Source: Candidatus Omnitrophota bacterium (GTDB lineage: Bacteria; Omnitrophota; Gorgyraeia; Zapsychrales; JANLHA01). From it: 64,000 nt of DNA. The stretch lies in NCBI GenBank assembly GCA_029560465.1, contig JAKQKX010000016.1:71178-135177 (forward strand), written 5' to 3'. Under the pieces are notes generated by a model, which ran no database searches, was not told where the DNA came from, and saw only the letters and a program-made list of their open reading frames with translations. Shown in pieces: positions 1-64,000 of this stretch. Position 1 is the stretch's first letter, and every line of letters begins with the position of its first letter. The position numbers and the translations under genes are program-made.

Positions 1-83
1 TAGATATCCGGGTTATGATAAGCTTCTTTGGCTTTCGACGGCAGGACACTAGGTGAAGATTCTTAAATAATGCGGAGGGGTTT

Positions 84-680
84 ATGCCCAAATTCATATT
101 AAAAATTTTATTTTGGGGCGGGTTCATCGGGGCGATGGTAGCGGCCCCGGCTGTTGCGGCAGGAACGTACACGATCGATCACGTTCATTCTAATATTGGG
201 TTTGCGGTCAGGCATATGATGGTGAGCGAGGTCAAGGGCGAATTCACCGATTATGAGGGGACAGTTATATACGATCCCGAGTATGTCGCAGAAACAAAAA
301 TTGATGTTGTGATCCGGGCCAAAAGCATTGACACCCGCCTTCAGCAGCGGGACGATCATTTACGCGCGTCCGAGTTTCTCAAAACGGATGAATTCCCGTT
401 AATCACATTTAAAAGCCGGGGCGTGAACAAAACTGATCAGGGCGTCGTCATTGTCGGGGACCTGACAATCCGGGGCCGGACGAAAACGATTTCGATCCCG
501 GCGCAGATTTCCGGGCCTTACGCTAACCCTCTCGGGGGCGGGGAGGTTATAGGAATCGTCGGGGAAGCTGTTATCAATCGTCAGGATTTTGGCGTGTCCT
601 GGAATAAGGCCATGGATGCGGGCGGGTATGTGGTGGCCGACGACGTTAAACTGATTATCAGCGTGGAAGCAAAGAGGTGA
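84..680 (+). CDS. YceI-like periplasmic protein
   Basis: N-terminal hydrophobic signal peptide; 'HSNIGFAVRHMMVSEVKGEF' core resembles the YceI lipid/polyisoprenoid-binding family; ~190 aa typical size; GGAGG RBS upstream. Confidence 0.6.
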   Translation: MPKFILKILFWGGFIGAMVAAPAVAAGTYTIDHVHSNIGFAVRHMMVSEVKGEFTDYEGTVIYDPEYVAETKIDVVIRAKSIDTRLQQRDDHLRASEFLKTDEFPLITFKSRGVNKTDQGVVIVGDLTIRGRTKTISIPAQISGPYANPLGGGEVIGIVGEAVINRQDFGVSWNKAMDAGGYVVADDVKLIISVEAKR

Positions 681-898
681 TACTTTATTCGATGCTGCCG
701 GATAGCACCGTCTCGAATGCTTGGCCCTGCCCTTTTTTAAGAATTATTCTTGGGAAGACACCTCTGGGGAGGGGAGCTTTTTCGGTTATAATTTAACGCG
801 TGTTTGGGTCTTGCATGAAGGCGGACTCGGAATATTGTTTATCCTTGTCCCGACGGGGCTTAAGCGGCCCATCGCGTGCGCATTAAAGGAGACGGGCG

Positions 899-1423
899 AT
901 GATATTGCAGGAGGTTGTTGTCCGGGGGGAACAGGCGCAGGATATCCCTGGCATCCGCGAAGTGAACCGCCTGGCCTTCGGACAGGCGCAGGAAAGCCGG
1001 ATCGTGGATGTTTTAAGAGACAGTTGTCGCGATATCTTATCGTTGGTCGCTGTTTACCAAGGGCACATTGTTGGACATATCCTTTTCAGTCCCGCTTCGA
1101 TTTCCATGAAAGAACGGACGGTCACCGGAATGGGGCTGGCACCGATGGCGGTGCTCCCGGAGTTCCAGCGGAAGGGCGTGGGGACCACATTGGTGCGGAC
1201 GGGAATATTTTCTTTAAAGGCGAGAACTTGCCCGTTTATTATTGTTTTAGGGCAGCCGCAGTATTATCCGCGTTTTGGATTTAAGAAAGCCAGTATTTAT
1301 CATATCGAAAGTGAATGGAATGTGCCAGATGAGGCGTTCATGATTTTGATTCTTGATGATATCGCCATGAAGGGTGTGCAAGGGACGGCCCGTTACCGTC
1401 CGGAATTTGTTGAAGCCGTGTAG
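899..1423 (+). CDS. GNAT family N-acetyltransferase
   Basis: 174 aa; 'REVNRLAFGQAQESRIVDVL' and 'FQRKGVGTTLV' match the acetyl-CoA-binding Q/RxxGxG/A motif of GNATs. Confidence 0.6.
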   Translation: MILQEVVVRGEQAQDIPGIREVNRLAFGQAQESRIVDVLRDSCRDILSLVAVYQGHIVGHILFSPASISMKERTVTGMGLAPMAVLPEFQRKGVGTTLVRTGIFSLKARTCPFIIVLGQPQYYPRFGFKKASIYHIESEWNVPDEAFMILILDDIAMKGVQGTARYRPEFVEAV

Positions 1424-1570
1424 TCTGTCTTGCCCGGGGAACGCTTGCCTGTAGTAGATGAAATTCGCCTTTGGCCGGCAAAATAATGAGGTATTTCGTT
1501 TAACTATGTTAAAATGAACCAGGCTCTGGCAGAGGAGGAATGCTGCCCAGTGGGGTAAAGGATAGAGGAC

Positions 1571-2290
1571 ATGCAGACAAACCGGCAAAATTTCCGGCTG
1601 ATCCTTTGGATAGGGATTATTTTCTTCCCAGTATTTTTTATACTGGATTGTTTTATTTACGCCGATCATAAATGGGCGCTATTCAGCATCCGGGCGGCTA
1701 TCGTTATGTTCCTTTCCGTAATGCTTGTCGTTGTCAACCGGGTCCGGGACAAGGTCGCGGTGGGCCTGATTAATGTTTCCTTTGTGATCGCGGCTTTTTC
1801 CATCTCTTTTATGTGTTACATTACCGGGGAAGGGGCCCGGTCGCCTTATTACGCCGGGCTTTTTTTGATTATTATTGCCATTTCCGCTTTGATCAATATG
1901 GCTCCCGGGCATTATTTATATGTCATCTCATTTATTTTGGGGCAGCATTTTCTCCTTATTTCCCTCGCCCCTTTTGATTTGAGAGGAATTCTTTCAAACA
2001 TTTTTTTCCTGGGGTCTTTCTGCGCCATCGGGATTTTGCTGCACTCTTACAATTACAGGATTCTGAACGAGATTAAGAAGTTGAGGGGTTTTTTGCCGAT
2101 ATGCGCCAAGTGCAAGAAAATACGCGATGACAAAGGATATTGGAACCAGATTGAACGATATATTCAGGAGCGGTCAGACGCGGTGTTCTCGCACGGGTTG
2201 TGCCCGGATTGTGCGCAGGAATATTTTAATGAAATCGAGGCCATGGAAAGCCAGCAGCCTGGCTCCCGCAAGGATCATGATAAAGATTGA
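1571..2290 (+). CDS. multi-pass membrane protein with C-terminal Cys-rich zinc-ribbon-like module
   Basis: ~6 predicted TM helices followed by 'LPICAKCKKIRDDKGYWNQIERYIQERSDAVFSHGLCPDCAQEYF' (CxxC...HG.CPxC). Confidence 0.55.
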   Translation: MQTNRQNFRLILWIGIIFFPVFFILDCFIYADHKWALFSIRAAIVMFLSVMLVVVNRVRDKVAVGLINVSFVIAAFSISFMCYITGEGARSPYYAGLFLIIIAISALINMAPGHYLYVISFILGQHFLLISLAPFDLRGILSNIFFLGSFCAIGILLHSYNYRILNEIKKLRGFLPICAKCKKIRDDKGYWNQIERYIQERSDAVFSHGLCPDCAQEYFNEIEAMESQQPGSRKDHDKD

Positions 2291-2645
2291 CACAATTGAG
2301 AATGTCATCGCCCGTGACCGGTGGCGCTACAAAAAGAATGACGGGAAAATTATGTCTGCGGAGATTATTGTAGGAAAACCTTTCCGGATGCGCCATGAAG
2401 AAAAGGAAAGTTGGGTCTGCCCGGTTTTTATCGAAACATTCACCACACGGGTGATCTCCGCCATCGGCGCCGGCCCCGTGGAATCCCTGATGAGCGCCAT
2501 GACACTTGTTAAAGCATTTTTTGATATGTATCAGGACCATTTTATCGAAAGAACCGCGTTAGACCAGAAAATCGGCCCGCAGGCCAAGGCCCAGGTTTCG
2601 CGGCGTAAAGGGCGACCGCCTGCGGGCAAACGGGCAAAGCTGTAA
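2277..2645 (+). CDS. hypothetical protein
   Basis: ORF track gives 2127..2645, but that start overlaps the upstream gene by ~160 nt; the ATG at 2277 overlaps the upstream stop (ATGATAAAGATTGA), suggesting translational coupling; no recognisable family. Confidence 0.35.
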   Translation: MIKIDTIENVIARDRWRYKKNDGKIMSAEIIVGKPFRMRHEEKESWVCPVFIETFTTRVISAIGAGPVESLMSAMTLVKAFFDMYQDHFIERTALDQKIGPQAKAQVSRRKGRPPAGKRAKL

Positions 2646-2658
2646 CCAGGAGGTTTGT

Positions 2659-3504
2659 ATGAAAAGTTTTTCTAAAAGCGAAGCGCTTCGGTATGGCTGG
2701 AAAACAACAAAGGCTCATTTGGGCTTGTTTTTGGGGTTGATACTGCTTTTGGGGCTTCTGCAGTTTGTAACGGACATCACAAACAAGCTGGCCCATCAGC
2801 GGAAAGTTTTTAAAGAGGATTTTTCTGCGGTTGCGGATCATCCCGAGCTTTTATACGCCGATCTGGTGCAGAACGGTTATATCACCCCGGATGGAGTGAT
2901 CCGGGACAAGTTTACCGATATGAACGATGTCCGCAACATGGCCCTGGGCGCGGAGTTCGAGGACAAGAAAATTGAAATTATTCGGGTTTTTCTTAAAGCG
3001 TTGCGGTATGTCCCTCCGTCAAGATATAAATTTTATGGGATCGCGCTGGTGTTATGGATCATCAAATGGATCGCTCAAGTCGGGCTGATTAAAATTTTTC
3101 TTAAAGTTTACGACAACGAACCGGCGTCGGCACGGGAAGTTTTTTCATACGCACATCTTGCGGTTAAATATTTGCTGGCATCGTTGCTGTACAGCTTGAT
3201 TGTGCTGGGCGGGTTATTGCTGCTGGTGGTTCCCGGGGTGATCTGGGGCATGAAATATCAGATGTACGCCCTGTTGATCCTTGACAAGAATCTGGGCATC
3301 AAAGAGGCTTTCAAGAAAAGCGCGGAATTGACCTCTGGGGCGAAACTGTCCCTTTTTGTTTTTATGTTCGTTATAGGCTTCATTAACCTTGGCGGGATTC
3401 TGTGTTTGGTCGTTGGTTTGTTGATAACCGTGCCGGTGACATTGATGGCTTATGTCCATGTTTATCGGTCGTTGCTGTCCCAATCAGAACCTGTTCCGTC
3501 GTGA
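2659..3504 (+). CDS. integral membrane protein (DUF975-like)
   Basis: 281 aa, several hydrophobic helices, no catalytic motifs; weak resemblance to the DUF975 family. Confidence 0.45.
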   Translation: MKSFSKSEALRYGWKTTKAHLGLFLGLILLLGLLQFVTDITNKLAHQRKVFKEDFSAVADHPELLYADLVQNGYITPDGVIRDKFTDMNDVRNMALGAEFEDKKIEIIRVFLKALRYVPPSRYKFYGIALVLWIIKWIAQVGLIKIFLKVYDNEPASAREVFSYAHLAVKYLLASLLYSLIVLGGLLLLVVPGVIWGMKYQMYALLILDKNLGIKEAFKKSAELTSGAKLSLFVFMFVIGFINLGGILCLVVGLLITVPVTLMAYVHVYRSLLSQSEPVPS

Positions 3505-3625
3505 AACCGGAAAGGGGCGGGGGTGTAATTGAGCGCAGATTTTGTAATAGACTTTTCGTGTGCTGAATAATATAGTGAATCGACGCCTGTGATCCGGGGC
3601 GCCGGTTTTTAAAGCAGCCGGTTGA

Positions 3626-4057
3626 TTGCTGGAAGGAGGCCTTTTCATGAAATGCCCGGTATGCCAGGACGTGATGGTTGTCCTTGAGCTGGCTGAAGTG
3701 GAAATTGATCATTGTTTGACCTGCGGGGGAATTTGGCTTGATTCCGGGGAGCTTGAACTGCTCTTGGACAGCGAAACGGACCGGACGGCGGTTTTGCAGT
3801 CTTTCCGTCCGGCGGGCCCTTTGACGGAGAAGGCTCGGCAATGCCCCATATGTTTGAAAGGGATGGAAAAGGTTTTTTGCGCGGGTATCCGGGGCCCCGT
3901 GCGCCTGGATCGCTGCCCGGCGCAACACGGGATATGGTTTGACCCGGAAGAATTGCAGGATGTCCTGGCTGCGGGAAGCGCGGGATTGAACAGCCGGGTT
4001 CTTGATTTGTTGAAGGATATGTTTGGAAACAATCAACCTAAGGAGGAGAGACCATGA
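3626..4057 (+). CDS. double zinc-ribbon protein (zf-TFIIB type)
   Basis: Two copies of 'CPxC...M...E(I/L)D.C..C.GIW(L/F)D.(G/E)EL'; the ATG at 3647 with an upstream GGAAGGAGG is the likelier start. Confidence 0.6.
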   Translation: MLEGGLFMKCPVCQDVMVVLELAEVEIDHCLTCGGIWLDSGELELLLDSETDRTAVLQSFRPAGPLTEKARQCPICLKGMEKVFCAGIRGPVRLDRCPAQHGIWFDPEELQDVLAAGSAGLNSRVLDLLKDMFGNNQPKEERP

Positions 4058-4608
4058 TGCTTGCTTTATTAATTTTTCTGGGCGGCTTATTAATGGTTGT
4101 TTTTTATGTGATTAACACGTATAACGCGTTAGTCGGATTGCGTAACCAGGTTAAGAACGCCTGGTCTCAAATTGACGTTCAACTGAAAAGAAGGCACGAC
4201 CTGATCCCTAACCTTATTGAGACCGCCAAGGGGTACATGAAACATGAACGGGACACCCTGGAGGCTATCGTGAACGCCCGGAGCCAGGCCATGAGCTCCC
4301 AGAGTATCGGGGACAAGGCCAAGGCCGAAGGCCTGCTTAGCGATGCGGTGAGCAAATTTTTCGTGGCTGTGGAGAATTATCCTGATTTAAAAGCGAATCA
4401 GAATTTTCTTGCCCTGCAAGAGGAGCTGACATCGACGGAAAACAAGATCGCTTTCGCGCGCCAGGCGTATAACGATCAGGCACTGTTTTTTAACAATAAA
4501 ATTGAAATGTTCCCCTCGAATATCGTGGCGGGGATACTGAATTTTACGAAACAGGAATTTTTTGAGATACAGGAAGCGGAGAGAGCGGCTCCTAAAGTGC
4601 AGTTTTAA
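4054..4608 (+). CDS. lemA: LemA family protein
   Basis: N-terminal TM helix then 'NALVGLRNQVKNAWSQIDVQLKRRHDLIPNL', the characteristic LemA signature; 4-nt ATGA overlap with the upstream gene. Confidence 0.75.
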   Translation: MMLALLIFLGGLLMVVFYVINTYNALVGLRNQVKNAWSQIDVQLKRRHDLIPNLIETAKGYMKHERDTLEAIVNARSQAMSSQSIGDKAKAEGLLSDAVSKFFVAVENYPDLKANQNFLALQEELTSTENKIAFARQAYNDQALFFNNKIEMFPSNIVAGILNFTKQEFFEIQEAERAAPKVQF

Positions 4609-4619
4609 GAGATTCAATT

Positions 4620-5876
4620 ATGATAATGTGGGAACTTATAAAGGAAAATCAGCGTAAGTCTTGGTTCCTCTTTATGGCCATGGGAGGATGCCTGTTGGCG
4701 CTCGGGTATACAATCGGGGTGGCCTGGGTGCCGCATCAGGACGGCGGGATCCTGGGGATGATGATGGCTGCGCTGTTGTGGTTTGTCCTGTCTCTGATCA
4801 GTTATTTTTCAGGGGATTCCATCTTATTGTCCATGAGCGGGGCCAAAGAGGTGAACCGTCATGTTCACCCGCAGTTATTTAATGTTGTTGAAGAAATGAA
4901 GATCGCCGCGAACCTGCCGGTCATGCCGCGCATTTATATTATCGACAGCCCGGCCCCCAATGCGTTCGCGACCGGACGCAACCCGGAAAAAAGCGCCATT
5001 GCCGTCACCGCCGGCCTGTTGTCCATGCTCAACCGCGATGAGTTGCAGGGCGTTATCGCTCATGAAATGTCTCATGTGATAAACCGGGACGTTCTTTACA
5101 TGACGTTCGCGGGGGTCCTGCTGGGGAGCATTGTGATCCTTTCGGAATCCTTCTGGAGGAGCCAGTACTACTCGGCGAGCTCCAGGCGTTACCGGAGCTC
5201 TTCCCGGGACAATTCCCAGGCGCAAGCGGTGATGATGGTGGTCGCGATCGTGTTTGCGATCCTCGCTCCGATTCTGGCCCGGTTGTTTTATTTTTCTTTA
5301 TCGAGGCGGCGGGAATATCTCGCCGACGCTTCGGCCGTGCGCCTGACCCGTTATCCGGAAGGGCTGGCGTCTGCTTTGGAAAAGATATCCCGTCCGGATA
5401 TTCAACTCGCGAACGCGAACCGGGTTACGGCGTCGATGTACATCATCAATCCCCTGAAAGCATCCTCGCGTAATATGGTTAACGCGTTCAGCACCCATCC
5501 CCCTGTCGAGGAGCGTATTAAAATTTTACGGTCCATGATGAAAGGGGCAAATTATAAACAGTATGCCGAAGCTTTTTCAAAAGTGAAAGGGAACGCGTCG
5601 TTGATGCCTTCGTCGGCTTTGGCGGATTCCGAGAGTGTCCCTCTTCGCCCATCTACCGCCTCGGCGGAGGATCCCCGTTCTTCGAAACAAAAAGCCCGGG
5701 ACTTGGGAGATTTGATGCGGGTTTTGAATAACTATTTGTTTATTTCCTGTGCCTGCGGCCTTGTGATTAAAATCCCCATGGATTTTAACCGGAAGGTTTT
5801 GACCTGTCCTCGTTGCCAACGGGAACATGATCCCCGTTCAGCGCGCCCGGCACCGGCCAGGGTGTCGCCGGGTTGA
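4620..5876 (+). CDS. htpX: HtpX-like M48 zinc metalloprotease with C-terminal zinc ribbon
   Basis: HExxH as 'IAHEMSHV'; TM helices; downstream Glu; ~90-aa C-terminal extension ending 'CACG...CPRCQREHD'; the LemA-HtpX pairing is a common arrangement. Confidence 0.75.
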   Translation: MIMWELIKENQRKSWFLFMAMGGCLLALGYTIGVAWVPHQDGGILGMMMAALLWFVLSLISYFSGDSILLSMSGAKEVNRHVHPQLFNVVEEMKIAANLPVMPRIYIIDSPAPNAFATGRNPEKSAIAVTAGLLSMLNRDELQGVIAHEMSHVINRDVLYMTFAGVLLGSIVILSESFWRSQYYSASSRRYRSSSRDNSQAQAVMMVVAIVFAILAPILARLFYFSLSRRREYLADASAVRLTRYPEGLASALEKISRPDIQLANANRVTASMYIINPLKASSRNMVNAFSTHPPVEERIKILRSMMKGANYKQYAEAFSKVKGNASLMPSSALADSESVPLRPSTASAEDPRSSKQKARDLGDLMRVLNNYLFISCACGLVIKIPMDFNRKVLTCPRCQREHDPRSARPAPARVSPG

Positions 5877-6053
5877 TCTGTCTTGACCTGCCAGCGGGGG
5901 CACTGTTTAGACAAGCAGGAGACAGAACAGTCTTTTAAAGTTTTTTGAGGTGATTATAAAAAGAGGGTCGACAGACGATCCGGATTTTGTTAAAAAAGTT
6001 ATAAGTCGGATGGTCCTGGGCGCTGAATTCCCGTGGTGAGAGGGAGGTCTTTT

Positions 6054-6731
6054 ATGAAAAAACAGTTTTTATGCGTGGCATTTTTGTTGTTCGCGGTTTC
6101 TTGTTCTAAACAGGGATTTTTTAGAGAGGATCCGGAGGCTCCCATGACCTATACGGAAACCCGGTCTATGAGCGAGGCGACGGAAGCCCTTGTCGGTTAT
6201 TTAAGGGAGCATCATCCGGATATCGTCAAGACTTTGAACCCTCCCACCGAACCATTAGCGCTGGATCAGCTTGAAAGGATGGTGGGCCGGAAGCTTCCTC
6301 AGGATTTCCGGGTGTTGTATCTGTCCATGAACGGGCAAAAGCCTGAAGGCCTGCCGGCCTTGCTGAACGGTTATGAATTATTGTCGTTGGAAGACATTGA
6401 AATCAACTGGAAAAGAATGAAGACCGCTCATGCCAACCGGGTGGATTTTCTGACGAAAGGGGCGTCGGACGGCCCTGTGCGGGCTTTCTGGTGGTATCCG
6501 ATGTGGATTCCGTTCGCAAAAACAGCGTACGGCGATTATTATTGCCTGGATCTTTTTCCGGCCCGGGCCGGAAAAATCGGACAGATCATCGAGTATCGAC
6601 AGGACAATGTGCTGAGGCGGCATTTGGGTTATAGCCTCAACGATTTTATCGGTGACTATGAGAAAGGGCTTCGATCGGGAAAGTATTATTGGGACTCGGA
6701 GGAGAAGATGTTTTTGAGGAAGAGCAAATAA
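6054..6731 (+). CDS. SMI1/KNR4 (SUKH superfamily) lipoprotein
   Basis: 'LLFAVSCSKQ' lipobox; 'ALDQLERMVGRKLPQDFRVLYLSMNGQ' and 'YYCLDLF' match SMI1/KNR4 motifs; GGGAGG RBS 5 nt before the ATG at 6054 (ORF track start 6033). Confidence 0.6.
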   Translation: MKKQFLCVAFLLFAVSCSKQGFFREDPEAPMTYTETRSMSEATEALVGYLREHHPDIVKTLNPPTEPLALDQLERMVGRKLPQDFRVLYLSMNGQKPEGLPALLNGYELLSLEDIEINWKRMKTAHANRVDFLTKGASDGPVRAFWWYPMWIPFAKTAYGDYYCLDLFPARAGKIGQIIEYRQDNVLRRHLGYSLNDFIGDYEKGLRSGKYYWDSEEKMFLRKSK

Positions 6732-6759
6732 TATAAAGAAGGGCCCGCGCAAAGCAGGG

Positions 6760-7128
6760 CTATCCCACCCATGGCCCGACGCCGCTCCATATCATTTCAA
6801 TCCATCGGGTGTTTCCTCTGTTATTATCCGACCGGCAACAGATCAGCTTTTTCTTGTCCAAGCCCCCGACAGCATTCAATCGCCGGCCGATTTGTTTGAT
6901 GAGGTCCCTGTCTTTTTGATGGCTGGCCACAACACGTTGATGCGCGGTCTTTTCATCGTTTTCGTCGAGAATGGGCTGCGTTCCCTGTTGCTGAAGTTGA
7001 ATTTTATGGTTGGAACGAAGGTCGACACGAACCAGGCCCAGACCGTTATTCATACCGACGGCGTGACCGAATAATTTTTTAATCCAGGACAGCACGGCAC
7101 GACTCCTTTTAAGGGGTGGCATGAACAA
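6760..7128 (-). CDS. uncertain ORF translationally coupled to the YwqK-like gene
   Basis: Begins 2 nt after the stop of 7130..7528 on the same strand; no recognisable motifs; could be real or a remnant. Confidence 0.2.
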   Translation of the reverse strand: MFMPPLKRSRAVLSWIKKLFGHAVGMNNGLGLVRVDLRSNHKIQLQQQGTQPILDENDEKTAHQRVVASHQKDRDLIKQIGRRLNAVGGLDKKKLICCRSDNNRGNTRWIEMIWSGVGPWVG

Positions 7129-7129
7129 T

Positions 7130-7528
7130 TTAAAATGGCCGGTTTTTAAGAAGGATTTTGCTGGTCAAAAACCATATCATCACGGCGCTGGCCAGAAGAA
7201 TAAACCAGAACAGGGGGGATTTGATGAACCGCATCCCCCCGAAATTCCTTCTTGGTTCCAGCTCGACTTCGCCCTGCCGTTCTCCGTTTTGATAGTAATA
7301 TTCGTGGAGGACATTTCCGTTTTTATCAAAAAATTGTTCAATGCCGTGTTTTTGCCCGGCGACATATGTTACTTGAGATTTTAATTTTCCCGAGGAATAG
7401 TATGTCTTGTGTTTCCCTTCGCGGGGGGGGTGGCTGAACGCCGGCGTGAGGCCGAAGGCCAGAAGCATGAGGGATAATCCCGCGGTTTTCATCAGGCATC
7501 TTTGTTTTTTGAAAATGATGTTGAACAA
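7130..7528 (-). CDS. MORN-repeat / YwqK-family protein (secreted)
   Basis: Signal peptide 'LMKTAGLSLMLLAFGLTPAFS'; 'YYSSGKLKSQVTYVAGQKHGIEQFFDKNGNVLHEYYYQNGERQGE' are MORN-like repeats typical of YwqK family proteins; the only convincing minus-strand gene in the window. Confidence 0.55.
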   Translation of the reverse strand: MFNIIFKKQRCLMKTAGLSLMLLAFGLTPAFSHPPREGKHKTYYSSGKLKSQVTYVAGQKHGIEQFFDKNGNVLHEYYYQNGERQGEVELEPRRNFGGMRFIKSPLFWFILLASAVMIWFLTSKILLKNRPF

Positions 7529-7752
7529 TGTTGCCCCTTGTTTTTTATCGCCGGAAATATAATAAAATATTATATAACAGATAAATTTTGTTTTATAGGA
7601 AGGATTTGAATTTAATATAAGGCCCGTGAATTTATTGTGTTTTTATTTTTGTTCATAAAAAATTCATAATATAATAAAAACTAATACTTTATCCAACTGT
7701 CCCGAAAAGGACGTGTCTATTTATATTCCTTTTTAAAAAGAGAGGTCATTTT
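7529..7752. promoter_or_regulatory. AT-rich divergent intergenic region, probable promoters for the giant gene (+) and the YwqK-like gene (-)
   Basis: ~220 nt of clearly low GC ('ataataaaatattatataacagataaattttgttttatagg...ttcataatataataaaaactaatac') between divergently oriented genes; several TATAAT-like hexamers. Confidence 0.4.
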
Positions 7753-10700
7753 ATGAAAAAATATTCCCAGCGCGTAGTGATGATTTTTTTGTGTGGGGTG
7801 ATTCTGTCATTGATCATGGTAACGGGGGCCGGGGCTAAAGATAAAGGAGTCAGCTTAACCGAAAAGGTGGAAAGCCTTCTGAGAAAATATGAGGCCCTGC
7901 GCGATGAAAACCAACAGATGAAGGATGCGCTGGAAGAGGCGGAAAGCCAGGTGGAGCTGTTTAGGGGGAAATTCCTGGAATTGGAAAACCGGGGGGGTGT
8001 TCTTCAGAAACAACTGGAAACGCGCACGCAGGAACTGAAAGAGGCGCAAGCGGCTATAAAAAATCGAGAAGGGACGGCGGATGAGGGCCGGGCGGAATTG
8101 GAAAGAATTGTCGCTGAATTAAGGAAAGACAACAAGCAACGGGAGGAAAGGATTCAATCGCTTGAGGAGAAGCTCCGGGAAGCCGACGCTCGGCAAGCCA
8201 GCGCAGTTGAAAAGGCGGCCTTTGAAAAGGAGCTGGCCGTCCTTAAACGGGAGAATGAAACCTTAAAAAAAGACCTGGAGGGCCTTGAAAAGAAGCTTCA
8301 GCAGGCAGATATGGCTTTGAAGGAAAAAGGCGCTGCCGCTCAAACGGCTTTAGAACAGGAAATACGGGGATTAAATCAAGAGTTGCAGCTGAAAGGGGCG
8401 TTTATCCGTGACGGGGAGTCGCAGATTGAGTCGTTAAAGGGGGAAAATACCCGCCTGGTTAAACAGATGGAAGACTTGCAGGCGCGTATTCAGGATTTAA
8501 CCGCCCGCCGGGATAAAAAGGAGGATTCCCTGGCTAGGAAGATTGAAGAGGCCCGGGAACCGTTGCAGAAGAAAATTGATGAGCTTCAGGCCCGCTTGGA
8601 TGCCGTCCCCAAAACGGAACAGCAGAAAATAGAAGAAGTCCGCCGGCCGTTATTGAGCAAGGTGGAAGAGCTTACGAGCGAGAATGCGGCCTTGAAAAAA
8701 TCGATGAAAGAAAAATTGAGCGACGCGCAGGAGCCTTTGTTGAAGGAAAATGGGGAGTTGAAAGCGCGGCTGCGCGAGGCGGAAGAACAGCTTGCCGGCG
8801 AGATCCGCCGGGCAGACCGGTTGGTCGACGAGAAAACCGGTGCGATGAGAAAGCAGGTTGAGGGGGCGGAGGCGGCTTTGAAAGAAAAAGACAAGACCGT
8901 CTTTTCTTTGCAAGAAAAATTGAACCAGACAGAGCAGCGGATCGCCGCGGCGGAAGGGGAAAAACAGAAAATTATCAAAGACGCGAAAGACCAGGAAAGA
9001 GAAATGCGGCAGCAGATCGTGGCGTTAGAGAAAGACTTGAAGACCGCGGAGAAAAAAGAATCAGCGAAATCCCTCCGTGAAAAGGAAGATTTGCAGAAAG
9101 AGAACGTGGCCCTCCGGGAGGAAATTCAGTCTTTAGAAAAATCCTTGCCCGAAAGAGTGGAACAGGCCAGGAAACCGCTTATGGAAAGAATCGACGACTT
9201 AATGGCTGAAATGCAGCAGGCACAAAAGAAAATGGAAGCCGAGATTGAGCTGTCCCGGAAGCCGTTAGAGGAAAAAGTGGCTGGCTTGGAAGAGGATCTG
9301 CGTCTGGAGCGCCAGCGTAAGAAGGATAAAGCGGCTGGACAGGAAGACACTTTGCGTAAGAAAATAACGGAGATGGAGCAACAGCTCCGGCAGGCGGATG
9401 CGATTGCGGCTGAGAAAGCGGCAGCCGCGAAAGCCCTTTTGCAGGATAAGGTCGTGGCTTTGGAGCAGCAGTTGGCAGATCAGAAAGCGGCCCTCCCGGG
9501 ACAGATCAGTCAGGCTAAGAGAGCTGCGGATGAAGAAGTGAAATTACTTAAGGCCCAGTTGAGAGAGAAGGATCTAACCCTTTCAGCCCAGGAAGAGGCT
9601 CTCAAGAAAAATTATGAGGTGAAGTTGCAGGGTTGGCAGAGGGACCTGAAGGCGGCCCAGGACACGATGAAGAACCAGGAGGCGGAAATCCACAAGAAAG
9701 AAACGGCTTTGGAGCAGTCTGCTCGGGAACTAGAAGCTGCTCGAACCCGGAATGGTTCGTATCAGAAAGATATTGATGCTCTTCGTGATCAGCTGAAAAG
9801 CAAAGAGCAGCGTGTGGAGCAGCTTGCTCAGGAGCGGACTGCGAATTATCAGGCCCGGATCGATGAGAAAGAAAAGGAATTGAAAGAAGCCAGGGAGGAC
9901 GGCCAGAAAAAATTGGCAGAGGCGATGAAGGCGAAGGATGAGGAAATAGAACAGTTGCGGAGCCAAATGAAAGCGCAGGAGGCTTCTGTTTCGGAAAGGA
10001 TCGCCCGGGCCAAGCAGCCGTTGGAAGAAGAAATAAAGGGTCTTAACAAAGAGTTGCGGGTTAAGAAGAATGCCAGCAAAGAGGATATTCAGGCCGCGCA
10101 GAAGCCGTTGGAAGATCAAATCAAAGAGATGGAGAAACAGTTGCTGGAGAAGGAGGCCACCTGGACCCGGAAGGTTGATGAGGCGCGCGTCCCGCTTTTG
10201 GAGAAAATCCGGTCTTTGGAAGAAATGGTTAAAAATACCGAAGCTGCGGTTTCGGCGAGGATTGAAAAGGCGAAAGCACCGTTCATGGGCCAGATCCAGG
10301 CCTTGGAGGAAGAACTCGCCGAGAAGAACGCGTTTTGGCCGGAAAAGATTGAAGAAGAAAAGACCCCGTTGCGGGAGCAGATCCAGGCCTTGGAAGCCCG
10401 GCTTAAGGAAAAGGACGCTGAGCTTAAAGCCAGGGTTGAGGAAGCGGAGTCCCCTTTAAAAACGGAAATCGTAAGGTTAAAAGAAGACCTGAATGCGGCG
10501 CGGAAAGAGCAGGAAGCCCGTTTGAAGGAAGAACAAAGTGTCCGGAAAGCGGCGGTGGATCAGGTCACGCAGGAATTCAACGATTATAAGAATTCCGAGC
10601 CTGACAGAATCGCCAGGGTCAAGCAGCCTTTAGAGGCGAAAATCGGGGAATTGCAGAAAGATTTGAAAGAGGCGAAGAGCCGGAAAGATGAGGCCCGGAA

Positions 10701-13700
10701 AGCCGCCTTGAAACCTCTGGAAGAAAAAATTAAGGAATTGGAAGCCCGGCTCAAGGATCAAGAAACCGAGTGGGCTGCGAAGGGTGAAGACGCGAAGGCC
10801 CCTCTTGTGGAGAAAATTCGAGCCCTCGAGGATGCCCTTAAAGAGCAGGCGTCCGGGATAGAGGCTAGAATGGAAGAGGCTAAAGCGCCTTTGCTTGAAC
10901 AGGTTCAGGAATTGGAGCAACGACTTTCGGAAAAGGAAACGCTTTGGCCGCGGAAAGAGGATGAAGCGAAAGCCCCGCTGTTGGAAGAGATTCAAACGCT
11001 TAAACAGCGCCTGCAGGAGAGAGAGGCTGAGGTGGCCATGAGGATTACCGAGGCGGAAGCGCCGTTGAAAGAAAATATTGCGGTTTTAAAAGAAGACTTA
11101 CGGGCGGCCAGGGCGGATTCAGAAGCCCGGGTGAAGGCCGAGCAAGATATTTGGCGGAAAGACGTGGAGAAAGCACGGAAGGAATTTAAAGAGTATAAAG
11201 ATTCCGAAGTGGAACGCGTGGCTAAGGTCAAGCAGCCGTTGGAGAAAAAAATAGAAGCGTTGCAGCAGGACCTGAAAGAAGCCAAAAACCGAAAAGGCGC
11301 GGTTTTGCAGGCCGCGCAAAAACCCCTGGAAGATAAGATTAAAGAGATGGAAGCACAGTTGCGCGAACAGAAAGAGATGTTGGCGTCCAAGGTGGAAGAG
11401 GCCAAAGCGCCGTTGCTTGAACAGCTGCGGGCTCTTGAGGGAAGCTTAAAAGAGAAGGAATCCGGGGTTGCCGTTCAAATAGAGGCTGTGCAAGTTCCCT
11501 TGAAAGAACAGATTAAAGTTCTTGAGGAAGGGGTGCGGCAAAAGGAAGCCGAAGCGGCTGCGTTGGTTGAGGATGCCCGGTCGGCCCACAAAGAGGAGCT
11601 GCGCCTGGCCAGGGCAGACGCGGAAGAACGTCTGAAGGCGGAGCAGGAGGCCCGAAGGGTGGAGGTTGAAAAGATTCAAAAGGAATTTCAGGATTACAAG
11701 GATAGCGTCGCGGAAACTGTGGCCAAAGACAAGCATCCTCTGGAAGAGGCGATAGCGATGTTGCAGAATGATTTAAAAGAATCGCAGGTCAGGAAAGATG
11801 AAGACATCAAACTCGCGAAAAAACCATTAGAGGACAAAATTAAAGAGCTTGAAAAGGACCTTCGCCAAAGGGGATCGGATATTCAGGATAAAGTCAAGGC
11901 GGCGCAGCGTCCTTTGGAAGAGAATATCGCGCTTTTAAAAAAGGATTTGGAAAATAAAGATAAAGAGTGGGCGGTTAAAATTGAGGAGGCCAAATTCCCC
12001 CTGGAGGTCAAAGTCCGGGCTTTGGTGCAGAAACTGGATGAACGGGACGCGGCGATTTCCCGCGTGATCAAAAAAGCGAAAGCGCCTTTAGAGAAAGAAA
12101 TCGAGGCGCTGACGGTGCGACTGAAAGAAACACAGGGAACGGTTGCCCTGGAGGTCGCCCGTTTGAAGCAGGCGGCCCAGGAGCAGGAGCAGGCGTTGGC
12201 GGAAAAAATCGTCCTGGCCAAGAAGCCCTTGGAAGAGCGGGTTGTTGTCCTGCAAAACGAGTTGAGCGCGGCGAAAGACGCCGCCTCTCGAAAAGCCGAT
12301 GAAGCCAAGGCCCCGTTGCAGGAAAGGATTGATTATCTTCTGGAAAAAATGAAAACGGATGAAATGCTTTATAAAACCAGCATGAAAACAGATCAGGAAA
12401 AAATCCAGGAAGAAAGAAAGGGGTGGCAAGCGCAACGGAAGGATTTGGAGAAATTAATCCAGCAGAAAGAGCGGGACATTAAGCAATTGACGACGGAAAA
12501 AGAATCTTTATCCAAGGATCTTGATGTGGCCGGCGAGAAGAGTAAAAAACTTAATGAACTCGTTGAGCAGGCCCGGGGAGAGCACCAGTCGCTTCAGTCC
12601 GATCTTCCACAGAAAATCGCGGAAGCCCAAAAGCCATTGCTGGCGAAGATTGACGCGTTGGAAGCGGAGAAACGGGGTTTGGAAGCTTCTTTGCCTGAAA
12701 AAATCGCCCAGGCCCAAACCGGGCTGGAAGCTCAAATCCAGCAGCTGAAGGAAACGATTAAAGCGAAAGAGGCCGGTATTCCGGCTTTGATTGAAGAAGC
12801 CCAAAAGCCTCTGCGGGCTGAAGTGAGCCAATTACAGGCTGAATTGAAAAAAACCCACGCGTCTTTACCGGAGGAAATTGTTCAGGCGAAACGACCCCTG
12901 GAACAGAAGGTGGCGTCTTTGGATCAAGCGTTAGTGGAGAAGGACCGGGGACTTCAGAAGCATTTGAAGGAAAAAGACGATTTGAATAAAGAGCTTGTGG
13001 CCGCCTTGAAAGAGAAGACGGCTTTGAATGACCGTGTCTTGAGTTTGCAAAAAGACCTGCAGGCCGCGCAGGCCCAATCTCAGCGCGGGGAAGAACAAAT
13101 TCGAAAAGATTATGACCGGAAGATAGAAGATTTGCAGGCGGCCCTGCAGAAAGCCCAGCAGGCGCTTCCGGAAGCTGTGGCGTCGGCCAAACAGCCTTTT
13201 GTCGACAAAATTGTCGGCCTGGAGGAGGCGTTAAAAGCGAAGGATGCGGAAATGTCGCAGCGTGTCACCGACGCCAGGAAACCGTTGGAAGAGAAAATTC
13301 TGACCCTGCAACAGCAAATGAAGGAACAAGAAGCGGCCTGGCCCCAAAGTGTTGAGCAGGCCCGAGGGCCTCTTTTAGCCCGTATTGAAGAATTGACGAA
13401 GGACTTGCAAGCAAGCGAGGCCAGGCTTCCTCAGAAGGTCAAGGAGGCCAAGTCTCCTTTGGAGGAGGAGGTCCGGGCCCTGAAGGCGGAATTGCAGCAA
13501 AAGAATCAATCATTGCCGAAACAGATTCAGGACGTTCAGAAGCCGTTGCAGGAGGAAATTGCGGCTTTGAAAAAGCAGCTTCAAGATAAAGATAAGGAGT
13601 TCTCCCGTCAGGACACCGCGCTTGAAAATTCCGGGGCTAAACTTCAGCAAACTTTGAAGGAGTTGGAGTCCTCGCAAAAAACGGTTGCCGAACTTACGGC

Positions 13701-14583
13701 TCAAAAGGCCCAGGTTGAACAGCAGCTTTTGGAAAAGAGCAAGTCTGTGCCCCAACTGATGGAGGAGGTTAAGCGTCCTTTGGAAACCGAAATCGGCCGT
13801 TTGAAAGAGGAACTCAAGTTAAAAGAGCAAGGCTTGCCTCAGCAGATATTAGCAGTCCGTAAGCCTTTGGAAGAAAAGATTCTTACGTTGGAGAAAGACC
13901 TGCAGCAGGCCCAGGCGTCAGTAAAAAATCAGATTGCGGAAGCCCGCAAGCCCCTGGACCAGAAGATCGCCGCATTGGAGAAACAGAACAAAGAAACCGA
14001 GAACGCGGTTAAAAATAAGTTGGCTGAGGCGCGGAAGCCTCTGGAGGCCAGGATTAAAGCTTTGGAGGAAGAGGTCAAGGCTGCCCAAAAACAGTCTGCC
14101 CAGCAGATTGCGCAGGAAAAAAGCGCCGCTGACAAGAAAATCAATGATCTGCAACAGCAGCTTGGCGCGCTTAAGATAACAATGCAAGGGAAAGATTCCG
14201 CTTTTCAGGATATGGAAAAGGAACTTGATCGTATTACAATCAGCCTGTCCGCCGTTCAGCAGGAGAATATTTTTCTGAACAATGAGCTGGCCGAGGCCAA
14301 GAAATCGCTTCAAACAATTGAGGGGAAATTGACGAATACATATTCCAAGAAACAGGTCGAGCTGGAAGACAAGGTGAGGTTCCTTATGGAAATTATCGAT
14401 CAGAAGGACACCCTTCTGCAGGAACAGGTCAATTTGGTGGCGGAAAAGGATAAACAAATCGCGGCCCTCACTCAGGAAGCGGATGATTTGGCCAAGGATT
14501 ATTTTTCAATTCTGGATAAGAATGTGTCTTTGAGTGAAAGGCTTGAAAGGCTTGAGCAACAACAACCGGCGTCGGCCCGGTAA
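7753..14583 (+). CDS. giant (2,276 aa) secreted proline-punctuated coiled-coil repeat protein (apolipoprotein A/E-like amphipathic helix repeats)
   Basis: Single uninterrupted ORF with a GAGAGG RBS; N-terminal signal peptide 'MIFLCGVILSLIMVTGAGA'; then ~2,200 aa dominated by E/K/A/L/Q with dozens of '(A/E)(K/R)(K/A/Q)PL(L/E)E(K/Q)(I/V)..L(E/K)..L' units each beginning with a helix-breaking Pro; ~230-aa higher-order repeats. Confidence 0.8.
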   Translation: MKKYSQRVVMIFLCGVILSLIMVTGAGAKDKGVSLTEKVESLLRKYEALRDENQQMKDALEEAESQVELFRGKFLELENRGGVLQKQLETRTQELKEAQAAIKNREGTADEGRAELERIVAELRKDNKQREERIQSLEEKLREADARQASAVEKAAFEKELAVLKRENETLKKDLEGLEKKLQQADMALKEKGAAAQTALEQEIRGLNQELQLKGAFIRDGESQIESLKGENTRLVKQMEDLQARIQDLTARRDKKEDSLARKIEEAREPLQKKIDELQARLDAVPKTEQQKIEEVRRPLLSKVEELTSENAALKKSMKEKLSDAQEPLLKENGELKARLREAEEQLAGEIRRADRLVDEKTGAMRKQVEGAEAALKEKDKTVFSLQEKLNQTEQRIAAAEGEKQKIIKDAKDQEREMRQQIVALEKDLKTAEKKESAKSLREKEDLQKENVALREEIQSLEKSLPERVEQARKPLMERIDDLMAEMQQAQKKMEAEIELSRKPLEEKVAGLEEDLRLERQRKKDKAAGQEDTLRKKITEMEQQLRQADAIAAEKAAAAKALLQDKVVALEQQLADQKAALPGQISQAKRAADEEVKLLKAQLREKDLTLSAQEEALKKNYEVKLQGWQRDLKAAQDTMKNQEAEIHKKETALEQSARELEAARTRNGSYQKDIDALRDQLKSKEQRVEQLAQERTANYQARIDEKEKELKEAREDGQKKLAEAMKAKDEEIEQLRSQMKAQEASVSERIARAKQPLEEEIKGLNKELRVKKNASKEDIQAAQKPLEDQIKEMEKQLLEKEATWTRKVDEARVPLLEKIRSLEEMVKNTEAAVSARIEKAKAPFMGQIQALEEELAEKNAFWPEKIEEEKTPLREQIQALEARLKEKDAELKARVEEAESPLKTEIVRLKEDLNAARKEQEARLKEEQSVRKAAVDQVTQEFNDYKNSEPDRIARVKQPLEAKIGELQKDLKEAKSRKDEARKAALKPLEEKIKELEARLKDQETEWAAKGEDAKAPLVEKIRALEDALKEQASGIEARMEEAKAPLLEQVQELEQRLSEKETLWPRKEDEAKAPLLEEIQTLKQRLQEREAEVAMRITEAEAPLKENIAVLKEDLRAARADSEARVKAEQDIWRKDVEKARKEFKEYKDSEVERVAKVKQPLEKKIEALQQDLKEAKNRKGAVLQAAQKPLEDKIKEMEAQLREQKEMLASKVEEAKAPLLEQLRALEGSLKEKESGVAVQIEAVQVPLKEQIKVLEEGVRQKEAEAAALVEDARSAHKEELRLARADAEERLKAEQEARRVEVEKIQKEFQDYKDSVAETVAKDKHPLEEAIAMLQNDLKESQVRKDEDIKLAKKPLEDKIKELEKDLRQRGSDIQDKVKAAQRPLEENIALLKKDLENKDKEWAVKIEEAKFPLEVKVRALVQKLDERDAAISRVIKKAKAPLEKEIEALTVRLKETQGTVALEVARLKQAAQEQEQALAEKIVLAKKPLEERVVVLQNELSAAKDAASRKADEAKAPLQERIDYLLEKMKTDEMLYKTSMKTDQEKIQEERKGWQAQRKDLEKLIQQKERDIKQLTTEKESLSKDLDVAGEKSKKLNELVEQARGEHQSLQSDLPQKIAEAQKPLLAKIDALEAEKRGLEASLPEKIAQAQTGLEAQIQQLKETIKAKEAGIPALIEEAQKPLRAEVSQLQAELKKTHASLPEEIVQAKRPLEQKVASLDQALVEKDRGLQKHLKEKDDLNKELVAALKEKTALNDRVLSLQKDLQAAQAQSQRGEEQIRKDYDRKIEDLQAALQKAQQALPEAVASAKQPFVDKIVGLEEALKAKDAEMSQRVTDARKPLEEKILTLQQQMKEQEAAWPQSVEQARGPLLARIEELTKDLQASEARLPQKVKEAKSPLEEEVRALKAELQQKNQSLPKQIQDVQKPLQEEIAALKKQLQDKDKEFSRQDTALENSGAKLQQTLKELESSQKTVAELTAQKAQVEQQLLEKSKSVPQLMEEVKRPLETEIGRLKEELKLKEQGLPQQILAVRKPLEEKILTLEKDLQQAQASVKNQIAEARKPLDQKIAALEKQNKETENAVKNKLAEARKPLEARIKALEEEVKAAQKQSAQQIAQEKSAADKKINDLQQQLGALKITMQGKDSAFQDMEKELDRITISLSAVQQENIFLNNELAEAKKSLQTIEGKLTNTYSKKQVELEDKVRFLMEIIDQKDTLLQEQVNLVAEKDKQIAALTQEADDLAKDYFSILDKNVSLSERLERLEQQQPASAR

Positions 14584-14593
14584 GAGCAATCAT

Positions 14594-15808
14594 ATGAACA
14601 GAAACCGTATACGGCATTTTGATCCCCGGGCAGGAGGATCGTCGGTTTATCCTGCCGCCTTCATCGTGTGCCTGCTGTTGGCCGTGGGCTGGGGCATGTG
14701 GCCTGAGGTGTTGGCGGCTGAGACCGACGAAGACGCGCAGCCTTTTTCTTACCGCCAGCAACTTATCAACAAGGAATTGTCCCAGCAGGAAATGCTAGGC
14801 GAGAAATCTGGGCCCGAGAATACGGAAGGATCCTTTGATGGCCGGTCTCCCACATATAATTTGTCCGGAGACGGGAGAGGATCCGCCCCTTTGGGCTTCA
14901 CGGGTGGTGAACACAAGGCCTGCCCTTTTCCCCCGGAAAGGACCAAGGCGGTCACGGAAGCCCTGAACCGGGTTGAAGTGGGCCTGGAAACATTTGCCTT
15001 CTCTTACCGGGAGCCGGGCGTTATGAAAGACCGGGGTTGTCTGACGGGCGTTTACGGGGTTTTCACTCATCGGCTGGCAGACAACCAGCATATTAAAACG
15101 TTCAAGGACGCCTGGCGTGACAAGCTCAAAGTCAACAAGCTTTCTGTGGAAGGCCGTTTTGCCGGCGGGGATGTGGATTATGAATCTGAAGAGACCGGAA
15201 CGCGTGATGGCTTGAATTTTTATGTTTTTGAACTCCGGGGCCTCCTGGCTTATGAGATGCCGCTGATCCCGTCCGGTGCCATCACGCCGTTTTTCGGGGT
15301 GGGGTTCCGTTACCTCAAAGATGACAGCGGCGGGAAAGTTAGCTCGACGAATAACTGGTTTTATGACCGGGAAAGCCGGTATTTTTACCTGCCCATCGGG
15401 CTCGAAATCTCCCGCCGGATGAAAAACCGCTGGTCTGTGAGCCTGACCTGCGAGTATGACATTTTTCTTGTGGGTAAGCAGAAGAGCCATCTGGAAAACG
15501 GCGGGGCGACAGTGCTTTCATCCAGCGACGGACAATTGTACGTCCTGGATACGTTGGAAAACGACCAGGAAGAAGGTTTTGGCTTGCGGGGTTCTCTGAA
15601 GTTCATGAAAAGTCATGATAGATGGGATTTTGTTTTTGAGCCGTTTGTGCGTTACTGGAATCTGAAAGATTCCCAGCTGGCGCAGTGGACGTCCAACAGC
15701 GGCAGCCTTTTGTGGTATTATGACCCGGCCCGGGAGTATCCTGTTTACGGGTATGAACCGGAAAACAACACCACGGAATACGGAGTGCGGATAGGGTTTT
15801 ATTATTGA
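14594..15808 (+). CDS. secreted OMP-like (beta-barrel candidate) protein
   Basis: ATG 11 nt after the giant gene's stop; signal peptide 'AAFIVCLLLAVGWGMWPEVLAAE'; alternating hydrophobic/aromatic segments; C-terminal 'YGVRIGFYY' aromatic terminus typical of outer-membrane barrels. Confidence 0.5.
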   Translation: MNRNRIRHFDPRAGGSSVYPAAFIVCLLLAVGWGMWPEVLAAETDEDAQPFSYRQQLINKELSQQEMLGEKSGPENTEGSFDGRSPTYNLSGDGRGSAPLGFTGGEHKACPFPPERTKAVTEALNRVEVGLETFAFSYREPGVMKDRGCLTGVYGVFTHRLADNQHIKTFKDAWRDKLKVNKLSVEGRFAGGDVDYESEETGTRDGLNFYVFELRGLLAYEMPLIPSGAITPFFGVGFRYLKDDSGGKVSSTNNWFYDRESRYFYLPIGLEISRRMKNRWSVSLTCEYDIFLVGKQKSHLENGGATVLSSSDGQLYVLDTLENDQEEGFGLRGSLKFMKSHDRWDFVFEPFVRYWNLKDSQLAQWTSNSGSLLWYYDPAREYPVYGYEPENNTTEYGVRIGFYY

Positions 15809-16039
15809 ACGCTGTTTTGTTTTTCCAAGGCGTCCCGGCCTGACTTTTTAAAAGGGTCTCCAACCTGAAAATTTTTACTGTTCCCCGGTTTCATCCCGCC
15901 ATGTTTTTGTTTGTTCGGATAACTACTGTGGCGGGGCTTTCACTGAAGGCAAGGTTTGATTTTTAAGGGGTCGTCCAGAAGCATTCTTTTGTCTTTCGCT
16001 TGTTTCTGAATATAATTTAAGTTACAATAGGCCTCTGAA

Positions 16040-16534
16040 ATGGCCCAACAATTGAGTAAAAATGAGGAGCACCACCGGTTTATGCGCCGGGCGATTCAGC
16101 GCGCCCGGGATGGGGTAGGAGCCGGGCAGACGCCTTTCGGGGCCTGCATTGTGAGAAACGGCTGTGTGGTCAGCTGTGAGCACAACGAGGTCTGGAAAGG
16201 GACGGATATTACCGCGCACGCCGAAATATGCGCTATCCGTCAGGCCTGCCGGACATTGCGGACGATCGATTTGTCGGAGTGCGTGATTTATTCGACCTGC
16301 GAGCCGTGTCCTATGTGTTTTAGCGCGTGCCACTGGGCCAGGATTCCGGTCATCTGTTTCGGCGCCCGGATTCGGGACGCGCAAAGAATCGGGTTTAATG
16401 AGCTCACGCTATCAAACCGTCAGATGAAGAAATTGGGCGCTAGCCGTGTTAAAATAGTCCCGAATGTTTTAAGGGAAGAGAATCTCCTGCTGTTTCAGGA
16501 ATGGCACAGCCTGGACAAAAAACGGGGTTATTAG
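16040..16534 (+). CDS. CDA-fold nucleoside/nucleotide deaminase (TadA / guanine deaminase-like)
   Basis: 'HAEICAI' and 'CEPCPMC' zinc-binding motifs of the cytidine/deoxycytidylate deaminase superfamily. Confidence 0.7.
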   Translation: MAQQLSKNEEHHRFMRRAIQRARDGVGAGQTPFGACIVRNGCVVSCEHNEVWKGTDITAHAEICAIRQACRTLRTIDLSECVIYSTCEPCPMCFSACHWARIPVICFGARIRDAQRIGFNELTLSNRQMKKLGASRVKIVPNVLREENLLLFQEWHSLDKKRGY

Positions 16535-16545
16535 AGGAGGCGGAG

Positions 16546-17142
16546 ATGAAACAAAAATCCTGGGCCGTTCGTTTTTTGGCGTGGTTTCTTCTTCTGTGGG
16601 GGCTCGTTTGGCTGGTGACAATTTACAGCCGGTGTCAGGTCATTGCGTTGCGAACCGAGGCCGGAACACGCGGGGTGTCGGGATATAACTTTATCAGGAC
16701 AGCCAAGATGTTTACGGGGTGCTCTTCGAATACCCGTTCGTCTCACATGCTCCTTTTCTGGGCCTTGGCCGCCCTGGAAATGATGTGCAGTTTCCTTTAT
16801 ATCATCAGCGGTTTTGCCTTGCTGCGGCGGTACCCCTTGGGTTTTCGGATGGGGCGGACCGCGCTGTGGGCGGATTTATTTTTTAAGGCCTCAACGGCCG
16901 CATACATGTTTGGGATCGCTGTGCCGCTTCAGAACGTGCTGAGGGGCAAACAAAATATATTGTTGAATTATTTCACTCCGGACCGGAGCGTTTTTTCCGA
17001 TTTCTCAACGTTTTTTTCCGGGTTAAGGCTTTATTACCCGGCGGTGAATTTTTCTCTTGCTGTTTATTTGATGTATTTTGTGATTACCTATCTTTTCATA
17101 AAACAGCGCGTTGAAGAATGGGCCGGGGAACGGCGCGCCTGA
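16546..17142 (+). CDS. hypothetical integral membrane protein
   Basis: GAGGAGG RBS before 'MKQKSWAV'; 4-5 hydrophobic helices; no family recognised. Confidence 0.45.
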   Translation: MKQKSWAVRFLAWFLLLWGLVWLVTIYSRCQVIALRTEAGTRGVSGYNFIRTAKMFTGCSSNTRSSHMLLFWALAALEMMCSFLYIISGFALLRRYPLGFRMGRTALWADLFFKASTAAYMFGIAVPLQNVLRGKQNILLNYFTPDRSVFSDFSTFFSGLRLYYPAVNFSLAVYLMYFVITYLFIKQRVEEWAGERRA

Positions 17143-17171
17143 AGAGGCCGGAATATTTAAAGGAGGGAGAC

Positions 17172-17588
17172 GTGAGGAAAATTGCGGTTTTAATTCTTTT
17201 TTTGTCGGCTTTCTGGGGCTGCGCGACGACGGAGCAGAAACCTTACAGCCAGATCAATATGGCGTCCCGCCGGTTTTTAAGCCTGCGGCAGATTTATGCC
17301 GGCATGACCCGGCAGGAGGTGGCGGGAGTTTTGGGGAGCCAGGTGATCATCGGTTACGAAATCCACGATGAAGAGACCGGACAGTACACCCCTTTGACCG
17401 TCAAGAATCCCTATCGGCAGGAGCAGGTTGCCGATGGCGATAAGGTGTATGAGATCGACTATTATTTTGTCGGGATCAACGCGGCCGATGGCCAGATTAC
17501 CGATGACGAGCTGGCCCCTTTGGTTTTCGTAAAGGATCAATTGATGGGGTATGGCTGGGATTATTTAAACAAGAAAGTGAAGAAATGA
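17172..17588 (+). CDS. hypothetical lipoprotein
   Basis: GGAGGGAG RBS then a GTG start; 'LILFLSAFWGCATTEQ' lipobox. Confidence 0.45.
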   Translation: MRKIAVLILFLSAFWGCATTEQKPYSQINMASRRFLSLRQIYAGMTRQEVAGVLGSQVIIGYEIHDEETGQYTPLTVKNPYRQEQVADGDKVYEIDYYFVGINAADGQITDDELAPLVFVKDQLMGYGWDYLNKKVKK

Positions 17589-17611
17589 TGTGACGGGGGC
17601 CCCGGGGCAGG

Positions 17612-18601
17612 TTGGCGGTTATGGCGCGTAAAAAATTTAAAGATATCGCGGTTGAGAATTTTATCCTGCATTATCAACAGAAGAGGCCCATTGATTGGGC
17701 GGCGCAGTTTAACCGCCAGGCCCCCCTGGACCTTGAAATCGGGTTTGGGCTGGGAGAATTTCTCCTGGATCAATCGCGGGAGGCTCCGGAGCGGAATTAT
17801 GTCGGCATCGAACTCGATTGGCAGAGGATCAAGAAAACCCTGCATAAGATTTGGGCAATCCGCCAACCCAACGGACAAAATTTTTTCACGGATAATATCC
17901 GTATTTTGCAGGTCGAGGCGGATATCGCCTTAAGGCGTTTGTTCGTCCCGCGCAGCCTCCATCGGGTGTATTGTCTTTTCCCTTGCCCCTGGCCTAAAAA
18001 AGGGCACATCAGATACCGGCTGTTTTCCAGGCCTTTTTGTCGGGTTGTGAACAGCCGTCTTGTTGACGGCGGGTTTGTCCAGATCGTAACGGATCATGAA
18101 CCGTATTTCGAGTGGCTTCAGGAAGAAGTTTCCGGCTCGGGCTTCCGTGTCGAAGGGCGGAAAATCAGCCCCCGTTTTAACACGAAGTTTGAACGTAAAT
18201 GGATGGGGGAGGGGCAGGAGGAATTTTTTGAGCTGATCCTGCGCAAGTCAGAGCATATGGATATCCCTCTGGAGGAGGATCTCCCGTTGACTGTGTATTT
18301 TGTGGACGATTTTATCCCGGACCGGTTTTGTTTCCCCGGCAGGGTCGGATGCCCGTCTGTTGTCCAGAAAGATTTTCTTTTTGATCCGCAACGGGGAAAG
18401 GCGATGGTGCATCTTGTCGCCGCCGAAGAGCACGTCACCCAGCATGTGTGGATTGTTATCGCGAAAAGCCGGCGGGGCTGGTACGTCGCTCTCGCTGCGG
18501 GGCAGACCGTGTTGCCGACTCCAGGGGTGGCGCTCGCCGTGCGGATGACGGCGGAGGCCGTGAAACAAACTTTTCAGGAAAACAACACGACAAACCATTA
18601 G
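17612..18601 (+). CDS. trmB: tRNA (guanine46-N7)-methyltransferase with ~100-aa C-terminal extension
   Basis: 'LDLEIGFGLGEFLL...YVGIEL' SAM-binding/TrmB motifs; the product is 329 aa versus ~220-240 for canonical TrmB. Confidence 0.75.
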   Translation: MAVMARKKFKDIAVENFILHYQQKRPIDWAAQFNRQAPLDLEIGFGLGEFLLDQSREAPERNYVGIELDWQRIKKTLHKIWAIRQPNGQNFFTDNIRILQVEADIALRRLFVPRSLHRVYCLFPCPWPKKGHIRYRLFSRPFCRVVNSRLVDGGFVQIVTDHEPYFEWLQEEVSGSGFRVEGRKISPRFNTKFERKWMGEGQEEFFELILRKSEHMDIPLEEDLPLTVYFVDDFIPDRFCFPGRVGCPSVVQKDFLFDPQRGKAMVHLVAAEEHVTQHVWIVIAKSRRGWYVALAAGQTVLPTPGVALAVRMTAEAVKQTFQENNTTNH

Positions 18602-18610
18602 GATCTGAAC

Positions 18611-19444
18611 ATGCGATATCCCCGAAAGGCAAGGTTTTTCCGGTATCTGTGTTTACCTCTAGCCGTTATTTTGTCCTGTCCGCCAATGGGTTATGCCGGG
18701 GAAGGCGGTTCTGACATTGTTTCCGCCCAGGCGGCCATTTTTTCAAACAGCACGGAAGTGATCCGGTATTACGGCAAGAACGTGCATTCCCGGGTGCCGC
18801 CGGCCAGCACGGTGAAAGTTATGACCGCGCTGATTGTGCTGGAGCGCCTGCCTCTCGATAAAGTGGTCACGACAAGCGTCCGCGCCACGCATCCCCAGCC
18901 TTCCAAAATTTACGCCAAGCCCGGAGAGAAATTCCGGGTGAGGGATTTATTGTACGCTTTAATGCTTAAGTCCGCCAATGACGCCAGTGTCATCCTGGCT
19001 GAAGCGGTGGCCGGCAGCGAAGACAAATTTGTTGAGCTTATGAACAAAAAGGCGCGGGAATTGGGCGCGAAGCACACGCGTTTTGCCAACGCCCACGGCT
19101 TGCCTTCGAAAGCAAAGCAGTACACGACCCCCTATGATATGTACCTGATTTTCCGGGCCGCCTTAAAGCATGATTTTTTCCGGGAACTTGTGGGAACGAA
19201 ATCCAGAATAATTTATTCTTTAGAAGGCAGGAAAATTCCGCTTAGAAGTCATAATAAGATTCTTTTTATGGATTGGAAAAAGAAGCTTCACGGGAAGACG
19301 GGGTATACGAAAGCGGCGAAGGCTTGTTTTGTCGGGTACCTTCATAAAGGCCAGAGCATTTGCATCATTGCGGTTTTCGGCTGCACCCGGAGGTGGGACG
19401 ACATCAAATATATTGTGGAACATTATGGCGGGATTGATTTGTGA
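18611..19444 (+). CDS. D-alanyl-D-alanine carboxypeptidase (peptidase S11)
   Basis: Signal peptide; SxxK 'SASTVKVMT', SxN 'KSANDAS' and KTG 'GKTGYT' motifs of PBP5-type DD-peptidases. Confidence 0.75.
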   Translation: MRYPRKARFFRYLCLPLAVILSCPPMGYAGEGGSDIVSAQAAIFSNSTEVIRYYGKNVHSRVPPASTVKVMTALIVLERLPLDKVVTTSVRATHPQPSKIYAKPGEKFRVRDLLYALMLKSANDASVILAEAVAGSEDKFVELMNKKARELGAKHTRFANAHGLPSKAKQYTTPYDMYLIFRAALKHDFFRELVGTKSRIIYSLEGRKIPLRSHNKILFMDWKKKLHGKTGYTKAAKACFVGYLHKGQSICIIAVFGCTRRWDDIKYIVEHYGGIDL

Positions 19445-19564
19445 TGGCTTTAAGTGGGTTTTTCGAGATTAAATATATTGCAAAATATATATTTGTGGCA
19501 TAAAATGGAGCGGTTAATCGGATTGAAGATGGGACAGTGTTATTAAAAAGAAAGGAAAAATTTT

Positions 19565-20458
19565 ATGAATAATCGCAGTTTTATTTTACCTGTTGTTATT
19601 GTCCTCGCCATTGCCATGGGGGTGTTGATTACGGTTCAAAAAGTGAACAGCCCGATAATGGTCCGTCTGATTACGCAGCAAAATGAAATTTTAAAAATGA
19701 ACCAGGTCGTTCAGCGTCAATTGATGCAACTGACGACCAAAGTCGACGCCCAGGGCAGTAAAAATTCTTCGGCTGAAGGGCAAGCCGGCAAGGCGGGGTC
19801 TGACCCGTTTCCCCTGGAGTCCCGGGTTTCGGCTTTGGAAAAAAGGGTTGTCGATTTAACCAATATTGTTCAAAAGCTATCCTTGGGAGGCCAGGCCGCG
19901 CAACAGGTCCCTCAACGTCCTCAGGAAGATTACGATAAAGTTTATAAATTCGACGCGGCCCATTCTCCTATAAAGGGAAACCCAGCTGCGCCGATTAGTA
20001 TCGTGGAATTTATAGATATTCAGTGCCCGTATTCCGCCCGGTTTCATCCGGTTGTCGATGAAGTGCTCGCTGCTTATCCGGACAAAGTCAATTTTATCGT
20101 AAAAAATTTTCCGTTGCAGTTTCATCCCGGGGCCAGGCCCGCCGCTAAAGCGGCTTTCGCGGCTGGCGAGCAGGGGAAATATCACGAGATGATTCAGCTG
20201 CTTTTAGAAAATAACCGTGGGCTCACAGAAGATAAATTTAAGGAATTGGCGGGGCGGTTGGGGCTTAACGTCGAAAAATTTATGAGCGATTTTAAACAGA
20301 AAGACGCACAGTATGAAGAATGGGTCCAGAAGGATATCGTCCTGGGGACTCAATCGGATGTGCGTGGAACCCCGACGTTTTTCCTTGGGGGACGCAAGAC
20401 CACTGCCAGGGATTTGGCGGGTTTTAAAACTCAGATTGATGCTTTGCTGAAACAATAG
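19565..20458 (+). CDS. DsbA-family thiol:disulfide oxidoreductase with N-terminal TM anchor and coiled-coil
   Basis: N-terminal TM helix, then a coiled-coil segment, then 'IQCPYS' CxxC active site in a thioredoxin-fold domain. Confidence 0.65.
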   Translation: MNNRSFILPVVIVLAIAMGVLITVQKVNSPIMVRLITQQNEILKMNQVVQRQLMQLTTKVDAQGSKNSSAEGQAGKAGSDPFPLESRVSALEKRVVDLTNIVQKLSLGGQAAQQVPQRPQEDYDKVYKFDAAHSPIKGNPAAPISIVEFIDIQCPYSARFHPVVDEVLAAYPDKVNFIVKNFPLQFHPGARPAAKAAFAAGEQGKYHEMIQLLLENNRGLTEDKFKELAGRLGLNVEKFMSDFKQKDAQYEEWVQKDIVLGTQSDVRGTPTFFLGGRKTTARDLAGFKTQIDALLKQ

Positions 20459-20670
20459 GGCGACTAAGCCGCGCGCAGGCGTATCCTGAAAGCCTTTCAG
20501 GAAGGTGTGGAATGGCGCTGGCAAAATTGTTGTTTACATTTTTGTGATTTTTTGTTAATATTTATACCTTAATCGGTACAAGGAATTGTTGCTGTGTGAA
20601 GTTTTTTAGCGGGAACCAGTTGCGATTAAGTGTGTTAATTATAGAGATCACGTAAGAGGAGGCTTTCTAG

Positions 20671-20937
20671 ATGGCGAAAAAGGGCGGGTTAACGTCGAAA
20701 TTTTATCGCGAGACGCGAGGAATTAAAGTGGCGGGAGGTCAATTTGTTAGAGCCGGTACCGTTTTAACCCGGGAGGGTGACAAGTGGAAGCCCGGCCTTA
20801 ATGTCACGGGGGAAATGCATCTTAATGCCATATGCGATGGCAAGATATATTTCAGCAGGAAGCGGAATAAATATAATAAGCAGGTCACCTATGTTAATGT
20901 GCAACCTGTAGCCGCAAACGGGCCGGAAAAAGCTTGA
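20671..20937 (+). CDS. rpmA: ribosomal protein L27-like
   Basis: 'KVAGGQFVRAGTVLTREGDKWKPGLNV...HLNAICDGKIYF' aligns with the L27 core; strong GAGGAGG RBS; the N-terminus diverges from canonical 'AHKKGGGS' and no rplU lies upstream. Confidence 0.55.
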   Translation: MAKKGGLTSKFYRETRGIKVAGGQFVRAGTVLTREGDKWKPGLNVTGEMHLNAICDGKIYFSRKRNKYNKQVTYVNVQPVAANGPEKA

Positions 20938-21014
20938 CGCCTTGCTTGTCACCTCGGATTATTTTTCTGGAATTCTTCAGATAACTTCCTTGTTTTAATA
21001 AGAGATCAAAATTT

Positions 21015-22847
21015 ATGTGCGGTATTATCGGTTATATCGGTAACCGGGAAGCGCAACCGCTTCTTATTGAGGGATTAAAAAAATTAGAATATCGCGGGTA
21101 TGACTCCGCGGGAATTGGAGTTATTCCTACAGGAAAACAGCATATCGCGGTTCAGAAGACGGAGGGAAAGATCATTGACCTGATCTCGGTGCTGGAAAAG
21201 CACCCTCTTGCGTCCGGGTGTATTGGTCTTTCACACACCCGCTGGGCTACCCACGGAGTTCCGAATCACCGCAACGCTCACCCTCATTTTGACTGTTCTA
21301 AAAAGTTTTTGATTGTTCATAATGGAATTATAGAAAACTACGAAGCTCTAAAAGCCAAGCTTGTCGCCCAGAAGCATGTTTTCCGGTCGGACACGGATAC
21401 GGAGGTGATTGCTCACCTTATCGAGGATTGTTATTCCGGAGACCTTTTGGAGGCGGTTCGTAAAGCCGTTAAGCTGCTGCGCGGCGCGTTCGCTTTAGGA
21501 GTTATCTCTTCCTATCAGCCGGACCAGATTATCGCTGTCCGCACGGGGTCTCCGCTTATCATCGGGGTGGGCCAGCATGAAAATTTTATCGCTTCTGATG
21601 TCCCCGCCGTGCTGGATTCAACGAATCGCGTGATTTACCTTGAGGATGGCCATATGGCCCGTTTGACCCGGGATCGGGTCGAGGTTTTTTCTTTTGAGGG
21701 CGAGCGTGTGTCGCCCGCTGTTCATAAAGTGGCTTTCAATATTGAGGCTGTGCAGAAGCAAGGGTACGCCCATTTCATGCTTAAAGAAATCCACGAACAG
21801 CCGGATGTCATTGAACGGATGTTGAAGTTCCGCTTGAAAGGGATGGCGGTCGGGTTGGATGGTTTGACTATCCTACCGGAGCACTTTAAGCGCGTGAAGC
21901 ATATTTATATCGTCGCCTGCGGGACGGCGTACCATGCCGGTCTGGTGGGGCGCTACTGGATCGAGGCCCTCACAACCATTCCGGTGACGGTGGACATGGC
22001 CAGTGAATTTCGTTACAGGAACCCGATCATTGACAAAAACACTTTGGTCATTGCGATTAGCCAGTCAGGAGAGACGGCCGACACGTTGGCGGCGGTGAAA
22101 GAAGCCCGGGCGCGCGGGGCCAAATTAATTTCGATCTGTAATGTGGTCGGTTCTTCTCTGGCCAGGGAATCCGACGGCGTTCTTTACACTCACGCCGGGC
22201 CGGAGATCGGGGTGGCCTCGACAAAAGCCTATGTTGCGCAGATATGCATGCTGTATCTTTTGGGTTTGAAATTAAGCCAGTCGTTTAAAAAAATTTCTAC
22301 GAAGCAGCGGCAACAATACATTAAAGAGCTGAAAAGAGTCCCGGGGCTTTACCGCGATATCCTGCACCGGAAGAAGGTTATTCATAGAATCGCCAGGAAG
22401 AATTCTCATTTCGGCTGTTTTCTGTTCTTGGGCCGTAATATTAATTTTCCTTCGGCCTTGGAAGGGGCGTTGAAACTTAAAGAAATCTCTTATATCCCGG
22501 CTGAGGGCTACCCGGCTGGGGAGATGAAGCATGGGCCGATCGCCCTGATTGACGAGTACCGGGCTGTGATCTGTGTCGCCCCCCAAACATCCCTTTATGA
22601 AAAAATGATCTCCAATATCCAGGAAATCCGGGCCCGGAAAGGGAAGGTCATCGCTATCGCCACGGAGGGGGACCTGTCCATAAAGAAGCACGCTCATGAC
22701 GTGATCACCGTCCCTCCCCTGGAAGAAAATTTGACCCCGCTTCTTGTCGCGTTGCCGTTGCAGCTCCTTGCTTATTATATCGCCGTGCACCTGGGCTGCA
22801 ATGTGGACCAGCCGCGTAATCTCGCCAAATCCGTAACCGTCGAATAG
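21015..22847 (+). CDS. glmS: glutamine--fructose-6-phosphate aminotransferase
   Basis: 'MCGIIGYIG' Ntn-amidotransferase start, two SIS domains, C-terminal '...KSVTVE'; 610 aa. Confidence 0.95.
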   Translation: MCGIIGYIGNREAQPLLIEGLKKLEYRGYDSAGIGVIPTGKQHIAVQKTEGKIIDLISVLEKHPLASGCIGLSHTRWATHGVPNHRNAHPHFDCSKKFLIVHNGIIENYEALKAKLVAQKHVFRSDTDTEVIAHLIEDCYSGDLLEAVRKAVKLLRGAFALGVISSYQPDQIIAVRTGSPLIIGVGQHENFIASDVPAVLDSTNRVIYLEDGHMARLTRDRVEVFSFEGERVSPAVHKVAFNIEAVQKQGYAHFMLKEIHEQPDVIERMLKFRLKGMAVGLDGLTILPEHFKRVKHIYIVACGTAYHAGLVGRYWIEALTTIPVTVDMASEFRYRNPIIDKNTLVIAISQSGETADTLAAVKEARARGAKLISICNVVGSSLARESDGVLYTHAGPEIGVASTKAYVAQICMLYLLGLKLSQSFKKISTKQRQQYIKELKRVPGLYRDILHRKKVIHRIARKNSHFGCFLFLGRNINFPSALEGALKLKEISYIPAEGYPAGEMKHGPIALIDEYRAVICVAPQTSLYEKMISNIQEIRARKGKVIAIATEGDLSIKKHAHDVITVPPLEENLTPLLVALPLQLLAYYIAVHLGCNVDQPRNLAKSVTVE

Positions 22848-22886
22848 AGTATAATAAAAGTCATCGCAAGGGAGGATCGATCCAAA

Positions 22887-23321
22887 ATGGCCGGGCTGGA
22901 TGAATTGCTGGATGTGAAGGAATATCAAGGGGAAGGCTATCGTCCGGTTGTGGATTACGGGGGCTGGCGGGTTGCGGTATTAAATTATATTGAAGAATTG
23001 CGGGCGGATAACCTGCGCGCCATGCAGCGCCATAATGAAACGGACGAAGTGTTTGTTTTATTGCGGGGACGCTGCATTCTTTTTCTAGGGGAAGGCCAAG
23101 ATGCCGTGACGGTGATCCGTGCCCAAGACCTGGAGCCGTTTAAAATATACTCTGTGAAAAAAGCCGTGTGGCATACGCACACTTTGAGCGATGACGCCAT
23201 GGTGTTGATCGTTGAAAACAGGGACACGGATATTCATAATTCTCCGTCTTGCCCTTTGACAGGCGCTCAGCGCCGGGATATTTCTGCGTTAACCCGTAGG
23301 TTGTGGGCGCGGCAGGCCTAA
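22887..23321 (+). CDS. hypothetical protein (cupin-like fold suspected)
   Basis: 144 aa; beta-rich pattern 'DEVFVLLRGRCILFLGEG...VWHTH'; no family assigned. Confidence 0.35.
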   Translation: MAGLDELLDVKEYQGEGYRPVVDYGGWRVAVLNYIEELRADNLRAMQRHNETDEVFVLLRGRCILFLGEGQDAVTVIRAQDLEPFKIYSVKKAVWHTHTLSDDAMVLIVENRDTDIHNSPSCPLTGAQRRDISALTRRLWARQA

Positions 23322-23368
23322 AAATGGGGCAAGGCCGTTAGATTCTTTGGGAGGGAGGAGGCACTGTC

Positions 23369-24088
23369 GTGTTATATATCGTATCGACGCCGATCGGCAA
23401 TCTGAAAGACATAACCTTCCGGGCGGTGGAAGTCTTGCAGTCCGTCGACCTGATCGCGGCCGAGGATACCCGCCATAGCCGGATTCTTTTGAAACATTAC
23501 AACATTGTTGCCCCGGTCACGAGTTATTTTGAACACAACAAGTTTAAAAAAGGTGAGTATCTCCTCAAGGCAATGAAGGATGGGCAGAGCGTGGCCCTGG
23601 TGACGGACGCTGGAACGCCGGGGATCAGTGACCCGGGATTTCATCTGATCCGTTTGGCCCGGGAGAACAGCATTCCGGTCACGGTCGTTCCCGGTCCCTG
23701 TGCCCTCATCGGAGCGCTTTCTATTTCCGGACTGCCGGCACACGCGTTTGTTTTTGCGGGGTTCCTTCCGGTCAAGTCCGCGGCGCGGCGCAGGAAGTTA
23801 GCCGAGTTTAAAACCGAGGCCAGGACGGTCATTTTGTATGAGTCCCCGCACCGGCTGCTGAAGACCCTGCAGGATATTTATGAGGTCCTTGATAATCCGC
23901 GGGTCGTGTGCGTGCGCGAGCTGACCAAGAAGTTTGAAGAAGTGCGGCCCGGAACCTGTCAGGACCTTATCGGGCATTTCACCCGGAACAGCCCGAAAGG
24001 GGAATTTGTCTTACTGCTGTCCCGGGATGGCCCCGTCCGGGGATTCACCGCTCCCCTTGACAGGAGCGGACGCAGGTGGTATATTTGA
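23369..24088 (+). CDS. rsmI: 16S rRNA (cytidine1402-2'-O)-methyltransferase
   Basis: 'LYIVSTPIGNLKDITFRAVEVLQSVDLIAAEDTRHSRILL' is the canonical RsmI N-terminus; GTG start. Confidence 0.85.
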   Translation: MLYIVSTPIGNLKDITFRAVEVLQSVDLIAAEDTRHSRILLKHYNIVAPVTSYFEHNKFKKGEYLLKAMKDGQSVALVTDAGTPGISDPGFHLIRLARENSIPVTVVPGPCALIGALSISGLPAHAFVFAGFLPVKSAARRRKLAEFKTEARTVILYESPHRLLKTLQDIYEVLDNPRVVCVRELTKKFEEVRPGTCQDLIGHFTRNSPKGEFVLLLSRDGPVRGFTAPLDRSGRRWYI

Positions 24089-24106
24089 CTAAATTTAACC
24101 TTTAAT

Positions 24107-24137
24107 CCGGTCCCGCGAGGCCGGCAAAGGTCGGGAC
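24107..24137 (+). promoter_or_regulatory. candidate PyrR-binding RNA stem-loop in the pyr leader
   Basis: 'GGTCCCGCGAGGCCGGCAAAGGTCGGGAC' resembles the Bacillus PyrR anti-antiterminator loop (UCCAGAGAGGCUNGCAAGG) closed by a GTCCCG/CGGGAC stem. Confidence 0.45.
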
Positions 24138-24169
24138 ATGTTTAAGCCGAATTCATAGAGATTGTATAA

Positions 24170-24203
24170 ACTCGCCTCAATCGTTGAGGGCGAGTTTTTT
24201 TTT
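24170..24203 (+). terminator. intrinsic terminator / attenuator upstream of pyrR
   Basis: 'ACTCGCCTCAATCGTTGAGGGCGAG' hairpin followed by T9, ~18 nt before the pyrR start. Confidence 0.6.
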
Positions 24204-24205
24204 AA

Positions 24206-25701
<1,496 letters not shown>

Positions 25702-25754
25702 GTCAAGCGGGCGGTGGTTGGCCCGAAGCTTTTTGATCATAGGAGAAAAAATTT

Positions 25755-27035
25755 ATGGCAGTTTTAATCAAGAACGCCCTTATCGTTAACGCAGACAAGA
25801 TGGATCCCAATCTTCAAGACATCCTCATCGACAAAGGGCTGATCGTCCGGGTCGGGCCGGGCCTTCCCGATGGGCAAGCCCGGGTGATGGACGTCAAAGG
25901 GAAACATGTCTTCCCAGGGCTTATTGACCTGCACGTCCATCTGCGTCAGCCGGGGCGGGAAGATAAGGAAACCATTGAAACCGGATCCCGGGCCGCTGTT
26001 AAGGGAGGGTTTACCACCATTGTCTGCATGCCGAACACCAAGCCGGTGATTGACAACGCGATGATTGTTGAAGCGGTGGTCAAGGAGGCCCGGAGGGTCG
26101 GGTTGTTAAACATTATCCCGGCGGGGGCGATGACTAGGGGGCAGAATGGCGAAGAATTGACGGACATGTTCGAGCTGAAAGAAGCGGGGTGCCTAGCTCT
26201 GACGGACGACGGCCGCAGCGTTGCCAATAGCCAAACGTTACGCCTGGCCCTGGATTACGCGCGCATGGCCGGGCTTTTGTTTATGGAGCATTGCCAGGAC
26301 CTCTCTTTAAGCAGCGGTGGGGTCATGAATGAGAGTTACACCTCCACCCTTTTGGGGATGAAGGGGGACCCTGTCGTGGCGGAGACAGTAATTGTCGCCC
26401 GTGATATTGAGATTGTTCATTACCTGAAAACCCGTATCCACTTGCAGCATATGAGTGCGGCCCGGTCGGTAGAACTTGTCCGCTGGGCTAAATCGCAGGG
26501 GATTCAAGTGACCGCAGAGGCGACGCCGCATCACTTCACCTTGACGGATGAAGCTGTTAAATCCTTTCATCCCAACACAAAAGTGAACCCGCCGTTAAGG
26601 ACCGCCGTGGATGTGGAAGCGGTACGGCAGGGCTTGAAAGACGGGACGATCGATTGCATCGCTTCTGATCATGCGCCGCACACGGTTGAGGATAAGGAAG
26701 TAGGGTTTGACCACGCGCCGTTCGGTGTCACGGGGCTGGAGACCGCCCTGGCGTTGGGGATCACCGAATTGGTTTCCAGGGGGGTGCTGACGTTAAATCA
26801 GCTTGTTGATAGAATGTCGGCGGCCCCGGCGCGGATCATTGGTTTGGAACGCAAAGGCGCGGTCAGGGAAGGGTACGACGCGGATTTAACCGTTGTTGAT
26901 ATAGATGAAGAATGGCTGGTGAAAGCGGAGGGCTTCGCCTCCAAGGCCGTCAACTCCCCGTTTATCGGGCGCACGCTGAAAGGGAAAGTGAAAACAACGC
27001 TATACGGCGGGAAAATTGTTTATCAGGATGATTAG
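25755..27035 (+). CDS. pyrC: dihydroorotase
   Basis: 'DLHVHLRQPG' metal-binding motif and 'DHAPH'; 426 aa amidohydrolase. Confidence 0.85.
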   Translation: MAVLIKNALIVNADKMDPNLQDILIDKGLIVRVGPGLPDGQARVMDVKGKHVFPGLIDLHVHLRQPGREDKETIETGSRAAVKGGFTTIVCMPNTKPVIDNAMIVEAVVKEARRVGLLNIIPAGAMTRGQNGEELTDMFELKEAGCLALTDDGRSVANSQTLRLALDYARMAGLLFMEHCQDLSLSSGGVMNESYTSTLLGMKGDPVVAETVIVARDIEIVHYLKTRIHLQHMSAARSVELVRWAKSQGIQVTAEATPHHFTLTDEAVKSFHPNTKVNPPLRTAVDVEAVRQGLKDGTIDCIASDHAPHTVEDKEVGFDHAPFGVTGLETALALGITELVSRGVLTLNQLVDRMSAAPARIIGLERKGAVREGYDADLTVVDIDEEWLVKAEGFASKAVNSPFIGRTLKGKVKTTLYGGKIVYQDD

Positions 27036-27121
27036 CCCCGGATATCGGATGGATGGGGAATGCGCTGATGATGCTTTGTCTGGCGCGGGAAACGCGCCGG
27101 GATAACTTCGAATAAAACCCT

Positions 27122-27149
27122 TTGACTTTTAGCCGGTTATATCTATAAT
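27122..27149 (+). promoter_or_regulatory. near-consensus sigma70 promoter upstream of tRNA-Arg
   Basis: TTGACT (27122-27127), 16-nt spacer, TATAAT (27144-27149); ~105 nt upstream of the tRNA. Confidence 0.45.
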
Positions 27150-27254
27150 CATTATTTATCCTGCTGGATAGTGAAGGTCGCTGCCGTGAATGCGTGTTCC
27201 CGGTGGGGTCATGGTGTGCGGGCTTTTCCTCAAAGAATATCATCTGATTTTCAA

Positions 27255-27326
27255 GCCTATTTTGGGGCCCATAGCTTAATGGATAGAGTCCAGGATTCCG
27301 GTTCCTGTGGTTCGGGTTCGACTCCC
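27255..27326 (+). tRNA. tRNA-Arg (anticodon CCG)
   Basis: Manually folded: acceptor GGGCCCA/TGGGCCC, anticodon stem CAGGA/TCCTG with loop TTCCGGT, T-arm TCGGG-TTCGACT-CCCGA; no encoded CCA. Confidence 0.8.
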
Positions 27327-27380
27327 GATGGGCCCTCTTTTTTAAATCAAAAATGGTAGTTTTGCACAGCTTTTACCCAA

Positions 27381-27890
27381 ATGTGGAAAAAGGCAGCTTA
27401 CTTTTTCGAGAAAGACAATATGCGTCAGCAGAAAATCACTGTTTCGGTTTTGGGGAGTCATAGTTCGGATGGTGTTGTGGAGGATTTTGTGTATAATGTT
27501 GGTAAGATTATAGCCGAAATGGAGTGTGTTCTTGTTTGCGGAGGTCTTGGTGGAGTGATTGAGATTGTTTCTAAAGGAGCGAAAGAAGCGGGTGGGCAGA
27601 CAATCGGATTATTGCCTGGAATTGACAAGAATGATGCAAACCCATATATTGATATAGCTTTACCAACATCCATCGGGTTTGCCCGGAATGCGATGGTTGC
27701 TTGTTCCGCTGATATTATTGTGGCTTTGCCGGGCAGTTATGGGACCGAATCCGAAATTTGTTACGGCCTGGTTTATAAAAGACCGGTGGTTGACCTCGGG
27801 AACTGGAATATTCCCGGGATGATCCCTGTCCAGGGGCTTGAGGATTTTAAACATCGTTTACGGCAACTTATCGAAGCCGTGCGTAACTGA
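27381..27890 (+). CDS. LOG family / TIGR00725 Rossmann-fold nucleotide-binding protein
   Basis: 'VCGGLGGVIEIVSKGAKEAGGQTIGLLPG' and 'PGSYGTESE' motifs of LOG (cytokinin riboside 5'-monophosphate phosphoribohydrolase-like) proteins; the likelier start is the ATG at 27420. Confidence 0.7.
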   Translation: MWKKAAYFFEKDNMRQQKITVSVLGSHSSDGVVEDFVYNVGKIIAEMECVLVCGGLGGVIEIVSKGAKEAGGQTIGLLPGIDKNDANPYIDIALPTSIGFARNAMVACSADIIVALPGSYGTESEICYGLVYKRPVVDLGNWNIPGMIPVQGLEDFKHRLRQLIEAVRN

Positions 27891-27968
27891 TTTTAACCGC
27901 GGCGTCTTTGGAATTTTTATCCCGGGCAGGATAACCATATTGAACAGAGCCAGTATCTTTATGCACAG

Positions 27969-29540
27969 ATGAAAACCTCCTTGTTATACCGTCCTGCCTG
28001 CGTTCTCCTTTACCTGACAATCATCGGTTTGGCCATTTACAGCCCCGTGCTCGACGGGGATTTTATATGCGATGATTATGTGTTCCTTGCCTATAATCAG
28101 TCGATCCGGCATTTCCCTGACCTTAGGCCTATTTGGGCTTCTTTCCCGACGCGGTTCTTGGTTTTTGTCACCTTCGCGGTGAATTATGGCCTGCATGGGT
28201 TCCGCGTTCCGGGCTTTCATTTGGTGAATATCCTCATCCATGTCCTGACCAGCTTTCTTATATATTTTTTTGTCGTCTATCTCTCCCGGAGCGCTCTTGC
28301 GCGGCGGACACGGGCTTATCCCGGTGACCTGATCGCGTTTTGGGCGGCTCTGGTTTTTTTGTGCCATCCGATTCAGACGCAGGGGGTCGCTTATATTTTC
28401 CAGCGCGCGACATCCATGGCGGCGTTTTTTTACATGTTGACCATTGTTTTGTATTTGAAATTCCGCCAAGAAGACAGCCCCCTGGCTTACGGGTTGGCCG
28501 TTGTGAGCTTTTTGGGGGCGATCTTCTGCAAGGAAATGGTCATGACTCTGCCCGGCGCGATTTTTTTATGTGAACTTTTTTTCCTGGAGCCGCAACAGGG
28601 GAGATGGAAAAGGTTCTTGCGCGGCGTGCTTCCGTTTTTTGTGTTGTGCGGGGTTTTGTTGGGCGTGTTTATTTTTACGCGGGTTGACGAAGGCGGGCTG
28701 ACGTTGAAAAATCAGGTGTTCCAGTCGCGGTTCAGCCCTTATTTTTTTTTGACGGAGGTTAATGTCCTGCGGACATACTTGCGGCTTTTGGTGTTCCCGG
28801 CTTTCCAAAGGTTTGAATATGATTATCCCGTGGTTATGAGTTTTTGGGAAGTCCGGACATGGCTTTCCGCCGGCCTGCTCTTGAGCCTTATGGGCTATGC
28901 GGGATACCTGTTCCGCCGCAACCGGATCCTTAGCTTTTGCGTGTGCTGGTATTTTTTAACGACGGCTATCGAAGTGGTTGTGGTGAGCCTGGTGCACAGG
29001 TCGCTGTTGTTTGAGCATTGGCTGTATTTGCCGATGGCGGGGTTCGCCATATTTTTCGCCTGTCTTTTGTATGACATGGCTGGGGATGAGGCAAGCTTTA
29101 AGCGGGTCGGTTTTATTTTAATTTTCAGTTTGTGTGTCATGACAGTGTTGAGAAATCAGATTTGGCGGGATGAGATCCGCTTCTGGGAATATGAGGTGGC
29201 ACGCTCCCCGAACAGAATGTCGGTGCATTATGAGGCCGGGGTGGCTTATGACCGCAAAGGGTTTAAAAAGCAAGCCCTCGCGTCTTATTTGAAGACAGTC
29301 GCGTTGCTTGATGACAAACGTTCCAGAAGCCGGTTTGACCGGGTCACAACCGCAAAATTATATAATAATATCGGGATCATATACACGGCCCAGGGGGATT
29401 ATCCGAAAGCCCGAAACGCGTTTGAGAACGCGTTTCGTTTTGATTCACTGGAGGGGGGCGTGGAGCGGAACTTGGGGCTTCTTTTGGATCGCATGGGGGC
29501 GGGCCGGGATGAGCAGGGGGCAGGACAGCATGACGAATGA
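27969..29540 (+). CDS. TMTC/PMT-like GT-C membrane glycosyltransferase homologue with C-terminal TPR repeats (copy 1)
   Basis: N-terminal ~380 aa polytopic membrane domain with 'DGDFICDDYVFL' acidic motif in the first loop (as in PMT/TMTC O-mannosyltransferases); C-terminal TPR-like 'YNNIGIIYTAQGDYPKARNAFENA'. Confidence 0.6.
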   Translation: MKTSLLYRPACVLLYLTIIGLAIYSPVLDGDFICDDYVFLAYNQSIRHFPDLRPIWASFPTRFLVFVTFAVNYGLHGFRVPGFHLVNILIHVLTSFLIYFFVVYLSRSALARRTRAYPGDLIAFWAALVFLCHPIQTQGVAYIFQRATSMAAFFYMLTIVLYLKFRQEDSPLAYGLAVVSFLGAIFCKEMVMTLPGAIFLCELFFLEPQQGRWKRFLRGVLPFFVLCGVLLGVFIFTRVDEGGLTLKNQVFQSRFSPYFFLTEVNVLRTYLRLLVFPAFQRFEYDYPVVMSFWEVRTWLSAGLLLSLMGYAGYLFRRNRILSFCVCWYFLTTAIEVVVVSLVHRSLLFEHWLYLPMAGFAIFFACLLYDMAGDEASFKRVGFILIFSLCVMTVLRNQIWRDEIRFWEYEVARSPNRMSVHYEAGVAYDRKGFKKQALASYLKTVALLDDKRSRSRFDRVTTAKLYNNIGIIYTAQGDYPKARNAFENAFRFDSLEGGVERNLGLLLDRMGAGRDEQGAGQHDE

Positions 29541-31296
29541 AAACAGCTGGTTGAAAAAGGCGGCCCGGAACAGCCGGGCGCTTGCGGTTATCACGATATG
29601 CGCGGTCGGGATTTTAATTTATTCAAATTCTTTGACCGGAGAATTTTGTTTTGACGACCACTCTTTTGTCCTTGACAGCGCCGCGGTGCGGAAAGGGCCC
29701 CTGGATGTCCGGGCGTTGTGGAAAGAGTTTCATGTGCGTTTTATCGTCGGCATGAGTTACGCCCTGAATTATCGGCTCGGAGGGCGGAACGCGCAGGGGT
29801 ACCACGTCCTGAACCTGGTCATCCATCTGCTGACAGCCATAGCGGTGTTTTATTTCATACTCTTCAGTTATGCGACGCCTGTCTTGCGGGAGGCGCGCTC
29901 TCCGGGAAGCGGGCAACACATTGCGTTCTGGGCGGCCATGGTGTTTCTTTGCCATCCGGTTCAGACGCAGGCTGTGTCGTATATCACTCAGAGGGCGTCG
30001 GCCATAGTCACTCTGTTTTATGTCCTGACCTTGATTTTTTATGTCCGGTACAGGCTGACTCACCGTTGGGTGTTCCTCCCCGCCCTGGCGGGCGCCGCGG
30101 GGCTGGGGCTTCTGTCGAAGCAGGGCATGATCACCGCCCCGCTGGTCCTCGCTGTTTACGACCTGTTTTTTTTGGGCGGGCGCGCAATCCGGCCTAGCCG
30201 CGCGGTTAAAGCGTTGGGTTTGTCTCTGGGCGTTTCGTTGCTGCTCCTTGTGTTCGTGCGCCTGGAACCGTCCGGTTCCACATATCAATATCAGGGATTG
30301 GTGAGCTGGGCCCGTTTTGATGCGCGGTATGTTTGGACGGAAATCAACGTGTTGCGGACGTATTTAAGGCTTTTTGTCGTTCCTGTGGCCCAGAATTTTG
30401 ATTATGATTATCCTGTTGCCAGCGGGTTCTTCGAGCCGGCGACTTTCTTTTCATTCTTGTTATTAACGGCGTTGGTGATCGCGGCGTTTCGGTCTTTTCG
30501 CAGGGCTCGGGAAATCAGCTTCTGCGTTTTCTGGTTTTTCGCGACCACGGGCATTGAAGCGCTGTCGGTTATTTTCGGGAACCGGGGCGTGATTTATGAA
30601 CATTGGCTTTATATGCCTATGGCGGGCTTTTCCTGGTTTTTGTCTTACATTGTGTTTGCCGGGGTGAAAACACCGGCCCGTTACCGGCGCATTATGATGA
30701 GTATCATCCTGATTTTAGGGGTGTTGACTTTTCGCCGGAACATGGTTTGGGAAAAGGAATTGTATGTATGGCAAGATGTTTTGAAGAAAGCCCCCCTTAA
30801 TCCCGGCGGATATTTTGCCTTGGGGGAACTTTGCCAGCGCCAGGGCCGGTCTTTCCCCGCGGAAGAATATTACCGAAAAGCCGTGGCCCTTTATTACGCG
30901 CGCAGGCAGCCCTTTGACGCGACGACGAAGGTTCAGTTATCCAGGATTTACAACAACCTGGGCCTGTTGTATCAGGAAAGGGACAACCCGGCATCAGCCG
31001 TTGTGTTTTTTAAAAGGGCGATCCGGGTCAACCCCAATCATGCGAGCCCCTATCATAATCTGGCGATCCTTTTTTACGAATACGGACAGCACCGGAAGGC
31101 CATTGATTTATTGGAGCGGTCGGTCCGGATCCAGGGCCCCACGGAGTACGCCTCCTTGTATCTAGGGCTATCGTATTACGCTTTAGGAGAGGCGGAACAG
31201 GCCCGGGTCTATTTCGGGGACGCGTTGCGGATGTTTTCCGCTTCCGGGAATCCGGAAAAGGCCGAGGAGATCAGGAAATATCTGTCGGCCATGTGA
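29530..31296 (+). CDS. TMTC/PMT-like GT-C membrane glycosyltransferase homologue with C-terminal TPR repeats (copy 2)
   Basis: Paralogue of the preceding gene (same 'FCFDDHSFVLD', 'FLCHP(V/I)QTQ(A/G)V(S/A)YI(T/F)QRA', 'NVLRTYLRL(F/L)V(V/F)P' blocks); longer TPR tail; ORF track start 29308 overlaps the upstream gene, the ATG at 29530 is preferred. Confidence 0.6.
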   Translation: MTNENSWLKKAARNSRALAVITICAVGILIYSNSLTGEFCFDDHSFVLDSAAVRKGPLDVRALWKEFHVRFIVGMSYALNYRLGGRNAQGYHVLNLVIHLLTAIAVFYFILFSYATPVLREARSPGSGQHIAFWAAMVFLCHPVQTQAVSYITQRASAIVTLFYVLTLIFYVRYRLTHRWVFLPALAGAAGLGLLSKQGMITAPLVLAVYDLFFLGGRAIRPSRAVKALGLSLGVSLLLLVFVRLEPSGSTYQYQGLVSWARFDARYVWTEINVLRTYLRLFVVPVAQNFDYDYPVASGFFEPATFFSFLLLTALVIAAFRSFRRAREISFCVFWFFATTGIEALSVIFGNRGVIYEHWLYMPMAGFSWFLSYIVFAGVKTPARYRRIMMSIILILGVLTFRRNMVWEKELYVWQDVLKKAPLNPGGYFALGELCQRQGRSFPAEEYYRKAVALYYARRQPFDATTKVQLSRIYNNLGLLYQERDNPASAVVFFKRAIRVNPNHASPYHNLAILFYEYGQHRKAIDLLERSVRIQGPTEYASLYLGLSYYALGEAEQARVYFGDALRMFSASGNPEKAEEIRKYLSAM

Positions 31297-31562
31297 TATT
31301 TGCGTTATCCGGGATCCCTGAAAGCGGAATGAGTGCCGGGGCTTGCAGAAAAATATTCAGGGCGTTTCTGCCGCGGCTGTTTTGTCCTCGTCCGGATGAC
31401 AGATCAAGGGCGGCATGCCAAAATTGTTTTCGACCTTTCCAATGGAAAGTATTTGCACTATAATGGTCAGCGATTATCAGATCATTATCCGGTTAACTTG
31501 CTCAAAAAACTATTCAAAGCGGTGAAGCCTTTTTTCGCCCGGCTTGCCAGAGGTGAATTATA

Positions 31563-32249
31563 ATGAAAAAACGCGTCAGAATTGACTCCAGCCTTCTCTC
31601 TATCGCTGTCCTGTTTACGGTGTTTTTATATCAGTTTCCCCATGTCTATCCGTCCAGCCGCCTGTTGGATAACGCCCTGGATTGGCTGGGTTTCATCGTC
31701 CTCCTGTCCGGGGCGTATATCCGCATGTCCGCCCGCGGTGTCAAGAAAGCGCACTCTCAGCAGGGGGCGGGGCTGGTGAGAAAGGGGTTGTACACGGTGG
31801 TCCGGAACCCGATGTATCTTGGCAGTTTTATGCTGGGGTCGGGGTTTGTCCTGGTCGTGTGGCCCTTCTGGATTCTGCCCGTATTCGCGGTGCTTTTTTA
31901 TTTGCGTTTTAATAAACAGATTGTGTTCGAAGAAAAATGGCTGACCAAAAATTTCGGGGAGGAATATGAAACGTACTGCCGTAAAGTCCCGCGGCTTTTC
32001 CCTTCTTTAAAGAAACTGTGGATAACAAACGCTTCGACGCTGTTCCCGTGGAAAGAGACCTGGAGCACCAAGGAAATCCGGGGCCTCGCATGCTGGCCGA
32101 TTTTGGCTGTGGCCATGGAATCCCTTCAGGAATGGAGGGTGTTCGGTTCTGTTAATATTTTCCGCACGGTCTTGATATTCCTGTCGGCCGCGGCCGTGTT
32201 TTTTATGGTGATGGGGATCCGTTACCGGGACCAACGGGGCCATGCATAA
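31563..32249 (+). CDS. isoprenylcysteine carboxyl methyltransferase (ICMT/PEMT) family membrane methyltransferase
   Basis: Membrane protein with 'GLYTVVRNPMYLGSF' and 'EEKWLTKNFGEEYETY' (ICMT C-terminal SAM-binding signature). Confidence 0.65.
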   Translation: MKKRVRIDSSLLSIAVLFTVFLYQFPHVYPSSRLLDNALDWLGFIVLLSGAYIRMSARGVKKAHSQQGAGLVRKGLYTVVRNPMYLGSFMLGSGFVLVVWPFWILPVFAVLFYLRFNKQIVFEEKWLTKNFGEEYETYCRKVPRLFPSLKKLWITNASTLFPWKETWSTKEIRGLACWPILAVAMESLQEWRVFGSVNIFRTVLIFLSAAAVFFMVMGIRYRDQRGHA

Positions 32250-33012
32250 AATTCAACGCACAGTCACGGTTGTCTCTAATAGTAAAGTCTGCCCGCAATA
32301 TTACCGGCTTTCTTTGGACGCCGGCTCCGCCGTGAACGAGGCCCGTCCGGGCCAGTTTATTCATATCCGTGTCACGGACGGTGTGGAGCCGTTTTTCCGG
32401 CGGCCGTTCAGCGTGTTCCGCGCAGCGAAGACTATGGATATTTTGTATGATGTTGTCGGGAAAGGGACGGAAATTTTAAGTTCCCGAAAAAGAGGCGACC
32501 GGCTGGACGTCCTGGGCCCTTTGGGGACGCCGTTTTGTGAGCCGGCGCCGGCCGTCAGGCAGGTTGTGATGATCGCCGGCGGCATCGGGGTTGCGCCGTT
32601 CTTGATTTTTTCAGACTTTCTTAAAAAGAAAAGGGTTGAAAAAATCCTCTTGTACGGGGCGCGGGCGCAGGCGCAGGTTTTTGATTTTAAAGCGTTCCGG
32701 AAGAACGGGGTGGAGGTTTTTGCCTCCACCGAAGACGGCAGCGTCGGCGTGAAGGGACGGGTGACGCGGCTGTTTGGTAAGATCCGGCAAGACCCGCAAA
32801 CAACCATGCTGTATGCCTGCGGGCCCAAGCCGATGCTGGCCGCGGTGCAGGATTTCGCAAAAGGACATCGTCTCCCCGGGCAGGTGTCGTGCGAAGAAGT
32901 GATGGCTTGCGGGCTGGGCGCGTGCCTGGGGTGTTCTATCCCGACGGTTTCCGGGTACAAGACCGTGTGTCATGACGGCCCGGTTTTTGATGTGCACGAA
33001 CCGTGTTTTTAG
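32242..33012 (+). CDS. pyrK: dihydroorotate dehydrogenase electron-transfer subunit
   Basis: FAD/NAD-binding ferredoxin-reductase fold plus C-terminal 'CGLGACLGCS' 2Fe-2S cysteine cluster; overlaps the ICMT gene stop. Confidence 0.8.
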   Translation: MHKIQRTVTVVSNSKVCPQYYRLSLDAGSAVNEARPGQFIHIRVTDGVEPFFRRPFSVFRAAKTMDILYDVVGKGTEILSSRKRGDRLDVLGPLGTPFCEPAPAVRQVVMIAGGIGVAPFLIFSDFLKKKRVEKILLYGARAQAQVFDFKAFRKNGVEVFASTEDGSVGVKGRVTRLFGKIRQDPQTTMLYACGPKPMLAAVQDFAKGHRLPGQVSCEEVMACGLGACLGCSIPTVSGYKTVCHDGPVFDVHEPCF

Positions 33013-33019
33013 GGGGGCC

Positions 33020-33385
33020 ATGAGCATGACATATTTTTTGTACGTATTAATCGGACTTCTGGCTGGCGCGTTCAGCGGGTTTTTCGGAATCGGCGGGGCG
33101 ACCATTTTGATCCCCATTTTTGTCCTGATGTTCGGGATGTCCCAGCACCAGGCCCAGGGCACGACGCTGGCCGTGCTTCTTCCGCCGGTTTTTATTTTTG
33201 CGGTGATGGAATATTACCAGCACGGGTATATCAAAGTCAAGATGGCGTTGATCATTGCGTTGGCGTTTTCTGCCGGGGCGTATGCCGGCGCTCACTTGGT
33301 TCAGGGCGTGGGCGATGTGGCGTTAAAAAGGGCGTTTGGGATTTTATTGATGATCATGGGATTAAGGATGCTATTAGTTAAGTAA
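33020..33385 (+). CDS. small TauE/SafE (TSUP)-like membrane protein
   Basis: ~120 aa, 4 TM helices, 'GFFGIGGATILIPIFVLMFG' TSUP motif; AGGGGGG RBS before the ATG at 33020 (ORF track start 32972 overlaps pyrK). Confidence 0.5.
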   Translation: MSMTYFLYVLIGLLAGAFSGFFGIGGATILIPIFVLMFGMSQHQAQGTTLAVLLPPVFIFAVMEYYQHGYIKVKMALIIALAFSAGAYAGAHLVQGVGDVALKRAFGILLMIMGLRMLLVK

Positions 33386-33392
33386 GAGTGCC

Positions 33393-33472
33393 AGGAGCCG
33401 GTTGCGTTCAAGCGACGCCGGTTCCCTGAATTAGAAGAAATGAACCGGCGTCTAATTCACTTAACCGGCTCC
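33393..33472 (+). promoter_or_regulatory. long imperfect palindrome with alternative pairings between the TauE-like gene and pyrD
   Basis: GGAGCCGGTT...AACCGGCTCC outer arms; GACGCCGGTTC/GAACCGGCGTC inner 11-bp arms; an alternative GAATTAG/CTAATTC pairing; no T-tract follows. Confidence 0.4.
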
Positions 33473-33560
33473 CGGTACCCTGGGTGAGCCACGTGACATT
33501 TTGGCTGAAAACCCTGTATACATAGTTGTCAGGATTTCTTTTGCAGAATGAGAGAATATC

Positions 33561-34469
33561 ATGAACCTTACGGTAAAAATCGGCAGCGCGGTGTTCCCTA
33601 ATCCGGTCACGGTGGCCTCCGGCACGTTCGGGCACGCGAAGAAATATTATGACCTGCAGGAAGTCCAACAGCTCGGGGCGTTGATTCCGAAAACCGTGAC
33701 CCTGTTGCCCCAGGAAGGGAACCCGCCGCCGCGCATAGCGGAAACGGCCGCCGGGATGCTCAACGCGATCGGGATTGAGAATCCCGGTGTGGATGTTTTT
33801 ATTGAGAAGGACCTCCCGGCCCTGAAAAAAATTCCGGTGCCCTTGATTGTCAGCGTTTTGGGGCATTCGGAGGAGCAATTTTTAAAGATCACGGAGAAAC
33901 TGAACGCGGCCGGAGGGATCAGTGCTTTGGAATTGAACCTGTCGTGCCCTAATCTGCAAAAGAAAAATTTAGTCGCCCAGGACGCGGGCGCGACCTCCTC
34001 TTTGGTGCAGAAGGTCAAGAAGATATCCCGCTATCCTGTGATTGCCAAGCTTTCTCCCAACGTTACGGATATCACGGTGATCGCCGTGGCCGCGCAAGAC
34101 GCCGGGGCGGACGGGGTCAGTCTGATCAATACTTTGACCGGCATGCTGATCAACACGCGCACCCGCAGGCCGGTTCTCGGCAATGTTACGGGCGGGTTAA
34201 GCGGGCCGGCGATCAAGCCGGTGGCGTTGAACATGGTGTATCAGGCCGCGAAAAAAGTCAAGATCCCGGTTATCGCCATGGGCGGGATTATGACTGCGGA
34301 TGACGCTTTGCAATTTATCATGGCGGGCGCGTCCATGACCGCGGTGGGAACAGGCAATTTTGTCAACCCGCGCGCGCCGCTGGATGTTTTACAGGGCATA
34401 AAGGCGTATATGAAAAAACATAAAATTAACGATATCGTTCAACTGCGGGGGAGCCTGATCCTCCCATGA
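33561..34469 (+). CDS. pyrD: dihydroorotate dehydrogenase catalytic subunit (class 1B)
   Basis: TIM-barrel DHOD motifs 'NAIGIENPG', 'LELNLSCPN', 'GGI'; 4-nt overlap with pyrF. Confidence 0.9.
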   Translation: MNLTVKIGSAVFPNPVTVASGTFGHAKKYYDLQEVQQLGALIPKTVTLLPQEGNPPPRIAETAAGMLNAIGIENPGVDVFIEKDLPALKKIPVPLIVSVLGHSEEQFLKITEKLNAAGGISALELNLSCPNLQKKNLVAQDAGATSSLVQKVKKISRYPVIAKLSPNVTDITVIAVAAQDAGADGVSLINTLTGMLINTRTRRPVLGNVTGGLSGPAIKPVALNMVYQAAKKVKIPVIAMGGIMTADDALQFIMAGASMTAVGTGNFVNPRAPLDVLQGIKAYMKKHKINDIVQLRGSLILP

Positions 34470-35221
34470 AAGAACCGGCGGAAAAACCACAATTGATCGT
34501 GGCCCTTGATGTGAACACCCTGGAAGAGGTGCGCTCTTTGGTGGTCCAACTGGATGATTACGTGGACTGTTTCAAAGTCGGCAGCCAGCTTTTTACGTCC
34601 TGCGGGCCGGCGGCCGTCCGGTTTATCGAAGCGCGAGGCAAACGGGTTTTCCTGGATTTGAAATTCCATGATATCCCTCATACTGTCGCCCGCGCCGTGG
34701 ATGCGGCCTGCCGCCTGCATGTCGCTATCGAACGAAGCATGAATTCTTGTGAGCCGCAAAAGCCCCGGCATAAGGGGCTGTTTATGTACACTTTGCATAC
34801 GTCCGGTGGGGTTGAGATGCTTAAAGCGGCGGTTGAAGCCGGTGCGAAAGCGGCTCTCGAAATTGATGTTCCGAAACCGCTGGCTATCGGCGTAACTGTC
34901 TTGACAAGTGAACAGAAAACGGATAATATACTCCCTCAAGTTTTGCAGAAAGCGCAAGACGCCCGGAAGGCGGGATGTGACGGGGTTGTGGCGTCTTGTC
35001 ATGAGGCGCCGTTTATACGTCGGGAATTCGGGCCGGATTTTATTATCGTAACCCCCGGTATCCGGCCGGCCGGGGAAGATGTGCAGGACCAAAAAAGAAT
35101 CGCGACACCCAGGGACGCTGTCGCCAGCGGTAGCAATTTTCTGGTTATCGGCCGGCCGATCATTAAGGCGCTGGATCCCCGCCTGGCCACAAAACAAATC
35201 TTGCACGACATACACTCTTGA
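34466..35221 (+). CDS. pyrF: orotidine 5'-phosphate decarboxylase
   Basis: 'IVALDV' and 'FLDLKFHDIP' catalytic Asp/Lys motifs. Confidence 0.85.
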   Translation: MKEPAEKPQLIVALDVNTLEEVRSLVVQLDDYVDCFKVGSQLFTSCGPAAVRFIEARGKRVFLDLKFHDIPHTVARAVDAACRLHVAIERSMNSCEPQKPRHKGLFMYTLHTSGGVEMLKAAVEAGAKAALEIDVPKPLAIGVTVLTSEQKTDNILPQVLQKAQDARKAGCDGVVASCHEAPFIRREFGPDFIIVTPGIRPAGEDVQDQKRIATPRDAVASGSNFLVIGRPIIKALDPRLATKQILHDIHS

Positions 35222-35371
35222 CAATTTTTAACAGGCATGACAGGGCACCGGGGATGCTGGTCTCGCGCATGCTTTTAAATTCTAATAATTTTAGTTCCCG
35301 GGGATATTAGGAAGAAAAAGCAGGGGGACCAGAGCTTCTTTTTATGTCATTTTATTAACCGGAGAAAAAAT

Positions 35372-35986
35372 ATGACGGAACGGATTCAGGAATTACTAGA
35401 CAAAATAAAAAACGAAGGCATTGAGGTGGCGGAAGCCAAAGCCCGGGATATCGAGGCGCGGGCGCAAACACGTGCGGGCGACATTGTGGCCCGGGCCCAA
35501 GAGGAAGCCGCCCGGATTGTGTCGGGGGCCAAGACGGAAAGCCAGAAGACGAAAGACGTGGTTGAGGTCGCTTTAAAACAGGCGTCCCGGGACATGTTGC
35601 TGCGTTTGCGGAAAGAAATAACTAAAACCCTCGAAGGCATTGTATTGAAGGACCTGCGCGAAAGCCTTTCTCCCGAGGTTATGGTCAGCTTGATCCAGAA
35701 GATCGCCGCGGCGTACTTTAATAATGCGCAAGCCGGGGATATCCAGGTGGCCTTAAGCGGAGAGGATTTGAAAAAGCTGGAGAACGGGTTTTTAGCCAAG
35801 CTGAAAGGCGCGCTGAAACAGCCGTTAGTCTTGAGATCGGCGGATAATATCCGCGCCGGGTTCACGATCAGTTTTGATCAGGGGAAATCCTGTTTTGATT
35901 TTACGGATGAAAGCCTCGCGGAATTTTTAGGCCAGTATCTAAATGAACACGTCACCAAGATTTTAAAAGAATCGTTGAAAGCATAA
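35372..35986 (+). CDS. atpE: V-type ATP synthase subunit E
   Basis: 204 aa, N-terminal long helix 'IQELLDKIKNEGIEVAEAKARDIEARAQ'; first gene of the V-ATPase operon. Confidence 0.75.
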   Translation: MTERIQELLDKIKNEGIEVAEAKARDIEARAQTRAGDIVARAQEEAARIVSGAKTESQKTKDVVEVALKQASRDMLLRLRKEITKTLEGIVLKDLRESLSPEVMVSLIQKIAAAYFNNAQAGDIQVALSGEDLKKLENGFLAKLKGALKQPLVLRSADNIRAGFTISFDQGKSCFDFTDESLAEFLGQYLNEHVTKILKESLKA

Positions 35987-35996
35987 ATAAGGATTT

Positions 35997-36536
35997 ATGT
36001 ATTACTATTTCGCCGCCAGTTTGCCTTATCTTGAATACGGGGTTTGTTGTGTGACAAGCCTGGATGCTTTTTTGGAAGCGGCGGGGCGGCTGCTTTCCCG
36101 GAACGATTATGCGCTTATCGAGCAGGCATTGTCCGTGGAAAAAGGGGGCGTGGTTTCGGACGGCGGGCATCGGGTGATCCGCGCATGGCAGGCGTTCATG
36201 CAGGCCCTGCGGAATCAATGGGTGACGGCGAGGGCTGCCCAGTTTAAGAAAGACCCGGCGTCTTTTATGCGCGGAGAACGCGGCGCGGAACCCGCGGTCA
36301 TCGAGGCGGTCTCCCGGGCGCAGAAAGCCGCTGACCCGCTGGAGGCGGAAAAAATCATTGATCAGCTGCGTTGGGCTAAACTTGAGGAAATCGGGCAGGG
36401 CCGGTTTTTTAACCTGGATTTTTTGATTGTTTACGCGCTCAAGCTGCAGATCCTCAGGCGGCTGGAACGCATTGATTCGGTGCAAGGAGAACATATTTTT
36501 AATGAATATTGCTCAACCGTGTCCCGGTTGAGGTGA
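35997..36536 (+). CDS. V-ATPase operon hypothetical protein (DUF2764-like position between E and A)
   Basis: 179 aa starting 'MYYYFAASLPYL'; occupies the slot filled by DUF2764 proteins in chlamydial/spirochaetal-type V-ATPase operons. Confidence 0.45.
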   Translation: MYYYFAASLPYLEYGVCCVTSLDAFLEAAGRLLSRNDYALIEQALSVEKGGVVSDGGHRVIRAWQAFMQALRNQWVTARAAQFKKDPASFMRGERGAEPAVIEAVSRAQKAADPLEAEKIIDQLRWAKLEEIGQGRFFNLDFLIVYALKLQILRRLERIDSVQGEHIFNEYCSTVSRLR

Positions 36537-36618
36537 GGCGGCGTTTATAGAGACGGTTTTTCAGGCTTGACCGTGGGAATATTCCGGCGGGCCTGTTTAA
36601 GAAACGGAGGAAAAGAGC

Positions 36619-38370
36619 GTGAGCGGACCAAGGACCGGACAGGTCATAGGAGTGAACGGGAATATGGTCGCGGTGGTTTTCAGCGACCGCGTGATGCAGA
36701 ATGAAGTGGCCTATGTGATCGTGGGATCAGAACGGCTTAAGGCCGAGGTCATTCGGGTCAAGGGCAAGCGCGCGGACCTGCAGGTGTTTGAAGACACCCA
36801 GGATATCCGCGTTCATGATACGGTTGAGTTTACCGGTGAGCTCTTGAGCGTGGAATTGGGGCCGGGGCTTCTGACCCAGGTTTTTGACGGGCTGCAGAAC
36901 CCGTTGCCGGAGTTGGCGAAGCAATTCGGATTCTTCCTTCAACGCGGCGCTTACCTGACCGCGCTGGACGCCGAACAGCGCTGGGAATTCACGCCTGCTG
37001 TTAAAGTCGGCGATAAAGTGCTGGCCGGGGAGAAGCTTGGGACTGTTCCGGAAAAAATTTTTCAGCACTGGATTATGGCGCCGTTTAACCTGCCCGGAGA
37101 GCTGGACGTGGCCGGGATCGTCCCCAAGGGGTCTTACAAGATGAAAGACACGGTCGCCCGGCTTAAAGACAGCCAGGGCAAGGAGCATTCCGTCACGATG
37201 AGACAGCTCTGGCCGGTGAAAGTGCCGATCACCGCCTACGTTAAAAAGATTAAGCCCACCCAGCCGCTGGTAACGCAGATCCGTATCATTGACACGCTGG
37301 TGCCAGTCGCGGTCGGCGGCACGTTTTGCACGCCGGGGCCGTTTGGCGCGGGCAAGACCGTGTTGCAGCATTTGATCAGCCGGCACGCGGACGTGGATAT
37401 CGTCGTGGTGGCCGCATGCGGGGAGCGGGCCGGGGAAGTCGTGGAGCTTCTTAAAGAGTTTCCTGAGCTGAAAGACCCTAAGACCGGCCAGACTCTGATG
37501 GACCGGACCGTGATTATTTGCAACACCAGCTCCATGCCTGTGGCCGCCCGGGAGTCCAGCGTGTACACCGCCGTGACCCTGGCGGAATATTACCGGCAGA
37601 TGGGGTTGAATGTTCTTCTGTTGGCCGACTCGACGTCACGATGGGCCCAGGCCATGCGGGAAATGTCCGGCCGCCTGGAGGAAATCCCCGGTGAAGAAGC
37701 GTTCCCGGCGTACCTCGAGACCCGGATCGCGTCTTTTTATGAGCGGGCCGGCCTGGTGCAGCTGCACAATGGCGGGCGGGGCTCGGTCACGATCGGCGGG
37801 GCCGTGTCCCCGGCGGGAGGGAATTTTGAAGAGCCGGTCACCCAGGCGACCTTGAAGGTGGTGGGCGCGTTTCACGGGCTGTCCCGGGACAGGGCGAATG
37901 CCCGGCGTTATCCGGCCATCGACCCTTTGGACAGCTGGAGCAAATATCAAAGTTTTATCGACGGGTCTAAAGTCCGGAAAGGCGTCGCGATCCTGCGCAA
38001 GGCGAACAATGTTTCGCAGATGATGAAAGTCATCGGCGAGGAAGGGACCACCATCGAGGAATTCGTGGATTACCTGAAAGGTGAGTTTTTTGACGCGGTC
38101 TACCTTCAGCAGAACGCGTTCGATCCCCAGGATGAGGCGACCTCGGCCGACCGGCAGGCGTATGTGTTTGACATCATGGAAGCGATCCTGGACCAGCGGT
38201 TTGAATTTCCGGATAAAACCGAAGCCCGGCGCTTTTTTCAGGATTTAAGGCAAAAATTTCTCAACTGGAATTCAACGGCGTTTCAAGGTGATGAGTTTAA
38301 GAACATTGAAGCCGGAATTAAACGCCAACTGTCCGGGGACGAGCGTCTTCAGGCAACAGAAAAGAAGTGA
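36619..38370 (+). CDS. atpA: V-type ATP synthase catalytic subunit A
   Basis: Walker A 'GPFGAGKT'; 583 aa; GTG start. Confidence 0.95.
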
Positions 38371-38381
38371 GGTCAGGTGCG

Positions 38382-39695
38382 ATGCAAAAGGTTTACAGTC
38401 AGATCCTGCAGATCGCAGGCGATGTTATAACCGTGGAAGCGGAAGGCGTGGCCTACCGGGAGCTCGCGGAAATCCAGTCGCGCAGGGGCATGTCGATGGC
38501 CCAGGTGATTCGTCTGGATGGGAACAGGGTGTCTCTTCAGGTTTTGGCCGGCAGCCGCGGTCTTTCCACGGACGATAAAGTGCGGTTTTTGAAGCACCCT
38601 ATGCGGGTGTCTTTCTCGGATAACCTTCTCGGCCGCATTTTTAACGGCAGCGGCGTGCCGCGTGACGGCGGGCCCTCCCTGGATGAGAACATGATCAATA
38701 TCGGCGGGCCTTCGGTCAACCCGTCCAAGCGTGTTGTGCCGCGCAACATGATCCGCACCGGGATCCCGATGATCGACATTTTTAACAGCCTGGTGGAATC
38801 GCAGAAACTGCTGATCTTTTCCGTGGCAGGGGAGCCGTATAACCCGCTTTTGGCGCGGATCGCCCTGCAGGCGGAAGTTGACCTGATCGTGCTCGGCGGC
38901 ATGGGCCTGAAATACGACGATTTTCTTTTTTTTAAAGACACCCTGGAACAGCACGGGTCCCTGTCCCATTCGGTGATGTTTATTCACACGGCCGCTGACC
39001 CGACGGTCGAATGCCTGCTTGTGCCGGACATGAGCCTGGCGGTGGCCGAACAGTTCGCTTTGGCTGGGAAACGGGTCCTGGTCCTTTTGACCGATATGAC
39101 CAACTTTGCCGACGCGTTGAAAGAAGTTTCCATCACCATGGAACAGATTCCGTCCAACCGCGGGTATCCTGGCGATTTATACAGCCAATTGGCCGCCCGT
39201 TATGAAAAGGCCGTGGATTTTGATACCGCTGGATCCATCACTGTCTTGTCGGTGACGACCATGCCCGGTGATGACGTGACCCACCCGGTGCCGGATAATA
39301 CCGGGTATATCACCGAGGGGCAGTTTTACCTGAAAAACGGGCGCATTGAGCCGTTCGGAAGTTTGAGCCGATTGAAACAGCAGGTGAACGGCCGCACCCG
39401 CGGCGACCACCGCACGATTATGGACCGGATGATCCAGCTGTTCGCTGATTATCGTTCAACGCTGGAGAAAAAGTCGATGGGCTTTGAAATGAGCCCCTGG
39501 GACGACAAGCTTTTAAAATACGGGCAGCGGTTTGAACGGGAATTGATGGACTTAAGCGTGAACATTCCTCTCGAGGCGGCGCTGGATTTGGGGTGGCGCA
39601 TCCTGGCGGATATTTTTGAGCCGGCGGAAACCGGCATTAAGGAATCATTATTGAAGCAGTTCTGGCCGAAACCCGCCGCAGTGCCCGCGTCCTAG
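38382..39695 (+). CDS. atpB: V-type ATP synthase subunit B
   Basis: Degenerate P-loop region; regulatory B-subunit blocks ('[14 protein letters not shown]'); ATG at 38382 preferred over the track start 38367. Confidence 0.9.
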
Positions 39696-39743
39696 TGGGC
39701 CTGGCGTAAATGTGACGGAGGCGGTGTTTAAAGAAAGTGGTAT

Positions 39744-40382
39744 ATGGGAAAGATCAAGCTCACAAAAGGCGAGCTGAAACGCCAGCGCGACGGGTTAAAG
39801 CAGTTTCAGCATTATCTGCCGACCCTGCAGCTCAAGAAACAGCAGCTTCAGATGAAAATTCTGGAAGCCAGCCGGGCGCTTGAGGCGAAGGACGCATCGT
39901 TGGCCGAGCAACGGCGGGCGATGAGCCGCTGGGTGGGGCTTTTGGCCGACCCGATGATGCTGGAGAGCATGGATTTTAAAGAATGGCTTATCCCTTCTCC
40001 GGAAGATGTGAGCATCGAAACGTTGAACATCGCCGGGGCGGACATGCCGGTTTTAAAGGACGTCCGTTTTAAGGATGTGGATTATGATTTGTACCTGACG
40101 CCGTTTTGGGTGGATCAGGGGCTGGCGGTCATGCGGCGGTTTGTCCGGGATGACATAGAGGCCGGGATCATCAGGGAACAGATCAGGATCCTGCAGAAGG
40201 AGCTGCGCGTGACGACCCAGCGGGTGAATTTGTTTGAAAAAGTGAAGATCCCGGAATGCCTGGAGAATATCCGGGTGATCCGTATTTACCTCGGCGACCA
40301 GCAGGCGAACGCCGTGGGGATCAGCAAAGTGGCCAAGAAGAAAATCGAGGTCATGGCCCAGCTTGAGGCCGTGACGGCATAA
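39744..40382 (+). CDS. atpD: V-type ATP synthase subunit D
   Basis: 'TKGELKRQRDGLKQFQHYLPTLQLKKQQLQ' N-terminal coiled coil typical of the D (central stalk) subunit. Confidence 0.85.
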   Translation: MGKIKLTKGELKRQRDGLKQFQHYLPTLQLKKQQLQMKILEASRALEAKDASLAEQRRAMSRWVGLLADPMMLESMDFKEWLIPSPEDVSIETLNIAGADMPVLKDVRFKDVDYDLYLTPFWVDQGLAVMRRFVRDDIEAGIIREQIRILQKELRVTTQRVNLFEKVKIPECLENIRVIRIYLGDQQANAVGISKVAKKKIEVMAQLEAVTA

Positions 40383-40400
40383 GGATTTCAAGGAAACGTT

Positions 40401-42131
40401 ATGATCGTGCCGATGAAAAAAGTTTTTCTCTTTGTTCAGGATAAAGACCTGGAGGCGGCCCTGCTCCGGTTAAGGGACATGGGCGTGCTGCACGTTGAGC
40501 ATTTGCGGACGCCGGTGGGCGAGGGCTTGAACCAACTCAAAGACGACATTAAGCTCCTGGAACAGGTCGTCGGGTACTTGACGCACGAGCATAAAAACCC
40601 GGACCAGGTGGACGCCGTAGACTGGGAAGAGACCGCGGATGTTGTTTTGGGGCTGGCGGCCTTAAGAGACGGTGACCGGGAGGGGATCGCTAAACGCCAG
40701 GTGCAGATCGAAGAGTGGGAGCCGTGGGGTGATTTCAGCCTGGAGGATATCGCACACATCCGCGCCCAAGGCCTGAAAGTGGAACTGGTGGAAGTCCCGG
40801 AAAAAGATGTTGGGAACGCGCCCGAAGGCGTTATCCTGGAGCCGGTTTTCACGAAACGCGGGGTTGCCCGGTGCCTGGCGCTGTCATATAAAGACGGCGA
40901 TATTCCTTATAAAACATTACCGTTTCCGTACCAACGGTTGAGCCGTCTTAAAGAAGAACAACTTTGGCTGCGCAAGCGGGTCAAAGAGTCGCATCAGCAG
41001 CTTTTGGATGACAGCAAATACCTGGATTATTTCCGGAGGACTCTCGCCCAGAAACGGGAACAGCTCGTTTTTGAAAATGTTATAGAGGGCCGTGAGATCA
41101 CCGGGCGCATCAATTATATTAAGGGGTTCTGTCCTGTCGACGCGGCCGGCCCGCTGGAAGCCGCAGCGCGGGAAGAACACTGGGGCCTGCTGCTGGAAGA
41201 CCCGTCGGAAAGTGATCAGGTGCCGACCCAGCTGCGCTATCCTTCCTGGGTGGCCATGATCAAACCTCTTTTTGCCATGACCCAGATTGTGCCGGGGTAC
41301 CGGGAAGTGGATATCAGCCCGTTTTTCCTGGTTTTCTTTAGCGTGTTCGTTGGGATATTGATCGGGGACGCGGGGTATGGCGCGGTGACCCTGTTGGGCC
41401 TTATCATTTTTTATTTTAGAATGAAGAAAGCGAACCGGCTGACCCCGGGAATAAAGACTTCGGTCCAACTTGGGTATCTGTTGAGCGGGTGCGTGATTCT
41501 ATGGGGCGTCTTAAGCGGCACCTATTTCGGCCAGGGCTGGCTGGACGGCACGGTCAAACCGCTGGTGCCCTGGGTCAACAATGAGCGTAATTTCCAGCTG
41601 CTTTGCTTTTTGATCGGCGCTGTTCATTTAACCATCGCGCACGCTTGGCGGCTGCTGCAGCGGCTGCCGTCTTTAACCGCGGTGGTGGAAGCCGGGTGGA
41701 TTCTGATCGTCTGGGCCATGTTTTTCATCGCGCGCATGTTGATCCTGGCGTATCCGCTACCGGCCGTAGCCAAATTTTTATTAGGAACAGGAATCTTTCT
41801 GGTTCTTTTCTTTACCAAACCCCAGCGGAATTTGATTAAAGCCGGGCTGGCCGGCCTGGGAAATTTGGCTTTAAACATCGTGAATTCCTTCACGGACGTT
41901 GTGTCGTATATCCGGCTTTACGCGGTGGGGCTGGCTTCCGTGGCCGTCGCTGACGCGGCCAACGCCATGCCTTTTATAGGCATGGTTTTGCTTCATGTGA
42001 TCAATTTTAACCTGGCGCTTCTGGCGTTGATGGTACACGGCGTGCGGTTGAACACCCTGGAATTTTCCGGCCACCTGGGCCTGGAGTGGGCGGGTTTTGC
42101 GTATGAACCGTTTCAGAAAACGAAGTCATAA
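40401..42131 (+). CDS. atpI: V-type ATP synthase subunit I (a-subunit)
   Basis: 576 aa; soluble N-terminal half then ~8 TM helices with a conserved Arg-containing helix ('HGVRLNTLEF'). Confidence 0.8.
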   Translation: MIVPMKKVFLFVQDKDLEAALLRLRDMGVLHVEHLRTPVGEGLNQLKDDIKLLEQVVGYLTHEHKNPDQVDAVDWEETADVVLGLAALRDGDREGIAKRQVQIEEWEPWGDFSLEDIAHIRAQGLKVELVEVPEKDVGNAPEGVILEPVFTKRGVARCLALSYKDGDIPYKTLPFPYQRLSRLKEEQLWLRKRVKESHQQLLDDSKYLDYFRRTLAQKREQLVFENVIEGREITGRINYIKGFCPVDAAGPLEAAAREEHWGLLLEDPSESDQVPTQLRYPSWVAMIKPLFAMTQIVPGYREVDISPFFLVFFSVFVGILIGDAGYGAVTLLGLIIFYFRMKKANRLTPGIKTSVQLGYLLSGCVILWGVLSGTYFGQGWLDGTVKPLVPWVNNERNFQLLCFLIGAVHLTIAHAWRLLQRLPSLTAVVEAGWILIVWAMFFIARMLILAYPLPAVAKFLLGTGIFLVLFFTKPQRNLIKAGLAGLGNLALNIVNSFTDVVSYIRLYAVGLASVAVADAANAMPFIGMVLLHVINFNLALLALMVHGVRLNTLEFSGHLGLEWAGFAYEPFQKTKS

Positions 42132-42158
42132 AGGATTTTTATAAAAGAGGAGAGAGAG

Positions 42159-42605
42159 ATGGAACAGAACGTGTTAATGCAATTTCAGGATTTGGGGCTC
42201 GCTGCGGCCGTGTCGTTAGCCGCTATTGGATCGGCGCTTGGAAGCGGCTCGGCGGGGATGTCGGCGGTGGGTGCCTGGAAGAAGTGTTACGCGCAGAGCA
42301 AAGCGGCCCCGTTTTTGCTGGTCGCGTTTGTCGGCGCGCCACTCTCCCAGACCATTTACGGCATGATCCTGATGAATAAAATCGCCGGCGCAGTCCAGGG
42401 CGGAGCCTATTACTGGGGCGCCGGGATTTTCGGCGGGGCGGCCTTGGGTGTCTCGGCCTGGTTCCAGGGCAAGGCCGGTGCCGGAGCTGCTGACGCTTTG
42501 GCGGAGACCGGGAAGGGGTTCACGAATTATCTGATGGTGCTGGGGATTATTGAAACCGTGGCCCTGTTTGTCATGGTCTTTTTGCTGGGCAAGGTGGGGG
42601 CGTAA
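42159..42605 (+). CDS. atpK: V-type ATP synthase subunit K (proteolipid)
   Basis: 148 aa hairpin proteolipid, Gly-rich helices, conserved Glu in 'GIIETVALF'. Confidence 0.8.
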   Translation: MEQNVLMQFQDLGLAAAVSLAAIGSALGSGSAGMSAVGAWKKCYAQSKAAPFLLVAFVGAPLSQTIYGMILMNKIAGAVQGGAYYWGAGIFGGAALGVSAWFQGKAGAGAADALAETGKGFTNYLMVLGIIETVALFVMVFLLGKVGA

Positions 42606-42633
42606 AGGGGTTCTGCCGGGTGAAAAGCCTGTG

Positions 42634-42662
42634 TTGACAGTTGTTTGAAAGAATAGTATTAT
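42634..42662 (+). promoter_or_regulatory. sigma70-type promoter for the tRNA-Val/tRNA-Asp pair
   Basis: TTGACA (42634-42639), 17-nt spacer, TATTAT (42657-42662); tRNA starts 11 nt downstream. Confidence 0.5.
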
Positions 42663-42673
42663 AACACGATCTT

Positions 42674-42750
42674 GGGCGATTAGCTCAGCTGGTTAGAGCG
42701 TCCGGCTTACATCCGGGAGGTCGAGGGTTCAAGTCCTTCATCGCCCACCA
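42674..42750 (+). tRNA. tRNA-Val (anticodon TAC), CCA encoded
   Basis: Acceptor GGGCGAT/ATCGCCC, D-arm GCTC-AGCTGGTTA-GAGC, anticodon loop CTTACAT, T-arm GGTTCAAGTCC, 3' ACCA. Confidence 0.9.
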
Positions 42751-42811
42751 GAAATTTTTTCTTTACAAAAGCTTATTTGCATAATACACTTATACTTTCC
42801 CAAAAGATTTT

Positions 42812-42889
42812 GGGCCCGTGGTGTAGCTTGGTTAACATATCTGACTGTCGATCAGAAGATCGCGAGTTCAAATCTCGTCGGGCCCGCCA
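42812..42889 (+). tRNA. tRNA-Asp (anticodon GTC), CCA encoded
   Basis: Acceptor GGGCCCG/CGGGCCC, anticodon stem TCTGA/TCAGA with loop CTGTCGA, T-loop TTCAAAT, 3' GCCA. Confidence 0.9.
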
Positions 42890-42914
42890 TATAAGTTCCC
42901 GTTGTTGATGGGCG

Positions 42915-42966
42915 GGAGATAAAAAATCCCCTGAAGGTTGTATCCTTGAGGGGATTTTTTATCTCC
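42915..42966. terminator. strong palindromic hairpin (bidirectional terminator-like) after the tRNA pair
   Basis: GGAGATAAAAAATCCCCTGAAGG-TTGTAT-CCTTGAGGGGATTTTTTATCTCC; ~22-bp arms with one mismatch; A/T tracts on both sides. Confidence 0.6.
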
Positions 42967-43179
42967 ATAGGCCTCAAAGATTTCCAGAAGATATAATTTT
43001 ATGATTATGAGCGCCCTTGGGGCTGGGTTTTACATTTATTAAAGATATAAAACATCCGTGGTCAAAAAGCTGTGAAGGGGCTCTTTTTGTAGGCACCATC
43101 ATTAAGATTTTATTTGACAAAATGTTTCGTGCGCAGTAAACTTTGTTGAAAATCGTTTCCATTTGAAAGAATAAAAAAT

Positions 43180-43653
43180 ATGCCTAATCGAGATGGAATG
43201 GGACCACCCTGGTGGCAGGCGAAGTTCAGGGGTTGCGGTTATCGGATCACGATCGCCCGGGAAGTTATTTTAAATACTTTGGCGAAGACAGAAGATCATT
43301 TAAGCGCAGAAGACATTTATAATCATATCCATACCAAGCATCCGAATATCGGTTTGACGACAATTTACCGGACATTAGACGTGCTGACCAATTTAGGGCT
43401 TGTTTATCGGTTTGATTTCGGCGATAAAAGGGCTCGTTACGAGCTCGCGGAAGGGCCTAAGGGGGCGCATCACCATCATCATCTTGTATGCACGGGGTGT
43501 AACCGTGTCGTTGATTATACGGATTTTATTGATGCAGAGGTCCGATTGCTCCAGGAGATAGAGCAGGTGTTGTCTAAAAAATATGGTTTTAAAATTACAA
43601 ATCATCTAATTCAGTTTTATGGATTGTGCAGTCGTTGCCAGGCAGACGGGTAG
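43180..43653 (+). CDS. fur: Fur family transcriptional regulator
   Basis: Winged-helix N-terminus, 'HHHHHLVCTGCNRV' metal site plus C-terminal 'CSRC' pair. Confidence 0.8.
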   Translation: MPNRDGMGPPWWQAKFRGCGYRITIAREVILNTLAKTEDHLSAEDIYNHIHTKHPNIGLTTIYRTLDVLTNLGLVYRFDFGDKRARYELAEGPKGAHHHHHLVCTGCNRVVDYTDFIDAEVRLLQEIEQVLSKKYGFKITNHLIQFYGLCSRCQADG

Positions 43654-44137
43654 CCTATATTTTTTTAATTTTTAATGGAAATGATTCTTAATAAAGGAGG
43701 AGAATAAGCCGGGATTTGATGGGACGGATAGGCCCAAGGGAACAAGGATCGATGACAGGGTGACGGATACTGGCTATGCCGTTAACCGGCATTGGAGCCG
43801 GTCATTTCAAGGGCGTGGTCACGGGAACCCTGGCGGAGACAGAGGTGTCCGGGGGAACCTGCCAGTACGTTGCTGGTTTCTCGGATGACAGCGGGCTCAA
43901 GCAGGCTTTGGGACGCGGATATAGGTGCAAGGTGCAGTAAATATGGCGCCGCAAGAGGAATCTCAGCTGCCAAAAAACCAAGCTTAAGTTTTGACAGCAG
44001 CTTGCGGATACTCAAGAACGCATCGGCGCACTTGAAGACTCTAGCAAAAACAGCGGTCAATAATTTTCGATACGACGGCCCGAATTTTAAGCGCGCAATT
44101 CGGGTCTTCGTCTTATTTAAAACAGAAAGAGGATGGT

Positions 44138-44509
44138 ATGAGAATCGGGATTACACTTGAAGACGAAAAAGGTTTTGAAAGCTATGTGGCGCAGCATTTC
44201 GGCCAATGCCGCTATTTTTTTATTGTCGATATCAAAGACAGCAAGATTGTGGAAACCAAGGTGGTGCCGAACAACGCTCAACATGGGGGCGGGGGATGCC
44301 AGGCCGTCGATGAGATTTTACGTCATAAAGTCAACTGTGTCATTGCCGGAGGGATGGGGGGTGGTGCCCAACAAAAATTTATGAACGCGGGTGTTCAGGT
44401 TTTCGGATACTCGGGTAAAGTTCAGGATGCTGTCAGAGATTTTTTAAAAGGTCCTTTAGGCGGCTTGGATGTGTGCCACGAGCAAGGACATGATGGGGAA
44501 TGCCGTTAA
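44138..44509 (+). CDS. NifX/NifB-type dinitrogenase FeMo-cofactor-binding domain protein
   Basis: 'FGQCRYFFIVD...VNCVIAGGMGGGAQQKFMNAGVQVF' matches the PF02579-type domain. Confidence 0.7.
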   Translation: MRIGITLEDEKGFESYVAQHFGQCRYFFIVDIKDSKIVETKVVPNNAQHGGGGCQAVDEILRHKVNCVIAGGMGGGAQQKFMNAGVQVFGYSGKVQDAVRDFLKGPLGGLDVCHEQGHDGECR

Positions 44510-44562
44510 GTCATTAAGATGTTTTAAAAAGTAATAAAGATTCGACAGAAGGGCTGTTTCAT

Positions 44563-44923
44563 ATGATGATTTGTATCCCCATTGAGGGGCAGATAGTGGA
44601 TTTTAAAGTCGGTTCCCGTTTCGGCCGGTGCCGGTATTTTATAGGATACGCAAACCGGGAACGTTGACGTAGCCGGAAGTTCCTAGGCCCAGTTTTCCGG
44701 CGGGGCATGGATTCAGTCCGCGCAGGTTATGATTACTAAAGGAGTTAAATCCGTTGTGACCGGCAACGTAGGGCCGAATGCTTTTGGGGTATTGCCGGAC
44801 GGGATCGTTGTTTATTTGATAATGGCCGGAATGGTTCGTGAAGTTATCGAGAACTTCATGCCCGGGAAATTTGCCAAAACGGATTCGCCTGGGCCGGGGA
44901 AACAATTCAAAATGAATCCGTAA
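44563..44923 (+). pseudogene. disrupted paralogue of the NifX-like gene (N- and C-terminal fragments in different frames)
   Basis: 'MMICIPIEGQIVDFKVGSRFGRCRYF' (44563-44667) and 'GVKSVVTGNVGPNAFGVLPDGIVVY' (44729-44923) each align with halves of the intact upstream paralogue but are split by stops and frame changes. Confidence 0.5.
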
Positions 44924-44940
44924 GGAAGAGAGGGGAAAGC

Positions 44941-45354
44941 ATGGCACAGGCGCAAGCAACACAGGGACGGGAAAAGGCTTTCGGTTACGAGCTTCTTTTG
45001 GATTTTTATGATTGTAAGCAGGGCGTTTGCGATGATCTGGATCTATGTTATCGATTCCTCGATACTATCGTCGGGGAGTTGGGAATGGAAAAACAGGCGC
45101 CGCCAAGCATTTTTCGCAGTGACGCCAAGCGTTTCCCTGAGAAGGCTGGCCTCTCAGGCTGGGTCCCTTTGATTGAAAGTTCGGTTGTGATTCACACGTT
45201 GAGCCCAAAGAAATTTTTGACTATTGATGTCTATTCCTGCAAGGATTTTGATGAGGATAAGGCGTTAGAAGCCTGTAAAAAGTATTTTTTACCAGGGCGA
45301 GTTGAAGCTCAGTTCCTCCATAGGGGGCGAACATATTATGACATCCCAAATTGA
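44941..45354 (+). CDS. speH: S-adenosylmethionine decarboxylase proenzyme (small bacterial/archaeal type)
   Basis: 'FGYELLLDFYDC' and 'ESSVVIHTLSP' resemble the pyruvoyl-AdoMetDC self-cleavage region (ESH/S motif). Confidence 0.7.
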   Translation: MAQAQATQGREKAFGYELLLDFYDCKQGVCDDLDLCYRFLDTIVGELGMEKQAPPSIFRSDAKRFPEKAGLSGWVPLIESSVVIHTLSPKKFLTIDVYSCKDFDEDKALEACKKYFLPGRVEAQFLHRGRTYYDIPN

Positions 45355-45365
45355 GGGCTATATAA

Positions 45366-45992
45366 GTGGACAAGGCTGGCTTGGACCAAGAGGCATTAAG
45401 AAATCACAAAAGGTATGTTGAGCGCAAAGCGCTATATCAAAGTTTCGGTTATGACATCGATAAGGAACGGGGTTTTATTATTGAAGCAGCAAAACCCTTC
45501 AGCGGAAAAATCCTTGAAGCCGGAACAGGGAAGGGCTATTTTGCGCTTCTTTTAGCTCGAGCCGGTTGTTTGTTTACCACCTTTGACATTTCAAAAGAAG
45601 AACAGGATTATGCCCGCCTCAATCTACGTTATTTCAACCTCGAGCATTTGGCGGATTTTCGTGTTGAGAACGGAGAAGTTTTAAGTTTCTCGGACAAAAG
45701 TTTTGATACGATTTTCTCGGTTAATACCCTCCATCACCTCCGGGACCCCTATCAAGTGATCAATGAATTAGTGCGCGTTCTTGCGCTCGATGGCAAATTG
45801 ATCCTTAGCGATTTTACTGACAAGGGATTCGCCATAATGGAAAGAATTCATGCCAGGGAAGGCGGGAAGCATGATTCCGGGAAGATAAGGATAAAAGATG
45901 CCCAGGAATATTTGTTTAATCAAGGATTAGAAACATCAATAGCCCAAACCCAGTTTCAGGAAGTCCTGATCGCCCTAAGAAAGAGACCATGA
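45366..45992 (+). CDS. class I SAM-dependent methyltransferase
   Basis: Motif I 'ILEAGTGKGYFALLLA', motif II 'FDTIFSVNTLHH'. Confidence 0.7.
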   Translation: MDKAGLDQEALRNHKRYVERKALYQSFGYDIDKERGFIIEAAKPFSGKILEAGTGKGYFALLLARAGCLFTTFDISKEEQDYARLNLRYFNLEHLADFRVENGEVLSFSDKSFDTIFSVNTLHHLRDPYQVINELVRVLALDGKLILSDFTDKGFAIMERIHAREGGKHDSGKIRIKDAQEYLFNQGLETSIAQTQFQEVLIALRKRP

Positions 45993-46184
45993 CCCTTTCG
46001 ATTGCCAGCGGTAAAAGGCGGAACGGGCAAGACGAACATCCTGGGATCACTGGCGGTGTTTGTTAAGAATGCGGTAAGTCCCGGGAGGTTGGCAGATTGC
46101 GATTACCCCGGACTTCTTGTCGAATTTATTTAGAAGAATAAGGGAGTCAGTGCGCTCAACGCATATAGGGATTTTATTTATGCG

Positions 46185-46595
46185 GTGGCAGCGGAAAGGA
46201 GTTTGGGAACGCCGATGAATAAAGAACAGGCCAATATCCCCCGATTTTATTTATGCCTTATAGAGAACAGAAAATTTTTGGGCCGGTTGTTGGACTTTAC
46301 GAGTCATGCCCGGCTGCAAGGTCCTTGCGGAGACTCGATGGAATTCTACTTGGTCATAGACCAAAACAAGATTAAAGCCGTGAAGTGCTTTACCGACGGC
46401 TGTGAGCCGACGAAAGCCTGCGCAGTGCTCGCGGCCAGCTTGGTTTTTGGGAAATCGATTGAGGAGGCCTTAAAGATATCTGCCGGAGACCTTATTGAGA
46501 GGATGCCTGACCTGCCGGAGTCCCATCGCCATTGTTCGATTCTGGCTGTGAGTACTTTGTACCGTGCTATTGCGGAGTATCTCTTAATGCATTAA
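46185..46595 (+). CDS. NifU/IscU-like Fe-S scaffold domain protein
   Basis: 'GPCGDSMEFYL...CFTDGCEPTKACAVLA...HCSILA' pattern of three conserved cysteines; start more likely the ATG at 46206. Confidence 0.65.
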   Translation: MAAERSLGTPMNKEQANIPRFYLCLIENRKFLGRLLDFTSHARLQGPCGDSMEFYLVIDQNKIKAVKCFTDGCEPTKACAVLAASLVFGKSIEEALKISAGDLIERMPDLPESHRHCSILAVSTLYRAIAEYLLMH

Positions 46596-47411
46596 GGAGG
46601 GGGAATCGTCACATGAGGACATCATTCCAAAGTTAAGGGCCAATATTTTCAAAATTATATTCGCTTTCGGCGTCTGGGTGTCCATTTTATTAATTTTATT
46701 ATTTGGGGTGACAGGAAAACCGCGGTGGGACGTTTTGAGGTCCTTAAGGATTACTCAGCCCGGAGGTATTTCGCGGTGCGCACTTCCAAGCGGTTCGGGT
46801 AAACTGTTTGAAGAACTGAATCTTACGGAACTTGGCGGGCGGGTCAATGTTGGGAGCAAGAAATGTGTTTTAATGGCGGAGAATTCCCCTCAGGGCGATA
46901 ATCAAGTTTTACAAAAACATGATTGTCTTGACTGGGGCTGTTGGCGTCAACCTCAAGCATCGGGCAAAGGCTTCATCGTGTGGGATTCTGTTTTCTTATT
47001 TTCTGTTTATGCCGGCATGGCTTCATGTTTTTAAATATACGGGTTTTGTGGCTCTGTTAAGGACTGCGCTTGCACTGAGCGCGGGTATGATTAATTGCAA
47101 AGAAAGTTTTTTTCAAGAAAGGGGTCAGCCTGACCATCCAAGCCCAGCATAAGGGGCCGTTATTTTAAAAGATGCGAGAACCTGCGTTTTCGTATTGAAA
47201 AGGGGCCTTTGTGCGTCCTTGTTTATGTTTTGCCATGGACGGGGATTGTTCTTGTGATTATCCATGCTTTTAAAACGGCGCATTTCCCCCCAGCGTCAGG
47301 CAGAAATCATGAAGTATGTTGGAGGGATTATTATAATTCTCCCGGGATTGGCGCTCCTTGCCAATCCCGGGTTGTTGGGTATATCGATCAAATAAACGAA
47401 AGAGAATAAAA

Positions 47412-48239
47412 ATGACTCAGCAAGATTTAATGAAAGAGCAGGACCAGCGTCTTAAGGAAAAGATGCCTAAAATTAAAAATAAATTGATCGTTATGAGCGG
47501 CAAGGGGGGCGTTGGAAAAACGTCTGTTGCGGTCAATTTGTCCTATGCCTTGGCTTCCTTTGGGCGGGAGGTGGGTCTTTTGGATGTGGATCTGCACGGG
47601 CCCAATATCGCGAAAATGTTGGGAATTGAACAGGCGTCGCTTTATACAACGGATTTGGGTATTGAGCCGGTTGAAGTCACTGCTCATTTAAAGGCGGTCA
47701 GCTTGGCTTTGACCGGAATGGATTGTGACCGGCCGGTCATCTGGCGGGGTCCGATGAAGAATTCGGCGATCCGGCAGTTTTTAAGTGATGTCAACTGGGG
47801 CGTGTTGGATTATTTAATCGTCGATTCTCCTCCGGGAACAGGGGATGAGCCCTTGAGTGTCTGTCAGTTAATTCCCGGGATGACCGGAGCGGTGATTGTG
47901 ACGACCCCCCAGGACGTGGCTGTTTTAGATGCGAGGAAGAGTGTTCTTTTCGCTAAAGAATTAAATATTCCAGTCATTGGGGTTATCGAGAACATGAGCG
48001 GTTTTATGTGCCCGCATTGCCGTCAGGAAGTTGATATTTTTAAGAGAGGCGGCGGGCAAAAAGCTGCTGAAGAATTGAATGTGCCGTTTTTAGGCAGGGT
48101 TCCTTTGGACCCGGAATTGGTGGTTTCGGCTGATAGCGGTAAGCCTTTTGTGTCTTTTAAAGGGGAATCGGCTGCGGCCAAGGCGTTTATTGAAGTTGTT
48201 AGAAAGATTGAGGCCTCGTTGTCAAAAGGAACGATTTAA
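47412..48239 (+). CDS. apbC: Mrp/NBP35 (ApbC) family Fe-S cluster carrier ATPase
   Basis: Deviant Walker A 'SGKGGVGKTS', 'CPHC' motif; ORF track start 47358 trimmed to 'MTQQDLMKEQ'. Confidence 0.8.
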   Translation: MTQQDLMKEQDQRLKEKMPKIKNKLIVMSGKGGVGKTSVAVNLSYALASFGREVGLLDVDLHGPNIAKMLGIEQASLYTTDLGIEPVEVTAHLKAVSLALTGMDCDRPVIWRGPMKNSAIRQFLSDVNWGVLDYLIVDSPPGTGDEPLSVCQLIPGMTGAVIVTTPQDVAVLDARKSVLFAKELNIPVIGVIENMSGFMCPHCRQEVDIFKRGGGQKAAEELNVPFLGRVPLDPELVVSADSGKPFVSFKGESAAAKAFIEVVRKIEASLSKGTI

Positions 48240-48241
48240 GA

Positions 48242-49018
48242 ATGAGTAAGAAGAATTTTAAATATATTTTTGGGCCAGTCCCATCCTGGCGGTTGGGTTC
48301 TTCTTTAGGGATAGACCCCGTATCCAAAGGAAGAAAAGTTTGCAGTTTTGATTGCGTTTATTGCCAGTTGGGGAAGACAGGCCTTTTTACGGATGAGCGG
48401 ATGCTTTTTGTCCCGTGTAAAGAGGTTATTAAAGAGTTGGAGTCCGTCCCGGCTTTGAACGTTGATTACATCACTTTTTCAGGCGCCTGCGAGCCAACAC
48501 TCGCAGAGAATTTTGGGGAAATGATTAAGGCCGTAAAAGGCATAAGGCGGGAAAAAATCGCTGTCTTCACCAATGCTTCTTTGTTAAGCAGGGAAGATGT
48601 CCGGGAAGATTTATTGCCGGCGGATTTCGTAATTGTGAAACTGGACGCCTCTTCCCAGGAAGTTTTGACAGCCGTCAACCGTCCTACAAAAATAATTGTT
48701 TTTGAAAATATCGTTGCTGGGATAAAGCTGTTTCGGAAAGATTACAAGGGGCGGCTGGCGTTGCAAATTATGTTTATTGAACAAAATAAGGCATACGCAC
48801 AGGATATCGCTCGAATCGCCCAGGAAATTCATCCGGATGAAGTTCAAATCAATACACCGCTGAGGCCCTCCAGGGTAAAACCGTTGTCTCAAGGAGAAAT
48901 TGACAGGATATCCCGTTATTTTGATGGACTGAATATCGTCTCGGTTTATAAAGCTCAGAGGAGGGCGGTCCAGCCGATCAGTGATGAAGAGACATTGAAA
49001 AGAAGGGGCAAGATATAA
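48242..49018 (+). CDS. radical SAM protein
   Basis: 'CSFDCVYCQ' CxxxCxxC cluster motif preceded by 'GPVPSWRLGSSLGI'; 258 aa. Confidence 0.7.
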   Translation: MSKKNFKYIFGPVPSWRLGSSLGIDPVSKGRKVCSFDCVYCQLGKTGLFTDERMLFVPCKEVIKELESVPALNVDYITFSGACEPTLAENFGEMIKAVKGIRREKIAVFTNASLLSREDVREDLLPADFVIVKLDASSQEVLTAVNRPTKIIVFENIVAGIKLFRKDYKGRLALQIMFIEQNKAYAQDIARIAQEIHPDEVQINTPLRPSRVKPLSQGEIDRISRYFDGLNIVSVYKAQRRAVQPISDEETLKRRGKI

Positions 49019-49025
49019 TTTCAAA

Positions 49026-49496
49026 ATGGAACTGTTAGATATTAAGAGATATCCTGAATCTATTTTAAGAGAAAAATGCGCGCCTGTCGCAGAGATTACG
49101 GATAAAGAAAGGCGGCTTTTTGAAGAGATGCTTTTTACCATGCGGCACTGTGCCGGAATTGGTTTAGCGGCCCCGCAAGTCGGGATTGCCCGAAATATGA
49201 TTGTCGCTGATATTGGGAAAGGGGCTGTTCAATTGGCGAATCCCTTAATTCTTTGGAGAAAAGGCGGGGACCATTTGGAGGAGGGATGTTTAAGCATCCC
49301 AGGGGTTTCGGTAAATATCGAAAGATCTTATGAGGTTGCTGTAAGCGGTTTAAATGAAAAAGGGCAAGCGGTAGAACTTAAAGCCAAAGGGCTTATGGCA
49401 AGGGTGCTTCAGCATGAAATTGACCATTTAAAAGGGAGGTTGATTGTTGATTATTTAAGCCTTTTCGAAAGGATGAAGCTGAAATTCCGCCGATGA
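49026..49496 (+). CDS. def: peptide deformylase
   Basis: Motifs 'GIGLAAPQVG', 'EGCLSIPG', 'QHEIDHLKG'. Confidence 0.9.
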   Translation: MELLDIKRYPESILREKCAPVAEITDKERRLFEEMLFTMRHCAGIGLAAPQVGIARNMIVADIGKGAVQLANPLILWRKGGDHLEEGCLSIPGVSVNIERSYEVAVSGLNEKGQAVELKAKGLMARVLQHEIDHLKGRLIVDYLSLFERMKLKFRR

Positions 49497-49549
49497 TGAC
49501 GTAAGGGGCTTAGATAAAAAAATTTTTATAGAATCCCCGGGTATTAGTC

Positions 49550-49732
49550 ATGGAGGAAAGCACGATGAATGTGTTTGTGAGGATTTTTGCTTTTATTTGT
49601 CAAATATGTCCGCTTTGTTTTGTGGCAAGGCGTTTTCCAGAATCCAAATTTGCTTTAGGCATGAAACAATTGAGTAAGATTTGTCCCTTTTGTCTTGCGT
49701 ATAAAGAAATGAAAAAAGATACAAAGAGTTAA
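49550..49732 (+). CDS. small Cys-rich hypothetical ORF
   Basis: 60 aa with 'CQICPLC' and 'CPFC' pairs; no homology assessed. Confidence 0.25.
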   Translation: MEESTMNVFVRIFAFICQICPLCFVARRFPESKFALGMKQLSKICPFCLAYKEMKKDTKS

Positions 49733-49746
49733 TAAACTAAGGAATA

Positions 49747-50610
49747 ATGATGAAAATGTTTGTCGAATGTATTCCGTGCTTTTTCAAGCAGGCGCTTGAG
49801 ATGGGACGGCTATTCACCGGGAATGAACTTATTCATAAAGAAATGATGGATGAAGTAGCGGCCTTAGTCCCGAAATTCTCCTTAGGGCTCACTCCTCCGG
49901 AAATGGCACGGGAGATGCATCAGGTCTTTGAAAAAAGGTTCGGCGGGCAAGATTTTTATAAAGGGATTAAGGACAAAAGTAACCGCAGGGCCATGGAGAT
50001 TTATCCTAAATTAAAAGAAAAGGTCGCCCGGTCTAATGACCGCTTGTTAACGGCGCTTGAACTTGCGATTGCCGGCAATGTCATTGATTATGCGGCGAAG
50101 AATACGCTTAATATTGAAGAGGAGATTCAAAAATTATTGCGGGATGATTTTGCGCCTGTAGAGAAAGGCGTGTTTGAGTACGAAGATTTTAAGAAGGATT
50201 TAGAGGTGGCAGAAACAGTGCTTTATTTGGCAGATAATGCCGGAGAGATTGTTTTTGACCGGGTTCTTATTGAAGAGTTTTGCGGTCAGAGGAAAGTTAT
50301 CTTTGCGGTTCGGGACAAGCCTGCGATCAATGATGCCCTTTTGGAAGACGCGATTTTTTGCGGGATAGACAAAGTTGCTGAGGTGATTTCTAGCGGGGTT
50401 GATGCCCCAGGAACCGTTTTAAAGTATTGTTCGCAAGAATTTTTGAGGATCTTTAATCAAGCGGATTTGATTATCAGCAAAGGCCAGGGAAATTATGAGG
50501 CTTTAAGCGAGGGGCGAGGAAGAATATATTTTTTGTTTAAGGTTAAATGCCCGGTGATTGCCCGGCATTCCGGGGCAACATTAGGGGATATTGTTTTAAG
50601 ACGGATTTAA
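49747..50610 (+). CDS. DUF89 (ARMT1-like damage-control phosphatase) family protein
   Basis: N-terminal 'ECIPCFFKQALE' and overall DUF89-like layout with conserved Asp/Asn-rich metal site 'LADNAGEIVFD'. Confidence 0.65.
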   Translation: MMKMFVECIPCFFKQALEMGRLFTGNELIHKEMMDEVAALVPKFSLGLTPPEMAREMHQVFEKRFGGQDFYKGIKDKSNRRAMEIYPKLKEKVARSNDRLLTALELAIAGNVIDYAAKNTLNIEEEIQKLLRDDFAPVEKGVFEYEDFKKDLEVAETVLYLADNAGEIVFDRVLIEEFCGQRKVIFAVRDKPAINDALLEDAIFCGIDKVAEVISSGVDAPGTVLKYCSQEFLRIFNQADLIISKGQGNYEALSEGRGRIYFLFKVKCPVIARHSGATLGDIVLRRI

Positions 50611-50869
50611 TAAATGATCGCCAGCGTCTCTTTTCGTCTTAGTCATAAACGGGGGGGGCGCGCTGCCTTTGGCGCGGGCTTTGTTCTCTTCCAACGGAGA
50701 AACTATGCGTGATGTTTCGGGGGCGCCGAAACAGGCCAGGACCTCGCGTGGATCACGAATATTGGCTGTGAGGGGACATTTTAAACCATTTAAATAATGG
50801 CGGCTCGTTATCGGCTAGTGATGATTGCGAAGGTGAGGAGATAAGTGTCGGCGATTCTTATGCAAGAAT

Positions 50870-51718
50870 ATGGAGGGTAAACTTGCCCGTCTGCGTCAAA
50901 AGAAGTTTGATTTTTCGAGGGGAGGGATCTGCATGTCAATAAAGCTCCTGGCTGAGGGCTCGACCAAGTGGGAAAGATTTATTAAACATTGGGGGATTTC
51001 CTTCTTAATCGGGGAGGACGTGCTTTTTGATACTTTTGGTGACGCGGGAGTGTTTTGGCGGAATTTGAAATGGATGAAAGTTGATGCCGACAAAATACGG
51101 CATATTATCATTTCGCATGATCATTGGGACCATTTGGCGGGGTTATGGCTTTTTTTAGAGAAAAAAAAGGATGTGACGGTTTATGTTTGTCCGGGATTCA
51201 GCCGTGAGACAAAAGAGAGAATCGCGGGCTTTGGCGTGCGTCTTGTCGAAGTCCCCGGCCCTTTGGAAATCAAAAAAGGAGTTTTTTCAACCGGCCAAAT
51301 ACGGGGAATTTACGCCGGAAAAGATATTTATGAGCAGGCCATTGTTGTTAAGACCTTTCGGGGAGCAGCGATTATCACCGGATGCGCCCATCCCGGGCTT
51401 AGCACCATCGTTGATGAGGTAAAGAAATATTTTGGTGAGACGGTATTCTTAATCGCGGGGGGGTTCCATTTGAAAGGGGCCACTCAAGAAGTTATTGAGA
51501 AAATTGTTTATACGTTAAAACTTGTCGGCGTGCAAAAAGTCGCGCCTCTTCATTGCAGCGGAGCTTTAGCGCAGGATATTTTTAAAAGGGCTTGGGGAGG
51601 ACAGGGTTATATTAGGTTGACAGCTGGAAAGGTTTTGAGGTTGGATTCGGAGGAGGAAAAAGGGGCTGATAATAAATGTGGCGCGAAAGGAACTCCCCAG
51701 GGGGCCGAAGTTCTTTAA
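50870..51718 (+). CDS. MBL-fold metallo-hydrolase
   Basis: 'ISHDHWDHLAG' HxHxDH motif; start may be the ATG at 50933. Confidence 0.7.
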   Translation: MEGKLARLRQKKFDFSRGGICMSIKLLAEGSTKWERFIKHWGISFLIGEDVLFDTFGDAGVFWRNLKWMKVDADKIRHIIISHDHWDHLAGLWLFLEKKKDVTVYVCPGFSRETKERIAGFGVRLVEVPGPLEIKKGVFSTGQIRGIYAGKDIYEQAIVVKTFRGAAIITGCAHPGLSTIVDEVKKYFGETVFLIAGGFHLKGATQEVIEKIVYTLKLVGVQKVAPLHCSGALAQDIFKRAWGGQGYIRLTAGKVLRLDSEEEKGADNKCGAKGTPQGAEVL

Positions 51719-51932
51719 ATGGTAGTTTTTCGACGGCGCTTTATTTTGTGCTGGTCGTGGCAGGTTAAGAACATGATCCAGCAGAGGCTTGCGTCTTTTT
51801 TGGTGTCGGATGCCAGGAGGAGTATGCGCAAGCACATATCGAGAAGTCCATTTTGATTCCGTTTTAGAGAATTAGGTCGAGCGAGAAAAAGGCTGGTGGT
51901 TGGTTGGAAAAGAGCTGACCGTGGTTGACGGG

Positions 51933-51981
51933 ATATAGAAAATCCCCTGAACAGCAGGGCTATTCAGGGGATTTTCTATAT
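51933..51981. terminator. 19-bp perfect inverted repeat (terminator-like), related to the 42915-42966 element
   Basis: ATATAGAAAATCCCCTGAA-cagcagggcta-TTCAGGGGATTTTCTATAT; shares the core AAAATCCCCTGAA/TTCAGGGGATTTT with the post-tRNA hairpin. Confidence 0.55.
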
Positions 51982-52114
51982 CTGGGAAAGGGGCCCTGTT
52001 CCCGTTGCCAGCGTCCTCATTTATGAACAGCGGCCTTTTGTGCTTGCGGGCCCCGAAAGGCCGCGTGATAACGGGCTGGTAAAAATTCTTGTTGTTGGGG
52101 ATTCTTGTGCTATC

Positions 52115-52136
52115 ATTATGAACAAATGTTCATAAT
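52115..52136. promoter_or_regulatory. 10-2-10 palindromic operator candidate upstream of the DUF134 gene
   Basis: ATTATGAACA-AA-TGTTCATAAT, centred ~25 nt upstream of the 52151 start codon. Confidence 0.4.
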
Positions 52137-52150
52137 AGTCAGGAGAAGCC

Positions 52151-52456
52151 ATGCGTCCTAGAAAAACAAGATGGGTCAAGTGCGCGCCGGGGGAAAGGTG
52201 CTTCCGGCCTCAATGCCGGCCTTTGCACGAACTTGAGGGAGTCTGCCTTTCGCTGGACGAGTTCGAGGCTGTGAGACTGGCGTGGTCCGAGGGGCTGCTT
52301 CAAGAAGAGGCTGCGAAAAAGATGAGAATATCTCGTCCGACATTTTCGAGGATGATCACTTCGGCCCAAAAAAAGATCGCGGACGCGTTGGTGAACATTA
52401 AGGCGATAAGGATTGAAGGCGGTTGTTGCAAGATTGTTAGAGGAGGCCAGAAATGA
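52151..52456 (+). CDS. DUF134 (UPF0251) small DNA-binding protein
   Basis: ~100 aa; N-terminal Cys-rich segment; sigma-70 region-4-like HTH 'LSLDEFEAVRLAWSEGLLQEEAAKKMRISRPTFSRMI'. Confidence 0.65.
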   Translation: MRPRKTRWVKCAPGERCFRPQCRPLHELEGVCLSLDEFEAVRLAWSEGLLQEEAAKKMRISRPTFSRMITSAQKKIADALVNIKAIRIEGGCCKIVRGGQK

Positions 52457-53166
52457 AGGAAGGGAAGAAATTTTTTTGTATTATAACGGCGTTCTGGGTG
52501 TGCTTTTATCTGGCGGTTGAAAGTCTGCGATTTACGAATGCGCTGTGGGAGGCATCAGCGCTTGTCAAATGGTACGCCCGGGAGCACGTGCTCCTTTGTT
52601 TTGTCCCAGCGTTCTTTATTGCTGGGGCCATCTCTGTTTTTGTCAGCCAAGCATCCGTCATGAAGTATTTCGGGGCCAAGGTGAATAAAATCTTTTCCTA
52701 TAGTGTCGCAGCGGTTTCCGGCACGATCCTCGCTGTTTGTTCCTGCACGGGTCTGCCTTTATTTTCTGGAATTTATAAAAGGGGAGCCGGTCTTGGGCCC
52801 GCGGTCGCCTTCCTTTATTCCGGCTCTGCTTCTGGGCAGGGCCGGGCATGAAGGCGTTATTCCTTCTCAATGGGTGGAAGCGCTGGTCGGAGGCAATTTC
52901 TTACGGGCGAACTTTTTTTATTGATCGTTGCGGCGTTTATGTATTTTGCGATGTTAACTGAGGTTCCAATTTTGCAAGGATTGATCGGTTCTGGAATGGG
53001 CAAGGGCCCCGCGTTGGCGCTTCTTTTGGCTGGGCCTGCGTTAAGTTTGCCGAGTATGCTTGTTATCCGTAGCGTCATAGGGACCAAGAAAACCGCGGTT
53101 TATGTGTGCTTGGTCGTCGTTATGGCGACGATAAACGGCATAATTTTTGGTTTTATTGTTAAATAA
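52453..53166 (+). pseudogene. DUF318/ArsP-like permease interrupted by an in-frame TGA (52849-52851); possible pseudogene or split gene
   Basis: Two same-frame ORFs (52453-52851, 52870-53166) with permease motifs 'AVCSCTGLP' and a repeated 'G.GPA(L/V)A(F/L)L' block; between them a TGA and a T7 homopolymer where alternative frames look more protein-like. Confidence 0.4.
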
Positions 53167-53177
53167 GCGAGGGGATT

Positions 53178-53951
53178 ATGGATAAAGATATTAAGAAGAT
53201 AGTTAAAGAAGGCTACGCCAAAGTAGCCAGGCAGGGGACGTCCTGCTGTTCTTCCAGTTCATGCTGTTCATCATCAAGCAGTGCCCGGGACATCAGCAAG
53301 ACTGTCGGCTATACCGAAGATGAGATGAACGCCGTTCCTGATGGTGTGAATTTAGGGCTTGGGTGCGGCAATCCAGTAGCCATCGCGTCATTAAAAGAGG
53401 GCGATGTGGTGCTTGATTTAGGAAGTGGCGCAGGGTTTGACGCTTTCCTTGCAGCCAAGAAAGTTGGCAAAACCGGGCGTGTTATCGGCGTGGACATGAC
53501 TTCGGAAATGCTGGAGAGGGCCCGGGCGAACGCTAAAAAAGGCGGTTTCGATAACGTGGAATTCCGCTCAGGTGAAATAGAGAAACTTCCGGTTGAGGAC
53601 AGCGAGATTGATGTGATCATCTCCAATTGTGTTATAAATTTATCACCGGACAAAGAGACGGTATTCAAAGAAGCGTTCAGGGTACTTAAGCCAGGAGGCC
53701 GGTTGATGGTATCGGATCTGGTGCTGGCTAAAGACTTGCCGAAACAAATAAAAGAATCAGTTGAGGCGTATGTGGGGTGTTTGGCCGGAGCGATTAGGAA
53801 AGAGGCGTATTTGCGACTCATTTCAATGGTTGGATTTCAGGATGTTAAGATCATCAGTGAATCAAGCTATCCGGTTGACGCCATGGTTAACAATTTTGAG
53901 GGTGCTCAGGACGCGGTCGTGAGCATAAAGGTTTCAGCGGTGAAAAAATAA
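53178..53951 (+). CDS. arsM: arsenite S-adenosylmethionine methyltransferase
   Basis: 'KEGYAKVA' start, Cys-rich 'TSCCSSSSCCSSSS', SAM motif 'VLDLGSGAGFDAFLAAKKVG', downstream 'ISNCVINL' cysteine. Confidence 0.8.
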   Translation: MDKDIKKIVKEGYAKVARQGTSCCSSSSCCSSSSSARDISKTVGYTEDEMNAVPDGVNLGLGCGNPVAIASLKEGDVVLDLGSGAGFDAFLAAKKVGKTGRVIGVDMTSEMLERARANAKKGGFDNVEFRSGEIEKLPVEDSEIDVIISNCVINLSPDKETVFKEAFRVLKPGGRLMVSDLVLAKDLPKQIKESVEAYVGCLAGAIRKEAYLRLISMVGFQDVKIISESSYPVDAMVNNFEGAQDAVVSIKVSAVKK

Positions 53952-53965
53952 ACTGGAGGCAAAAA

Positions 53966-54199
53966 ATGAAAATCGAGATTTTAGGAACAGGCTGTCCTAA
54001 ATGCAAACAGCTGGCCGCTAATGCAGAGGCGGCGGTGAAAAGTTTGAATATCCAAGCCGAGATTGGCAAGATTACGGATATTGACAAGATTACTGAATAC
54101 GGTGTCATGATGACGCCGGCTTTGGCGGTTGATGGCACGGTGGTTTCGGCCGGGAAAGTTTTGTCGCCTGATGAGGTTAAAAAGATCCTTTCAAAATAG
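53966..54199 (+). CDS. thioredoxin-family small protein (redox-active disulfide protein 2 type)
   Basis: 77 aa, 'GTGCPKCKQ' CxxC near the N-terminus. Confidence 0.7.
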   Translation: MKIEILGTGCPKCKQLAANAEAAVKSLNIQAEIGKITDIDKITEYGVMMTPALAVDGTVVSAGKVLSPDEVKKILSK

Positions 54200-54205
54200 G
54201 AGGCA

Positions 54206-54628
54206 TTGATGAGTGATAAATCCTGTATGTGTCAAGAAGCAGGGGTTTTAATCTTCCCGTGTTCGGGGGGATCGGATGTGGGAGAGTTGTCCGACCGTGT
54301 GGCGCGCAGGATGGCCCGGTGCGGACAGGCCAAGATGTTTTGCCTAGCCGGCGTGGGGGCGCATGTGCCGGGGATGATTGAGTCCACGAAAGCGGCTAAG
54401 AAGTTAATAGCAATTGATGGTTGTCAGGTGTTATGTTCCAAGAAAATCCTGGAACACGCGGGATTTTCTCCTGTCTCGTTTAACCTTAAAGATATGGGTT
54501 TCGAAAAAGGGAAAACGCAGATTAACGATGAAAGTATCGAAAAAACGGCATTTCAAATTTCAGGAGGGAAAGTTGAAGAAATTATTTCTGGTGGTTTTAA
54601 TAATCCTGGCGGGTGTTGCGGTAATTAG
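54206..54628 (+). CDS. DGC-domain putative zinc-binding protein
   Basis: Cys-rich 'CMCQEAGVLIFPCSGGS' and 'AIDGCQVLC' (the DGC motif). Confidence 0.6.
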   Translation: MMSDKSCMCQEAGVLIFPCSGGSDVGELSDRVARRMARCGQAKMFCLAGVGAHVPGMIESTKAAKKLIAIDGCQVLCSKKILEHAGFSPVSFNLKDMGFEKGKTQINDESIEKTAFQISGGKVEEIISGGFNNPGGCCGN

Positions 54629-55004
54629 CGCAAGCTCCTTATGCTTTGCGCAAAATAAAGAGGGGGGCACTGTTATTGTTTATTATTTTCATGGTGCGTT
54701 TCGTTGTTATACCTGCAATATGATGGAGAAATATGCTCAAGAAGCCATCGAAACTTATTTCCGGGACGACATCCTTGCTGGAAAGATAGCTTTTGTCCCG
54801 ATCAATGTGGAAGAGAAAAATAATGAACATTTTGTCCAGGATTACCAGCTCTACACAAAAGCTTTGATTTTATCTCTAGTCGAAGATGGGAAAGAAATAA
54901 AATCGAGGAATCTTCAGAAGATATGGCAGTACGCTCGCGACAAACAACAGTTCAGTGAATATGTCGTCCTGGAAATAGAGTCCTTCAGGGAGGGGGCGCG
55001 ATGA
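54528..55004 (+). CDS. secreted CxxC protein (thioredoxin-fold suspected)
   Basis: Signal peptide 'LFLVVLIILAGVAVISASSLCFA'; 'FHGAFRCYTCNMM' CxxC; start uncertain (ATG 54528 overlapping the DGC gene, or a TTG ~54581 after GGAGGG). Confidence 0.4.
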   Translation: MKVSKKRHFKFQEGKLKKLFLVVLIILAGVAVISASSLCFAQNKEGGTVIVYYFHGAFRCYTCNMMEKYAQEAIETYFRDDILAGKIAFVPINVEEKNNEHFVQDYQLYTKALILSLVEDGKEIKSRNLQKIWQYARDKQQFSEYVVLEIESFREGAR

Positions 55005-55691
55005 CAGAGGTTTTGCTCGCTTGGGGCTCGGCCCTTTGGCTGGGGATATTGACTTTCAATCAGCCCGTGCCCGCTGGCGACGAATATCGCTGCGGTGACA
55101 TTTATTTCAAAAAAGATAACGCACCCATTGATGGTTTTTATTTCGGGCTTTGCGTATACTTTGGGGCGCACAGCGGCTTACGCGGTGCTGGGCTGGCTGA
55201 TTATTCATTCTCTGCTTAGTATCCCGCAGGTTGCGCAGTTTCTTCAGACGCATATGGGAAAAATACTGGGGCCGCTTTTGATCATTTCGGGATTATTTCT
55301 GCTCGAGGCTATCTCTTTGCGCTTGCCAGGGTTATCCTTGCCCCAGGAACATCACAATAACCTGGTTGAGTCGGGTGCTCCGGGGGCCTTTATTTTAGGG
55401 CTTGTCTTCGCTTTGGCGTTTTGTCCGCTTTCTGCGGCGTTATTTCTTGGAAGCCTTATCCCTTTGGCGCTGAGCAGTAAAGCAGGGGCATTATTGCCCG
55501 TTATTTATGGAGCCGGGACAGGGATTCCGGTTCTGCTCTTTGCGGTGGCCATCGCGCTGGGTGTGTCCTCGTTAAGCCATTGGTTCCACCGGGTCACGAA
55601 ACTAGAATACTATACCCGCAGAATGACCGGGGTGATTTTTACTTTGGTTGGTTTGTATTACACGTGGTTCTATATTATGAAATTATTTTGA
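55001..55691 (+). pseudogene. DsbD_2/CcdA-like thiol-disulfide transfer membrane protein with an apparent +1 frameshift near 55055
   Basis: Frame A 'MTEVLLAWGSALWLGILTF' stops being protein-like while the +1 frame opens after a TGA with 'LSISPCPLATNIAAVTFISKKITHPLMVFISGF...FCPLSAALFLGSL', matching the DsbD_2 N-terminal Cys motif. Confidence 0.45.
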
Positions 55692-55799
55692 AGAGGGGCG
55701 TCCTTGGGGCTGTCAATAAATGAGAAAAAAGCGGATTCCCGTTTTTTGCCCCGGAAACCCTTGCCGTAGCCAAAGGGCTGAAAATAACACAGAGGGTTA

Positions 55800-56480
55800 A
55801 TGATGGCTTGCCAATACAAAAATATCGTGCCGTGGGGAAGAAATTTTGATGAATATCAAAGGATGTTTGATTTGAGCGCGGATGAGTTAACATTGAAAAT
55901 ATTGGGGTGCGGCGATGGGCCGGCCAGTTTTAATTGGGAATGTCATCAAAAAGGCGGCCACGTGACTTCGGTTGACCCTTTATATAACTTGACGAGGCAG
56001 GAAATCCAGACGCGGATTCATGCAACATATAAGGATGTTATGGCTCAAACAGCGGGGGATAAAGAAAAATTTAAATGGGACAGCGTCAAATCTGTGGAGG
56101 AACTCGGGGAAGTCCGGATGAAGGCGATGAGCGCGTTTTTAGATTCTTATGATGAAGGTAAAATGAGCGGGAGGTACATCCCGGCGGCATTGCCGGACCT
56201 CCCGTTTTCAAACGACGCGTTCGACATCTCTTTATGCTCGCATTTTTTGTTTTTATACACGGATCAGCTTACTTATGAGTTTCATGTTAAGGCCATAAAG
56301 GAAATGTTGCGGGTGTCACAGGAGGCCCGGATTTTCCCCCTTTTAGATTATAATGCGAAGAAATCACCCTATGTCCGGGAGATCATATCGGAATTCAAAG
56401 CGCAGAGGATAGAAATCAAGAAGGTGCCTTATGAATTTCAAGTTGGCGGCAACGAGTTGTTGATTATAAGGAAAACATGA
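55800..56480 (+). CDS. SAM-dependent methyltransferase (probable)
   Basis: 'LKILGCGDGPASFN' motif I-like glycine loop; 226 aa. Confidence 0.55.
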   Translation: MMACQYKNIVPWGRNFDEYQRMFDLSADELTLKILGCGDGPASFNWECHQKGGHVTSVDPLYNLTRQEIQTRIHATYKDVMAQTAGDKEKFKWDSVKSVEELGEVRMKAMSAFLDSYDEGKMSGRYIPAALPDLPFSNDAFDISLCSHFLFLYTDQLTYEFHVKAIKEMLRVSQEARIFPLLDYNAKKSPYVREIISEFKAQRIEIKKVPYEFQVGGNELLIIRKT

Positions 56481-56584
56481 GGTGCGCCTCCGGGGCCGGG
56501 AGGGGCTCGCGCCGGGGGCGTGGCTCAGCCCTGCTGGAGGGGCGTTGGAAGTTGCGGAGGGGTTCTTGAGGCAGGAGACTAAAT

Positions 56585-56863
56585 ATGGAATATAAAGAGC
56601 TGTTGAGGACGTTCAACCAGGGTGATATTGCGCTGATAAAATCGTTGCTTTTGGCGGAAGGGATAGACTACTATTTACAGGGCGAAGATTTTAATTTAGT
56701 GCGTCCTCTGGCCCTCCCGCCGGTATTTATGGTCCGGGAAGATCAATATCAGGAAGCGCAAGATATTATTAAGGGGCTTAATATTTCTTTCGGTTCTAAG
56801 TCGGCCCGGGAATTCCTTCCAGAGGATGGGGGGGAAGATGACGTTCAAGAAACGGGTGATTAA
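56585..56863 (+). CDS. DUF2007-domain small protein
   Basis: 92 aa; 'IALIKSLLLAEGIDYYLQGEDF' resembles the DUF2007 putative signal-transducing fold. Confidence 0.5.
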   Translation: MEYKELLRTFNQGDIALIKSLLLAEGIDYYLQGEDFNLVRPLALPPVFMVREDQYQEAQDIIKGLNISFGSKSAREFLPEDGGEDDVQETGD

Positions 56864-57076
56864 CGAGCCCTTTATGAGAATGAGCGAAAACGACAATGTG
56901 TCAAATTTTTTTGGAAATTTAATGAAAGAATATATAATACAAAGGTGTCCCGTAATATCCGATGCGTGCCGGTGAGTACGATGCCGGGCTTATAGCCGGG
57001 AGGCTGGGATGAAGAAGAACCCAACCGGTCAACGGACCGGGTGTTTACCCAGATTATAGATATTTAATAAGGCGGC

Positions 57077-57850
57077 TTGGGCCCGCCTACGGCTTGGGAG
57101 GTTATGTGCATGAGTTTGGGCGCCAGCATTTCCTTGTACCCGGGTTCCATCGCCCGCGTGTTGTGGACAACAGCTTCTCTGCTTGTCTTTGCTAGCATCG
57201 CAGGAGATTTGACGACGTATTTCACCGGGCATGACCATGTTTACGGCCTGATCCCCCTCTTTTGCCTCAACGCCGAGCAGAATATCCCGACTTTTTTCTC
57301 TGCGCTGCTGTTGCTTTTCGCATCGCTCCTCCTGGCGGTGATCACTATGCTCGAAAAGAAGCGGCGGTCCGTCCCTGTTTTATACTGGGTGACCCTTTCC
57401 TCCGGATTTTTTTTGATGGCCGCTGATGAGCTCTTGTGCTTGCATGAAAAGACACAAGGCCTGATGCGCACGCTGTTGGGCGATGGCGCTCTCGGCGTTT
57501 TTTATTTCGCGTGGGTCATCCCGGGGCTTGTCCTTGTTCTCGGGGTGTCGATATTTTTTCTAAAGTTTTTGCTGGGCCTTCCTTTAAAGACGAGGATTTC
57601 TTTTCTCGCGGCGGCGGTTCTCTATGTTGGCGGATGCATCGGGTTTGAGCTTGTCGGTGGCCATTATGCTGAATCTCACGGACAAAATAATTTGATATTC
57701 GGCGTCATGACAACTGTTGAGGAAAGCCTTGAGATGGCCGGCATTATCGTTTTCATCCGGGGGCTCTTGGCCCATATTGCCGACAACTATAAAGAAGTCC
57801 GGTTTTTATTTCATGAAGCCCAAGAAATGGCTTGCCCGGCGGCTTCTTAA
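57077..57850 (+). CDS. hypothetical polytopic membrane protein
   Basis: ~7 hydrophobic helices; no motifs recognised. Confidence 0.45.
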   Translation: MGPPTAWEVMCMSLGASISLYPGSIARVLWTTASLLVFASIAGDLTTYFTGHDHVYGLIPLFCLNAEQNIPTFFSALLLLFASLLLAVITMLEKKRRSVPVLYWVTLSSGFFLMAADELLCLHEKTQGLMRTLLGDGALGVFYFAWVIPGLVLVLGVSIFFLKFLLGLPLKTRISFLAAAVLYVGGCIGFELVGGHYAESHGQNNLIFGVMTTVEESLEMAGIIVFIRGLLAHIADNYKEVRFLFHEAQEMACPAAS

Positions 57851-57927
57851 GGGTTAACAACGCGCGTGTTCTGGCGGAATCCCGTTCTTTGACTTGCCGC
57901 CGGTGATGATATGCCACACCTAAAACG

Positions 57928-58377
57928 ATGAGGCTCTGGTCATTACATCCTAAATATCTCGACCGGCAGGGTTTGGTGGCGCTTTGGCGCGAAGCGCTTT
58001 TGGCCCAGGCCGTGCTTCGTGATGAAACCCGGGGGTATCGCCGCCACCCGCAATTGGACCGGTTCCGCGCTTGTTCAACCCCTCTCGCCGCCATGACGGA
58101 GTATCTGAAGGTTGTCCACGCTGAGGCCCAGGCGCGCGGGTATACCTTTGACAAAGGAAAAATCCGGCCCGCGGGGAAGGCTGTGGCCCTTTCTGTGACG
58201 GCCGGGCAAATCGGGTATGAATGGACGCATCTGATGAAGAAGCTCCGCGCCCGCAGCCCCGAGACGCACAGGAAATGGAGCGCCATAGATGCGCCGATCC
58301 CTCACCCGCTCTTTCGGCTACGCGCCGGAGCTGTGGAGCCTTGGGAACGGGCTGGCAAGACCCGGGAGAGAGACTGA
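57928..58377 (+). CDS. pyrimidine dimer DNA glycosylase (T4 endonuclease V / Pyr_excise family)
   Basis: 'MRLWSLHPKYLDRQGLVALWREALLAQAVL...GYRRHPQLDRF' closely follows the Pyr_excise N-terminal signature. Confidence 0.7.
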   Translation: MRLWSLHPKYLDRQGLVALWREALLAQAVLRDETRGYRRHPQLDRFRACSTPLAAMTEYLKVVHAEAQARGYTFDKGKIRPAGKAVALSVTAGQIGYEWTHLMKKLRARSPETHRKWSAIDAPIPHPLFRLRAGAVEPWERAGKTRERD

Positions 58378-59053
58378 ATGCGAGCCTGCAATCAAAATTT
58401 CGAGTTTCCAAACGTTGGCCCGCACGCTGTGGAATGATTTTTATTCCTGCTGTTTTGTCCGGCGGCGGGCTTTGTCTGTTTTTTCATCCCGCAGCCCCGG
58501 AAGAAGGCGGTTATTCTGCGGATCAGCCTGCGTTGGCTTTAGAGAGAGTTTCTTGCCGAGGATTTTGAACAGAAGCCCTTATTTCAAATTTTAGAAATTA
58601 TCAGCAAAAAATATAAAGTCACATCAAATCCCCCCGTAAATAAAGAGCTTGAATATATAAATAGGCGCAGCTGGCAGGATTCCGCAAGTCCCGGGCGCGA
58701 GGGGTTCCGTGTAAGCCCCCAGATACTTTTTTCAGATAAGAAAATGAGGAAATATATGTGTTTAGAATGTGAAAGGCGGATTGCAGGACAGGGGCATTTT
58801 ATTCATGAATTTTCAGCGTCCTTTCCCCGGGATACCCGTTAGTTTGATAGAGGGAAACACCTTTTCATTCTTGTATAAGAGGTTAAAAAGTAAAGAATTT
58901 TATGGAGCTGGCTTGGAATCGATGTGGCCGGGCGAAGGGGCATCTTCATAAAAAGTGCGGAAATTTTCTTAAGACGCGGTATAATAACAACGCCAAAACA
59001 GGGGCAGGAAAAACTCCAGCCCTGGAACAAGAGTGTTTTATTAGGATAAGATT

Positions 59054-59377
59054 ATGGATCACATCGGGAAAATGTTGTGGGATACCCTGATGGCGGTTGT
59101 GGTGACTGGATTTGTGTTATGGCGGTTTATCAGGCCTTATTTGATATGTAAAAGTGTCCTGGCCGGGCGGACCGGCATGATCGGCGCGAAATATGTCCTG
59201 TTTGAAGGCGTGCTTTTTACTGCCGGCGGGGCGTTTTTCTTGGCCCGGTCCCTGCGTCCGCTGTCCAACCTGACGCTCACGGTTATTTGCAGCGTTGTTT
59301 TCCTGGCTGGCCTTTGGTATATTTTTAACGCGGTAAGGGTTTTTGCGGCACGCAGAAAGCGTTCGGGAGGGACATGA
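59054..59377 (+). CDS. small hypothetical membrane protein
   Basis: 107 aa, 3 hydrophobic helices; stop abuts the next gene's start. Confidence 0.35.
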   Translation: MDHIGKMLWDTLMAVVVTGFVLWRFIRPYLICKSVLAGRTGMIGAKYVLFEGVLFTAGGAFFLARSLRPLSNLTLTVICSVVFLAGLWYIFNAVRVFAARRKRSGGT

Positions 59378-59378
59378 T

Positions 59379-59879
59379 ATGAAGAGAGGCTTGTGGGTTA
59401 TTGCTATTTTGGCGTTCCTGGCTGCCATGGCTGGCGGAGGGGCGTTCGCGGACGAACTGATGGATTCCGCTGAAGCCTTTTTTAAAAGTTATGTGGACGG
59501 CGGGAATCACGCGGATTCTTATATTATTGATTATTTTGCTGACGACGCACGGATTCTTGCGGTGAGGCACCTTCGGGATGGCGGGACAGCCAGGATCGGG
59601 ACAACGGGAGAGAAACATAAAGAATATTTAAAGAAGACGCGCCGTCGCGCCCGGATGAGCAAGGTGGCGATGGGGACTTTAACGACCTTTTCGGATGTCG
59701 CATATAATTTAGAGGAGGGGTGCGTCAGGATCACGGCTTCGCGGCACGTGTCCCCGGCCCAGATGACGACGCCGTACTCCCTGCTGATCTGCCGGGATGG
59801 CAACAAGCAATGGCGTATTCAGGAAGAAATTATAGAGACGGAAGAATTGCCTGCCGTTGAGCCTGGCGTTCAGCCGTAG
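59379..59879 (+). CDS. secreted hypothetical protein
   Basis: GGGAGGG RBS; signal peptide 'LWVIAILAFLAAMAGGGAFA'. Confidence 0.45.
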   Translation: MKRGLWVIAILAFLAAMAGGGAFADELMDSAEAFFKSYVDGGNHADSYIIDYFADDARILAVRHLRDGGTARIGTTGEKHKEYLKKTRRRARMSKVAMGTLTTFSDVAYNLEEGCVRITASRHVSPAQMTTPYSLLICRDGNKQWRIQEEIIETEELPAVEPGVQP

Positions 59880-59931
59880 CGCGCGTCGCCGTGCCCGGCG
59901 GCGTCCTATCCGGTTATCTGAAAGGCTGGGC

Positions 59932-60540
59932 ATGAAAAAAACTTTGCAGCAACGAATCGACGCCGCTGTCCGGGAGGAGATCCGGGTGGTGGATTATGAC
60001 CCGGCCTGGCCCGGGCAGTTTGCGGAAGAAGCTGCGTTTTTACGGGCCCGGTTGCCGGAGTCCCTGCTTAAGCGTATAGAACATTTTGGCAGCACGGCGG
60101 TCCCGGGGTTGGCGGCAAAACCGGTTGTTGATATACTGGTCGAGGTCCGTAGTTTACAGGAGGCGAGGGCCATCATTGTCCCTCTTTTGGAAGCGGACGG
60201 ATATGAGTATTTCTGGCGCCCTGAATTTGAAGGCCCGCCGTATTATGCCTGGTTTATTAAGCGCGATCCGTCCGGGAAAAGAACGCACCATATTCACATG
60301 GTGGAGCGGGATTCCAGCCTTTGGGACAGGCTGTATTTCCGGGATTATTTGCGCGCGTTCCCCGAGGAGGCGGAACGGTACGCCGCACTTAAGCGCGCCC
60401 TGGCCGGGCAATTCCCTCAAGACAGGGTTGGCTATACACGGCAGAAGAGCGGATACATCAATTCCGTAACCCTGAAGGCCAAAGGATATTATTCCTCTCC
60501 TCATAAAGCAGCGGAGAAGAACAACGGCCAGGGGCATTGA
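59932..60540 (+). CDS. GrpB family protein (UPF0157)
   Basis: 'VDYDPAWPGQFAEEAAFLRARLP...IEHFGSTAVPGLAAKPVVDILVEV' matches the GrpB/nucleotidyltransferase-like signature. Confidence 0.75.
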   Translation: MKKTLQQRIDAAVREEIRVVDYDPAWPGQFAEEAAFLRARLPESLLKRIEHFGSTAVPGLAAKPVVDILVEVRSLQEARAIIVPLLEADGYEYFWRPEFEGPPYYAWFIKRDPSGKRTHHIHMVERDSSLWDRLYFRDYLRAFPEEAERYAALKRALAGQFPQDRVGYTRQKSGYINSVTLKAKGYYSSPHKAAEKNNGQGH

Positions 60541-60622
60541 CAATAGTGAAGAAACTTTTTATATTATTAAACGCTTTTTAATTTTTATAAAAGAAGGAAG
60601 ACTCCGGGAAGGCTATTCGCCC

Positions 60623-61111
60623 ATGAGGATGCTGTCATATCAAAAAATTATTTGGGGTGGAATTGTCCTGTCGCTGGCGGGAGGGCTGTTGACGGCCCCT
60701 GCGGTTTTCGCCCGGGATAAAGAGGTGTGCTGGGGCGGAGCCGGGTTTGAGCCGAAGGTGAGGAATTCTTGCCGGTACTTGGCGTATATTTATAAAACGG
60801 GGATGGAATTCCGCATCCGGGTGGACACGTATGAAACATTTGAGAATCTCACAACCTTGCGCCTTATCCCTCCTCAAGGGCGGGAGTGCGTGTCCCGGCA
60901 ATGCAAGAAAATGTCGCGTCAGGTTTATTCGCCGTGGGAATGTTCCTTCCCGGCCACGGATATTATAAAGTTGTCCGGGGTTGGGATGATTATTGCGGAA
61001 AATCAATATGGGCAGAATTTGGTGACGGATGACATGGATTTTGATGAGATCAAGACGCTGTTTCGGATGGAAGTCGAGAAAGACCCTGATTCCCGCTTTT
61101 TGGAGCCATAA
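60623..61111 (+). CDS. secreted hypothetical protein
   Basis: Signal peptide 'IIWGGIVLSLAGGLLTAPAVFA'; several Cys. Confidence 0.45.
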   Translation: MRMLSYQKIIWGGIVLSLAGGLLTAPAVFARDKEVCWGGAGFEPKVRNSCRYLAYIYKTGMEFRIRVDTYETFENLTTLRLIPPQGRECVSRQCKKMSRQVYSPWECSFPATDIIKLSGVGMIIAENQYGQNLVTDDMDFDEIKTLFRMEVEKDPDSRFLEP

Positions 61112-61159
61112 TTTTTAGCCCTGCCCGGCTTTTGCGCCCGGTCTTTTTTTAACGGGACC

Positions 61160-61762
61160 ATGAAGGACGGTATGAATATTTCCTATTGGGGGACTGTGTT
61201 GTTGTGCGGGGGAACGCTGTGCTTGGCTGGATGCGCGGTTGCGAAGGCTACGGGGAAGGCGGCAAGCGTGGTCGGGAAAACCGGGTATCACACCGCCCGC
61301 GTTGCCGGAAAAACTGTTGTGGCGGTTGGTAAAGCCACCGGAGGGGCTGCGAAAACTGTTGTGCATATCGCGCGTGGAACACAGGTTGTCCCTCTGGAAA
61401 GGCGGGGAGGCCTGACCGCGGAAGTCACCGTGAACAAGAGGACAAAGGCGATGTTTCTTGTGGATACCGGAGCGGAGCAGGTGCAGATTTCCCAATCCTT
61501 GGCCCGGCGGCTTAAAATAGATTTGCGCAGGGCCGAACCGGTTCCTGTCCGCGTGGCCGGAGGAACCGTTGTCGCGGCTCGGGCCGTAACGCTTAAAGAG
61601 GTGAGGATCGGCCGGGCGCGCGTGGAACATGTTCCAGCGATTGTGATTGACCGTGAAGGAGTGATGGATTACGATGGTCTTCTGGGCATGTCTTTTTTGA
61701 GTCATTTTAATTTTCAGGTCGACACACAGAACGCCAAGCTTATCCTTCGAAGAAGGATGTGA
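61160..61762 (+). CDS. retropepsin-like (clan AA) aspartic protease lipoprotein
   Basis: Lipobox 'LCLAGC'; 'AMFLVDTGAEQVQIS' contains the D(T/S)G catalytic triad in a ~100-aa retropepsin-like fold. Confidence 0.65.
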   Translation: MKDGMNISYWGTVLLCGGTLCLAGCAVAKATGKAASVVGKTGYHTARVAGKTVVAVGKATGGAAKTVVHIARGTQVVPLERRGGLTAEVTVNKRTKAMFLVDTGAEQVQISQSLARRLKIDLRRAEPVPVRVAGGTVVAARAVTLKEVRIGRARVEHVPAIVIDREGVMDYDGLLGMSFLSHFNFQVDTQNAKLILRRRM

Positions 61763-61804
61763 GGGGGCTCCTCGGCGTTTATCTGTAAAATCAGCCCGTG
61801 TTTT

Positions 61805-61834
61805 ATCCCGCGCTTGAGCGCGGGATTTTTTATT
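61805..61834 (+). terminator. intrinsic terminator
   Basis: ATCCCGCGC-TTGA-GCGCGGGAT hairpin followed by TTTTTTATTT. Confidence 0.55.
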
Positions 61835-62029
61835 TCCATTCCCCTTGATTGATCCTGTGCCCATGAGCCGTTTTTTTAACCGGGCCGGCTTCCTGTAACT
61901 TTTTTAGGAGAACTCCGTTTACCTTTCAGGGTTGTCTTGGCCCAGCCTGCGGGGCTGAGGCAAGGCGCGCGTGGGCTCTTGCGCGGGTAAAAAGGGCCTG
62001 ACGAGAAGAAAACTCAAAGGAGGCTGATC

Positions 62030-63079
62030 ATGCATAGCAGATTCCTGGTAAAAGTCGCGGCGGGCGTGTTGGGGGTCAGTGCGTTGTGCGCCGGCCCGGC
62101 CCGGGCTGAGCATCCCGAGGATATTCAGCGTTTTATTCAGCAATTGGATGTGGGGGAGCCCGTGTATTTCAATAATCTGACAATTATCCCGGTTTATACC
62201 CAACAAAGGGCGGACCGCCGGGCGTATACGACGCTTGATGACGCGCTGGCGAACGGCTGGCTTGCCATTTCCGAGATCGACGGAGGGCACGTCCCCCAGG
62301 TCGAGCTGAATAATTATTCGACACAGGCTGTTTATATTATGGGCGGGGAGATTATTTCCGGCGGGAAACAAGACCGCATTTTCGGCCGCGAGGTTTTGCT
62401 TTCGCCGGGCGCGCGTCGTGTGGTGGTGCCGGTGTATTGCGTGGAACAAAACCGCTGGCAGTATGAAACCGACACCTTCTATAGCAAGCAAACCCTGGGG
62501 ACGTGGAATCTCAGGTCAACCGCCCAAGTGGCTCCGGAAGGGGCCCAGGCGGAGATCTGGGGGGATATTTCAGCGGCGCACCGTGATATGGGCGTACGGT
62601 CTCACACAATGGCGTATCAGCACGCTTACGAGCAGAAAGGGGTAAAAGAGAAAGTCATGGAGCATGAACGCTATTTCCAGCGTATCCCGAGCCTTCACCG
62701 GGACACGATCGGCGTTGTGGTGGGCGTGGGAGGACAGATCGTGAGCGTTGACCTTTTTTCAAATCCGTCGGTATTCCAGGCGCTTTGGCCCAAGATCTTG
62801 AGATCTTCGGCCTTGTCCGCGGTGAGCAGCGGGAAGGCAGGGGCAGTCACCCAGGATGACGCGGCTTGGTTTATCCGCCAGCTGTATGACGCGCGTTATC
62901 AAAGAAAATCCGCGATCGATTGGGGCGTGGAGTTTTCCGCGTACGAAGGCGTTAACGTGAACGCTCTGGTGCACAAGAATACGGTTGTTCATCTATCAGC
63001 TTTTTCCGAAGGCAAGGGCTGGAAGCAGACGGTGTCCCCTCCCAATACCGAGCGCCGCATTCCGGTGATGCGCCGTTGA
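62030..63079 (+). CDS. secreted hypothetical protein
   Basis: Signal peptide 'VAAGVLGVSALCAGPARA'; 349 aa, beta-rich; no family recognised. Confidence 0.5.
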   Translation: MHSRFLVKVAAGVLGVSALCAGPARAEHPEDIQRFIQQLDVGEPVYFNNLTIIPVYTQQRADRRAYTTLDDALANGWLAISEIDGGHVPQVELNNYSTQAVYIMGGEIISGGKQDRIFGREVLLSPGARRVVVPVYCVEQNRWQYETDTFYSKQTLGTWNLRSTAQVAPEGAQAEIWGDISAAHRDMGVRSHTMAYQHAYEQKGVKEKVMEHERYFQRIPSLHRDTIGVVVGVGGQIVSVDLFSNPSVFQALWPKILRSSALSAVSSGKAGAVTQDDAAWFIRQLYDARYQRKSAIDWGVEFSAYEGVNVNALVHKNTVVHLSAFSEGKGWKQTVSPPNTERRIPVMRR

Positions 63080-63239
63080 GAAATCCCTGAAAAGAAAGAT
63101 AAGCTGTCTTCGGCTGGAGCCGGGCCGGAGACAGCTTGGCCTTTGTCCCGCCCTGCCCCAGATTGTTTATTATTACTTCCGGGAGGCCAAGGATTTATGA
63201 TATACTAACTCCACCACCGAACACTTAATTATACGGATC

Positions 63240-64000
63240 ATGTCTTTCAGTATTTTACTAAGAACCTATCGTCGTCTTTTGATTTTGGCCCTCGCCCTTT
63301 TTTCTTTGTCTGAAGCTGTTTATATTTTTAAGGGGGCTGGCTTTATGGTGCAGTTCCTGAAGGCGGCCGGATGGAATTATGAGGAACGGCGGCGTGATTT
63401 TCTGGACGCCGCTCCTTTAATGGACCTCCGGGCCCTCCTTCCTGAAGGGGCGGTTGTCGAACGGCCCCTTCAGGAAGGGCTTTGTCTTGTGGTGGCCCGG
63501 TATCTTCTCTATCCGTTTCCTGTGTCGCCGGAAGGGAATTATATTATCGACCTGAAAGGGGATATTGTTTTCCCCCCGGGAGGAGAGACCGTTTCCCTTG
63601 CCGATCACGCGCGGGCGCACGCTAAACCCGGGTTTCACTTTATCCGGGCTCGAGGCCCGGAGAGGCCTTTTTCCGTATCTCAAACAGCGGTTTTAAGTTT
63701 GGTTTTTATTTTATTCCAGTCATCCATGGGGGCCGCGTTTTTGAAAATTTTCGGGTTCCCGCCATGCCAACGGATGCCGTTGTTTTATATGGGATTAAGT
63801 TACCTGACCGGCTATTTGTTTTTCACCCTGTCTCTGTGGTTAGCCTCCCTGGCGGGACAGGGGACGGTGCCGTTTAATCTTTTGCTGATCAGCGGCACCA
63901 TGCTGGCGTGGATGGTGTTCATTATTCAACAGGGGATCCTTCCGGACATTGTGAGGATGTTCGTTTCCTGCCGCCGTCTTGGGTTTTCCAAGCCGGAGCT
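63240..64000 (+). CDS. hypothetical membrane protein (3' partial, runs off the window)
   Basis: Open frame from the ATG at 63240 to the window end with multiple hydrophobic helices; absent from the ORF track because no stop lies within the window. Confidence 0.4.
   Translation, partial: MSFSILLRTYRRLLILALALFSLSEAVYIFKGAGFMVQFLKAAGWNYEERRRDFLDAAPLMDLRALLPEGAVVERPLQEGLCLVVARYLLYPFPVSPEGNYIIDLKGDIVFPPGGETVSLADHARAHAKPGFHFIRARGPERPFSVSQTAVLSLVFILFQSSMGAAFLKIFGFPPCQRMPLFYMGLSYLTGYLFFTLSLWLASLAGQGTVPFNLLLISGTMLAWMVFIIQQGILPDIVRMFVSCRRLGFSKPE

What the first reader, a model, noticed from the sequence alone, without database searches (positions are those of the whole stretch)
7753..14583. 2,276-aa secreted, proline-punctuated coiled-coil repeat protein (apolipoprotein-like)
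A single 6.8-kb ORF encodes a signal peptide followed by ~2,200 residues of E/K/A/L/Q-rich helix. Dozens of near-regular units of roughly 22-33 residues each begin with 'x(K/A)PL(L/E)E(K/Q)I'. A Pro opening each amphipathic helix is the organising principle of exchangeable apolipoproteins (A-I/A-IV/E) and of some bacterial surface fibrils, and is unusual at this scale in bacteria. The gene is followed 11 nt later by an OMP-like gene and preceded by a conspicuously AT-rich regulatory region. It could be a lipid- or membrane-binding periplasmic scaffold, an extracellular matrix or fibril protein, or a cytoskeleton-like element. The 6.8-kb, 2,276-aa length is unusual for a bacterial protein.
Basis: seen in the sequence. 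Interest (0 to 1): 0.75.

Follow-up and report, generated by a model that had tools for sequence, protein, structure and literature searches.

The report
Secreted 29-residue proline-marked coiled-coil giant
An uncultured Omnitrophota bacterium encodes a real, conserved 2,276-residue exported fibre protein built from about 40 strict 29-residue helical units, each marked by an invariant proline; it is co-transcribed with an outer-membrane barrel, belongs to a very rare unnamed family, and is most likely a cell-envelope scaffold, not an apolipoprotein relative.

Summary
ORF 7753-14583 is intact. It has an N-terminal signal sequence and about 2,250 residues of helix. It contains 40 'P-[LF]' units at a strict 29-residue period, not 22-33 (22 consecutive Pro spacings of 29, against 0.7 expected).

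The hydrophobic period in the repeat zone is 3.63, which equals 29/8. That predicts a nearly untwisted coiled coil. Both ends are heptad-based.

Intact orthologues of 2,306 and 2,319 aa occur in four independent Omnitrophota assemblies, including a 3.36-Mb chromosome. Each is followed by the same barrel gene. dN/dS is 0.13-0.18, and indels come in 29-residue quanta. This is not a misassembly.

The neighbour models as a 10-stranded barrel resembling OpcA and the omptins, with a periplasmic N-terminal extension.

Apolipoprotein membership fails on the Pfam score (18 bits against a cut-off of 90), the period, and the narrow hydrophobic seam. No Pfam, NCBIfam or PDB relative exists. Only about 25 protein clusters among 1.84 billion share the motif P-x-K-I-x-x-A-K-x-P-L-E-x-K-I, and every one with a complete N-terminus has a signal peptide.

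Best reading, at moderate confidence: a segmented envelope fibre or scaffold, probably periplasmic. Function remains inferred.

The parts
7529..7752 (+). AT-rich (25% GC) upstream intergenic region. It contains a -10-like element, AATTCATAATATAATAAAAA (about 7661-7680), shared with the most distant orthologue, and the RBS GAGAGG (7740-7745).
   Evidence: The consensus sigma-70 scan found no canonical promoter on the + strand here, so promoter assignment is inferred from conservation only.
7753..14583 (+). Giant gene: a 2,276-aa exported segmented coiled-coil protein.
   Evidence: Intact orthologues of 2,306 and 2,319 aa. dN/dS 0.13-0.18.
7753..7836 (+). N-terminal signal sequence (aa 1-28: MKKYSQR / VVMIFLCGVILSLIMVTGAGA / cleavage-like A-G-A|KD). 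No lipobox is present. An uncleaved signal anchor cannot be excluded.
   Evidence: Read from the sequence. The same n-h-c layout occurs in the orthologues. No dedicated predictor was available.
7837..8532 (+). N-terminal heptad coiled coil (aa 29-260, hydrophobic period 3.51). The first ~25 residues after the signal sequence (SLTEKVESLLRKYEALRDEN) are strongly conserved.
   Evidence: The same N-terminal motif is present in the distant fragment P0143.
8533..14097 (+). Zone of 29-residue proline-marked units (40 units in 8 in-register arrays). The hydrophobic period is 3.60-3.63, i.e. 29/8.
9991..11556 (+). Longest uninterrupted 29-residue register (aa 747-1268, 18 unit positions). It contains the duplicated 203-aa (7x29) super-repeat.
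   Evidence: AlphaFold model of aa 747-1161: all-helical, pLDDT 80.8, with breaks only at W-P sites.
14101..14580 (+). Most conserved part: the C-terminal 160-aa heptad domain (ISLSAVQQENIFLNNEL...KVRFLMEIIDQK...LTQEADDLAKDYFSILDKNVSLSE...), ending in A-x-A-R. It is a presumed docking or assembly domain.
   Evidence: (78% mean column identity across four lineages). Also present in the distant fragment P0140.
14594..15808 (+). Co-transcribed 404-aa outer-membrane protein. It comprises a signal peptide (aa 1-42), a low-confidence periplasmic extension with one helix (aa 43-124) and a 10-stranded beta-barrel (aa 125-404).
   Evidence: There is no terminator-like site between the two genes, and a promoter-like site appears only after the barrel gene, at 15989-16016.

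Best explanation
This is a structural fibre of the cell envelope of an Omnitrophota bacterium.

Proposed mechanism:
- The Sec pathway exports the protein, using either a cleaved signal peptide or possibly an inner-membrane signal anchor.
- It then forms a parallel coiled coil of two or a few strands. If fully extended, the rod would be up to about 330 nm long.
- The conserved heptad segments at both ends act as assembly or docking domains.
- The long middle is a chain of 4.3-nm modules (29 residues, 8 core positions, arranged as 11+7+11). This periodicity removes almost all supercoil.
- Each module carries one invariant proline on the flank of the hydrophobic seam. That proline creates a regularly spaced hinge, or a recognition site, always in the same orientation.
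- The rod therefore behaves as a segmented, bendable spacer or scaffold, most likely lying within the periplasm. It is expressed together with a 10-stranded outer-membrane barrel whose periplasmic N-terminal extension may anchor it.

Shown here: the gene is real, the protein is exported, the helical periodicity, the proline phase, conservation, modular indels, and the operon arrangement.

Inferred: oligomeric state, periplasmic (as opposed to surface) location, docking on the barrel, and the mechanical role.
For: Exported: the signal sequence is present in the window protein, in all orthologues and in all distant relatives with a complete N-terminus. No ATPase or other globular domain was detected.

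Coiled coil rather than lipid belt: the hydrophobic arc is narrow, about 74 degrees, with K/R flanks and an acidic far face. The period is 3.63 in the arrays and 3.51/3.54 at the two ends.

The module is the unit of evolution: indels among the orthologues are 29 residues (seven events), or 7, 11, 18, 22 or 40. Total length is 2,276, 2,306 or 2,319 aa at only 39-70% identity.

The proline is functional: the position-10 Pro is conserved at 32 of 40 orthologous sites in all four lineages, while the position-1 Pro is conserved at only 6 of 17. Phases 10, 11 and 18 are the most conserved. The same motif recurs in distant relatives at other spacings.

The helices pass through these prolines in the AlphaFold model.

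Purifying selection: omega is 0.13-0.18.

The ends are the most conserved parts.

Operon with the barrel: the gap is 10 nt with no terminator, and the pairing is kept in every lineage that has the gene.

The barrel's termini, and hence its N-terminal extension, face the periplasm. This follows from established outer-membrane barrel topology for an even number of strands, here 10.

No outer-membrane secretion machinery lies nearby.

Distant relatives sit in envelope or polysaccharide-export neighbourhoods.
Against: - There is no experimental or expression evidence of any kind.
- Signal peptide versus signal anchor was judged by eye, and the cleavage site in the L010 orthologue is poor.
- Barrel homologues at 34-52% identity keep the same N-terminal helix but have no giant gene beside them. 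The barrel therefore predates the giant gene, and the pairing may be mere co-transcription.
- A rod of about 330 nm cannot span a periplasm perpendicularly. It would have to lie tangentially, fold back on itself, or be outside the cell.
- The structural model is a single-sequence monomer with pTM 0.35.
- Length conservation rests on only three distinct lengths.
Confidence: 0.45

Rival explanations
1. Surface fibril or adhesin. After Sec export the protein is moved across the outer membrane, for example by a type II secretion or pilus-like system encoded elsewhere. It would project up to ~300 nm from these ultra-small, reportedly host-dependent cells to contact prey or hosts. The OpcA-like barrel would serve as its base or act as a co-adhesin.
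For: - Omnitrophota are described as ultra-small and host-dependent or predatory (abstracts listed).
- The best structural match of the neighbour is the adhesin OpcA.
- One distant relative lies near type II secretion pseudopilin genes, and two lie next to polysaccharide-export loci.
- The rod is far longer than any periplasm is wide.
Against: - No outer-membrane translocator lies in the locus.
- The barrel has 10 strands and matches autotransporter translocators poorly (TM 0.35-0.43).
- No adhesive head, lectin or Ig-like domain is found at either end.
- The secretion genes near P0002 are separated from it by genes on the opposite strand.
Confidence: 0.2
2. Apolipoprotein-like lipid or membrane binder. 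The amphipathic 29-residue helices, kinked at each proline, would lie on or wrap around membrane, vesicles or lipid particles in the envelope.
For: - Prolines are regular and sit at a fixed phase.
- K/R residues sit at the polar-nonpolar interface and acidic residues at the centre of the polar face, which resembles class A amphipathic helices.
- A period of 3.63 gives a straight hydrophobic stripe.
- There is a weak sub-threshold PF01442 match in the repeat zone, at aa 1079-1256.
Against: - PF01442 scores 18.3 bits against a cut-off of 90.
- The hydrophobic face is only 7 of 29 positions, an arc of about 74 degrees. The broad nonpolar face of class A lipid-binding helices is established knowledge and was not computed here.
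- The heptad ends are typical of coiled-coil assembly.
- There is no structural or sequence hit to any apolipoprotein.
- The invariant proline lies on the flank of the seam, about -100 degrees, not opposite it.
Confidence: 0.1
3. Nebulin-like ruler or template. Each 4.3-nm proline-marked module would bind one subunit or period of a periodic envelope polymer (peptidoglycan strands, a pilus or sheath, or a lattice of the barrel protein). The protein would set the length or spacing of that polymer.
For: - A conserved ~22-residue motif repeats at strict spacing, within a 7-module super-repeat.
- Surface-exposed motif positions are conserved, not only the core positions.
- Indels are quantised and overall length is conserved.
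- In distant relatives the same motif recurs at fixed larger spacings of 78 and 156 residues.
Against: - No partner has been identified.
- The super-repeat is clear only for three copies.
- Motif spacing differs between family members, which argues against a single universal partner period.
Confidence: 0.12
4. Artefact, or a dead or cytoplasmic gene: a repeat-driven misassembly, a pseudogene, or an SMC-like or cytoskeletal protein wrongly read as secreted.
For: - A 99.5%-identical public assembly (L007/L008) has two 1-bp deletions that split the gene into three called ORFs.
- There are sub-threshold SMC matches in NCBIfam.
Against: - The ORF is intact in the window and in four other assemblies, including a complete chromosome.
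- The gene has no tandem DNA repeats, and its longest direct repeat is 68 nt at 62-72% identity.
- Substitutions against L007 are 23 synonymous to 12 non-synonymous (omega 0.14), and they lie on both sides of the supposed frameshifts, which sit in short G runs.
- The signal sequence is conserved, and there are no ATPase heads.
Confidence: 0.03

Closest known systems
SF-assemblin / beta-giardin (eukaryotic striated-fibre proteins, PF06705)
   Same: [quoted passage not shown] The overall period is therefore the same 29/8, with a module of about 4.3 nm. These proteins form filaments and paracrystals.
   Different: - There is no significant homology: PF06705 scores 19 bits against a cut-off of 30.6, and the match lies outside the 29-residue arrays.
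- They are cytoplasmic and microtubule-associated, with a rod of about 250 residues. PMC2119799 reports proline only in the non-helical head.
- The protein here is exported, nine times longer, and carries an invariant proline in every module.
Exchangeable apolipoproteins A-I/A-IV/E (PF01442)
   Same: Both have tandem amphipathic helical repeats punctuated by proline at a fixed phase, with basic residues at the interface and acidic residues on the far face.
   Different: - Their repeats are 11/22 residues (period 3.67), against 29 residues (period 3.63) here.
- They have a broad lipid-binding face, against a narrow seam here.
- The Pfam score is far below threshold.
- No fold or sequence hit was found.
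CrvA/CrvB periplasmic polymer of Vibrio cholerae ('periskeleton')
   Same: It is an exported protein that polymerises in the periplasm and acts mechanically on the envelope (summarised in PMC11369160). That CrvA is coiled-coil-rich is from my own knowledge, not from that passage. It is the nearest functional precedent for a periplasmic fibre.
   Different: Homology was not tested, because no CrvA sequence was at hand. From memory, CrvA is far smaller and has no 29-residue proline-marked repeat and no barrel partner. No shape phenotype is known for these Omnitrophota.
Scy / FilP / crescentin (bacterial intermediate-filament-like coiled-coil proteins)
   Same: These are long bacterial coiled-coil rods. 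From my own knowledge (Walshaw et al. 2010, not re-read here), Scy uses an unusual long-period repeat of 51 residues (period about 3.64), which likewise nearly abolishes supercoiling.
   Different: [quoted passage not shown] The window protein gives no Pfam Rod_CreS hit.
Coiled-coil outer-membrane tethers and stalks (OmpM/Omp-alpha/SlpA, Lpp, trimeric autotransporters)
   Same: They combine a coiled-coil rod with an outer-membrane beta-barrel or anchor. The rod acts as a spacer whose length matters (papers listed).
   Different: In those systems the rod and barrel are one polypeptide, or the rod is a lipoprotein, and the rods are tens to hundreds of residues long with an SLH domain or a lipobox. 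Here the rod and barrel are separate genes, there is no SLH domain and no lipobox, the barrel has 10 strands and resembles OpcA and the omptins, and the rod is about 2,200 residues.

Membership tests
Exchangeable apolipoprotein (Pfam PF01442) | Sequence match at or above the family's gathering score | tested here: not met
   18.3 bits against a cut-off of 90, E = 0.002.
Exchangeable apolipoprotein (Pfam PF01442) | Tandem 11/22-residue amphipathic repeats (period about 3.67) | tested here: not met
   The repeat is exactly 29 residues and the hydrophobic period is 3.60-3.63.
Exchangeable apolipoprotein (Pfam PF01442) | Proline at a fixed position of each repeat | tested here: met
   Pro is invariant at unit position 10 in 40 of 40 units, and a second Pro occurs at position 1 in 13 of 40. 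However, the modelled helices continue through position 10.
Exchangeable apolipoprotein (Pfam PF01442) | Broad nonpolar face able to bind lipid | tested here: not met
   The hydrophobic arc is about 74 degrees, covering 7 of 29 positions. Lipid binding itself cannot be tested with these tools.
SF-assemblin / beta-giardin (Pfam PF06705) | Sequence match at or above the gathering score | tested here: not met
   19 bits against a cut-off of 30.6. The match covers aa 172-284, outside the 29-residue arrays.
SF-assemblin / beta-giardin (Pfam PF06705) | 29-residue repeat with eight core positions (four heptads plus a skip) | tested here: met
   The period is 29, with core positions 4, 7, 11, 15, 18, 22, 25/26 and 29. 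The family definition is taken from PMC2119799.
SF-assemblin / beta-giardin (Pfam PF06705) | Cytoplasmic, microtubule-associated protein of eukaryotes | tested here: not met
   The gene is bacterial (Omnitrophota) and the protein has an N-terminal signal sequence.
Type V secretion (classical or trimeric autotransporter) | Passenger and translocator barrel in one polypeptide | tested here: not met
   They are two separate ORFs with a stop codon and a 10-nt gap between them, in all lineages.
Type V secretion (classical or trimeric autotransporter) | 12-stranded translocator barrel | tested here: not met
   The model has 10 strands. The best matches are OpcA (TM 0.70-0.82) and OmpT/Pla, while NalP and EspP reach only 0.35-0.43. 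Some shorter homologues carry weak PF03797 hits.
OmpM / Omp-alpha / SlpA outer-membrane tethers | SLH (or other peptidoglycan-binding) domain joined to a coiled-coil stalk and barrel | tested here: not met
   Neither protein has an SLH or peptidoglycan-binding Pfam hit.
Braun lipoprotein-type tether | Lipobox with an acylated Cys, and a C-terminal Lys for cross-linking | tested here: not met
   There is no lipobox. The only Cys lies within the hydrophobic core and is absent in the L010 orthologue. The C-terminus is a conserved A-x-A-R.
SMC / cytoplasmic coiled-coil ATPases | N- and C-terminal ATPase head halves and a hinge | tested here: not met
   Only sub-threshold coiled-coil matches were found (65 bits against a cut-off of 567). 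There are no head domains, and a signal sequence is present.
Periplasmic polymer (CrvA-type periskeleton) | Exported coiled-coil-rich protein | tested here: met
Periplasmic polymer (CrvA-type periskeleton) | Sequence homology to CrvA, and filament formation in the periplasm | not tested
   No CrvA sequence was compared, and polymerisation cannot be tested with these tools.
Unnamed family defined here (secreted giant coiled coils with the motif P-x-K-[IV]-x-x-A-[KR]-x-P-L-E-x-K-[IV]-x-x-L) | Signal sequence, long coiled coil and repeated motif | tested here: met
   The window protein has 40 copies. P0001, P0002, P0003, P0135-P0144 and others carry 1-25 copies. phmmer E-values reach 1e-33 in a library of 1.84 billion proteins.

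The most novel reading that the evidence does not exclude
The protein is the first example of an extracytoplasmic 'segmented ruler' cytoskeleton. It would be a periplasmic or pericellular coiled-coil fibre whose 4.3-nm proline-marked modules each engage one period of an envelope polymer or lattice, as nebulin does on actin. It would set the envelope geometry of ultra-small Omnitrophota cells. The rare motif family would then be a new class of bacterial envelope-organising proteins.
Probability: 0.15. Interest if true: 0.8.

Novelty: new variant of a known kind. Interest (0 to 1): 0.55.

Why it matters
If the reading is right, it adds a new structural element to the bacterial envelope, in a phylum with no cultured representative and little known cell biology.

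It also adds a clean natural example of a 29/8 coiled coil that tolerates, and indeed requires, one proline per module. That is useful for understanding and designing non-heptad coiled coils.

The family has no Pfam, NCBIfam or PDB relative. It is so rare (about 25 clusters in 1.84 billion proteins) that it has gone unnoticed. In at least one public MAG the gene is mis-annotated as three ORFs.

The conserved ends and modular rod make direct tests possible: localisation, oligomeric state, partner binding and Pro-to-Ala variants.

Tried and rejected
- A 58-column profile of double units, searched against 5.8 billion proteins, gave no hit at E <= 1e-3. It was too short for that database size.
- A genome-contig scan with the whole protein found nothing. 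Repeating it with the conserved C-terminal domain found the orthologues.
- Orthologue rows were not accepted for structure prediction, and MAFFT aligned overlapping window segments by identity instead of as paralogues. The rod was therefore modelled from a single sequence.
- Foldseek of the rod model gave only non-significant matches to axonemal filament proteins (best E = 9e-3, TM 0.16).
- A PDB sequence search returned zero hits.
- The sigma-70 and terminator consensus scan gave no clear promoter upstream of the gene.
- I considered and rejected a lipoprotein (no lipobox), a split autotransporter (10-stranded barrel), an SMC (no heads) and a misassembly.
- I considered the barrel as a dedicated co-evolved partner. 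This idea is weakened because more distant barrel homologues lack the giant gene.
- The rest of the window is housekeeping and gave no functional clue.
Full report
OBSERVATION

The ORF 7753-14583 (+) is real. It starts with ATG, has GAGAGG 8 nt upstream, encodes 2,276 aa, and is the only long ORF over this span. Composition is E/K/A/L/Q-rich, with 57 prolines and a single Cys that lies in the signal sequence.

Successive prolines are 29 residues apart 22 times, or 20+9. In 20,000 shuffles the mean number of consecutive spacings of 29 was 0.7 and the maximum was 5.

Forty 'P[LF]' units give the consensus P-E-K-I-E-E-A-K-K-P-L-E-E-K-I-x-A-L-E-x-x-L-K-E-K-E-A-x-L. P10 is invariant and L11 and L18 are nearly so. 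Residues 756-1249 keep one unbroken register. A 203-aa (7x29) block is duplicated.

The upstream intergenic region is 25% GC against 51% for the window. The next gene starts 11 nt after the stop codon.

ANATOMY OF THE ROD

Fourier analysis of core hydrophobic residues gives a period of 3.63 (aa 740-1540) and 3.60 (aa 1600-2120). This equals 29/8 = 3.625. The N-terminal 230 and C-terminal 160 residues give 3.51 and 3.54, the heptad value.

Core positions are 4, 7, 11, 15, 18, 22, 25/26 and 29, which corresponds to 11+7+11. On a 29/8 helical wheel the hydrophobic arc is only about 74 degrees. It is flanked by K/R (positions 3, 14, 25, 8), with an acidic far face. The invariant proline sits on the flank, at about -100 degrees, immediately before core Leu11.

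By established coiled-coil theory, a period this close to the intrinsic helical repeat gives nearly straight, unsupercoiled helices.

A single-sequence AlphaFold model of aa 747-1161 is all-helical (pLDDT 80.8, pTM 0.35). The helices run through the position-10 prolines and break only at W-P junctions and at two other sites. This is a model and not a measurement.

If the rod were fully extended it would be about 330 nm long, with 4.3 nm per module.

IS IT AN ARTEFACT?

No, for these reasons:
- TRF finds no tandem DNA array in the gene.
- The longest direct DNA repeat is 68 nt at 62-72% identity. The repeats are therefore old at the DNA level.
- The exact neighbour protein led to near-identical contigs (L007/L008, 99.5% identity). 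There the gene is called as three ORFs because of two 1-bp deletions in short G runs.
- The 35 substitutions between these strains are 23 synonymous and 12 non-synonymous (omega 0.14), and they lie on both sides of those deletions.
- Intact orthologues exist in OY759724.1, a 3.36-Mb Omnitrophota chromosome (2,306 aa, 41% identity end to end). They also exist in JAGOJP010000028.1 and an activated-sludge contig (2,319 aa, identical to each other, 70% identity to the window protein), and in CAZAXH010000003.1 (2,319 aa, 70% identity). Partial copies are in L012 and L013.
- dN/dS is 0.13-0.18.

EVOLUTIONARY BEHAVIOUR

In a four-lineage alignment the indels are 29 residues (seven events), or 40, 22, 18, 15, 11, 7 or 3 residues. 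Total length stays within 2%.

The position-10 proline is conserved in all four lineages at 32 of 40 sites. The position-1 proline is conserved at only 6 of 17 sites.

The orthologue in L010 carries five near-identical, recently amplified 29-residue units.

The most conserved parts are the first ~25 residues after the signal sequence and the last 160 residues, which show 78% column identity and always end in A-x-A-R.

This pattern of conserved ends, a modular rod and maintained length is what is expected of a spacer or scaffold.

THE NEIGHBOUR

The 404-aa downstream protein has 121 homologues. Most are labelled Candidatus Omnitrophota, and some carry weak autotransporter or OMP_b-brl Pfam hits.

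With a 70-sequence alignment, AlphaFold gives pLDDT 82 overall and above 90 across aa 125-404. The model is a 10-stranded barrel, preceded by a signal peptide and a low-confidence extension with one helix.

Foldseek ranks OpcA first (E = 2e-10, TM 0.70-0.82). OmpT/Pla come next, and autotransporter beta-domains are clearly weaker.

No terminator-like site separates the two genes. A promoter-like site appears only after the barrel gene.

The giant-gene/barrel pairing is present in every lineage that has the giant gene. However, barrel homologues at 34-52% identity (L011, L014, L019, L020) sit between a dCMP deaminase gene and tex, with no giant gene, and they keep the same N-terminal helix. The giant gene was therefore inserted upstream of a pre-existing barrel gene in one clade. 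Co-expression is well supported. Physical docking is an inference.

WIDER FAMILY

Pfam gives only sub-threshold hits: SF-assemblin at 19 bits against a cut-off of 30.6, and Apolipoprotein at 18.3 bits against 90. NCBIfam gives only sub-threshold SMC and helix-rich matches. The PDB sequence search gives nothing.

A word-indexed search of 5.8 billion proteins found three relatives. An exhaustive HMMER scan of 1.84 billion representatives, using aa 740-1939, found 30 proteins at E <= 1e-3. Five or six of these are unrelated Gram-positive surface proteins.

The true relatives are 1,300-4,100-aa coiled coils that share the motif P-x-K-[IV]-x-x-A-[KR]-x-P-L-E-x-K-[IV]-x-x-L, at spacings of 29, 71, 78, 107 or 156 residues.

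Every relative with a complete N-terminus has a signal peptide. The P0001 ORF continues upstream across a 100-N scaffold gap to a signal peptide.

Two relatives lie beside polysaccharide-export genes, and one lies among OmpA and peptidoglycan-binding genes.

Fragments P0140 and P0143 carry the window protein's C-terminal and N-terminal domains respectively.

ORGANISM

The window's GlmS and barrel protein match proteins labelled Candidatus Omnitrophota exactly. The rest of the window is housekeeping.

INTERPRETATION

Best supported (about 0.45): an exported, segmented coiled-coil fibre of the envelope. It is probably periplasmic, because there is no outer-membrane translocator and the barrel's extension faces the periplasm. 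It is co-expressed with the barrel and possibly anchored by it. The prolines would act as regularly phased hinges or recognition marks.

Rivals:
- a surface fibril for host contact (0.2);
- a nebulin-like ruler on a periodic envelope polymer (0.12);
- an apolipoprotein-like lipid binder (0.1);
- an artefact, pseudogene or cytoplasmic protein (0.03).

COMPARISON WITH KNOWN FAMILIES

The protein shares its 29/8 periodicity with SF-assemblin (PMC2119799). It shares proline punctuation with apolipoproteins. It shares its likely compartment with the CrvAB periplasmic polymer (PMC11369160). It shares the rod-plus-barrel logic with OmpM-type tethers and trimeric autotransporters. It fails the defining tests of each of these families (see the membership table).

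I rate it a new variant of a known kind (a fibrous coiled-coil envelope protein) that belongs to an undescribed, very rare family.

Noticed in passing
window 8090 and 11886 (L007/L008:3162-9990): The public MAG GCA_030153525.1 and JGI 3300045917 carry the same gene at 99.5% identity, with two 1-bp deletions in G runs. The gene is therefore annotated there as three ORFs (122, 1,279 and 889 aa). This probably explains why the full-length protein is missing from the protein databases.
   Followed up: yes
L010:2993-9913 (OY759724.1): The 2,306-aa orthologue contains five near-identical consecutive 29-residue units (EPLLEQVRDLEARLKEKDSEVAGRVDKAR). This is a recent module amplification and shows that copy number is still dynamic.
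   Followed up: partly
L001:6913-18472: The distant relative P0001 (2,823 aa as called) continues upstream across a 100-N scaffold gap to a signal peptide. The true protein is probably longer than 3,800 aa. It overlaps a Glycos_transf_4 gene and precedes a Wza/Wzz/Wzy-type polysaccharide-export cluster.
   Followed up: partly
window 14594-15808 and homologues P0005-P0123: This is a large barrel family that is mostly from Omnitrophota. Its members are often annotated as 'autotransporter outer membrane beta-barrel domain' proteins, yet the window's member models as a 10-stranded barrel resembling OpcA and the omptins. In more distant genomes the gene sits between dCMP deaminase and tex.
   Followed up: partly
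window 7661-7680: The element AATTCATAATATAATAAAAA, about 70 nt upstream of the start codon, is shared with the most divergent orthologue (L010) but not with L016/L018. Those two have different upstream DNA and share only the RBS region.
   Followed up: partly
window 7130-7528 (-): A divergently oriented small MORN_2-repeat protein with an N-terminal hydrophobic segment is conserved in synteny upstream of the giant gene in L007/L008 and L010. Any functional link is unknown.
   Followed up: no
window 14569-14580 and orthologue C-termini: All orthologues end in a short tail after the last heptads, finishing A-x-A-R or A-A-R (PASAR, GAAR, PAQAR, AAR, APAR). A conserved free C-terminus could be a recognition tag, for example for a PDZ protease or for docking. 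This is unexplained.
   Followed up: no
window 42000-57000: A stretch of lower GC (0.43-0.49) begins just after tRNA-Val and tRNA-Asp (42674-42889). It encodes methyltransferases, a ParA/NUBPL-type ATPase, a radical SAM protein, an ARMT1-like phosphatase and a metallo-beta-lactamase-fold protein. It could be an island.
   Followed up: no
window 36619-42131: A V/A-type ATPase operon (A, B and D subunits) is followed by a 576-aa ORF with no Pfam match.
   Followed up: no
L016 (CAZAXH010000003.1): The record title says 'uncultured Planctomycetales', but the locus is syntenic with the Omnitrophota loci and its giant protein is 91% identical to that of L015. The taxonomic label is probably wrong or outdated.
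   Followed up: no
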